A stretch of DNA of 47,833 bases, filler included, from Jimgerdemannia flammicorona (taxonomy: Eukaryota), in the NCBI GenBank assembly GCA_003990765.1. It is 2 parts of 2 records of this genome, joined end to end, with 100 filler letters (N's around TTAATTAATTAA, not from the genome) between each part and the next. Parts side by side here need not be neighbours in the genome. Positions count along the whole stretch, not along the records: positions 1 to 23,872 come from RBNJ01001050.1; 1 more part is not named here. One strand, given 5' to 3'. The translations under genes and the position numbers were made by a program. Below, one piece after another: positions 1 through 47,833 of the stretch. The notes below the pieces were generated by a model that was not told the origin of the DNA, did not search any database, and was given only the letters and a program-made list of their open reading frames with translations. The first letter of the stretch is position 1; every line of letters begins with the position of its first letter.

Positions 1-1252
1 TTATAGTCAAATTTGGCTATATTACAGAGTAAGAGATATACTATCAAATAATAGCTCTATATATACTTTAGCAGAATAGTATAGCTGAGTGATTTAACCA
101 TATAGCTATAGAAATAGTATATATGATAATTAATATAATAGAACTATTATATTCTTATTAGGCTGAGGTTATCAACTTAATAATATATATATATAGCTAG
201 TATATATCTCAAGTACTAAATAAGAAATCTAACAATAATAAATCTGGCAATAATGAGCAATCTAGAAATAATACTAATGATCTTATCTCTGAAGAATTAT
301 GGAGAGAATTTAAGTCAGATATTTTATATCTATATATATTTAGATATAAGACCTATACTCTAAAAAAAGGAAAAAATCAGCATAAATTTGAGTCTAAAAC
401 TAATGAGCATATATTTCTCAGATATGATAAAAAGTTATATAGGTTGTAGAATCTATATAAATATTATATAGTATATATATAGTTCAATAAAAAAGAAAAT
501 CAGAAATTCTATATAAATATATCCATCATAATCTCTATATCTCAGTCAGTACTGATAATATCATCTATGAGTCAGCAACAATAAGTATAATAACTAGTAC
601 CAATCTCTTTAGTAATAAAGCAAAATTATTTTCAACTACTAAATATATCAGAGTTAAGAATAATAGAGATTAAAAATGATAAGATTTCTGATAATAATAA
701 AGAGTCTATTAAAGATAAGAAAAAGTCAAAGTATAAGTCTAGAAATGAGACTCATTCTAATTTAGGAAATTATTAAGATATATTAATAAGATCTAGATAG
801 TAATATAATAAGAACTGCATGAGCTATACTAAAGCATATAAATACATATATATGACAACTTTCAGCAAGCTAAGTATATATAACAAAGCAATAATATCTT
901 CTAATAATAAGAGATAGAAGTAAGCCATAGATGAGAAATATAACTTACTTATCAAAAATAGTACATAAGACTTAGTATTTCTTCCAATCAATTGATAGGC
1001 CATAGAATTATATTGAGTCTATAAAATCAAGTGCAAGAGTGATAGAAGTATAGAATAGTATAAAGCTCATTTTATAGCAAAGAGTTATTTACAAAATTAT
1101 AGTATAGCCTATAATAAGATATTTTTCCTAATATTCAAGCTCACTTCTCTAAGGATACTTCTTGTAATAAGTACTATATATAGCCTAGAAATCTACCAAA
1201 TAGATATAAAGATGGTTTTTTTAAGCAGTGATATAGATATAAAGTTATATAT
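1..1252 (+). mobile_element. Degenerate Ty1/copia retrotransposon, pol region (integrase C-terminal part to RT), left part
   Basis: Decayed copia RT motifs at about 1010-1250 (*VYKIKCKSDRSIE*YKAHFIAKSYLQ; LEIYQIDIKMVFL, cf. WVYKIK..YKARLVAKG and HQMDVKTAFL); very AT-rich with many stops; continues after the Gypsy-1 insertion. Confidence 0.8.
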
Positions 1253-1369
1253 TGTAACATACACAATTGACAATAGAGTACTGGTGACTGCTAAGATCAG
1301 ACGACATAATGGTGTGACAATCAAATAGACAGTCTGACCCATTAGGTGATCATCCCAAAAGAAGACAAG

Positions 1370-2446
1370 ATGATCCGAGCCAAAATGAAGACCATATTAT
1401 TTAAGGAATCATACTCCGCCTCAAGGATCAGCACCAAAGAACCAAGTACCCACCACACAATACCTCCCATTTGCTGAACCAACCAGACCTCCCGCTGCTC
1501 TACCCCTTTGCCTGGCCCAAAGACCCTGATCTTTGAAGCTATCAAGAAGGCCATCTGGTGCCCAGATACTTCCGAACACTTGAACTTCTATACTGAGGAC
1601 CTTGGACACTTTATCAACTACCAGTATATAATGACCCAACAGCTCAAAGACACTACCGAACGAATGACCCTCTGGCATGACTATGAAATCGGACACCGCC
1701 TTCGCAATAAGACTCAAGAAGATGACCAGGAAGACCTCATTGCCGAAATGTTAACCACCAGCTGGCTAATCAAAAGAGCCCTCCATGTCCATCAAATCTT
1801 CTGCCATATTCCCTGGGCTATAGCACACTTGCAAGGAGTAACAGCTGGCAGCCTCTCCTGCCTTTCAACTGAAGATGCTGACTGGATAGAATCTGAAGTA
1901 GCCAACTCTACTGGCAGCAACTGCGTTGCCATAGGAAGCCAACAAACCGAACCTACTCAGCCAGGTTTCCACACCACCCCACTCCGAGACAACCATCAAG
2001 GTCACCTAATAAGTCTTATGGAGATATTTGAAGGACCGCCCATTACCATAGAAGCACCCGTTGGAGCTACCCCAACCATCCACCACCTTGTCAGCCACAA
2101 TTCACACCTCATCATTTGGGAACCAAATCAAGAAGAAGCCCAAGAAGTTCCTGTCTTTAAAGAGGAGGCCCAAGAACTCCAAGGCCCTGCCCCTGAAGAA
2201 ACCCCCTCTGACACTGAAACTGACAAGTCTTCAGAAGAAGAAGAGGAGCAACAGAGAGTCTACCAGTCCTCTGTCCACATTCAAGCTGTTCAAGGGTTGG
2301 AGAATGTTATTGAAGATGACTGGCCACTTTTCTACCCCCTCACCTCTTGGCCGATGCTTCCCCCCTTTGAGGAGAGACATGATGAAGAATAAATCACAAT
2401 CCAGCAAGATTTGCCTGCCACAGACAAAGGGTATTATTTCCTCTAG
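1370..2446 (+). pseudogene. LTR-embedded accessory ORF (5' copy; consensus about 358 aa, acidic C-terminus, unknown function)
   Basis: ATG 1370 to TAG 2446; internal stops at 1475 (TGA) and 2390 (TAA) are sense codons (CGA, GAA) in the 3' LTR copy. Confidence 0.75.
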
Positions 2447-2480
2447 AGTACCACCCATCAGCCATGAGAACCCAGCTTTT

Positions 2481-2690
2481 GTCAGCAAGTCTGAATCCAG
2501 CATTGCTACCCAGTACCACCGTTTTCAGCATTTTGTCAGCAGGTCCAAATTCAGCGTTGCCACCCTCCACAACCATTTCTGGCAACAATCATCGTATCAT
2601 ATCAGCTCATCCGAATCCAGCATTGCTACCCAGTACCACTGTTTTCAGCATTTTGTCAGTAGGTCCGAATCCAGCATTGCTATCCCCTAC
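2481..2690 (+). repeat. Degenerate U3 tandem repeats (about 54-66 bp units), enhancer-like
   Basis: Four copies of a core like GTCAGCAGGTCCGAATCCAGCATTGCTACCC just upstream of the TATA box; repeated in the 3' LTR. Confidence 0.7.
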
Positions 2691-2810
2691 AACTCAATCC
2701 ATAGTAAACAATAGCCTACACTTCGCATCGTGCAAACCAATAGCATAAGTTCGCCACAACGTAGTATACCTTAGCCTTAGTCATGCCCCCTCCCCCATAG
2801 CTAGCAAACT

Positions 2811-2850
2811 TGTATAAATAACCCATATTCTTAGAGTGAATAAACCTCAG
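2811..2850 (+). promoter_or_regulatory. LTR TATA box and polyadenylation signal
   Basis: TGTATAAATAACCCA followed by AGAGTGAATAAACCTCAG; both motifs are also present in the Gypsy-2 LTRs. Confidence 0.65.
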
Positions 2851-3676
2851 CCAGATAGTTTTACAGAGAAAACACACTGCCTCCAAGAGACTGGATAAAT
2901 TCTGAGAACAAGATAACAACCTAGAGCAACAGATTGCTCGGAAGTTTGAGTTAAAGAATTTTCTCTTGCCACGGAAAGGAAACATTACCCGACTGCTGCC
3001 ATTCGACTGCCATTCGAGATTCGAGACCCAGCCAAAGATTAAAGAACCCACGGAACCCAAGTTACCCAGCCAAGGATTCAAGACCCAGAAACCCAAGGAG
3101 ACCCAGCCAAGAATTCTAGACCACGACTGCCATGCATTCAGACTGCCATTCAGACCACACATTCGACTGCCATTCGAGATTCAAGACTCAGAAAACCAAG
3201 GAACCCAAGGATACCCAGCCAAACAAGACCACAGCCTAAGACCCGCCAAGATACTCGAATGACTGCCAAAGACCCAAGTTATCCTGCCCTTTCAAGCTAA
3301 ACAAGACGGACAAACAAGCCGTCAACCTCCATTTTCCCGACCTACTGCGCCACAAACCGCTTTAATTGACTGCATAAAGAGCAAGACCATCAAGCCTGTC
3401 GTCGTCGCTTAAATTCAAGTCCGCCATCATTGCCAAGTTAATCGCTGCCAGGAAACTTAGCCAGCATAATCGCCACTCTTGTCCACTAAACAATTGAGCC
3501 ACTATCTTCAAACGATCTCCCGCTATTATCGATTACCACATGAATCGAACGATCTGTCACATGACCATCGACCCATAACTGTCACGAACGCACTCAGTTA
3601 TCCATCGCATGCTTCACCAAGTGACACATTGAGCTGTGCAGTCGAAGTTCAATATACATAACTGAATGCCACATTT

Positions 3677-3694
3677 TGGGGGCTCAACTGGGAA
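3677..3694 (+). promoter_or_regulatory. Primer-binding site, tRNA-Pro-like
   Basis: TGGGGGCTCAACTGGGAA 3 nt after the LTR; resembles the tRNA-Pro PBS TGGGGGCTCGTCCGGGAT of MLV. Confidence 0.8.
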
Positions 3695-4567
3695 AGTTTT
3701 CAAAAGACTTGATCATTTGGCTCAAGAACCCAGCTATCTACAGTGGAGAACTTAGCAGGACCAAGTTAGCAACCAAACCAGGGGCAGCAACAGCCCTCCT
3801 CAGCAGAAAAGAAAGCCCACACCCTTGTCAGAACAGTAGCTAGGACCCTACTCAATACCAGTAGCCAGAAAACCAAATCAGAAGAAAGAAGTGACCCAGA
3901 TTATGGTTTAACTTCAAGAGAAAGGAGATGACTCAGAGGGCAACCAGAACTGCCCCTTCAGATCCAAGACTTAGGCCAAGAAGAAGAAGAGGATATCCCT
4001 GAGGAGTATCAGACCCTTATCCATAGGAAGAACTCAGACAGAAGTGACTACATAACTACTGTTGTTACTCGAGTCACTCTACTAGACCGAGTATACTTTG
4101 AAACATCAGAGGGAGAAGAGGACTACCATCCATATCAACCAGAGCAAGATGACGATTGGGGATCAGACCATCAAAGGGATGAATTCAACCTATACTATTA
4201 TCCAGACAGCGACACTGACCCACAATAAGACGAATAAGACCTCACTACTTCACAACAGCAAGGGGCAGACGAACTCACTATCAGTTATATCAGTCTGCTC
4301 CCACCATCAGTTACTCGAACTTCAGTACCCTGGTCACTCACACCTCACCACTATCACCAGTCTATCAGAAGATCTCCACCACTACCCAGGACTTCAACTC
4401 CAGCATTAATTAGAAGAGCCAGATTACCCTCACCCTCATCAAGACACCGCCCACTGCCAGCACCACTAGATCATCAAGTACTAGCACTACCACCTTCCCC
4501 ATCACCCCGAGGATCTGCCAGATCCCCTACCCCTGAACAATACTCAGATAGTGAAGACGAGCCAGAC

Positions 4568-7500
4568 ATGAGCTACCTTCAGAAGTTCCATGGTGCAGAC
4601 AATGAAGACATCAAGGAATTCTTTGAAGAAATTGAAGTTCAAGCAGCCGCCAAACAATGGGATGCTGCAAGAAAACTCAGAATTGTGGAGTCGCTCCTGA
4701 GAGGACCAGCCCTACAGAGATATAATCAAGCCAAGTAAGCTGGAGGAGAAATCCATACAGAGGAACTGAATGACAGCCTTCAACCTGATAGGAACCATGT
4801 AGCAAGGTACATGATTTACAAAGCCTGGCTCTGTGCCCAGTTCAATGGACAAGTGCCAACAAGAAGCACAGGAGGCTTTGACCTACATGAGCCAAGCTGC
4901 TAATGAAACTCCCAAGAGTTTCTACTATCGGATTCAAGCTCAAATGATCAAGGCGAACCTTCAACCAGCAGTCCAACTGGCCCTAGCCTCAACTACCTTC
5001 CTCAAAGGCTTATACCCAGAACTCCGAAGGCAAGTTATCAGGATGGGATATCAAAACATTGAACAGCAAGTTGCTGGAGCACAAGGATGTTGGGAAGCAG
5101 ATTATAGACCAGTACAACAAGTACAAGGCTATCCTGAGCCAATCTGAGCTGAAACCCCAAGGATCCGAGGAACAACCATGGAGTAAGAGAATGCCTTCCT
5201 CAGAGCCCAGATAGCCAACTATGAGAACAGCCCAGCACCCACAAATCCGACTCCATTCAGGCAACCACAGCAGCAGCCACCATCAAGAGTTCAAGAAGAC
5301 CCCATGATAATGCTCACTAAGCAAATGAAGGACCTGGCCATCGCGGTTGCCCAGCTAAACAACCAAGGTAAAAGACAACAAGACTACCATCGTGATAACA
5401 GACCAGACTACTGGCAACAAGACAACAGAGGTCCTGCCCCCACACTATCAGCTGCAACTACAGCCTCATCAGCGACTGGTTCCTATGGTCCCACCTGCTT
5501 CAACTGCAGAAATCAAGGCTACATCCAGAGGAATTGTCCAAGGAACCAACCCACCCAGTCCAATGACAGAAATGTCAACCTCTTTCAGGTAGATGAAGAG
5601 ACTCAGGAGATGGAAGAAGAAGCAGCCTGGCTCCATGGTCAAGAAGATGACATCTACCCATACTTCGAGGCTTTTCCATCCAAGGTGACATGGGAAGCTG
5701 CCCCCACGGAGACTAGAGGACAAGGAAGACCATGAAGGAACCCCCCACCTCAACTGCCAGTAACGGTATCCACCGGCAAGCATCTGCAACATGGCCATTC
5801 TTCTTCAGACACTCCACAAGAACAGAAGAAGCGAGTTAGAAGAGATACTCCTGAACCAGAAGCCGGACCATCTAGGACAACCCCCGGCTCTACCCTGCCA
5901 GACCTTGAAGAAGATGAGCATATGAGCATAGAATCTTCAGCTGACGAAATGCCCATCAGGAATGAGAGACTACACTCCAAGGGACTAAGACACCAAAGAA
6001 GCAGCAAGCCCCATGCAGCAGCCTCACTTTGGGAATATATCCGCCTACAGAATGCTGGTCTTACTGTTGAGCAAGTCCTCAAGAATGCACCAGAGGTCAG
6101 GCGAAAATTCCTGAAAGAAGCCAAGGAAGATACCAAGAGACTTCCAGTTCAAGGACCACACACTCAAGAACCTAGCACTATCCACACAGTCCATGAGAGC
6201 CAGTGACATGAACATCAATCTACAAGACTCGCCAATGGAAAAGTGCATGGTGAAAATGCCAGAATTCTCGTCGATACTGGAGCAGCAGTATGCATCATCA
6301 CCCAAAGAATGTTGGAGCGAATTGGATGGGGAATAGATGAAGGAACCAAAGCAAGAGTTATCATGGCCGACGGATCAGCTTCCACACCCCTTGGACTTGT
6401 CAGAGACATCCCTATTTAAGTTAGAAAGGCCCGCCTCAATGTACCCAAAGCCATCATGACCCCCACAACCTCCTATGACCTGATCCTGGGAACTGACTGG
6501 TTAAGCCAAGTGGGAGCCAATGTAGATATCAAGAAACAACTCCTGGTCTTCTCTACTTATGGATAGAAGTACAAGGTGCTCATTGACTCGAAAGGATTAT
6601 CTAAAAAAATGAATCAAGCCTCAGAAACAGAATGGCAAGGACACGGCGACACCCCCACTACTACTGAGGATGAAAGCAAGGCCAATTTCCTACAAGAACT
6701 AGGAAGCGATTTTGATGCCCCAAGGGACCAAGAAAGTGAACAAGAAGACTCTTTCATTGGAGTTATTGGTGTTGAAGGCCTGGAAGAAAGCATTGATAGA
6801 GCCATTAATGCAAGGGCAGCACTTGAGTTTGCAGGACCTTCTGCTCAACCACCACCACCACTGGTAGAAAATCAGATCATGCGAGCCTTTTGTCGAGGCA
6901 TATGTGAACACTTCATCAGCTTCCACTCACCAAGAGATGATTGCAGCAATTGCCAAATCCTGGATCTCAAGAAGGTTCTAATGCCAGAAATTGATGATAA
7001 GGACAAATTGAAGCAAGCACCATCCCACAGCCGAATATAACCTCCAACCCCGAAGACCTTCAAAAAGACCTATAAGGAAGGACAGAAGATCCTTGCCCAC
7101 CAAACATTTGAGTCCCTTACCATTGAAGGAGAAAGCAACAGCTCCTACACTATCACCCGGGCCCTCCAGATCACACAGCCCACCTATGACAAGTATCGGA
7201 AGAGATTCCCTACCAGTAGGGAGGTCAAACAGTAAAATGAAGACTTTGTCAAGAAGGGACATTGTGATTGTGGAAAAACCTTTACCTGCCACTGGTGTGA
7301 ACATTGAGATGTTCACCTCAGCGAAGATATCTACAAGAGCCAAGTCAAGAGAAAGGATCCCACCCTGCAAGAACCTCGAATTCGCTGGGCCTATCGGAAG
7401 TGCAAAGAAATCAACCATGAAGGAGATTGCAAGTTCAAGGGCAAGACCTCTATCTGGGACCTACCATTGGAAGTTCTTGCCATCATTCGCTGGTACTGTC

Positions 7501-8567
7501 ACCCTCATCAAGGAAAAGAAGGTGTCAACCTTGCCTTCATCCTTATGGAAGCTCTGGACCCTCTAGGAAAGACTGGATTCAATTACACAAGAAACTCAAA
7601 GATGGGAGCTCACTGGCCTTTCTTCAAACCAGAGCACATAGACTTCTCACCTACAATGGCAATAGCTGAAGTGCCATTTCTCAAAGCTCAACCAATTATC
7701 CAGGTCAAGCTGCTTTCCCCCTGGGCACAGCCATCTCTTGCACAAACAGAAGGATCAGTTGGTTATGATCTCTGCCTCTCCTACCAAGCAAGAATCCGAC
7801 CCAGAAGTACCAGGACATTTGACCTACAGATTGCACTCGCTATACCACCTGGGCATTATGGACAATTGGCCTCAAGATCCTCATTGGCAACCAAAGGAGT
7901 CACAGTAGAAGGAGGAGTCATCGATCAGGACTACCGAGGTCCCTTGAAGGTCATTATCCGCAATTCTAGTAGAACCAGCCAATTCTTCAGTTCTATGGAA
8001 GCCATCTGCCAAATCCTGTTTATCAAGACATCATAGCTGACCATCCAAGAGGTAGACCAACTAGAAGATACCAACAGAGGACAAGGAGGCTTTGGAAGCA
8101 CCAATAGAAATCTATGGACACCACCTATCAAGATGCATTTGGCAACAGTTGCTCAATTCCGACAAATGAGGCCCCATATCTGCCGCATAATCCGAGCAAG
8201 AGAAGACATCCTCCTGCAGCCCTACCAGCAAAAAGGCCTAGATGTGTACCTACCAGTAGAAGCAAACAACTTGATATTTGCACTATCACTGGAGCTTCAA
8301 AAGGAATACCACATCCTCCTGGCTGAAGAACAAATTCATGACCAGATGTCACCGATCCACATCCCTATCAGAAACTCGGGCTTCGAAGTGATAACTATCC
8401 CCAAGGGAACAACACTGGGATATTTCGAACCACTGATAGACACCTATGAGGAAGAAGTCTTCAAATTCTTGGGAAACGGCAAGTCCTCTCCAGTGAGACT
8501 GACAGTACCAGGGAGGAAGACTCAGCAAATTCAGCAATCAAAGCTGTTGACATCAAGACAACTCTAA
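4568..8567 (+). pseudogene. gag: Gypsy-1 Gag-protease-dUTPase polyprotein (disrupted)
   Basis: Capsid-like start MSYLQKFHGADNEDIKEFF; zinc knuckle CFNCRNQGYIQRNC; aspartic protease ILVDTGAAV (6273-6281) and YDLILGTDWL; one frame from about 4860 to 8567 with C>T-type stops. An N-terminal extension upstream of 4568 is possible. Confidence 0.88.
7690..8106 (+). pseudogene. dut: Trimeric-type dUTPase domain of Gypsy-1
   Basis: All five motifs visible: GSVGYDL, LASRSSLA, GGVIDQDYRG, ICQIL, RGQGGFGST; one internal TAG at 8034. Confidence 0.93.
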
Positions 8568-10006
8568 CCAAGGACCAGCAACAACAGATACAGGAGTTGA
8601 TAGAGGAGTATAAAGATATATTTACCACTATATATGATAACTTCCCACCATATCAATACGGAGAACACTCTATACATACTGGAGATGTAAGACCAATCCA
8701 ACAACGACCCTACCGAACACCACATCATCTGATTGAATTCGAACAACAACACATAGATGAAATGCTATGAAATGGAGTCATCAGACCATCATCAAGCCCC
8801 TGGGCTTTACCAGCAATAATAGTACCAAAGAAAGGAGGATGGAGATTAGTCATGGATTTCAGAAAACTCAATAAAGTCACCACAGAAGATGCCTATCCAC
8901 TGCCAAGAATTGATGACCTCATCAATGCCCTCGGAAAAGCCAAATACATGACCACTACTGACCAGTTCCAAGGATTCCAAGTAATACCCATTGCCAAAGA
9001 AGATATCTGCAAGACGGCCTTCATCACTAGATGAGGACAGTATGAATACCTACGAATGCCCTTTGGACTCTGCAATGCACCTGCCTCATTCCAACGAATG
9101 ATGAACTATGTCTACCGGGACCTCATTGGAAGAAATGTACTAGTGTACATAGATGATGTAATCATCTACTCTGAGACATTCAAGCAGCATTTGCAAGACC
9201 TCCGCGAAGTATTCAATACCATTCGAAATTCAGGACTCAGACTCAATGCCAAGAAGTGCTTCTTCGGAAAACATCAAGTCGAATATCTGGGATATGTTGT
9301 CTCAGCTCAAGGAACACATGCCAACCCCTGCAAGGTGGAGAAAGTCAAGAACTACCCAACCTCGACCTCAGCAAAGGAGACCCTATCCTTCCTTATGCTG
9401 GCATCCTACTATCAACGATTCATCCCAAGGTTTTCAGATAAGGCAGCACCTCTCTGAGATATCTCCAAGAAGGACCAACCATTCTACTGGAAAAAGGAAC
9501 AACAAAAGTCATTCGACCTACTCAAGAAGGCCCTTACCAAAGCCCCTGTCCTGGTGCGACCAGACTTTGGCAAACCATTCATCCTGGCAACTGATGCCTC
9601 AGCCTTCGGACTTGGATCAATTCTGTCTCAACAAGATGACCAGAAGAGAGAGCATGTTATCAAATATGCTAGCAAGGCCACAAACGAAACACAAGCGAAC
9701 TATGGAGCTACTAAGTTGGAATGCCTAGCAGTAGTTTGGGCTGTGGACCACTTCTGACACTATCTCTTGGGAAAGAGATTCACCCTCATCACTGACCATC
9801 AAGCTCTACAATGGTTGTTCAACAAGCCGGAGCCCTCAGGAATCTTCACTAGATGGATCATGTCCCTGCAAGAATATTAGTTCACTATTGTCTACAAGAA
9901 AGGTGCTAAGAATTCCAATATTGATACCCTGTCAAGAATCCTGCGAAACCAACAAGAAGGGAAGGAGCCCCCACAAGAGAAGGCTGCTTCCTGCTCACCC
10001 AAATGA
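8478..10006 (+). pseudogene. pol: Gypsy-1 reverse transcriptase + RNase H
   Basis: DFRKLNKVT, YPLPRIDD, MPFGLCNAPASFQ, YIDD (9146-9157), FILATDAS, LECLAVVWA; in the -1 frame relative to the dUTPase ORF. Confidence 0.95.
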
Positions 10007-11223
10007 ACCAAGAATTGCGCCTCACCCTCACCTGGAGCCTGCACCATAGAAGCTTCAAGAAAGGAATTCAACCAGCCTACAAGTTGTTTATCCAAAGGAA
10101 TTTCAAGAAATTCCAAGAAGGCAATGGCAAACTTTGGAGAGTAGAGGGAGAGCAGTATATCTGAGTTCCAAGAGAAGAAGAAATATTGAAGATCCTGACA
10201 ACAAATCATGACCAAAATGCACACTGAGGAATTGGTGCCACAATTGCAAGAATCAAGAAGTGATACTAGTGGCCCAAGATGAGAAAACAAATTTCAACAC
10301 ACATTCAACAATGTGATACCTGCCAAAGATACCGACAAAAGCCTACCGACAGAGCACCATTAATACCAATTGCAGCACCAGCTGGAGTCTTTCAAAGACT
10401 AGGAATAGACATTATTGGACCCCTACCAGTAACCAGCCAAGGAAGACGCTACATCCTCACTATCGAAGACCACCTGACAAAATGGCCTGAAGCCTTTGCC
10501 ATCGAGACTGCCGATGCCCAGACAATTATTGGGATCCTGTATGATGAAATTTTCAGCTGCCATGGTGTGCCCAAGGAAATCATTACAGACCAAGGCTGAG
10601 AATTCGTCAACCAAGCCATGAAGACCTTTGCAAGCAACTTCAAGATCAAGCTATGACCAACAACAGCCTACCACCCACAGGCAAATGGACTTACTGAACG
10701 AATGAACCAGACCATCAAGCGAGGTCTCAGTAGAACCGGAGATCAACTAAACTGAGATATCTATCTATCAGCAATTCTGTTCAGCATCCGTACCTCTAAG
10801 GCAACCGCTACCCAACAGACCCCCTTCTATTTGGTGTATGGCCAAGAAACACAAGATCCTACCAAACCAGTCCAGCTAGATCTGTCAAAACAAGTCACAG
10901 AAGAGATCACCCAGTTACATGACATATGCCAGCAGGCATGAGGATTTATCACCAAGGCACAAGAACGACAAAAGAGGTACTACGACTGCAAAGCCAACCT
11001 CGAACCCCTGCTCATTAGACAAAAGGTTCTGGTGTACCGTACCATCATAGAAGGAAATTGGAGTGCCAAGCTTGAACCAAAATGGGAAGGCCCCTATCTC
11101 ATACACCAAGTATTCTCGAACCACACTTATCAACTCAAGACCTTGGATGGAGCTATACTCAAGACCAAGATACATCGCAACCACATAAGACTCTACTATT
11201 CAAGAGAAGCAAAACGCATTTGA
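10003..11223 (+). pseudogene. Gypsy-1 integrase (separate frame from RT-RH)
   Basis: ATG 10003 (MNQ...), HHCC (HDQNAH...CDTC), DIIGPLP, ITDQG, NGLTERMNQT, GPY motif (KWEGPY); no chromodomain seen. Confidence 0.9.
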
Positions 11224-11548
11224 ACAATTCTGTTCACTCTGTCTGTGTCATCTCTGCTGGAGATATGATGGATGTTTCACTCGGAACTCAAGAAAGCCAA
11301 CAATGTTGGAACCAGACTCAAGCCCATCCACGTGACAGACATTGTTACTAAGAAATTGCCTCGGATTACAAGTAATACTATTTCCGATGGGTTTGAACCC
11401 CCAGCCGCGACTATGGGAGCCCTCACCCTAGACAAGGATGGCCAGTCCTCACAAATGCGCCAGCATTCTGCTCGTCCCTGGAGTTAAGACCACCCAACTC
11501 TGTGTAACCCTCACTGCCGAGAATGGCTCTAATTTTGCAAAGGGCAGA

Positions 11549-13969
11549 TGTGACATACACAATTGACAATGGAGTACTGGTGACTGCTAAGATCAGATGA
11601 CATAATGGCATGACAATCAAATAGACAGTCTGACCCATTAGGTGATCATCCCAAAAGAAGACAAGATGATCTGAGCCAAAATGAAGACCACATTATTTAA
11701 GAAACCATACTCCACCTCAAGGATTGGCACCAAAGAACCAAGTACCCACCACACAATACCTCCCATTCACCGAACCAACCAGACCTCCCACCACTTTACC
11801 CCTTTGCCTGGTCCAAAGACCCTAATCTTTGAAGCTATCAAGAAGGCCATCTGGCGCCCAGATACTTCCAAACACTTGAACTTCTACACTGAGGACCTTG
11901 GACACTTCATCAACTATCGGTATATAATGACCCAATAGCTCAAAGACACTACCAAATGAATGACCCTCTGGCATGACTATGAAATCGGACACCACCTTTA
12001 CAATAAGACTCAAGAAGGTGACCAGGAAGACCTCATTGCTGAAATGTTAACCACCAGCCGGCTAATCAAGAGAGCCCTCTGTGTCCATCAAATCTTCCAC
12101 CATATTCCCTGGGCTATAGCACACTTGCAAAGAGTAACAGCTGGCAGCCTCTCCTGCCTTTCAACTGAAGATGCTGACTGGATAGAATCTGAAGTAGCCA
12201 ACTCTACTGACAGCAACCATGTTACCGTAGGAAGCCAACAAACCGAACCTACTCAGCCAGGTTTCCACACCACCCCACTCCAAGACAACCATCAAGGTCA
12301 CCTAATGAGTCTTATGGAGATATTTGAAGGACTGCCCATTACTATAGAAGTACCCGTTGGAGCTACCCCAACCACCCACCACCTTGTCAGCCACAATTCA
12401 CACCTCATCATTTGGGAACCAAATCAAGAAGAAGCCCAAGAAGTTCCTGTCTTTAAAGAGGAGGCCCAAGAACTCCAAGGCCCTACCCCTGAAGAAACCC
12501 CCTCTGACACTGAAACTGACGAGTCTTCAGAAGAAAAAGAGGAGCAACAGAGAGTCTACCAGTCCTCTGTCCACATCCAAGCTATTCAAGGGTTGGAGAA
12601 TGTTGTTGAAGATGACTGGCCACTTTTCTACCCCCTCACCTCTTGGCCAGTGCTTCCCCCCTTTGAGGAGAGATATGATGAAGAAGAAATCACAACCCAG
12701 CAAGATTTGCCCACTATGGACGAAGGGTACTATTTCCTCTAGAGTACCGCCCATCAGCTGTGAGAACCCAGCTTTTGTCAGCAAGTCTGAATCCAGCGTT
12801 GCTACCCAGTACTACCATTTTCAGCATTTTGTCAGCAGGTCCGAATTCAGCATTGCCACCCTCCACAACTGTTTCTGGCAACAATCATCATATTATGTCA
12901 GCTCATCCGAATCCAGCGTTGCTACCCAGTACCACCATTTTCAGAATTTTGTCAGCAGGTCCGAATCCAGCATTGCTATCCCCTACAACTCAATCTGTAG
13001 TAAACAATAGCCTGCATCTCGCATCATGCAAACCAATAGCATAAGTTCACCACAACATAGTATACCTTAGCCTTAGTCGCACCCCCTCTCCCATAGCTAG
13101 CAAACTTGTATTAATAATCCATATTCTTAGAGTGAATAAACCTCAGCCAGATAGTTTTACAGAGAAAACCCACTGCCTCTAAGAGACCAGATAAATTCTG
13201 AGAACAAGATAACAACCTAGAGCAACGGATCGCTCGGAAGTTTGAGTTAAAGAATTTTCTCTTGCCACAGAAAGAAAATGTTACCCGACTGCTGCCATTC
13301 GACCGCTATTCAAGATTCAAGACCCAGCCAAGGATTAAAGAACCCACGGAACCCAAGTTACCCAGCCAAGGATTCAAGACCCAGAAACCCAAGGAGACCC
13401 AGCCAAGGATTCTAGACCATGACCGCCATGCATTCAGACTGCCATTTGGACTGCGCATTTGACCACCATTCAAGATTCAAGACCCGGAAAACCAAGGAAC
13501 CCAAGGATACCCAGCCAAACAAGACTGCAGCCTAAGACCCACCAAGATACTTGAACGACTGCCAAAGACCCAAGTTATCCCGCCCTTTCAAGCTAAACAA
13601 GATGGACGAGTGAGCCATCAACCTCTGTTTTCCTGACCTACTGCACCACGAACCACTTTAATTGACCACATAAAGAGCAAGACCATCAAGCCCGTCATCG
13701 TCACTTAAATTCAAGTCCGCCATCATCGCCAAGTTAATCGCCACCAGGAAACTTAGCCAGCATAATCACCGCTCTTGTCTACTAAACAATTGAGCCACCA
13801 TCGTCGAATGATCTCCTGCTATTATCGATTACTGCACGAATCGAACGACCCGTCACATGACCATCGACCCATAACCATTATGAATGCACTCAGTTATCCA
13901 TCGCGTGCTTCACCAAGTGATATATTGAGCTGTGCAGTCGAAGTTCAATATACATAACCGAATGCCACA
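11549..13969 (+). repeat. Gypsy-1 3' LTR
   Basis: TGTGACATACAC...AATGCCACA, preceded by purine-rich AAAGGGCAGA (putative PPT). Confidence 0.97.
11666..12742 (+). pseudogene. LTR-embedded accessory ORF (3' copy)
   Basis: Stops at 11672, 11936 and 11957 are CGA/CAG/CGA in the 5' copy. Confidence 0.75.
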
Positions 13970-15628
13970 ATATATATTTGCCAGCTATAAGAATATAAGC
14001 TGAATAATAATCAAAATAATCTTATATATAAACTATACAAAGAATTATATAGCATTAAATAGGCAGTCTATCTGTAAAATAGAAAAATCTCCTTAATAAT
14101 AGCTTTATATACTGTAAAGTAGATATATATATATATATATATTTATTACTATACTGACAGAGTGACTTTTATAGATATATATATATAGGTAGATAATATA
14201 ATTATTATTGTGATAAAAAACAGACTTAACAGAGTTAAAGAAGTCCTGTATAAGAAATTCAAGATAATAGATATATGTAGGTGATATATCCTTTCTTTTG
14301 AGCATATCTATTATATATTATATATCTCTTATAGTTAACTTATATTTAAGCTATCCTAGAATACTTCAATTTGAGTAAATACAAGCCTGTTGATACTTCT
14401 ATAGAGACTTCAGTAAAGTTAAAGAAGCTCAATATTATACTAAAGATAAACAAAAATGACAATATTCTTTATCAGTAAGTAATTAGGTCTCTTATATATC
14501 TTATACTAGAAATTAGGTCTAATATCTCATATATTATAAAGATAGTATAGTACTCATTCTGCTATAATAATTTACATTAGAGTACTATTAAGAGGATTTT
14601 TAAATATATTAAAGATATGATATACTATATACTTACTCTTAGTAGATTGAGTGAAAGTAATAAGAGTAAGAATAATAATATATAACTATTTAATATATAT
14701 AAAACTAATTGGGCTAGAGACTTAGATGACCATCAATCTACAACCAGATATCTATTTCAAATTGATAATAAAAGGTTTACTGTTTTATAACAAATATATA
14801 AGTAGAGCTTAATAGTAATATCATTTATATAAGTAGAGTATCAAGTATTATTTACAATAACAAAGAAAGCCATTTGATAATGCCAGCTATTAAAGGAGCT
14901 CAGCTTTGATCAGGAGCACTCTATGCTCATCTATCAGGACAATCAATTGACCATAGTAATAGTAAAGAACTCTATTCATTATACTAAAATAAAGCACATT
15001 GATATATAGCATTATTATATAAGAGAATATATGCAAAATGAGGCTATATACCTAGAATACCTCTCCATAGAACAAATGATAGCAGATTCACTTACAAAAG
15101 TCCTTCCAAAGATGAAGTTCAATATATGTATAAAAGAAATAAATCTTATAGATACTTATAACAGAATAATGAACTATATATCAGTAATAGATAATCACAG
15201 GACATTTCATAATGAAAAAGAAGCAGAAAAACAATGCATTACATCTCTCTACATTTCTCAAACATTGCATTATTATTCACTAGTTCCTCTTCTTCTTCTA
15301 CATTTGAGTTTTTTCTACTACTAGAACCTATCTATATTCTTCATTTTCACTATGGTTTCTTATGCTTTAAGCATGGGTAGATAGCATTCTTTTAGTACAT
15401 TCGCAGTCATTTTTCAGTTATTTGCTGGGTTTCATTACATTCTTACATTCCTGCTTACATTGCATTCTTGCATATTATCTCGTTGAGCGGGAGTGTTGAA
15501 ATTATTACATCTCGATTATGTGTGGCTTATATGTAACTACGTCATCTTTGATTACATCACTGATTCCAATGCGCTATCCGGAATAATAAACAACGCTCTT
15601 CTCCAGTATCCACTCCATATTCACAACA
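13970..15628 (+). mobile_element. Degenerate Ty1/copia retrotransposon, right part (RT C-terminus, RNase H, 3' LTR)
   Basis: Copia RNase H remnants NWARDLDDHQSTT, IYQDNQ, KIKHIDI*HYYIRE, EQMIADSLTK. Confidence 0.85.
15494..15628 (+). repeat. Putative short copia 3' LTR
   Basis: Purine tract GAGCGGGAG then TGTTG...CAACA (135 bp) with internal AATAAA; the partner LTR is not in the window. Confidence 0.55.
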
Positions 15629-17023
15629 TTTACATCTTTCCTCGGAACTCCGTGCCACTAGCATTGATGTGCGATAACTGGGAAGTAAGCGATAAAAATA
15701 ATAAAAAAGGGATGAGTCAGAGATCGAACAACTAGTTCTAGTCGCAAATAAATGATTATGGGACGCTGAGATTCTGCAAATTCTGCAAGTTCCCACAACT
15801 ATTCCAAGTAATTATCACATTTTCAAGTATGTAGTTGATGCTCGTCGCTAGAACAATGGGATCTCTCGAAGGCATCTTCAAACCATTAAAAAATTTAAAG
15901 GTGCTGCATTAGAAATGCCGCATTCTCTACCGTCGCCCGCGGTGGACGTATATAATACTTATACCACATCACAACAGTCAAGGGGGTCATCTCAGTATGG
16001 CTACAGTAAACTGTTCACAGGTTGATCGCGACACGACTCTTTTCCCAATTGCCAAACAAAAACCGTATAGCAAAGAGAAAGGAGAGTGGGGATTTAACCA
16101 AGCAATGAGCAGTGAGTCAATTTTGGCGAGGTGAGGAAATTAAATCAGGAGAAGCGTACGTATGTTGGTGAGAGAGTGTGTGGAAAGTTGAGTATGGGCT
16201 GAAGAGTTTATCGGTGTTTGTGATTGCTTCGTTTGGGCTTATGATGGTCAGCGCACTGAGGAACCGATTCGGTCCCTTTGTAAGCTATTACGAAATGGAG
16301 ACGTATTTTTTTTTTTTTTAACTCAGTCTCGTGCGGTACATCCCTCGCTATAGCCCGTTCGTCACCCTTGATGTCAGATTTTGTAGCTTTATTCACCACT
16401 CTTCCAACAGTTTTTAGTCTTTCAAACAAACTGCGATAGTGATCGGCGCTTTTATTCTTTTTTTTTTTAAATTTTTTATTTAATTTTTTTTTTTTTTTAA
16501 AAAAAAAAAAGAGTGTATGAGCTACTAAAGAATGTCTGCCACCGTGAGATAAAACAAAACAGCGAAACCGATTAAACCGCAGTCAAAAATATGGCGGACA
16601 AGTGCGCTGCTAGCAAACACCAAGGGTACACTGCGATGTGAACAAACGAGAGTTTCGACTCCAGCCGGCAATATTAAGCAACCATACCCGGCCTCCAAAC
16701 AGGAGTTCTGTTAACTCCGACCGGGCTTCGTAATGCACGCCAAGCTCACCAGATGGGATGTCGGTAGCTTCTTTACGTCGAAAAGAACAGGGCCGATGGC
16801 CTTCGAGTTCGAAGCGAATATTGCTCACGCGACCGCCAGGTGGATTACAGAATCAATGGCCAAAATATATTCGAGAACCAGTATGGTAACCACGGAGGAT
16901 GGCGAAACAATATCGATATATAATGAGAACGGATAAAAATTTCAATACAAATATATACATATACACCATCAAAAAAATACCGATAATATCGATGCCAAAT
17001 TACCTAAAGACAAGAACATTCAG

Positions 17024-18160
17024 CTAGTCGGTGGAGCGGCCCCAAGTCGTGGCGCCGATGCATATGCCAGCGTAAATCATCTGAATACCCAAACACCCAC
17101 CGTAACATATAGTAAATGACTTGTCATCTTCTCCCGGCGTGCGGTATGCAAGCAGCCGGTACCCGGTGTACGCCGCCCAAACTAAGAAACCCCACTCCAA
17201 CGCGACAGCCTCGAACGGTACGGTCCGCTCAGCGGCGGCGAGAGACCCCCTACCGACATAGGCTATGACGTTCGACACCGCGAACAGGAGGGGAATGGTA
17301 ATCCAGCGAGCCAATGTGTCTCCGAGAAGAATCGGGACTGTGACCCTGCCGAAGGCCGCGTCAACGTCGATGTCACGGAAGTCCTGGATGTGAACGATGC
17401 AGGAATGGAAGAAGCAAAAGGCCAGGCCCCATGCGTGCACCCAACCTTCGAGGAAGAATTTCGCGTCGTCGGCGTCGTCGACGACGACCAGGATCCTGTG
17501 GACAACAACGTGGTACAACCATGCGCCAAGACCAGGGAAGAGGTTCTTGAGGAAGGGGTGGCGGTCCCAGCCACCGATCTGGTAGAACGCGGTCAGGATT
17601 GCCCAAATGACGGTACCGAGGACGCCCGCCCACCAACCGGCGATGAAATACCCAACGATTGGAAACAGGATGCTGCAGACGCCGAATCTTAACTTGGCGC
17701 CTTCTACGGAAACCAGGCCGGACGGGATCGGCCGATCTGGCTTGTTGGCTTTATCCTCGTCGACCGTCGGGATTTGGGAGGCCCTGTGTTTGTTTATTGA
17801 GGATTGAGGTGTGAGGTGTTTAGCTATTGGCAGGAATTATCACCACGGTATATCAAAGCTACCAGGATAATACGTATATACTAACCAATCAAACCAATAT
17901 ATGAAGAACGAGCACCAGATCAGCAGACGCGCAAGACACGGCAGAACCACATGTAGAAAATCTGTCATGGATAGGCCCTGGGAGTGCCCGGAGGTGCCCC
18001 AGAACCTTTGGTAAAACGCACCAAGGGCCAACAACTGCGATGGTATCATTGTAGTATTCCAATCGCGGTAGGTCAGCCTGTAACCGATGAGCAATTCGCA
18101 ACGTATGGTATCCAAAGTGGACCTGACGGCCCGGCGTGTGCAATAGGGTATGTTGTACAT
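17024..18160 (-). CDS. UbiA-superfamily membrane prenyltransferase / putative UbiA-type terpene cyclase; exons 18160-17886 and 17783-17024 (344 aa)
   Basis: GTTAGT...CAG intron (17885-17784) joins FIYWFDW to ASQIPTVDEDKANKPDRPIPSG; second Asp-rich motif HIQDFRDIDVDAAFGRVTVP; several hydrophobic helices; CpG retained, no stops. Confidence 0.88.
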
Positions 18161-18220
18161 TTTTGCAAATCCAGAGCGCTTGCTTCTTTCGAGATTGAAA
18201 CCATCGTCGCTGCCGCGATA

Positions 18221-18228
18221 TATTTATA
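18221..18228 (-). promoter_or_regulatory. Candidate TATA box of the UbiA-family gene
   Basis: TATAAATA on the minus strand 60 bp upstream of the ATG at 18160. Confidence 0.5.
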
Positions 18229-19780
18229 TTGCCGGCGAGTTTCTTGACAAAGCCTTCTTTGCAACGCAAAATCGATCAGTCGATAGATTTCGCCTTCATG
18301 CCACGTCGAAATGTGGTTTTTGTCCGTTCGTCTTTGAAGACCGTTTGAGGATGACAACCGAGTCAGGCGGAGAATGGCCCAATCTTACCGCATGAGGTTC
18401 TTCCCGAATAATCTTTGTCAGCTTTCACACTTTTTCCCGTTTTACAAACCCCAATCGGGAATCGGGTGGCATAAGTCACCCAGGGAATGCATAGTACAAA
18501 ATAATTATGTCGACATAAATTGGTTTTTTACCACTAAGGGGAATGCACATTGTAGGCCGTGCCTTTTTTTTTTCGCAAAATAAATATTTTCAGTAAAAAG
18601 AGTGTGTGGAGTAAAGCTCGACATAACATATAAAATGTCATGCCTCGGCCTGGAAAATAACACACGACAAAGTTAGGAGCTTTAGCATATGAACAGAACG
18701 CACCGACACTTTGGACATCTTAACTTGAATACAAAGCACATCCTGCTGACTGCTCAAAATAATCTGGCACGTACTTCAAAGCTTACAAAGTGTATGAAAT
18801 AAACACAACACTATCACCTATTCGCTGCCTATTGTGAATTAACCATGTGGCTCTCTTATGTCGATTTGGAGGGAGCCGCGGGGTAGAGAGATAGAACGCA
18901 ATGCGAGGTGTATCAAAGGATCAGATGCCGTGCGATATCGAGATCATTGGATGCCGAAACTCTTCCATCAAACGTTTATAGTGACGCTTCTATGAGGATT
19001 TCTGCGGGCGGACACAAAAAACAGGCGATCCGTATTTTGATAACAAATTTCTGGCAAAGGTTAACACTATTCCACGTGTTTCTAATGGCTATCGTACACA
19101 TCCCAAACACTTAGCTCCAATTAGATACATCACGTTTTTTCTTGCCTTCTTTACCTTTGTTTTGTAAATTCCAATTCTATTTCTCGTAAGTGCATAACAG
19201 ATTTTGTCAACTTAAAATTCCTCGACAATTTTAATCTTCGATTATTAGAGTACATCACGATGCCGCGCACATTCCGCTACAGGAGTCTTTTCCCCGATAG
19301 AACTGCTCTAATGCTAACCCACAGGCGAGCATGCAAGGTTGGAAATGAGGAAAGCCAGAAATATTACGCTCGAGATACGCGCCTCGTTGAGTATTTCTTG
19401 GAACCGTTTTAAACCTGAAATTCCCGATGCAGATTAATGTGCTTTTATAGCTTTACGTAGAAGTGTCGGTACTTCATTGGTACAACAATTGGCAACATTC
19501 AAACGTTGTTCAAGTGGCACTCGTATAACAGCAATCCCCCTTCTTTTTTATTTATTGTTTATTTGTTTATTTATTTATTTTGACGGTGCGATTATTTACG
19601 CCTTGAATGAGCGATCAGCAGCAGCTCAGGTTGCTCGCCGCATTCGGGCCAATTCTGAGCTTTGGTTGCTCCCACGCCAGTTAATACCGGACACCATTCC
19701 GTTCTCCTCGCATGCACATGCCATCTTAACTATTCCACTAATCCGTACGGCTTTGTCTCTGTAGGAAATCAGGGGAACGT

Positions 19781-20104
19781 ATTTGCACTTATTCGGGCCT
19801 ATTAATCGGTCAACCTTTTGGTCATGCATTATCACGAGCGCATTTGCATTTATTCAGGCTATAGACTTGGCTATGCGTTGTCAGAGGAACCCATTTGCAT
19901 TTATTTGGGCCTACTAACCTGTCAACCATTTGGCAATGCATTGTCAGACGAGCCCATTGACTTTTTCGGGGTCTAATTAACCTGTCAATTTGGTGATGCA
20001 TTGTCAGACGAGCACGGTTACATTAACATTTTGACAATGCATTGTCAGGCGAGCGCATTCAGACTTATTAACCTGTCAACTCTTTTGGCGATGCACTATC
20101 AAGC
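19781..20104. repeat. Degenerate minisatellite (about 40-62 bp, about 6 copies)
   Basis: Recurrent ATTTGCATTTATT...TAACCTGTCAAC...ATGCATTGTCAGACGAGC. Confidence 0.75.
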
Positions 20105-20389
20105 CAACATAATAAGCGTAAAAGCTTCTCTGGGTAAGCGTGAGACGACGGATCTGAATTGCTTAGTAAAAGAGCGCGGACAGACAGTGGGGCCATGTCA
20201 GAAACAAAATCTCGTCGCCTCTCGCTGCGAACAGATCGCTTTGGTACATATCCATCTCGCGAGCATCAGAGTTTTCAAAGGGCTTGATCAGGGCTAGTTT
20301 TTGGATGATTTCGGTCTCTAATGGAATGGCCTGAGCAAGGGAAGTATGGTCGTGCTTGTTTGGCTGATGACTGAGATGTTTCGTCCGAG

Positions 20390-20520
20390 CTCGTGATGTG
20401 GAGGGTCACGTATAAAAACTGTTGCTCGTGCTGACGATTGCGAGATGTACGGTTGTCAAATCTCGTGATGGGGAGGGTCACGTATAAGAACTGTTGCGCG
20501 TGCTGACGATTGCGGGATGT
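20390..20520. repeat. Tandem duplication with 72-bp period
   Basis: CTCGTGATGxGGAGGGTCACGTATAAxAACTGTTGCxCGTGCTGACGATTGCGxGATGT at 20390 and 20462. Confidence 0.9.
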
Positions 20521-23500
20521 GGGAACCGGAAAGAGCAAAGGGGGTGGGATGATTGGGATTAACGGATGCAGTTATGTAAGGTGAGTCGTTCTAAAATTTC
20601 GGTGGAGACCACTGAACACTAGGCCTTTTCATTTTTCTACAAAACTGATGCTGGTAAATGAGGATTGATTTTCATAGCGCTCTGTTTTTATACATATCGT
20701 GCTCTCTCACACTCTTTTTTTTTTTTTATCAACGAACAATTATTTTGTTGACAGGACTGATTTTTATTTCGGTAATAAACATTGCCATTTAAGGGAGTCA
20801 GACTAAAAATTGCGAAACTCTAATACCTCAAACCGAATAATAGGGAAGATATTTATGAATAAATATGAGTTTCGCGATTCTCAGCGGACTCCCAATATAT
20901 CGGGATCTTCCCAACTTCACTGTCATCTTGGTGCGGACCGAAAATAAATCCCGATATGCAGGGCTGAGGCATGAGACCAAGTATGGTGGTTTACGTGATG
21001 CCCAGGGCAACAAAAATGGCCTTTTGTTTGTTGATTATGTAGGGTGTGGCGGGCAGGAATCATTGTTATACTAGGGAGGGACGTCGCCGGGGTGTATGGA
21101 CCAATTCCCGAATAGATGGAGACATCGAGAGCGTTGTCGAGATACTCGATCGAGGAATTAAGTGATTACGCAAGGCAAGGGTCGTGAAGCGGCTCCTGGG
21201 AGGCCGCGGGAGGAGATGCCATCTAGAATTTGCGAATAGCAAAAGGCGCAGTTGATTAGTTGTTTCTCAAACAAAAAAGCGCGATTGTTTTTCATTTTGG
21301 ACCACTAAAATCCAAAGAGCGGAACACAAAAGGAATGCCTCGTAGTGCCCATATATGGTCATTTGCCGGTCTCCAAATCACGCTATTTGCAGGTGAAGTT
21401 TCTATCAAAACTCTCACGTACTACTGAGAAAGAAGCGAGCAAATCAACCGGGGTTGCTTAATTCAGTCATTGTTATGCCTTCATGCTATCATAACTTTTC
21501 AATCCCCCGGGAATATCAGTACGGAAAATAGAGTTTGCTTGTCTGGTGTGACAGCGGCCCTTCATACACACATGACGCCATAGTATATACTCTAAAGGTC
21601 AAGAGTCAACTGGTGCGTTAGGCAGTGGACGTTGATGATCGACACGGTCGGGGATGCAAATTGAAGGTCAAATAGAAAAAAAAAAAAAAAAGAAACGTGG
21701 ATGGTGAGCCTGTAACTAATCTTGTGGCGTCAGGGAAGGCATAAACCGTCACCAACGCTGTGCGGTTCTACTTATAGGCGGGCGAATCAGAAGGGCGAAC
21801 GTGAAATTCGGCCTAGTTGACATGTAAAAATCACGATTCGAAAAAAATTGTCGGTGATTGTCCATACATAGGTAAAAATTGAACGAAAAAATCCGGTAGG
21901 TTTATAACTATTAAAATCCATCTCATCTAGTGCAACAACCGGTTTTTGTAACAGTAATTATAATTCCGGATTCCGGGCGAAATGGCCGAAAAGAAACGAC
22001 AAATGTGTAGGTCGGTTCCGGTAAAGCAAAGCATAAAATATATGGTTATAGTTGATGTGAAGAGCGTTTCGGTAATCAAATTGCTTTCTGCTTTTCGTCC
22101 TTTAATCTTAAATATTGTTACTCGATTATGTGCATGAAATGTTGGAAAGTACTATTTCGTCTCGTTCTATTGCATTCAAATGTTCCAGTCCAATATTGAC
22201 ATAACATAGAATAGTCACTGTGCAGCTCAATTTTCCCATTTCACCGATCCACCTGTTTCACACTATATAGAAATGGCTTGTATCCAGCCGCATACTTTTG
22301 GGAGTCGAATTATTTCTTTTATTTCAGACCTGACGGATTCATTCGTGAAAGTGAAGCACGCCCGGTTGTGGTGGTTAGTTCACGTGCCATGGATAGCATG
22401 GATAGGCGTTGGCCGTTTGGTGAGACGTTGCTATTGAATTTGGTGTTGGTGACGTGGAAGAAAGTGGCGTATCTCCACGTTGGAGTATGAATCATACGAA
22501 GGTGTATTCGCATCTGGTGGAACAGGCGGGAGAGATGAAACGAGCGAAACAAGGCGAGCTGGGGGGTCTCGGGAACCTTTGCCGCAGTTTACAATTACAA
22601 TTTTGTGAATAGTCGCATCAGAATTACTATCAAAGGTCGTCGGTTTAGATATATTTAAAAATAATGCAAGGATATGCGGGATTGGTTTCGCCCTTCATGG
22701 AAGAATAACGAAAAGAGATGTCACCTTTTTCTAAAGAACCCGGCAGTTATTTTTCTCAAGAAAAGGGGGCTACCAAGACCGTTTTGGATGGTGTTGTGGG
22801 AAAGGATGGTGTAGATACTGGCGGAAATAATATAGTTAGCTCTGTGTCCTCAATCATGTCTTACTGAGCTCCTAATACTTTCGCGCCGACCACTTACTCC
22901 TTTGAGAACCCCCTTAAGTCCAGGGGTATCCCGTACCCTCGTACATGGGGGCGCAGCAACCAGCACGTTACCAGTGTATAACTTATACCAGCAGGCTGCT
23001 AATTTATATTTATGCGCGATAAAGTGTGAAATTATATAATTTTTTTTTGACTTTGTATTTCGTTTTGACTTTGGGTATCAACACCAGTGATAAAATTCAA
23101 TCGCATTTCATGGCATACACCATCATCGTTGATTGAACATGAAAAGTGAGGGTGGGGAACAGAAACGGTCATTTCCCATTTTGGGTCACCATCTCAGGGG
23201 TTGGACCCATTCCGGTCTTGCAGCACGATCGTGAATGGCGTTGCGCTATGTTAATTTCCCCATCGGGAATAGCGGACCTGGTAAGGGGGCTACTTCATGC
23301 TTGAACCGCGGCTTCCGGTACCAGGATATGCCGATCAGGGGGAGCAAGTGCCGTGGATCAAGACCGCAAAACACGGATTGGAGTTATTCATGAGAAAAAA
23401 AAGTGAAGATATATCCACCCTATGCCGTATCATTGCCTTAGGAAACACTTTATGCAAAGATTTCACCCATTCTCTCATTCTCTGTTTTCAATTCCTACTC

Positions 23501-23872
23501 ACGTATACACTCAACCGGGAGCGATCTACCTCCGTGGTAAAGACCGTATAGCCCTTGCACGTTTTCGGTATTTAGCCCACCATAAGAAGTAGCATGTCCG
23601 CGGGAGATGTTCGCCACGTGAACAATTCCGTGCCTGATACCTTCCCTTAAGCGATTTGGGCAGCGACCGCTTGCCGGTATAAGCGCCGGTTTACTACCTC
23701 TCTGCTCAGTTTGTCTTATCCCATCGGATTCCGGAATGATCCCCAAACAGATTAATTTGCGTGTCGAGCCACGTGTGGGAACCAACCACCGGCATCGCGT
23801 CTGACCTTTGGGCATTTGGTTGGTTGTTCGGAAGGGGGTTCAAAGATTCTTTTGAGCATGGAAATATACCTT

Positions 23873-23972
23873 NNNNNNNNNNNNNNNNNNNNNNNNNNNN
23901 NNNNNNNNNNNNNNNNTTAATTAATTAANNNNNNNNNNNNNNNNNNNNNNNNNNNNNNNNNNNNNNNNNNNN
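23873..23972. other. Assembly gap with artificial linker
   Basis: 100-nt run of N with central TTAATTAATTAA (stops in all six frames). Confidence 0.97.
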
Positions 23973-24325
23973 TTCATAACCCACAAACCACTCTTAAGTA
24001 AATCCGCTCTCTGTTAGGTCCTACTCCTAACCCTGTTACGAAATTTCCTAATTGGGTATTGTCTGCAGCGATACGCCGATTCAACTAAGCTGGTCTTAGC
24101 TTCTTGAACTTCCTGAAATACGGAAAATCCTGAACATCCAGAACTAGTCCGGAAAAGGACTTTGGTTGAGACGTCAACCCGATCTTGCAATCAATAAGCG
24201 TAGAGGACGTACTCCATACGAAATTGATCTTGACCATAAGAAAACGGTCTTCCAGAATATCCAGAACCTCCAGAAAACCCTTCTAGAACTACGTAACGGT
24301 CACCCTAAAAAGTAACCCTCTTACA
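23973..24325. mobile_element. Possible LTR fragment truncating the LINE
   Basis: CpG-retaining segment ending ...CTCTTACA exactly where LINE ORF2 similarity stops; internal TGTTACG...CGTAACG inverted ends (24034-24298). Confidence 0.35.
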
Positions 24326-27300
24326 CCCCCCCCTTGCAGTTCAGTGGCCCTTTTCAGCCACCAAGCTCATAGGCAGTGCAGCCTCTTAGGAAAGTCCACA
24401 AGGCCTAGACCTCCCTGAGTCACCAGTGCTGCAAGAGTATCCCAACTGATCTGGGATCTCCTCTCTGCCCAAATCTAATCTCTGGCCAGCTTTGTTAGTC
24501 TCTTTACCATCCAAGCTGGGATATCTAAGTGATAGGCCACATACCACAGCTTGGGGAACCAGTAGACATTCAAAATTGACACCTGACCTACTAGGGAGAT
24601 GTGGTGACCTTTCTAACCTCAAAGGGCCTCCCCCCACATGGTCACCTTCCTTTCCTACTATACACATGGCAAAACAGATCTATATATAGAAAGGAAGATG
24701 CCCAGATAATGTACCACCTCACCCATGAGGGCAATTATTCCAATGATATCCTCTCCCACTAGCCCATTCCCCAAAACTATTATCTCACACTTATGCCAGT
24801 TGAGTTTCACCCCAGAGTATACCTCATACTATTTCACCATATCTTTAAGTACCTCAATATCTGCTACTGATCCAAGTCCAACTACTATATCATCTGCAAA
24901 GGCCCCCACCTTCCACACCACACCATATATAGAGAGCCCCATCACCTTCTATAATATCCTATCCATAAAGGTTCCAATAAAAGAGCATAAAGGATAGAAG
25001 ACAGTGGGTCTCTCTGAGGAACTCCTCTCTCCAGGGGAAATGCCAAACCTCAGTGATCATTACACATCAGTGCAGCCCTACTGCCCTCCAACAGATTCAA
25101 TATAGCAGCTCAAAATTGTGAGGGAATACTGATTCTATCTAGCACCTTTCCTAGCCATACCTGCTGAACATAGTCATAGGCCTTCTCCTAGTCCAAAAAG
25201 ATCAGTCTTTCATCCAATCCACAAGCCTGTGTCCCTTCAATAATGCCATACACCCAGGTAGTCCCATCCCTGATATGTCTGCCTCCAATAAAGCCCTGCT
25301 GCTCCTCACTCAGCACCTGTTGGGCAACCTTCTGTAGCCTTGCAACAATCACCTTAGTCACCATCTTCCTGTCCATATCCAGAAGCATGATTGGCCTCCA
25401 GTTCTTCCAGTCCTCTCTCCTCTCCTTGTCTTTGTACAATAAGGCCACCAGCCCCAAGTTCTGCTCTCCAACCCACTTACTATTCAGAAGAACATGGTCA
25501 CAGAGGGCAGCCATCTCTCCTAACACTCCAGAGACCTTCGCCATCTTCTTCCAGAAGTCCCAAGGTAACCCATCCTCTCCTGATACTGTCCCAATCTTTG
25601 TTGTCACAAGGACTCTCTGGATCTCCTCCTCCTGGACTGGTATGATCAGGTCACCAAGTCCCTCTACTTGTAGTGATTCCCACTTCTCCAGCATATCACC
25701 AATTGTCTCTTCATCTGCACCCCCTTCCTCCTCACTCCACAAACCCCTCCATCTCTCCTTTAGTACTCCCAAGATCTGTTGCATGCCATACACCATTTCC
25801 CCCTCAGCATCAAAGACTCTATCCCATTGATGTCACACCCTCCTAGCTTGAAGGAGTCTAGACAAGTATCTAGTAGGCCACTCTCCCTCCTCAAGCCCCT
25901 GCTACTATAGTCTGGCAGCTATTCCTTTCATTTGAATCTCCTCCTTCTCTCTCAATATTCATTATAGCTCCACTACCTCTAATTTTGCCTACTCTAACCT
26001 CCAATCCTCCCCCTCTTTAGAAGAAAGCAAATCAGCTCATTCTATCTGCAATCTAATCAGTCTATTAGAGGTACACCTTACTTGCTTCCTTCTTTACCTC
26101 CCAGCCTCCCTACCAGCTCCTCCCCAATAAACCCTCATAGCCTCCTTCAACCTCATCCAACAGATACTCACAGAAGAACCCTCATGTATCTAGTTATTAA
26201 TCTTTACTTGAATATCCTCCACCCATAGGTCCCACAATGCCTTCTCAGCCAGCAGAGAGGAGTTAAGATACCAATGTCCAGGTCTATCTCCACTCTCCCC
26301 AAACTGCCTCTGCTCTAATAGCTCCCAGTGATTGGACCACAGGCACTATGCCACCTCCAAAGTCTCCCAAACATCAACACCCCAACATTTGGCTGTCAGA
26401 ATCCAGTCAATTCTCATGCCCAATCCATTCACCCAATGCATGTAGACCCTTGTATTACCCCACCATATTCTGCCCATATCTCCTAAGAAGCTAAGGTTCT
26501 CCACCTCCTCTCATGCATTCAGACCACTACTCCTTCTGCTGGCATACCTCTCTCCATCAGTTCTATCCACCTGTAGATCCTGCACCATATTAAAATCACC
26601 ACCCAGAATATCTACTCCTTCCTCTAAGAGAATACCCTCCTCCAGCAGATCTCTAATCCATGCAATCCTCTCACCCCTAACCACAGGGCAATAGCAGGAG
26701 CCAACCCTCACTGATTCCCACTCAGGCTGATACTATTCTCCCCAGACCAAATGGTCACCCCAGCTCCTAATGCTCTCTAAATCTCCTCTACCCTTCCTCA
26801 TCAGAATTGCCACTTTACCAATCCAAGCAGTAGCTCTACCCCATTCACTAGTCCACTCTATCTGATTCTCCTCACCCTCACACTATATATCCTATAGTAA
26901 AAAGAGATCAGCCTCCAATCCCTTAAGCCAAGTAAAAATGTTCTTATACTATCTGGATCTCTATAACCCATTCACATTCAGAGAGAAAATGTTAGTTATA
27001 CTGTTTATAAGAAATACTGTTGATTAATAATCACATCCTCTACAAATCCACATTCAACTCCTCTTGTGCCAAGTCCAAGTTATGTTCTGCAGCCAGTGCT
27101 CTCTCTTCAGCTGCCTGTACCTCCAACCCTATCAGAAGTTCAGCCAACTCCCCATCTTCTTTTTCCTTGAAGTCCATATGATATTCCAGGCATGCCTCCT
27201 ATCAGAGCTACAACCCATAATGCTCTGCCCAACAGTAAGCAGCTTGCTCACCAGCAACAACTGCCAGCTCAGCCTCCCTCACCTTATCAACCTCATAACC

Positions 27301-29060
27301 CTCCTTCTCTATGAAAATCACAAGTATCTCCACCTTCAGTACCTCCACTACCCCATCTCTATGCAGAATCCATGCCCAGTTCTCCTCAGGCATCACATAC
27401 AGGTCTACTTCCCCCAACTCCTCAGCCATGAAGTTATCCATCATCTTGCTCATCCACAATAGGTTCCCCACCTCCTTCCCTTCTGGTGTCTCTGGCCTTT
27501 CTATATCAAGCATTGTGGTATTAGCCCCTACACTGGCTGTCTCATCCCACCTCTCCTCTGGGACATCCACCAGCTCATCCTCACCAACTGCCATCATCTA
27601 TCCACCTTTTGTAATGTCAGGAACCCCAAAGTGTACCTGTTGAGCACCTTTCATCAATATATCCTCTGCCACCTAACTCATTGCAGTCAGACCCTGCCAG
27701 ACCAGAGGGGGAGTATCATCCAAGGTTGGTTTCCAGACTTCCAATGTACCATCAGTAAATGGGTCCATGCATGGCATCTTCCCAGCCCCCTCCAGGCCCT
27801 CCTCCACATCTCCTCCTCTCTGACAAGCCCAGATACTCACCTCTACACCCTCAGACTTCTCAGTGCTCCCAGCCTTCATCTTCACCCCTCCTTCCATGCT
27901 TGCCAGCAGCTCCCTCTGTCTCCTATGTCCTTGAGCCCTCTCCTACTGTCTCCTGTCTATGCAAATATGTTTTCCACCTATAATCTCTAGATGTATCAAC
28001 TCTACATACAACTTCTAGACTTTTGCTCTCCTCTCAACAGCACCACTCAACTCCTCCAGAGCCTCCAATAAGTCCTCCTCCTCCTCTTCACTCCCTTTCA
28101 TCCTTGACACCTTACAGACAAATACTCTCCATATTAACACTGAGGGCCAGTCACTCATCTTCTCAGTGGCCTCTCTCTCAGCCAGTTAAATCCTGACATC
28201 TACATCTCCCATCCTGAATGTAGTCCCCTCCCACATCTGGAAGCCAATATCCACCACATCACCATACTCTGCCATCACCTCCTCCACCCTTCTCTTAGTC
28301 TCATTCTTTATCACCATAGGCACCCCCTTCACCAGTAACTGTACCATCCTGGGGTCCCACCTCAAGCACCACACCATGAGAACCACCACCTCCCTAACTA
28401 CCACTCCAGTTTTCAGATTCTTGTCCAGTTGGCCCACCTCCTCAAAGCCCACCTCAATCTCCTCCAGGCCCTTCAGGAACTTCACCAAGACTGCCCCAGC
28501 CACCTGCTTTGAGATAAGCCCCAGGACTATTCTCACCATCATTGCCAAGCCTCAGAAGCATAAGGTAGCTGCAAACTCTGAAATTGACTTCTTGAGCAAT
28601 GGTGCTACTGCCAGCCCCATCACTCTATCTGCCAGGTCCTCTTTCTATATCAGGAACCCCTGCCCCACCTTGTCATCAGCCATCATATCTCTTTTTTTTT
28701 CCTGATTCTCTATTATTCCTATCAATAGTCACTCTCCCAGCCACAGCACCTCCAGCATCTATGCTCACCTCCCCCACCTGAGTACCACTCTCTCTCCTAA
28801 TGCTAGCCTTACTCTTTCCCTCAGCAGCACCAGCCCTAGTTCCAGCTGGCCATCCACTCACCTTCACCTTGTCTGCAAAGCTAGAGAGGCCAGGCCTTCC
28901 CTTAGTTCCACCTGGCACCGGTCCTTCTCCTGAGCCCTCTCCACCCTTCAACCCTCCAAAGCCCCCCATCCCCAGTCCATAACCTCTCCCCACCTGCTGC
29001 CAGCTGAATGCCCTGGGTCCACCCAACCCAGCATGCCCATTGGAACTCTTGCTCAATGAT
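24326..29060 (-). mobile_element. Degenerate L1/Tx1-like non-LTR retrotransposon (ORF1 + ORF2)
   Basis: ORF2 from about 27000: APE motifs FSLNVNGL, CYCP, ILGGDFN, RIDWIL; RT motifs WRPIMLLDMDRKMVTKVI, QQGFIGGRHI, IFLD*EKAYD, FADDI. ORF1-like coding remnant about 27030-29040. 5' boundary approximate. Confidence 0.9.
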
Positions 29061-29859
29061 ATTTTTATAGTACCTTTTCTCCAATTTGTATCAAAAACTA
29101 TTACTTGAAGTTGGTATAACATGAATTATATAGGAGAAAGGTGTATCACCTTCATTTTATCCTCTATATCAACCTCCCTCATGCTAACCTCCTCTGTGCT
29201 GACCTCCCTCGTACCAACCTCTCTACTGATCTCTCCACTAGTACCAATCTCTCCACTGATACCAACCTCTCTCATCTCTCCATCTTCTCTACTACTATCC
29301 CACTCTTTCTCAATATCAATCAAATATATAAGTCTATTATCCATCAGTCATGTATAAAGTATTTGTCATTCTTCACCAGTATTCATTCAAATATGGCCAG
29401 CAGTTTTTTGTGTTTGTCTATAATAACAATTCCATCTAGACAACCTCACTTATTCTATACTTTGGTATTTACCTTGAAGCTGATATAGTATGATGAGTAT
29501 TCTATAATTTTCACATAGTTTTCATTACTCTTATAACTTCTTACCTCAGTTGGTCATTATGTACTCTCTTAATATATTTATTGGCCACAGTAAAAGCATG
29601 CCTAATGTCTGATTTGTAAGATCTTTTCTCTATAAGGTTTGGGATATCAGGGAAATTGATTTAGCAATACTTCTAAGTAGTACTTAGGTAAACTTAATAG
29701 CAAAAATAACAATTGTAGCAAGATTTGCACTCTGGCCCAGGCTTAGAAGCTGGAGAATATATATATTTCAAATGTTATTAGGAAAAAAATTCAAACATTG
29801 ATTTTTTTTAAAAAAAAAAAAAAAAAAAAAAACTAACTTTTTTGAGCTGCATTATTGGA

Positions 29860-31121
29860 ATCTAGTGGAGGACCTTGTGCTTACAGACTGACAGTGAGCT
29901 GGCAGTCAGAAAGCTGGGGATCTGGAGTAGTGAGCTATATGGTAGTGAGCTAGCAGTCAAGCTAGAGATTAGAGAGCTAAGGGTCAGTGAGCTAAGAGTT
30001 AATGATTTTGACAATCTGAGTATTAGTAAGCTCAGCAGACTGGGTGTTAGCAAGCTGGACATCTTTAGGACACTGAGCTTTGGGATAGTGAGCTGAGATA
30101 TATCAAGCTTAGGGGGGGGCCTTATAAATACTTATTGGCTGAGCAGCTATTTAATATAGTGGTAAATTAAGTAAGATGAAGCAAAAGATGAGATGAAACA
30201 AAAGATGAGGTGAAGTGAAGAATGAGAGGTGAAAGTAAGCTTTTGATATATTAAATATTCAAAAGCTATAACATCTTTCAGTAGCTCTTTCAGAATCTCT
30301 TTGAAATCTCTTTCAGAAGCTCTTCTAGAATCTCTTCAAAATCTCCTTCAGAAGCTCTTTTAGAATCTCTTTGAAACTTCTTTCAAAATCTCTAATAAAT
30401 TGCATATTATTTACAATCTGAGAAATGAGGGTGAGAGAGGTGGAGGAATATGTGAGAGTTGTGCAAGAGGAGTGGAATGCAGTGAGGAAAGCTTTGGATT
30501 ATAAGTATAAGTATAAGTATAAGTATAAGTAAGATTTGCTCTGCTCAGCTCTGCTCAGCTGATAGCTGATATCATATAATATAAGCTTATATATATATGT
30601 TATATCTGCTTATCAGACTGAGCTTGTCTAGGCTTACAAGCACAAGGTTTGCAAAGCCTGGCTTATACAAATCTCACTCAAATATTGCTTGCAAATCTCA
30701 CTTTAATCTTACTTATAAATCTTGCTCAAATCTCACTATAAATCTTACTCAAATGCACCACAAACCTTACTCAAACATTATTTCAAACCTCACTCAATTA
30801 GAGCTTACTCAGAATATACTGAATTATGCAGAACACACAATCAAACTTTGGCCATCACATCTTATATGCTATCTCACTGCTCTTTATCTTGCTGCCTACC
30901 AGCTTGCTGACTCTTATTCTAGATCTCACAGTTTCTGATATCTCTCACTGCTCACTGCTCGCAACTCCATATCCCCAACTCTATACCCCAACTCTCCACT
31001 CCCAACTCTATGTCTCCAACTCTATGCCCCCAACTCTCTGTCCTCAATTCTATATCTCCAACTCTCTGCCCCCAACTCTCTCCTCCTTAGTTCACTATTC
31101 CCCCAGCTTATTTCCCACCTC
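29860..31121. repeat. Unclassified CpG-free low-complexity repeat cluster
   Basis: GTGAGCT-type repeats (29890-30100), AGAATCTCTT repeats (30280-30390), (TATAAG)n near 30500, CAACTCTAT repeats (30960-31080). Confidence 0.6.
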
Positions 31122-31860
31122 TAGTGCTTGGAATAAATTGAATCAAATCAAATTTGGATCAAATTCAATTTGATTTAAATAGTTCAAATCAAATTAAGAG
31201 CTAATTTGATTTAAACCAATTCAAATTAGAGTCTAATTCAATTTGAATCAAATTAAGTCACAATTTGAATTAAATCAAATTCAAAATTTGATTTGAATTC
31301 AAAACAAATTATGGTAATTCCAAATATATATAATATAACTCACAACATATACACACACTCTCTCTCTCAAAGTAATTATGTTAGATATACCTTTTACACC
31401 CTTTATAGAGAATACTATGATAATAGTCTCAGTCTCAGAAACAGCTTCAATAAGTCTAAATCTAATAAGTCTAGCTTCAACATATCTAATCTCATCTGAG
31501 AAAGGAAAAGGAAAAGTACAAAAATGATCTGATATTTGAAAGAAGTTCACAAAGGAGTATAAGAAAAATAGAGATATCTGAATCAAATATAACTACTATA
31601 AGATATTATATAAGGCTATTGGTGGCTCAATAACAAATTTGTAGGTACATTTTGACAAATTTCATAAGAGTTGTCAAATATGAGTGATAGAATCATTTTT
31701 TTCAAAAGTATGGTTTTTATATAACTTATCTGCTTTTTTTTCTTTTTTTATTATTAATTCATTGCTACTTGATAATTCTCTAAATAGCCAAGATTCTCTA
31801 TAAAGATATTTCAAGACAAACTTATTCACTAGATTATCTATAATAGCTAGTCTTTTATAG

Positions 31861-33091
31861 TATGACAGACCACAAAACATAGCAATCTTGAAACTCAATC
31901 AGGTGATGTGAATATTAGTCTAGCATAGCAATTAGCAACTATTGCTGCAGAGAATATATAAATAACCCAGATAGCTAAAGAAAGGAAAAACCCTGACAGT
32001 GGCTATCACTCTGACAGTGGCTGTCACCCTGATAGTAGCTGTCACCCAGACAGTGAATGTTACCCCATAAATAGCACTCTATAGTTAGTCAGATAGCAAC
32101 CAAGATAGCAACCACAATATATAAATTACCCCATAGACAAGAGAGAATAAACCTCAGTTCCAAAATATAAAGCAAAAGACAAATCTGCCTACTATACTTC
32201 AAGAGATATACCTGCCAAAAGCCACTTGATCCAGGAAGAATTGCAACACTTAGGAGAAATGCCTGCTCTATAGCTACTACTAGGAGATTGTGAGCTTTAC
32301 CTCTTTCCCACTCTGGTCCACTTTCTGATATAAAGAATGAGTCTATTTTTGGTTTGCTTGCTAGATAAGCCTGAAGATTTGCTGCCCAAGTTCAAGGAAG
32401 AACTTTGCCACCAGTGGAAACCACCAATTCAGAAGAATCTGTGCCATCATATTCCCAGAAGAGCCACTGATTCAGAAGAATCCATACCATCTAAGTAGTA
32501 TTCTCAGTTGAAGCCAAATCCATGTCAACTGCCATTTTCAAGTTATCCACATTCCTAGTTGAAGCCACTGATTCAGGAAGAATCTATGATATCCAAGTCA
32601 TCTGAGTTATCTATGCCATCCAAGTTATTCGTTGTTTCCAGTGAGCTCATGTAATTGAGTTATCTGCCAAATCGCATAAGAAGTCTGCCTACACTACATA
32701 GAGATCATCGCACCAAGATCGTCATGCTATATAGAGATCATCACATCAAGATCATCATGCTATACAGAGATCATCGCACCAAGACTGTCACCCAGAAATC
32801 ACATACTTTTGGAGATTGTCTCACTACACAAAATTGTGCCATTCCCAGTTGACCCAAGAAGGAAATCCATTCACACACAAATCGCTACTATACCCAGAGA
32901 ACTATCCTAATTAGGAAATAGACATACAAATTACTTACAGATATCTAACTTTGACTATTATACCACTAAATACCAAGGACCTTAAGAATCTTAGAACATT
33001 TTATTGCTTTTTGACAAAGTAACTGGGGGCTCAAGCCAAACTACATCAACTCCCAATCTTGTAATTTGCTCTATTGAGCTGGCACATTACA
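31861..33091 (+). repeat. Gypsy-2 5' LTR (1231 bp)
   Basis: TATGACAGACC (TG mutated to TA)...CACATTACA; one more 18-bp unit than the 3' LTR. Confidence 0.95.
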
Positions 33092-33093
33092 TT

Positions 33094-33111
33094 TGAGGGC
33101 TCAACCAGGAA
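33094..33111 (+). promoter_or_regulatory. Primer-binding site, tRNA-Pro-like
   Basis: TGAGGGCTCAACCAGGAA, a G>A-decayed version of the Gypsy-1 PBS. Confidence 0.75.
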
Positions 33112-33625
33112 ATATTTCAAATCAATATAACTTTTCAGCTCACAAGAACCCACAGCCAAACTGGATACATTTGATACAACACTAATCTCTGCCACTATAG
33201 AAGAACCAGTTATCACTAGCATCTGGACAGAAAGAGAAATAATCACCTCAAGACTTACCAATTACCCAGCATCAGAAGAATCCCAACTAGAACCAGAAGG
33301 CAGTATAGCCCGAAATCCCCAACCAGATCAACTGGACAGTACAGACAGCCCTGCTAGAAATTTTGAAGAACTTGCACAAGAACTAGAAGATCTTATCACA
33401 CGAACCTGAGATCTTACAGACAGACACCCCATATCAGTCTCACCAATTTCACCAATAGAACCCTTACCACAACTCCTTGCAGAATCAGAAGTAGCTCCTA
33501 CCAGAATACCTAGGCCTACTCTACTTCATCCAAGGTTTAGAACACTATCCTCAGGATACCCAAGCACCCCTACCTTCAGTGACAGCTCAGAAAGTGAACC
33601 AGAACTGGAAGAAAGTGACAATGAA

Positions 33626-36600
33626 ATGGCCACCTCATTGCCAACCTTTGCAGAAGACCCAGAAGAAGACTCCAGAGAATTCCTTGATGGAATTGAAGGA
33701 ATCACAGCTCTAAGGAACTTCTCAGATGAAAGAAAAATCACCATCTACAAGGCCCAGCTCAGAGAACCAGCCAGAGGGATTTTCTATCAAACAGCAGACA
33801 ATCCAGATTCAGAACTGGCAAGACAGATACAAGCTGCAATGTCCAAGGAGCAAGAATATGAGGTCATGGTCCACTGGCTCATTGAAAAGTATGCAGGAAA
33901 TGAAACCTGCCACAAGGCTCAAGAATCCATTATGAAGATGAAGATGAATCTTAGAGAATCACCCAGGGCCTTCTTCACAAGAATCCAGAAGAGAATGCAT
34001 ACAGCTGGATTCAATGCCACCAACCAAGACATCATAGGTCCAATGACCTTCATGAATGGAATTCTGCCAAACATTGCCCAGCATGTCCGCACCCTAGGCA
34101 TCAGAAGGTCTGAGAAGCAAGTAGATGTAGCCCAAGGATTCTTTGATATCAGATAAGGAACTATCTGGAGTGATCATGACAAGAAAGAAGACAAGGAAGA
34201 CATCCTGGTCAAGGCCCTACAAGGACTCCTTCAAGAATAAGAAAGGTTTGAAGAAAGAAGACCAGCCAAAGAAGAAAAGAAGGACAGAAGTGAAATCCAA
34301 GACCTCAGCTCCAAGTTGGACTAATTGGTTGGACAAATTGAAAAACTCACCACATGCAAAAATTGGAGTTACCAAGACAACAGAGGATACCCACCACAGA
34401 GAAGTCAAGATTATCCACTAAGAGATAGTAGGAATTACCAGCAAGAAGAAAGAAGATACCCTGTCCAAGACAGAGCTCAAGTCCAATGCTTCCATTATAG
34501 ATAATTCAGACACTATGCCACTGAATGTAATAACAAAAGAAGTGACCAAAGGGACTCAGAACCACTGAACTGAAGGAATGACACTCAGTACAAGAAGACT
34601 AAAGCCCATCCTGTTGAAGATTATGAGGAAGCAAGCAACAGTGAAGACTATAGTGATCTAGACTTATACCCTACCAAGGTTATTACCTGAAAAACAGTCT
34701 ACCCAGCAGAGAAGAGGAAGAGACCTATTTGAAGGCCATTTAGGAATATCAGCAGAAGAATCATTCAAGAAGAGGATGAAAAACATGAAGAAGAATAAGT
34801 AGAAACACCTCTCTGAACCCCCTCACCTTTTGTCTCTGAAACAAATGAGCTGCTACCAGAAGATGAGAACCTGTTGCCCCAAAGCCCAAGAAGAAGTACT
34901 CCCCAAAGACCATGCCTAGAGACATCTACAATGAAGCCTGGCAGAAGATTCAAGAGGCTAAGATGGAAGTCTCTCTCCTGCAGTTCCTGTAACTGACACC
35001 AGCTGGAGTCTGAAACAAATTGCTGAGAACAACCAGGTCTAGCACTGGCCAAGTCCCAATCCCACAGCAAGAACCAGCCTCCATCCCTGTCCAAGCAGCC
35101 AAGAGACATGTCAGCACCTACTTACATAGAGATATTGGAGGACAAAAAGTGAAAATTCTCATAGACACTGGAGCAGCTATCTGTGTCATTACCAAAAAAT
35201 TCCTGAATACCCTCCAATGGCCCATTGATGGACCATCCAACCTCAGCATCATAGTAGCAGATGGAGCCCAAACTCAACCCCTGGGAGAAGTACGAAATAT
35301 CACTATTTCCTTAAGACACATTCAGTTTTCTATTCCCAAAGCCATTGTCACCAAAGCTGTCACCTATGACATGATCCTTGGCACCAACTGGATGAAGGAA
35401 ATGAATGCAGTTGTTAATATCAGTCAACAAGTACTCAAGTTTGACTACTAAGGCAAAAAGTACAGAGTTAAGATGACCAGCTCTGAGTAATCAAAGAAGA
35501 AGAAGAAGGTTACTATCTAAGAGGAATATACCAGCAGTGAAGAGTCTACCATAGAAGAAGAAGAGGAGTCTGAAGATGGAAATGATCCCAGACTCAATCC
35601 CCAAATTAACCTGGTGGATGATAGACCAGAAGACAATGTATGGGCCAAGAACACTATCCCTATCACCATTAGAGCCATTGCAGGAGAAATCAAAGGATGT
35701 CCTACCTATCTCAAGAGACACAAGTGTCCTCCAAGATAATGGGAACAAGAAAATCACCTGGCACAGCCTGCCCAGAATGCAGAAGGAAGAAGAAGAAATA
35801 CAGACATGTTCCAGAAACACCTGCAACTGAAGCTGCAGAAGTATAAGCAATTTGGAGATAAGAATCATCTGAGGAAGAAGAAACTCCTGACCAAGAAGTT
35901 CCTGAAGGAGAAACACCCAAAGAAGAAGAGGTCCCTGAACTCATTCCCTGGGATGATCCTTGATGGACACCATCCAAAGATAATGACCCTTGGAATATGG
36001 AAGAAGAATCCAGCATAATCACCATTATTCCCAAGAAAGAAACTCACCAAGAGAGAGCTTTTCAGTTAGGAAGATGCCCACACCAAATGGTCTTCTACTC
36101 TCCCCGAGACTGCTGCTATCAGTGCCATCTACTAGACCAACAAGAAAGACAGAGACCCCAGAGACCAGAATCCCCAAACACACTTGCACAGTCAACTATC
36201 TTCCAAGAAATTACTACTAAGTTATAAAGCAGATTCAGGGGATAAGGCTTCTTTACTCAGACAGAAATATATCCCCTGTCTACTCTTCCATCCACCTATG
36301 ACCAAGATGGATACTGATTCCCAAGACAATAAGAGATCAATGACCAAAAACATCATTTTCAAGCTATGGGATATTGCAACCATAGAAGACACCCTGACTG
36401 CTGAGACTGCAGGCATCAGAAGATCCATCTCAGTCATGATGTTGCAGTTCATACCTTGAAGAGAAGAGATAACTGAAGCCAGATCTGAAAAAGCCAGATC
36501 TGAAAGAACTAGACCAAAAAGTCAGGAAGAAGAACCCTTAAGATCTATGATTTAGGAGAAGACATCCTAGCTCTCATCAGGCATGCAACCCACCAGAGAT

Positions 36601-37580
36601 GGGCAGAGGATGCCACCAGTTTTATAGAAGCCCTTGACCCTATAGGAAGAAGGGGAATCAATTATCTCTGAGACCCCTCTACTGGAGCCAGATGGCCACA
36701 CCTCAACCTTAGAGCTTAGAGGCTCTCTGCTAGTGGAGCTTCAGCCTTAGGAAGGCCTGAACTCAGTAAGGATATTGCCCAGTATGCCCTACTACACCCC
36801 AAGGCCAAATCTCTGACCAAAGCCCACCCAGAAGATGTAGGATATGATCTTCACAGTCTGGAGGATAAATCTATCAAGCCTGGAAAAACCTTCATGATCA
36901 GAACTGGATTGGCTATACAGCCACCCCAAGGATCTTATATCCAACTGACCTCAAGGTCTGGACTTGCCAGACAAGGAATAACTGTAGAAGGAGGAACCAT
37001 TGATCCAGGATATACAGGCGAAATCAAGGTTATCCTACACAACAGCAGTACAGAATGGCACCGAATCATTAGAGGACAGAAGATTGCCCAAGCAGTTTTC
37101 ATGAAGGTCAGAATCCCATAATTACAAGAAGTGTCCAAACTGACTGAAGGAACAAGACAAGCCAAAGGATTCAGAAGTTCAGACCAGAAGGAGATACATC
37201 TCCTTCAAGTCAACCACCTCAAGAGGAATGCTCCCTAGCAAGTGTACTGCCAACCAGTCAGACTACACAAGAACCTTATCCTGGAGCCTGGAGAACAAAC
37301 CACCTTCGAAATCTTTGCACCACCTGACCCCAGAAACCTTTTCTTTGAACTCAAAGAAGATATCTCATACCTGGATATAGAGGGACACACATTCTCTGAC
37401 AAGATGAACCCAGTACACTCCCAGGGAATCAACCAAAGTTGGGAGACCATCATCTTGCCAAAAGGAACCATTATAGGACACCTGGTACCTTTTCTCAACT
37501 GAACTCATAGGGAAGTTTATGAACTAAACCTATTGGGAAATGACAAAAGGTCTCAGAAGAAAGGAAAGACCTCTCTGTGA
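33626..37580 (+). pseudogene. gag: Gypsy-2 Gag-protease-dUTPase polyprotein (disrupted)
   Basis: MATSLPTFAEDPEEDSREFL capsid start; decayed knuckle about 34487-34528; ILIDTGAAIC (35164-35172), YDMILGTNW. Confidence 0.88.
36780..37182 (+). pseudogene. dut: dUTPase domain of Gypsy-2
   Basis: DVGYDL, LTSRSGLA, GGTIDPGYTGEIKV, KIAQAV, RQAKGFRSS. Confidence 0.92.
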
Positions 37581-39007
37581 CCCAGGAGACAGTGAAGCCT
37601 TCTACCAATATTGGAGAAGAATTGACATCCCAACAATAGCAACAATTAGTGGAACTTCTCAACAAATATCAAGATATCTTCACTACTGATTATGGCAACC
37701 TGCCATACAATCCATCATATCATTATAGCATAAATACAGGAAATGCAACACCCTTTCAGCAGAAACCCTATAGAATACTCCATTATTTGAAAACATTTGA
37801 GAAGGAACACATTTAAGAACTCCTGGAGAATGGAGTCATCAGACCCTCTACCAACCCCTGGGCCAGCCCTATACTTATTGTACCAAAGAAAGGAGGATGG
37901 AGACTCTGTGTAGATTACAGAAAACTCAACTCAGTCACTGAAAAGGATGCCTATCCTTTACCCAGAATTGATGACCTTTTGGACCAGTTACAAGATGCCA
38001 GATACTTCAGCAGTATGGACCTCTTCACAAGATTTTATGAAATCCCCATGGACCTCAAAGATATTCAAAAGACAGCTTTCCTTACTCTAGGAAAACTGTT
38101 TGAATACATCTAAATGCCCTTTGGACTTTGCAATGCACCCCCCACCTTCCAGAGAATGATAAATTCAGTCTATGTCCCCTTGATCCATTACTGTCTGATT
38201 GTATACATGGATGATTCCAACATCTATTCAGCAAATTTCGAAGAACACCTATACTACCTAGAGGAATTCTTCAAACTCACCCACAAGAACCACTTGAGAC
38301 TGAATGCAAAGAAATGCTACTTTGGGAAACAGAAACTCAAATTCCTTGGATTCATAGTTTCAAAAGAAGGAACTCATGCAGACCCAAAGAAAACCAAAAA
38401 AATCAACAATTGGCCAACACACAAGACCCTGAAGGAAACATTATCATTCCTGATACTAGTATCCTACTACAGAAGGTTCATCAAGGATTTTGCCCAAATT
38501 GCTGCTCTAATCCAAATCCTTCTCAAGAAAGGAGTGCCATTCAAGTGGAGAGAATCACAAGAAACAGTCTTCAAAGAACTCAAGAACTGCATGACTATAG
38601 CACCAATTCTTATGCACTCCAATCTATAGAAGCCATTCATCTTATATACCAATACTTCTAAAGATGGCCTTGGAGCAGTTCTAGCCCAAAAAGGACCTGA
38701 TCAACAATACCATATAATAGCTTATACAAGCAGAGCTACCAATCAACAGCAGATGAACTATGGTAGCACTAAACTGGAATGTTTTGCAGTCATATAGGCA
38801 GTCACTCTGTTCAAGCATTACCTTATCAGAAAAAGGTTTACTCTGATCACAGACCATGCAGCCCTCAAATAGTTATTCAACCACAAGGAACCCACCAGAA
38901 TCCTAGCCTGCTGAATTCTCATCCTTCAAGATTACAAGATCACCATCATCCACAAAGCAGGGAAAGCCCACAACAATGTTGATGTACTTTTCTGTCAATC
39001 CCAATAA
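37542..39007 (+). pseudogene. pol: Gypsy-2 reverse transcriptase + RNase H
   Basis: WRLCVDYRKLN, YPLPRIDD, MPFGLCNAPPTFQ, YMDD (38204-38215); -1 frame relative to dUTPase. Confidence 0.94.
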
Positions 39008-40067
39008 ACCAGAAGAAGGGTGTCCCAAGGAACTACACTCTAAAGAAAGCTCCTCAGACCATCAAGGTACAAGAAGATCTCATCTGAAAAGAATATCAGA
39101 AAGCTCATCAAGGACAGGCGAATATAGAAGAAAAGTTGCAAACAATGCACCAACATTGGCCCAACCTCAGAACACAAGTCTGGGACATAGTTAAGAAATA
39201 TGACACCTGCCAGAAGTACCAAGGAAGGAAGAACTATCAAGCACCATTGCAACCAATTCCCCCACCCACTCACATCTTTCAAAGATGGAGAGTAGATGTA
39301 ATCAGACCTCTACCAGTTACACTAAGAAGAAATAAATTTATTCTTGTATTTGTAAAACATCTGACCAAGTGGCCTGAGGCTTTCCCAATGGAAATCACAG
39401 ATGCCTTAACCATTGTAGGCCTTCTCTATAGACTCACACTCAGATATAGACCCCCAGAAGAACTTATCTCTAACTAAGGCACAGAATTCATCAACAACAT
39501 AATTACAAGTTATGCCTGAATTCACAAATCCACCTCAAACAAACTACATTATACTACCCTCAGATCAATGGTATGACAGAAAGAATGAACCAGACCATCA
39601 AGAAAGGACTTGCTCAAGTCAATCCTACTGATTGGGACCTCTGCTTATCTGAGATCCTATGGGAAATTCAGAACACCCCTGCTGCCTCTACCAAACAAAA
39701 GCCATTCAAAATGATGTTTGCCAAGAGAACCCAAACTGCTGACCATGAGAATCTTGGAGACCTCCTCAAGAAGGCAGAACAGTTATGTAATCAGGCCCAA
39801 GGACAGATTATCAAAGCCTAAGAAAGACAAAAGAAGTATTATAATCAGAAACAGAAAGATCAGGAGATCAAGATTGGTAACCAAGTACTAGTTTGAAGAA
39901 GTATAATTGAAACAAACTTTGCCACCAAACTGGAGTCCAAATGGGAAGGACCATATCTTGTATACAATATCAGAGAAGCCAGCATCTATATAAGAAGTAT
40001 AGATGGATGCATCTTAAGAACTCCAGTCCACATCAATTGCCTCAAGATATACCTATACAAACCATGA
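39004..40067 (+). pseudogene. Gypsy-2 integrase
   Basis: WPNLR..YDTCQK, VDVIRPLP, LTKWPEAF, NGMTERMNQT, KWEGPY; one internal frameshift near 39520. Confidence 0.9.
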
Positions 40068-40570
40068 CTCAAAGGATAGATCAATGCCTCCAGACCCTTA
40101 TCCTCGGCTCTTTCCAAGCCCTGCCAATTCCCCTGCTCCAGTTCCATCAACTTGAAGAAACCCCTGTACAGTTGATCCAGAAATATCAAGAGAACCTTGC
40201 CATTGCCCAGAGGCTGCTTCAGATCCACCAGCTATAAGCCTTCTACAATATTGGACAGCTATTGATAGAACAACCTTACCTAAGAAGCCCAGCTGGACTT
40301 ATTCTCAGAGAAGTAAGAACTGCCAAATGAATCTACACCTTGTACAATCAAAATGTTGGAGCCCTGGTGCAGTCTCACTTCTGCCTTAGTGATATTCATC
40401 TGATGAATGAGACTACCTTCCAGAGTATCCTCCAACAACTAGACATCCTATTTCCTGAAGAGCAAGAAGAATATCCAGAGCTAGAATGGAGTGACCCTGG
40501 TATAGACAATGAAGATGATGGGACAGGTATAGATGCAGAAGATGCTTATGCTTATTGGAATGATGACTAA
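40064..40570 (+). pseudogene. Accessory ORF after integrase (about 168 aa, acidic tail, unknown function)
   Basis: ATG 40064 overlaps the integrase TGA; one frame to TAA 40570 with two C>T-type stops (near 40235 and 40328). Confidence 0.72.
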
Positions 40571-40609
40571 AGAATAGCCTGAGACAGACTACTCTTTAGT
40601 GGGAGCTGA

Positions 40610-41823
40610 TGTGACAGACCACAAAACATAGCAATCTTGAGACCCAATCAGATGATGTGAACATTAGCCTAGTATAGTAACCAGCAACTATTGCTGCAGA
40701 GAATGTATAAATAACCCAGATAGCTAAAGAAAGGAAAAACCCTAACAGTGGCTGTCACCCTGACAGTGGCTGTCACCCAGACAGTGAATGTTACCCCATA
40801 AATAGCACTCTATAGTTAGTCAGATAGTAACCAAGATAGTAATCACAATGTATAAATTACCTCAGAGACAAGAGTGAATAAACCTCAGTTCCAAAACACA
40901 AAGCAAAAGACAAGTCTACCTACTATACTTCAAGAGATACACCTGCCAAAAGCCACTTGATCCAGGAAGGATTGCAATACTTAGGAGAAATGCCTGCTCT
41001 ATAGCCACTACTAGGAGATTGTGAGCTTTGCCCCTTTCCCACTCCAGTCTACTTTCTGATACAAAGAATGAGTCCATTTTTGATTCGCTTGTCAGATAAG
41101 TCTGAAGATTTACTGCTTAAGTTCAAGGAAGAACTTCACTGCCAGTAGAAGCTGCTGATTCAAAAGAATCTGCACCATCATATTCCCAGAAGAGCTGCTG
41201 ATTCAGAATAATCTGCACCATCCAAGTAGTATTCCCAGTTGAAGCTGAATCTGTATCAACTACCATTTTCAAGTTATCTGCATTCTTAGTTGAAGCTGCC
41301 TATTCAGGAAGAATCTGCAACATCCAAGTCATCCAAGTTATCTACACCATCTGAGTTATTCATTGTTTCCAGTGAGCTCATGTAGTTGAGTTATCTGCCA
41401 AATTGCATAAGAAGTCTACCTATGCTATACAGAGATTGTCACACCAAGATTATCATGCTATACAGAGATTGTTGTATCAAGATCATCGCACTACATAGAG
41501 ATCATCACACTAAGACCATCACTCAGAAATCGCATACTTTTGGAGATTGCCTCACTATATAAAATTGTGCCATTCCCAGTTAACCCAAGAAGGAAATCCA
41601 TTCACACACAAATTGTCACTACATCCAGAGAACTGTTCTAATTAGGAAATAGACATACAAATTACTTGCAGATATCCAGCTTTGACTATTATACTATTAA
41701 ACACCAAGGACCTCAGAAATCTTAGAACATTTTGTTGCTTTTTGACAAAGTAACTGAGGGCTCAAGCTAAACTACATCAATCTCCAATCTTGTAATTTGC
41801 CTCCATTGAGCCAGCACATTACA
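40610..41823 (+). repeat. Gypsy-2 3' LTR (1214 bp)
   Basis: TGTGACAGACC...CACATTACA. Confidence 0.95.
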
Positions 41824-42279
41824 ATAGTTGTTGAGAATTCAGAGCTAAAAGATCTTTTTTGCCTTCTGAAACTGAACATTACTACTCCTTCTGCTAGAAC
41901 TATATAAAGTGAAATTAGACTAACCTTTTAATGAAAATATGATATCATCAAAATTACACCACAGATAAGATTTAATATTTTAATATTGAATATAAATTTG
42001 AATATTTTAAAGTTGAATAGCTTTGAATTAACCTCATTTTAATTTATTTATTTGGAAATAGAATATATCTAGTCAAATATCCTTCACTATTGATATATGG
42101 ATATTACTCAATATACACACATTTCTTGTACTGGATTTATCAAAATTAGTAACTCAACTATATATTGATTGATTTTGTCAAGCTGTCAGGATCTCATTCA
42201 GGTGAAAATCTTACTGATGCCTTTGTAAACTGTGTTTAAGATTTTGATATACAGACAAAGATATGTAGAGAACAAGTCT

Positions 42280-42520
42280 TTCAAAAAGATCATATTTTAA
42301 AAAGGTTGAGTTTTTAAAAAAGGTTGGGTTTTTGAAAAAGGTCAGGTTTTCAAAAAAGGTCAGGTTTTCAAAAAAAAAGGTTGGGTTTTTGAAAAAGGTT
42401 GGGTTTTTGAAAAAGGTCAGGTTTTTGAAAAAGGTCAGGTTTTTGAAAAAGATTGATAGTTGGATTTTCAAAAAAGGTCAGATTTTTGAAAAAGGTCAGA
42501 TTTTCAAAAAAAGATCATCT
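42280..42520. repeat. About 18-bp minisatellite inside the hAT transposase region
   Basis: Tandem TTTTTGAAAAAGGTCAGG / TTTTCAAAAAAGGTTGGG variants. Confidence 0.9.
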
Positions 42521-44379
42521 TACATTTGAATTATTGATTTTCTACTCTAGATATTAGCTATAATAATAGATAATACATCCAACAATACTACATTTTTTCA
42601 AACAATTAGGATAGAGTTTAATCATACTAGTTTCAACTATTAGCCAATATAATATATATACTGCCTGACTCATATCATTAATTTGGTTGTTCAGGACTTT
42701 TTAGTCTATTTAAAAGCTAATGATAATGTGAGTGAAGATGGTTCTGGAGAAATAATTTCAAAGCTTTGATTAATTATTATCAAGATCCAGTTATCACTAC
42801 AATGTTGAGAGAGATTTACTATATAATATAAAGCTTTTGGAGTCTGCAATCCAAAAGAACTTATTTTGGATATTAAAACTCAATAGAATTCAATATATTT
42901 GATGGTTGAATAGGTCTTAGAATTATCAGAGGTAAGCTGATTATATTATATTTAATTTTTTTATTTTTCAGTTTTTCTTCAAATAATCTAATGAATTAAT
43001 TTATTAATAGTCATTAATCTCAACAGTTATAGCTGATAAAGATTTGCAAAAATATGCTATAGAAGACTATACTTAGCAGATGCTAAAAAACATTGTTGAT
43101 ATACTAAAGTAATTTAAATAAGCAATAGATCTTATAGCTTAGCATAAATATTCAATGATTTATTCTACTGTTTCTATTTATAACTTTCTAATAGAAATGT
43201 TGGAGGATAATGATCAAGAAATTTGAAAACATACAGAAGAGCTGAATATCATTTATCTGATACTAACTGTAGCTATTATTAAGTTGAAGATATATATATT
43301 ATTCAATAACAAATACTCCAATTTATTATATTGATACTGGTAAGGGAATATTTTGATATCAGAGACAACATAAATCCATTTCAAAATTCATTTATTGGTC
43401 ACTACTAATATATTTTAAATTTTATTTTATTTTATTTTTTAATAAAAACCAGTACTTGATCCTAGGCTTAAGCTAGAATATTATTTATTATATGATTGAG
43501 AAGACATTTGAATTGAAGAGACCAAAGATAAACTTCATACAATTTATAATAAAAACTATACTTCTCTATCTGGATCAATTAATTGAACAAGTTCTGAAGA
43601 TCATAAAGTAGAAGATAACATCAATACTATTCTATATAAATATATATATATTTAACAAAAGATAAAAACTGATGACAAATTCTGAGCAAGAGGTAGATGC
43701 TTATTTGAAAAGTGAAACTGTTAAATTTCAAGCAGGAGTTGATACATTATCTTAATGACAAGTGAGTTGGGAATTTATATTTGAATAAGATCAATTTGAA
43801 ATATTATTTGAGTTTCTCTAATTAATTTAATTGATTGAGAATATTAGGGCCATAGTAGAGATTTCTCAAATCTAGCAAAAATGGCATATAACTACTTAGC
43901 TATCTCAGCAACAAGTGCTATAATTGAGAGAGTTTTTTCAAGTAATAAAGATCTTATAGTGGCTAAAAGAGGTACTTTAGACCCTAAAACAATTCATGAA
44001 TATATGTGTTTAAAGGTATAATAATCAGTCTAGTATTTCAATAATAATAGCTAATCTCAAATCTTGAAATATAGTTAAATTTCAAAATACCAAATAAATA
44101 TAATACTCAGGTATTATATTATACAAGTATGATCTAGAACTTATAGATACACTATATTTAAATATAATTTCTGAATATATATCTGATTGTTATATTCAAA
44201 TTTGATTTCTGTCATTTTCAGCTCTAACAAGATAAGTGAGATATTATTGTATCTGCCCAGGAGTACTAGAGATAGATGATAAGTAGTATAAATAGCATAA
44301 TATATAAAATTTTTAATATATTCAAAGCTTAAGGATATATATTATATATACTTGATTACTATATCTAAAATACTTATAC

Positions 44380-44870
44380 TTGCAAGCTCACTAGCCTGTA
44401 AGTCTGCAAGCAATAAGTATAAGCTGAGAGCTTTAAATATTATAATAAGTACAAGCCTACAATTCTGTAAGCAATAAGTATAAGCCAAGAGCTTTAAATA
44501 TTGTAGTGAGTGTATGCTGCAATCCTGTGAGCAATAAGTATAAGCTGAGAGCTTTGAATATTATAACAAATATAAGCCAAGAGCTTTGAATATTGCAACA
44601 AGTATAAGCCTGCAATCCTGCAAGCAATAAGTATAAGTTGAGAGCTTCAAATATTGTAGTGAGTATATGTCACAATCCTATAAGCAATAAGCATAAGTTA
44701 AGAGCTTTAAATATTACAATAAGTATAAGCTGAGAGCTTTGAATATTGCAACAAGTATAAGTCCACAATCCTGCAAGCAACAAGCATAAGCCAAGAGCTT
44801 CAAATATTATAATAAGTATAAGCCTGCATCTCATAAGCAATAAGCATAAGCTGAGAGCTTTGAATATTGT
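44380..44870. repeat. Composite minisatellite in the hAT 3' region
   Basis: Interleaved units AAGTATAAGCTGAGAGCTTTGAATATT and CAATCCTGCAAGCAAT. Confidence 0.85.
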
Positions 44871-45099
44871 ATAGGTAAAATATATATAAATAAGCTGGCT
44901 TTAATAATAAAAAACAAAACAAAAATAAAAAATAACCTCAACTTATAAAAAACTTTAATTCTATATTAATTATCTTTCTGGAGTCTTTGAGAATATGAAC
45001 TATACTATCAACAAGGTTGTCATCTAGTTGGATGATGAGGAATCTAAGACTGATGATAAATATAAGAAGAAGAAGATTGAAGAAGCAATCAAATAATTT

Positions 45100-45390
45100 A
45101 TCTCAAAGACAGCTCCTGAAGCTATCTCTCAGGCTACCCCTGAAGCCTCTACTTTTAAGGCCCCTGAAGCTTCCACTCCTGAGACCCCTGAAGCTACTAC
45201 TACTACTACCCAAGCCACCACTCAAGCCCAAGCTACTATTTAAGTACAAGCTGCCACTCTAGCCTAAGCTGCCACCTAAGCCCAAGCTGCCACCTAAGCC
45301 CAAGTTGCTACCTAAGCCCAAGCCACCACCCTAGTCTAAGCCACTGTCCAAGCCACTGCCCAAGCTCAAGCTACTACTGCCACACCTCCA
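45100..45390 (+). repeat. Short in-frame-like repeats (CCTGAAGC; 18-bp CCCAAGCTGCCACCTAAG)
   Basis: Unit lengths are multiples of 3 and read as PEA../QAATQA repeats; possibly a relic ORF carried by the hAT. Confidence 0.6.
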
Positions 45391-45900
45391 AAAACTAAAG
45401 ATTGACCTCATATAAGCTGTAATAATTGCAGAAGATATGAAAAACTATATCATACCTTTGTCAAAATCTGTCAATAACTCAATCCATTAATCTCTGATCT
45501 TCCACTGAGAAAGAGGTCATATAATAATGCTTGCCAGATAGCTACTGCTATGGCCAGGCATGGCTGAGATCAGGACTAGGAGTGAGAATTTCAAAAATAT
45601 ACATCAGTTATGTATGAATTTCAGTTAGGTGTAAATTTCAGTTATGTGTGAATTTCAATTATATATTTATATGTAATGTGCCTTTCAAATAAAGAACTGG
45701 TATAATTAGTAAATCACCAAGAATCTCAAATTGACATTTAATTCAATTTGACTAATTTGAATTGGACTCTTAATTTGATTCAAATCAAATTGAATTAGAC
45801 CTCAATTTAATTTGAATTCAATTTGATTTGAATTTAATTTGAATACAAAAATCCCCAATTCAATTCAATTTGAATTGATTCAATTTATTTGAAAGCACTA

Positions 45901-47660
45901 GTGGTTTGAATACTACCAGTTCCAAGTCATGCCTTTTGGTTTGACCAATGTACCAGCAATATTCCAATATCTGATAAATGACATCTTTGGACCACTACTT
46001 AATATTTATATCCTTGTGTATATTGATAATATACTAATCTATAGTGAAACAGTAGAGTTACACTATACCCACCTCAGGCAGATACTAACCCTTCTGTAAG
46101 AATACCAGCTCAATACCAAGATGAGTAAATATAAGTTCTATCAAGATCAGATTGAGTACTTAGGACATATCATCTCTGCTGAAGGTATCAATATGGACTC
46201 CTGAAAGATATAAGCCCTCAAGGATATTTCTATCCCTACTACTCTTAAGCTACTCCAGCACTTTCTGGGTATTACTAGTTACTACTGAAGGTTTATCTAA
46301 GAATACTCTGCTATTGCAGCCCCACTGACCAGTCTGGCCCACAAAGAAGTGAACATCAAGACTGAATAGACCCTCAAGTGTACCTAGGCTATAGACCATC
46401 TCAAGAGACTTCTTACTGAGGTCCCAGTGCTAATTACACCTGACCTTACTAGGCTATTTACTCTGATCACAGATGTCTCTGATATTGCTATTAGGATAGT
46501 GCTTAGTCAAGAAGATCACCCAGTAACCTACCTTTCCCAAAAGCTCAAGTCAGCTGAGACTCAGTATACTACTCATAAGAAGAAACTCCTGGCCATTGTT
46601 ACTGCACTCCAGAAATGGCACCATTTCCTCCTAGAACAACTATTTGTAGTCTATACTAATTACTATACTCTGTAGTATATTTATACATAGCCTATACTAA
46701 CCTATAGATAAGCCAGCTAGATGAAAATTATTATTAACTTTGATATAGAAATCAAGTATATCCCAGGCAAAACCAATCATATGGCTGATGGTTTCTCCAG
46801 GTATATAGAAGATGAACTTATCTTTATGGTCAAGGTAATTAGAGACCTTATCCAGATAATCAAGAATGGCTACCAATAGGACAGCCTTCTGGTGAAATTT
46901 CTTCAATTCTGTCAAGACCCAGAGACTGAGGTCCCAGAACATATAAGGCAAATGTTCAAAAGATTCACTTATTATAATAGACTTATCTACAGGACTATGA
47001 CAGAGTGGTTGTATCCAATAATAATACTCTGTGGCTCAAGATTATATAGAAACTCTATGATACTTCTGTAGCAGGACATTTTGGTTTTGAAAAGACCTAC
47101 AATCTCCTCTCAAGAGAGTTCTACTGGTCAAAGATAACTAAGAATATCAAAGACTTTGTGGCCTCATATGAGATATACCAAAGATTCAAAAGTAATAACA
47201 AGCTACCTATAGGACTTCTGCAATCTCTGCCTATCTCAAGTTATAACTAGAACCAGATTGCAATGAACTTTATTGTCCAGCTCCCCAAGACTAAGGTAGG
47301 ATGAGATGACATTGTAGTATTCATAGACTGTCTAAACAAATAAGCTCATTTTTCACCCACCAAGACCACTGCTACAGTATTAGAGATTGCTGAGATCTTT
47401 CTCAATCAAGTATTCAGACTATATAGCATGCCTAGCACCATTGTATCTGACCAAGATACCAAGTTTACAAGCAACTTCTGAAAGGTATTCTTCTCTCTCC
47501 ATAGAACTAAGCTGAAGTTCTTCACTGCCTACTACTCCCAGACTAATGGTCAAATCAAGAAAACCAATAAGACTCTCAAGCAGATACTTAGCATCTTCTG
47601 CTGTTACAAGTAAAATAATGGGACAAATACCTAGTCCATACCAAGTTTGCCTATAATAAT

Positions 47661-47662
<2 letters not shown>
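45901..47662 (+). mobile_element. Third Ty3/gypsy pol fragment (RT C-half, RNase H, integrase), degenerate
   Basis: QVMPFGLTN, LVYIDNILIYS, FTLITDVSDIAI, KKLLAIVTALQKW, GHFGFEKTY, IVSDQDTKFTSNF, AYYSQTNGQ. Confidence 0.9.
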
Positions 47663-47714
<52 letters not shown>

Positions 47715-47833
47715 GTCACTTGGACTGCCCTTTATTACCGAAGTCTATAGTTCTAACAATACAATATCATCCCCACCCTCAACCAATGCCCCGTGGACTC
47801 AACCCTCCCCTCTCAACCTTCCCCTGTTTTTGC
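47663..47833 (-). mobile_element. 3' end of a poly(A) retroposon (LINE-like) inserted in the gypsy integrase
   Basis: 49-nt poly(T) on plus (47663-47711) with minus-strand AATAAA (47736-47731) about 20 nt upstream of the tail; runs off the window. Confidence 0.7.

What the first reader, a model, noticed from the sequence alone, without database searches (positions are those of the whole stretch)
1370..2446. About 358-codon protein gene inside the LTR (U3) of Gypsy-1
Seen: both 2421-bp LTRs carry the ORF, and each copy's stops are sense codons in the other, so the ORF was open at insertion. It lies upstream of the tandem repeats and TATA box, i.e. in U3. Known: U3-encoded proteins occur in complex retroviruses (MMTV sag, HIV nef) and are unusual in fungal retrotransposons. 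Inference: an accessory factor that would also be spread by solo LTRs.
Basis: partly seen in the sequence, partly recalled or inferred. Interest (0 to 1): 0.8.

Follow-up and report, generated by a model that had tools for sequence, protein, structure and literature searches.

The report
Accessory gene inside retrotransposon terminal repeats
A fungal jumping gene carries a real, conserved, so far unnamed protein gene inside its terminal repeat, normally a control region, and relatives of that gene come with what looks like their own promoter, a layout known from some complex retroviruses.

Summary
Confirmed, with corrections. Both 2421-bp LTRs of this fungal dUTPase-bearing Ty3/gypsy element carry the frame in U3. 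Across 31 copies it has no fixed stop (other five frames: 8-22), and subfamily divergence shows purifying selection (transition pN/pS 0.22-0.46; shifted frames 1.2-2.7). The start shared with relatives maps to 1460 (328 codons), not 1370; both window copies are dead. Homologues about 30% identical sit in two other gypsy families of this genome: wholly inside a 1.5-kb LTR (family C), or internal and ending at the polypurine tract of a chromovirus (family B). Five non-A lineages checked have a canonical TATA box 65-88 nt before the start; family A has only a variant. The ORF is more alike between B and C than their integrases are, suggesting lateral exchange. No Pfam, PDB or fold match. The protein has a helical core, basic N-terminus, acidic tail and no membrane segment. 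Best guess: a self-promoted accessory cassette encoding a trans-acting activator or anti-silencing factor, like foamy Tas or MMTV sag in layout only; function and expression are untested. The scan noted this family before on other DNA of this genome. New variant of a known kind.

The parts
1253..3673 (+). 5' LTR, 2421 bp, TG...CA
11549..13969 (+). 3' LTR, 2421 bp, 92.5% identical to the 5' LTR
1249..1252 (+). target-site duplication ATAT, left copy (right copy 13970-13973)
   Evidence: family prefers ATAT-like 4-mers
1370..2446 (+). U3 reading frame from the first ATG (358 codons), 5' copy; broken by stops at 1475 and 2390
1460..2446 (+). probable true coding sequence (328 codons): basic N-terminus, conserved mostly helical core to about 2120, acidic low-complexity tail; start codon not intact in this copy
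11666..12742 (+). same frame in the 3' LTR; stops at 11672, 11936, 11957; conserved start position 11756, not intact
1398..1405 (+). TATA-like box TATTTAAG, 62 nt before 1460; candidate promoter of the ORF (non-canonical, function untested)
2473..2682 (+). tandem repeats (period 54) between the ORF and the main TATA box
2813..2820 (+). main LTR TATA box TATAAATA (altered in the 3' LTR)
3677..3694 (+). primer-binding site beginning TGGGGGCTC; tRNA-Pro assignment recalled, not tested
4572..5900 (+). decayed gag region with a zinc-knuckle-like motif near 5496-5540 (read by eye; no Pfam match for 5226-5732)
6225..6560 (+). aspartic protease
   Evidence: PF13975, E 5.5e-9
7740..8030 (+). dUTPase between protease and RT
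   Evidence: PF00692, E 9e-23
8774..9931 (+). reverse transcriptase and RNase H, with stops (motifs read in the translation)
10270..11222 (+). integrase; ends about 330 nt before the LTR with no room or motif for a chromodomain (by eye)
11208..11462 (+). 256-bp segment after integrase, about 84% identical to the same position in chromovirus family B
11537..11548 (+). polypurine tract before the 3' LTR

Best explanation
The frame is a dedicated accessory gene of a non-chromoviral, dUTPase-bearing fungal Ty3/gypsy element (shown; about 0.95). It is one member of a protein family carried at the 3' end of several gypsy lineages as a cassette of TATA box, short leader and ORF. The cassette sits either just before the polypurine tract or inside U3, which a shift of the plus-strand priming site would interconvert (positions shown; mechanism inferred). 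It has been swapped between lineages by recombination (inferred from distances; about 0.7). Because U3 lies upstream of the main start site, the gene is most likely transcribed from its own upstream promoter into a short mRNA, from 5', 3' and solo LTRs alike (inferred from conserved TATA spacing; about 0.65, weaker in family A). The protein most likely acts in trans in the nucleus to raise or protect transcription of its element, as an acidic-class activator or anti-silencing factor in a host that methylates CpG in repeats: helical core and basic N-terminus for DNA or chromatin contact, acidic aromatic tail for recruiting host factors (inferred from anatomy and analogy only; about 0.4). The two copies in this window are dead.
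For: Open frame across copies; naturally stop-free copies exist (16 of 54 from 1460; half the set was picked by protein likeness). Shared indels in 57 copies: 3 in the 1074-nt frame (two of 6 nt, one of 4 nt near the end) against 29 in the 457 nt downstream, 26 of them not multiples of three. Net transition pN/pS with CpG codons masked: 0.46 (0.17-1.44), 0.26 (0.09-0.60), 0.22 (0.07-0.43) between family A subgroups and 0.23 (0.10-0.50) in family C; shifted frames 1.2-2.9. Homologues at 27-33% identity, E to 8e-24. Family B: chromodomain (PF00385), ORF stop followed at once by PPT and LTR in 23 of 30 loci, upstream TATA in 28 of 30. Family C: ORF inside a 1.5-kb LTR, solo LTRs with target duplications, TATAAAAG in 18 of 25 loci. 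Metagenome contigs L156 and L157 repeat the TATA-ORF layout. Canonical TATA at -65 to -88 in 5 of 5 non-A representatives; background 0.5% per 40 nt. ORF B-C identity 36-49% against integrase 28-29% and RNase H 36-42%, while pol groups A with C. Acidic tail in 8 of 8 members examined (14-32 D/E against 1-4 K/R), no membrane segment. Foamy Tas is made from an internal promoter and has a C-terminal acidic activation domain that is poorly conserved in sequence (PMC517496 passages; PMC12789967 passages).
Against: No expression data. Family A lacks a canonical TATA box; its box is a variant, and two upstream in-frame ATGs are conserved. The five TATA-bearing lineages are related, so they are not five independent events. 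One of three family A comparisons has an interval that includes 1, and within-group ratios are also below 1 (0.33-0.60), so mutation context may add to the signal. The downstream control holds indel-prone tandem repeats. No DNA-binding fold is recognised: the model is middling (pLDDT 57, pTM 0.51). An activator is expected to stay matched to its own promoter, which sits badly with exchange between lineages. Acidic tails are common in disordered regions. The pol tree is unrooted, has no reference clades and flags long branches.
Confidence: 0.45

Rival explanations
1. Real accessory gene, but acting after transcription: RNA export, suppression of RNA silencing, particle assembly or nuclear import of the integration complex.
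For: Arg-rich N-terminus in most members; sharing between unrelated gypsy lineages fits a host-directed or general function better than a promoter-specific one; the review PMC7264820 lists such roles as candidates for extra ORFs.
Against: No RNA-binding family or fold match was seen; the conserved acidic aromatic tail is not what an RNA binder needs (inference).
Confidence: 0.25
2. A Nef-like adaptor: the tail carries a short motif that recruits clathrin or autophagy machinery to remove a host restriction factor or move particles.
For: A DLIxF motif stands in the tail of 5 of 8 members examined, from families B and C; its likeness to a clathrin box is recalled, not tested.
Against: Absent from both family A members and from L157; acidic activation domains have similar motifs (recalled); no membrane segment.
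Confidence: 0.1
3. Same gene, but expressed as a spliced mRNA from the main LTR promoter using only the 3' copy, as usual for nef or env-like ORFs; the upstream boxes are incidental and solo LTRs are silent.
For: Family A has only a variant box and keeps upstream ATGs; third ORFs are typically expressed from spliced messages (PMC5408684 passage).
Against: Canonical TATA at constant spacing in 5 of 5 non-A representatives and in 28 of 30 B and 18 of 25 C loci; in B the upstream box has the same sequence as the LTR box.
Confidence: 0.2
4. A selfish passenger such as a poison or addiction gene, or a captured host or virus gene kept for host benefit, with no role in the transposition cycle.
For: Autonomous cassette that moves between elements; the window's closer relative, element D, does without a clear homologue.
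Against: Every homologue whose context was seen is in an LTR element; no non-element homologue turned up among 1.84 billion representatives (8 hits) or among longer proteins (weak); no partner gene seen.
Confidence: 0.1
5. Not a gene: an open frame left by base composition or by a decayed gag/pol piece.
For: The strand is poor in T and G, which lowers stop frequency; both window copies are broken.
Against: Shuffles, fixed-stop contrast, selection, protein-level homologues at 30% identity; no match to gag or pol families.
Confidence: 0.02

Closest known systems
MMTV sag (LTR ORF)
   Same: Whole ORF inside U3; extra U3 promoters upstream of the main one can drive it (PMC12789967 passages; PMC9412291 passages). 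Both elements also have dUTPase.
   Different: Sag is a type II membrane superantigen; this protein has no membrane segment and no detected sequence or fold link; the host is a fungus and the element has no env.
Foamy virus tas/bet unit with internal promoter
   Same: 3' accessory gene with its own promoter; Tas has a C-terminal acidic domain poorly conserved in sequence (PMC517496 passages). Family B has this layout.
   Different: No homology detected; transactivation not shown here; in families A and C the unit is inside the LTR.
Additional ORFs of plant LTR retrotransposons (env-like, Grande gene23, RIRE2, Retand; fungal Boty)
   Same: Conserved extra ORF of unknown function near the 3' end; gene23 is nuclear and has its own promoter (PMC7264820, parts 1-2 of 3 read).
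   Different: Those lie between pol and the 3' LTR; the sense ones are env-like with membrane segments and the self-promoted one is antisense. The text read describes none inside an LTR.
Shared ORF3 pool of bdelloid LTR retrotransposons
   Same: Same ORF3 types in unrelated lineages, exchanged between elements; dUTPase between protease and RT (PMC5408684 abstract and passages).
   Different: Those are recognisable enzymes or fusion proteins, internal and spliced; this family has no known match and enters the LTR.
VANC anti-silencing proteins of VANDAL DNA transposons
   Same: Accessory protein of a methylated transposon with internal tandem repeats; functional analogue for the preferred reading (PMC6719617 passages).
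   Different: Plant DNA transposons; no homology detected; anti-silencing untested here.
dUTPase-bearing fungal Ty3/gypsy elements
   Same: dUTPase between protease and RT (PMC2864245 and PMC6431247 passages).
   Different: No LTR-borne gene appears in the passages seen; a figure legend mentions an additional ORF of unknown function in some fungal elements that I could not inspect.

Membership tests
Ty3/gypsy LTR retrotransposon | LTRs with TG...CA, target duplication, PBS, PPT | tested here: met
Ty3/gypsy LTR retrotransposon | domain order protease, RT, RNase H, integrase | tested here: met
Chromovirus (window element, family A) | chromodomain at the integrase C-terminus | tested here: not met
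   integrase ends at 11222 with no chromodomain motif in the translation; the family B integrase C-terminus aligns to it only over residues 7-172, not over the chromodomain at 215-268. No Pfam scan of this exact stretch was completed.
Chromovirus (family B) | chromodomain at the integrase C-terminus | tested here: met
   PF00385, E 8.8e-13
Conserved additional ORF (aORF) of LTR retrotransposons | present in most copies of the family and conserved as protein | tested here: met
Conserved additional ORF (aORF) of LTR retrotransposons | located between pol and the 3' LTR | tested here: not met
   inside the LTR in families A and C; met only by family B and L156
env or env-like ORF | membrane segment | tested here: not met
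   highest 19-residue hydropathy 0.29-1.07 in 8 of 8 members
MMTV Sag | whole ORF in U3 | tested here: met
   (U3 inferred from TATA position)
MMTV Sag | type II membrane protein | tested here: not met
MMTV Sag / HIV Nef / foamy Tas | sequence or fold homology | tested here: inconclusive
   no Pfam or PDB sequence match; fold searches with a middling model gave nothing clear
Foamy Tas-type transactivator | own promoter upstream of the gene | tested here: inconclusive
   TATA at conserved spacing in relatives, variant in family A; start sites not mapped
Foamy Tas-type transactivator | binds and activates its own promoters | not testable with these tools
   needs reporter and binding assays
VANC-type anti-silencing factor | removes methylation from cognate elements in trans | not testable with these tools
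   needs expression and methylation data

The most novel reading that the evidence does not exclude
A self-contained promoter-plus-gene cassette that is traded between chromoviral and non-chromoviral gypsy lineages and slips in and out of the LTR, turning hundreds of solo LTRs into stand-alone expression units for a trans-acting activator or anti-silencing protein of a new fold family: a fungal retrotransposon counterpart of complex-retrovirus regulation, able to keep acting after the element body is deleted.
Probability: 0.2. Interest if true: 0.85.

Novelty: new variant of a known kind. Interest (0 to 1): 0.62.

Why it matters
LTRs of retrotransposons are treated as non-coding, are dated as neutral sequence and are not searched for genes. 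Here a protein under purifying selection fills almost half of an LTR, so selection during an element's active life shapes U3 and solo LTRs may be genes. Few transposon-encoded counter-silencing factors are known (the 2019 review PMC6719617 counts three, all from plants); this family is a compact, high-copy candidate in a CpG-methylating fungus and is directly testable. The in-LTR and pre-PPT states of one gene family also show how a U3 gene like MMTV sag could arise.

Tried and rejected
Family and fold searches gave nothing usable: Pfam (best E 0.015), PHROGs and NCBIfam (best E 0.06-0.09), PDB sequences (0 matches to E 10), protein Atlas (no usable hit; best 0.87 to hypothetical clusters), Foldseek PDB and viral (no E under 0.001), VIA-align wide (best Z 3.8, residues past 161 barely tested). 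These blanks do not show a new fold. No relative in viral contigs (58 pattern matches, none confirmed), in the first metagenome scan (586, none confirmed) or among proteins of 600-2000 residues (weak). Expression: no RNA holder listed; the single run, RNA only by guess and kept as contigs, had pieces over parts of the ORF and a depth peak near 2825; this cannot show a start, strand or level and is not used. Rfam found nothing above chance in the element; the shared 256-bp segment folds no better than shuffles (z -0.8). The bacterial promoter scan does not apply to a fungus. A metal site from the His/Glu motifs was considered and dropped because one His is Asn in family C. RIP of the CpA or TpCpG type was rejected for this element: 123 of 176 transitions are at CpG, only 22 at TpCpG. 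Selection on 1370-1459 could not be judged (24 codons, unbounded intervals). The post-integrase ORF of element D was tested as a homologue: no hit in the window scan, profile score 22.2 against a maximum of 20.5 in 100 shuffles, probability 3%: a hint only. No paper describing a gene inside the LTR of a fungal retrotransposon appeared in searches (listings; open-licence library only; Repbase and subscription papers not covered; the old-format supplements of PMC2864245 were not seen and may list such ORFs).

Full report
The element. Positions 1253-13969 hold a complete, decayed Ty3/gypsy element (family A): two ungapped 2421-bp LTRs with TG...CA ends, a 4-bp ATAT duplication, a primer site at 3677 and a purine tract at 11537-11548, and gag, protease, dUTPase, RT, RNase H and integrase without a chromodomain. 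The host is a fungus: 44 matches to a fungal-specific transcription factor family among 50 candidates scored; cytosine methylase pieces are present (4 matches). The LTRs differ at 182 sites, 176 by transitions, 123 of these at CpG, which fits methylation-driven decay (inference).

The observation. The frame from 1370 to the stop at 2444-2446 is 358 codons. It has 2 stops in the 5' LTR and 3 in the 3' LTR, each a sense codon in the other. In 31 copies (both window LTRs and 29 of the 30 loci; the self-hit was dropped) no stop is fixed between 1346 and 2443, whereas the other five frames have 18, 19, 8, 22 and 15. The longest stop-free run, 304 codons, exceeds all 1000 dinucleotide shuffles (maximum 241). 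The frame lies before the tandem repeats and before the only canonical TATA box of the LTR at 2813, hence in U3; the start site itself was not mapped. The family is abundant: 1027 DNA candidates (not a copy number) and 121 exact matches to an LTR-start pattern, 41 preceded by the purine tract.

Selection. In 57 distinct copies (60 loci, 5 duplicates dropped, plus the window pair) indels shared by two or more copies number 3 in the frame (two of 6 nt; one of 4 nt about 22 codons from the end, in 2 copies), 2 in the 117 nt upstream (both 1 nt) and 29 in the 457 nt downstream, 26 of them not multiples of three. Caveats: the downstream part holds tandem repeats, and half the loci were picked by protein likeness. 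With CpG codons masked and within-group diversity subtracted, the transition pN/pS between family A subgroups (11, 11 and 4 of the 57 copies) is 0.46 (0.17-1.44), 0.26 (0.09-0.60) and 0.22 (0.07-0.43), against 1.2-2.7 in shifted frames; family C (10 of 25 copies) against its variant (5 copies) gives 0.23 (0.10-0.50) (uncorrected values 0.15-0.28). Within-group ratios are also under 1, so mutation context may contribute, and one interval includes 1.

The start. Relatives that retain an N-terminus begin at a Met-Pro that maps to 1460; families B and C show no in-frame Met upstream in the translations seen. At 1460, 49 of 57 copies have a start codon; both window LTRs do not, so this element likely inserted already lacking it. 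In-frame ATGs at 1370 (44 of 57) and 1385 (53 of 57) are not excluded. Of 54 spanning copies 16 are open from 1460 and 8 from 1370.

The family. Searches gave 3 close relatives at 74-77% and, with a profile over 1.84 billion representatives, 8 hits down to 27-33% identity. Using these as queries in the own genome uncovered two more families. Family B is a chromovirus (PF00385); its homologue is internal, and its stop is followed directly by the purine tract and the LTR in 23 of 30 loci (6 showed no match, mostly at contig ends; 1 match was spurious). Family C has an integrase closer to A's, and its variant has dUTPase between protease and RT; the homologue lies wholly in a 1.5-kb LTR, including at least 5 of 25 loci that are solo LTRs with target duplications. 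Two metagenome contigs (2 of 248 pattern matches) show the pre-PPT layout (L156) and a TATA-ORF-TATA layout with no purine tract evident by eye (L157). Family A itself has 9 solo, 9 5' and 21 3' LTRs among 53 loci (13 unclassed, 1 other).

Its own promoter. A canonical TATA box stands 71, 86, 88, 80 and 65 nt before the start in B, C, the C variant, L156 and L157, against a background of 4 matches in 30,605 nt, or 0.5% per 40 nt; it is seen in 28 of 30 B loci (2 cut short) and 18 of 25 C loci. In B it has the same sequence as the LTR box. Family A has only TATTTAAG at -62, nearly invariant among copies, and no box at that distance from 1370 or 1385. The lineages are related, so this is one conserved trait and not five tests. 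It solves a real problem: U3 of a 5' or solo LTR is not transcribed from the main start (general knowledge). No transcript evidence was obtained.

Exchange. By pol, A is closer to C than to B (RNase H 48-53% against 36-38%; integrase 41-43% against 32%; B-C integrase 28-29%). By the ORF, B and C are closest (36-49%; A to either 30-33%). An accessory protein as conserved as RT (B-C 39-45%) across a chromovirus boundary is unlikely by descent. A and B also share a 256-bp stretch at about 84% directly after integrase, showing that these 3' ends recombine. The trees lack reference clades and a firm root, so direction is unknown.

The protein. About 215 conserved residues, predicted mostly helical with a small sheet at the end (pLDDT 57, pTM 0.51), a basic N-terminus, and a tail unalignable across families but acidic and rich in aromatic and Leu residues in 8 of 8 members examined; no membrane segment. 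No library names it. The anatomy of own promoter, 3' position, folded core and acidic tail matches foamy Tas in layout (PMC517496, PMC12789967: passages), and the position matches MMTV sag with its U3 promoters (PMC12789967, PMC9412291: passages). I therefore commit to a trans-acting activator or anti-silencing factor at about 0.4; post-transcriptional help, a trafficking adaptor and a selfish passenger are the rivals. This step is analogy, not evidence.

Comparison. Extra ORFs are known between pol and the 3' LTR in plants and in fungal Boty (PMC7264820, parts 1-2 of 3 read), and ORF3 sharing between lineages is known in rotifers (PMC5408684, abstract and passages). Passages of PMC3248453, PMC10787394, PMC2864245, PMC6431247 and PMC11117352 describe no gene inside a fungal LTR, and searches listed none; the library is limited and one set of supplements was not seen. 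The scan's notes report LTR-borne and pre-PPT accessory ORFs on other pieces of this genome; I found families B and C before reading them, took from them the review PMC7264820 and the lead to test element D, and count them as leads, not support. The short notes shown do not mention an upstream TATA box.

Verdict. A real, previously unnamed accessory gene in U3, dead in this copy; a new variant of a known kind. Interest 0.62: the layout would surprise a specialist and is testable, but expression and function are unshown.

Noticed in passing
window 31863-41823: Second gypsy element (D) with 1230-bp LTRs, dUTPase and RT 56% identical to the first; no homologue of the U3 ORF detected in its LTR.
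   Followed up: partly
window 40064-40570: Element D has a 168-codon ORF between integrase and PPT, conserved in 20 loci, with an acidic tail and a TATATAAG or TATTTAAG box at -77 inside the integrase end; weak hint of homology to the U3 family.
   Followed up: partly
window 32089-32700 and 40850-41420: The LTR of element D shows long stretches with few stops in one plus frame and a 100-codon minus-strand frame; it may hold a different decayed ORF.
   Followed up: no
window 11208-11462: Segment shared at about 84% between this element and chromovirus family B; it holds a short frame of about 70 codons that reads alike in both; no unusual RNA structure.
   Followed up: partly
L091, L097, L099, L109: Chromovirus family B has its dUTPase upstream of the protease, unlike families A, C and D.
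   Followed up: no
window 6600-7740: A long insert between protease and dUTPase with Cys/His clusters and a weak F-box-like match (E 0.03); element D has a similar spacer.
   Followed up: no
window 17024-about 18060, minus strand: Host UbiA prenyltransferase gene with a short intron, in CpG-normal DNA.
   Followed up: no
window 1-1252: The element is inserted in a heavily decayed, AT-rich stretch that reads by eye like a copia-type RT; no CpG left.
   Followed up: no
window 23873-23972: N run with a TTAATTAATTAA linker: the window joins two contigs here, so the right half is not a neighbour of the left.
   Followed up: yes
window 25188-25830 and 45914-47663: Further decayed retroelement pieces: an RT on the minus strand and an RT-RNase H-integrase piece akin to family B that is cut by a 49-nt T run.
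   Followed up: no
L125 about 2110-2140; L066 about 2360-2400: TGACGTCA- and CACGTG-like palindromes recur near both promoters, in family C even inside the ORF tail; they contain CpG and could be methylation-sensitive host factor sites (labels recalled).
   Followed up: no
P0016, P0021: A more distant branch of the family (23-30% identity) exists in metagenomes with no close copy in this genome; context unknown.
   Followed up: partly

What the first reader, a model, noticed from the sequence alone, without database searches (positions are those of the whole stretch)
40064..40570. Env-position ORF of Gypsy-2 looks homologous to the LTR ORF of Gypsy-1
Seen by eye: Gypsy-2 L*AFYNIGQLL...REVRTAK*IYTLYNQNVGALVQSHFCLSDIHLMNETTFQSI versus Gypsy-1 LWHDYEIGHRL...RLIKRALHVHQIFHHIPWAIAHLQGVTAGSLSCLSTEDADWI: a Y-x-IG-x-x-L motif, then A-x-x-[IV]-[YH]-x-[LI]-[YF], then a helical segment and an acidic tail. 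No signal peptide or TM helix, so it is not an Env. Inference: one accessory gene, located outside the LTR in one element and absorbed into U3 in the other, which would explain much of the 1.2 versus 2.4 kb LTR difference. The motif recalls uncharacterised expanded protein families of glomeromycete-type fungi (from memory, unverified).
Basis: inference. Interest (0 to 1): 0.78.

Follow-up and report, generated by a model that had tools for sequence, protein, structure and literature searches.

The report
Movable accessory gene of Gypsy retrotransposons
Two jumping genes here carry distant versions of the same unnamed extra gene, once just before the terminal repeat and once inside it, each behind a TATA-like box, which hints that these elements may encode their own switch as some complex retroviruses do, although its function is untested.

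Summary
The ORF is real: 168 codons, two stops in this copy, open in a sister subfamily, pN/pS 0.23-0.24 like integrase. It is homologous to the Gypsy-1 LTR ORF, but only through intermediates: direct BLAST and HHalign fail, whereas a profile of three other lineages of this genome hits both (E 1e-20; 5e-8 for the open sister; 6e-6 for this copy; 0 of 1000 shuffles). Both AlphaFold models show seven helices with matching spacing; no known fold or Pfam family. Five lineages, including a chromovirus, carry it, two after pol and three in U3. The gene tree departs from the RT tree (AU p 0.04-0.05), so Gypsy-1's gene is probably not Gypsy-2's gene simply absorbed. The ORF covers about 80% of the LTR size difference. 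A TATA-like box lies 62-86 nt upstream in all five lineages, and four end in acidic-aromatic tails. Best reading: a promoter-plus-ORF cassette encoding a Tas-like transactivator (inferred, about 40%). Not Env. The glomeromycete link was not confirmed. This scan noted the family before on other DNA of this genome.

The parts
40064..40570 (+). Gypsy-2 accessory ORF (168 codons; ~133-aa helical core plus acidic-aromatic tail); this copy broken by two stops
40064..40462 (+). Conserved seven-helix core shared by five Gypsy lineages
40463..40567 (+). Acidic tail with aromatic residues (13 D/E, 5 W/F/Y, no K/R in the last 33 residues); candidate activation domain (inference)
40064..40067 (+). ATGA overlap of ORF start with the pol stop
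   Evidence: 46 of 50 family copies ATGA, 4 ATAA (one mis-extended row dropped from 51)
39987..39994 (+). TATA-like box 77 nt upstream of the ORF start, inside the integrase C-terminal coding region; candidate internal promoter
40598..40609 (+). Purine-rich tract before the 3' LTR
40610..41823 (+). Gypsy-2 3' LTR (1214 bp)
31861..33091 (+). Gypsy-2 5' LTR (1231 bp); LTR-pair K2P 0.138
40850..40882 (+). TATA plus AATAAA block (27 nt apart) marking the U3/R region of the Gypsy-2 LTR
1253..3673 (+). Gypsy-1 5' LTR (2421 bp); LTR-pair K2P 0.081
1460..2446 (+). Gypsy-1 LTR ORF, 5' copy (start inferred; core 1508-1921; broken)
1398..1405 (+). TATA-like box 62 nt upstream of the Gypsy-1 ORF, 5' LTR
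2812..2844 (+). TATA plus AATAAA block of the Gypsy-1 LTR, 1560 nt into the LTR and downstream of the ORF
11549..13969 (+). Gypsy-1 3' LTR
11756..12742 (+). Gypsy-1 LTR ORF, 3' copy (core 11804-12217; broken)
11694..11701 (+). TATA-like box upstream of the Gypsy-1 ORF, 3' LTR

Best explanation
Shown: the two ORFs belong to one family of accessory proteins (about 135-aa, seven-helix core, mostly with an acidic-aromatic C-terminal tail) that was kept under purifying selection in five Ty3/Gypsy lineages of this genome, after pol in two and inside U3 in three (my odds for homology about 0.93). Inferred: the gene travels as a cassette with its own TATA promoter 62-86 nt upstream, is read from a short subgenomic RNA that ends at the LTR polyadenylation signal, and so works on either side of the purine tract; it moved or was exchanged between lineages by recombination at the 3' end. 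Inferred and untested: the protein is a nuclear regulator of the element's own transcription, the helical core binding LTR DNA or chromatin and the tail activating, in the manner of foamy-virus Tas with its internal promoter.
For: Homology: C+D+E profile hits G1 (60 bits), open G2 sister (19 bits), window copy (12.5 bits), 0 of 1000 shuffles each; every leave-one-out test significant, the window copy weakest (2 of 1000); 57 of 61 G2-family loci score above the 99.9th percentile of 12,287 real six-frame decoy chunks; nearly gap-free colinear alignment; models with helices 2-18/34-69/72-81/86-99/103-108/113-117/121-134 and 3-16/31-67/74-83/85-97/101-106/112-116/120-132. Selection: pN/pS 0.19-0.33 in frame against 0.21 for integrase, 0.69-1.55 in the two other sense frames. 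Promoter: TATA-like box at -77 (51 of 53 copies), -80 (52 of 54), -86 (35 of 37), -62 (15 of 15), -82 (26 of 28), -75 (28 of 28), against 2-6% of 60-nt windows along the same elements; in pol it is spelt with rare codons (ATA 5 of 33 Ile, TTA 5 of 53 Leu in the sister's RT). Tails: 13-52 acidic residues with aromatics in G2, G1, D, E. Tas has an N-terminal DNA-binding and a C-terminal acidic activation domain and is driven by an internal promoter (PMC7390438, passages).
Against: Direct G1-G2 comparison is not significant; the window's own copy scores 9.1 bits on window chunks against 8.4 for the best decoy, and only 19 of 61 G2 loci beat the single best decoy, which may itself be a decayed member. 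The two models share lineages C, D, E in their alignments and could not be superposed. No fold or family match supports DNA binding; the core is not basic (7-19 K/R against 8-17 D/E). Lineage C has only an 18-residue tail with 3 acidic residues. The TATA pattern and window were chosen after seeing the sequences. No transcript evidence. Tree conflict is marginal (AU p 0.041 and 0.050).
Confidence: 0.42

Rival explanations
1. Same homologous cassette, but the protein counters host silencing or acts on RNA (blocks methylation or RNA interference, or aids export or packaging) rather than activating transcription directly.
For: Copies decay by C-to-T change in CpG or CpA context (69 of 176 and 54 of 143 transitions in the two LTR pairs), so the host silences these elements; TE accessory proteins that counter silencing are known (VANC; PMC13547354, passages); the core is not basic; exchange across distant lineages suits a factor that needs no lineage-specific DNA target.
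Against: No similarity to any known suppressor in Pfam or PDB; acidic-aromatic C-termini recur in four lineages, which fits activation domains (general knowledge).
Confidence: 0.27
2. In Gypsy-2 and lineage C the ORF is made by termination-reinitiation on the genomic RNA, stoichiometric with Pol, and serves as a particle or integration cofactor; the TATA-like boxes are incidental.
For: ATGA overlap in 46 of 50 copies, kept across a one-codon length difference of the integrase end; lineage C's start lies 11-23 nt inside the pol end; AUGA and AUGnUGA are known reinitiation arrangements, also in fungal victoriviruses and a non-LTR element (PMC5972666, passages).
Against: It cannot serve the three LTR-borne lineages, whose starts lie hundreds of bases below the pol stop; the TATA-like box is kept at a similar distance in both coding and non-coding settings. 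An overlap can be mere compaction.
Confidence: 0.15
3. The proteins are unrelated amphipathic helical proteins and the resemblance is convergence or chance.
For: Direct comparisons fail; shuffles do not keep helical periodicity.
Against: Bridging lineages C and D were found by position, not by similarity; lineage E came up blind in 786 kb of six-frame sequence at E 2e-7 to 3e-3; real-sequence decoys score far lower; colinear alignment and matching helices.
Confidence: 0.05
4. An Env or env-like membrane protein.
For: Only its position between pol and the 3' LTR in Gypsy-2 and lineage C.
Against: Best 19-residue hydropathy 0.17-1.24 in six representatives; 153-171 residues in the internal forms; soluble all-helical models; no Pfam hit.
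Confidence: 0.02

Closest known systems
Sense additional ORFs between pol and the 3' LTR of LTR retrotransposons (PMC7264820, first third of text read; PMC5408684, abstract and section 3.4 read)
   Same: Conserved extra ORF in most copies, sense strand, 3' of pol; the same ORF type shared by distant retroelements, as in rotifers; dUTPase-bearing elements.
   Different: No TM domain and no enzyme family; unnamed protein; three lineages hold it wholly inside U3, which the parts read do not describe.
Foamy-virus Tas (Bel1) with its internal promoter (PMC7390438, passages read)
   Same: 3' regulatory-position gene, TATA-like box inside the upstream coding region, folded N-terminal part plus acidic C-terminal tail.
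   Different: No sequence or fold match to Tas was found; host elements are Ty3/Gypsy without env; promoter use, DNA binding and activation untested; position varies between lineages.
MMTV sag/naf ORF in U3 (PMC9412291, passages read)
   Same: Long ORF inside U3 with an LTR promoter of its own, giving a long LTR; element with dUTPase.
   Different: Sag is a membrane superantigen (recalled); no homology; here the gene also exists outside the LTR in sister lineages.
DUF3102 (PF11300) and ParB/Spo0J-type helix-turn-helix proteins
   Same: Long helix ending in x-IG-x-x-L followed by two short helices and A-x-R; 2 and 3 rows named DUF3102 among the top 50 Foldseek rows of the two models; Spo0J tops the PDB list.
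   Different: All E-values 0.3 or worse; Spo0J Z 3.0, rmsd 4.8 over 93; HHalign with 6 DUF3102 proteins E 0.17. A lead only.

Membership tests
Env / env-like ORF3 | Transmembrane helix | tested here: not met
   Best Kyte-Doolittle 19-mer 0.17-1.24 in six representatives
Env / env-like ORF3 | Signal peptide | tested here: inconclusive
   No predictor on hand; hydropathy alone is low
Env / env-like ORF3 | Position between pol and 3' LTR | tested here: met
   Gypsy-2 and lineage C; not Gypsy-1, D, E
Conserved sense additional ORF of LTR retrotransposons | Present in most copies and under purifying selection | tested here: met
   150 of 150 scored candidates match in each of five searches; pN/pS 0.19-0.33. 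Copies lacking the ORF were not counted; 30 of 30 integrase ends sampled by pattern fell in lineages G2, C or D
Foamy-virus Tas (works-like comparison) | Internal promoter upstream of the gene | tested here: inconclusive
   Conserved TATA-like box at -62 to -86 in five lineages; no RNA data
Foamy-virus Tas (works-like comparison) | C-terminal acidic activation domain | tested here: inconclusive
   Composition fits in G2, G1, D, E, poorly in C; activity needs an experiment
Foamy-virus Tas (works-like comparison) | Sequence-specific binding to LTR and internal promoter | not testable with these tools
   No binding assay; no fold match
Foamy-virus Tas (membership) | Sequence homology to Tas/Bel1 | tested here: not met
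   No Pfam family for any of 16 core members or 3 full-length members
U3-encoded ORF (MMTV sag-like layout) | ORF wholly inside both LTRs, upstream of the LTR TATA | tested here: met
   G1 (ORF 208-1194, TATA 1560), D (ends about 1100, TATA 1276-1306), E (258-1355, TATA 1544); U3/R border inferred from motifs, not mapped
DUF3102 / ParB-type HTH | Significant profile or structural match | tested here: inconclusive
   recurring but non-significant
Chromovirus (lineage E, outside the window) | Integrase chromodomain | tested here: met
   PF00385 E 1.7e-14 in one full element; 5-bp TSD, LTR 2034 bp; RT outside the G1/G2/C/D clade
   No named hit; the exhaustive HMMER search used the narrow G2 profile only and the word-indexed search misses distant relatives

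The most novel reading that the evidence does not exclude
Ty3/Gypsy retrotransposons of this probably fungal genome carry a self-contained promoter-plus-transactivator cassette, a retrotransposon counterpart of foamy-virus Tas built on an unnamed helical (possibly HTH-like) domain; it has been swapped between lineages as distant as chromoviruses and moved into U3 more than once, which makes each of the thousands of solo LTRs a complete transcription unit for a trans-acting regulator.
Probability: 0.33. Interest if true: 0.85.

Novelty: new variant of a known kind. Interest (0 to 1): 0.62.

Why it matters
Extra ORFs of LTR retrotransposons are known, but mostly as env-like, enzymatic or antisense genes outside the LTR. 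Here one unnamed family sits on either side of the purine tract in sister lineages (C: 460-bp LTR, ORF outside; D: 1.5-1.6-kb LTR, ORF inside, same PBS and purine tract) and also in a chromovirus. That gives a natural series for how a gene enters U3, the layout of MMTV sag. If the upstream TATA is an internal promoter and the tail activates, the complex-retrovirus logic of a self-encoded regulator exists in Metaviridae, and solo LTRs here are genes rather than leftovers. Each step can be tested with 5'-end mapping and reporter assays.

Tried and rejected
Direct comparisons: tblastx of the two elements gave no hit between the two ORFs; BLASTP E 8.6; HHalign 0.9% and 0.4%; profile G1+D against G2 3.3-3.5 bits with 9-18 of 400 shuffles as high; HHalign G2+E against G1+D 10.6%. 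Wider relatives: 7, 1, 6 and 19 hits, all unnamed metagenome proteins of these lineages except one immunoglobulin-repeat chance hit; ESM Atlas best scores 0.77 and 0.87, below the trusted level; metagenome contig scan gave 1 locus of 67 candidates, a Gypsy-2-type ORF directly after integrase. Families and folds: Pfam, PHROGs and PDB sequences nothing significant; Foldseek no E below 0.001 in three runs; VIA-align best Z 5.8, 5.4, 3.9; absence shows no new fold. DUF3102: no match in G000; six members from 602 bacterial genomes did not match significantly. Homodimer prediction: no answer, alignment not used. A second integrase-end pattern gave 22 matches against 86 for its control and no new lineage. 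The first real-decoy test was discarded because decoy chunks overlapped family ORFs; redone. A longer Gypsy-1 start about 90 nt further up was rejected: that stretch has pN/pS 0.75. The 300-nt spacers between pol and LTR in G1 and D show no coding signal (0.53-0.72 in the sense frames) and no remnant of an internal copy. No DNA similarity between LTR 5' parts and pol ends. Literature: eight answered full-text searches (plus 104 for foamy virus) listed no description of this family; I saw listings only for most papers, subscription papers are not covered and no supplements were opened.

Full report
Observation. The window holds two complete Ty3/Gypsy elements on different contigs of G000 (an N-filled join lies at 23873-23972). 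Gypsy-1 (G1) has LTRs at 1253-3673 and 11549-13969, TSD ATAT, K2P 0.081. Gypsy-2 (G2) has LTRs at 31861-33091 and 40610-41823, TSD ATAG, K2P 0.138. Both read gag, protease, dUTPase, RT/RNase H, integrase. The ORF in question runs 40064-40570, 168 codons with stops at 40235 and 40328. The host was not determined; a fungus is my inference and that of earlier notes.

It is a real gene. The search of G000 scored 150 of 1589 candidates and all matched. They fall into the window's subfamily (A, every listed copy with stops) and a sister (B, 56-61% identical). The 20 B copies I fetched, chosen because they were listed as open, give a 169-171-residue frame. Pooled pN/pS is 0.24 (30 A copies) and 0.23 (21 B copies), against 0.21 for the integrase end and 0.73-1.22 in the other two sense frames; the G1 LTR ORF gives 0.23 (core, 36 copies) and 0.30 (C-terminal part), G1 non-coding LTR 0.68-0.91 (pairs are not independent).

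Direct homology fails. BLASTP gives E 8.6, HHalign 0.9% and 0.4%, and the G2 profile scores G1 at 1.4 bits with 30 of 400 shuffles as high.

Bridging lineages rescue it. A DNA pattern for the integrase end found 1854 sites; the 30 returned as loci fell into three groups: G2 (9), C (12) and D (9). C has a 153-residue ORF directly after pol and LTRs of about 460 bp; D has its ORF inside LTRs of 1.5-1.6 kb; the two share primer site and purine tract. A four-lineage profile run blind over 786 kb of fetched DNA then found a fifth lineage, E, at E 2e-7, 3e-6 and 3e-3. One full E element has 2034-bp LTRs with the ORF inside both, a 5-bp TSD and a chromodomain (E 1.7e-14). A profile of C+D+E only, with no sequence of either window lineage, scores G1 60.4 bits (E 1e-20), G2B 19.2 (5e-8) and the window's copy 12.5 (6e-6), each with 0 of 1000 shuffles as high. 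Leave-one-out tests give C 36, D 48, G1 53, E 29, G2B 21 bits (0 of 1000) and the window copy 8.9 bits (2 of 1000). HHalign of G2+C against G1+D reaches 90.9%. Against real sequence, 57 of 61 G2-family loci exceed the 99.9th percentile (6.7 bits) of 12,287 decoy chunks, but only 19 exceed the top decoy (15.3 bits, possibly a decayed member), and on window chunks the window copy leads the best decoy by only 9.1 to 8.4 bits. AlphaFold models of an open G2B core (pLDDT 79) and of the window's G1 core from an alignment without G2 sequences (pLDDT 83.5) both show seven helices with matching lengths and spacing; they share C, D and E rows and could not be superposed. I put homology at about 0.93.

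LTR size. A block of TATA plus AATAAA 27-29 nt later lies at LTR position 1560 in G1, 241-257 in G2, 250 in C and 1276-1306 in D; E has a like TATA at 1544. All LTR-borne ORFs end upstream of it, so they lie in U3 (border inferred from motifs). The whole G1-G2 size difference is upstream of this block. The G1 ORF, 987 nt from its inferred start, is 75% of the U3 difference and 82% of the total. Only about 400 nt of it matches the G2 ORF.

History. By RT, G1 and G2 are sisters (99/98), C and D form a clade (100/100), and E lies outside. By the accessory core G1 groups with D (92/92); holding G1+G2 or C+D together costs AU p 0.041 and 0.050 (one long-branched D copy left out), which is marginal. 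Profile scores agree: D-G1 47-52 bits, C-D 10-15, G1-G2 about 1, while RT identities are 43%, 65% and 52-56%. G1 and D also share a second stretch behind the core (E 2e-4). Exchange of the 3' module between lineages fits better than one shift within the G1/G2 pair; direction and number of moves are not resolved.

Expression. Two signals compete. The G2 start overlaps the pol stop as ATGA in 46 of 50 copies (4 ATAA; one mis-extended row dropped), across a one-codon length difference in the integrase end; such overlaps drive termination-reinitiation in viruses and one non-LTR element (PMC5972666, passages). But every lineage also has a TATA-like box 62-86 nt above the start, kept in 51 of 53, 52 of 54, 35 of 37, 15 of 15, 26 of 28 and 28 of 28 copies, where 2-6% of 60-nt windows along these elements hold the pattern. 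It lies in integrase codons in G2 and C, spelt with rare codons, and in non-coding LTR in G1, D and E. The pattern was chosen after seeing the data, and earlier notes of this scan gave me the foamy-virus lead. An internal promoter explains all five lineages, reinitiation only two. No RNA data were available.

Function. Not Env: best 19-residue hydropathy 0.17-1.24. No Pfam, PHROG or PDB family and no fold match. DUF3102 rows recur in both Foldseek lists and Spo0J tops one, and HHalign pairs the x-IG-x-x-L and A-x-R motifs with DUF3102, but at E 0.17: a lead only. G2, G1, D and E end in acidic tails rich in aromatics, the make-up of acidic activation domains (general knowledge); C has only a short one. 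With its own promoter, a folded core and such a tail, I commit to a Tas-like regulator of the element's transcription at about 0.42 (Tas layout: PMC7390438, passages), ahead of an anti-silencing or RNA role (0.27) and a Pol-coupled particle cofactor (0.15).

Known and new. Extra sense ORFs after pol and ORF sharing between distant retroelements are known (PMC7264820, first third read; PMC5408684, abstract and section 3.4); a U3 ORF with its own promoter is known from MMTV (PMC9412291, passages). My searches listed no account of this family or of a U3-borne gene in Ty3/Gypsy elements; coverage is limited and supplements were not opened. Database relatives are unnamed metagenome proteins of the same lineages; the one metagenome locus obtained has the ORF directly after integrase. 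The glomeromycete link stays unconfirmed. The scan has noted this family in several other windows of this genome. Verdict: observation confirmed, interpretation partly supported, a new variant of a known kind, interest 0.62.

Noticed in passing
window 7686-8108 and 36765-37187; L115, L121, L212: All five lineages, the chromovirus E included, carry a dUTPase upstream of RT (PF00692 E 9e-23 for Gypsy-1).
   Followed up: partly
window 40746-40795: Three 18-nt repeats in Gypsy-2 U3 holding the inverted repeat TGTCA-N3-TGACA (40753-40765), between two TATA-like boxes; a candidate binding site for a dimeric regulator.
   Followed up: no
window 11225-11548; L108 after integrase: Gypsy-1 and lineage D keep a 300-400 nt spacer between pol and the purine tract with no coding signal; role unknown.
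   Followed up: partly
window 6567-7620 and 35700-36700: Long inserts between protease and dUTPase in both elements, partly alike in tblastx (41-42 bits), two tested pieces without Pfam match.
   Followed up: no
window LTR pairs: Transitions dominate (176 of 181 and 143 of 147 changes); CpG context leads in the Gypsy-1 pair, CpA in the older Gypsy-2 pair.
   Followed up: partly
window 3676-3693 and 33092-33110: Both primer sites resemble the tRNA-Pro primer site of MLV (recalled, not tested); lineages C and D use another, E a third.
   Followed up: no
window 17024-17836 (-): GC-rich UbiA prenyltransferase ORF (PF01040 E 2e-20), probably a host gene.
   Followed up: no
window 25188-25832 (-) and 45914-46651 (+): A LINE-type RT fragment and a third Gypsy RT fragment that groups near lineage E and other outside elements.
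   Followed up: no
window 23873-23972: Scaffold gap of N with a TTAATTAATTAA filler; the two elements lie on different contigs.
   Followed up: yes
window 12742-13140 versus L121 8396-8700: The core promoter block of Gypsy-1 is 83% identical over 52 nt to that of lineage C, and E's resembles Gypsy-2B's (80% over 40 nt), further signs of LTR mosaicism.
   Followed up: partly
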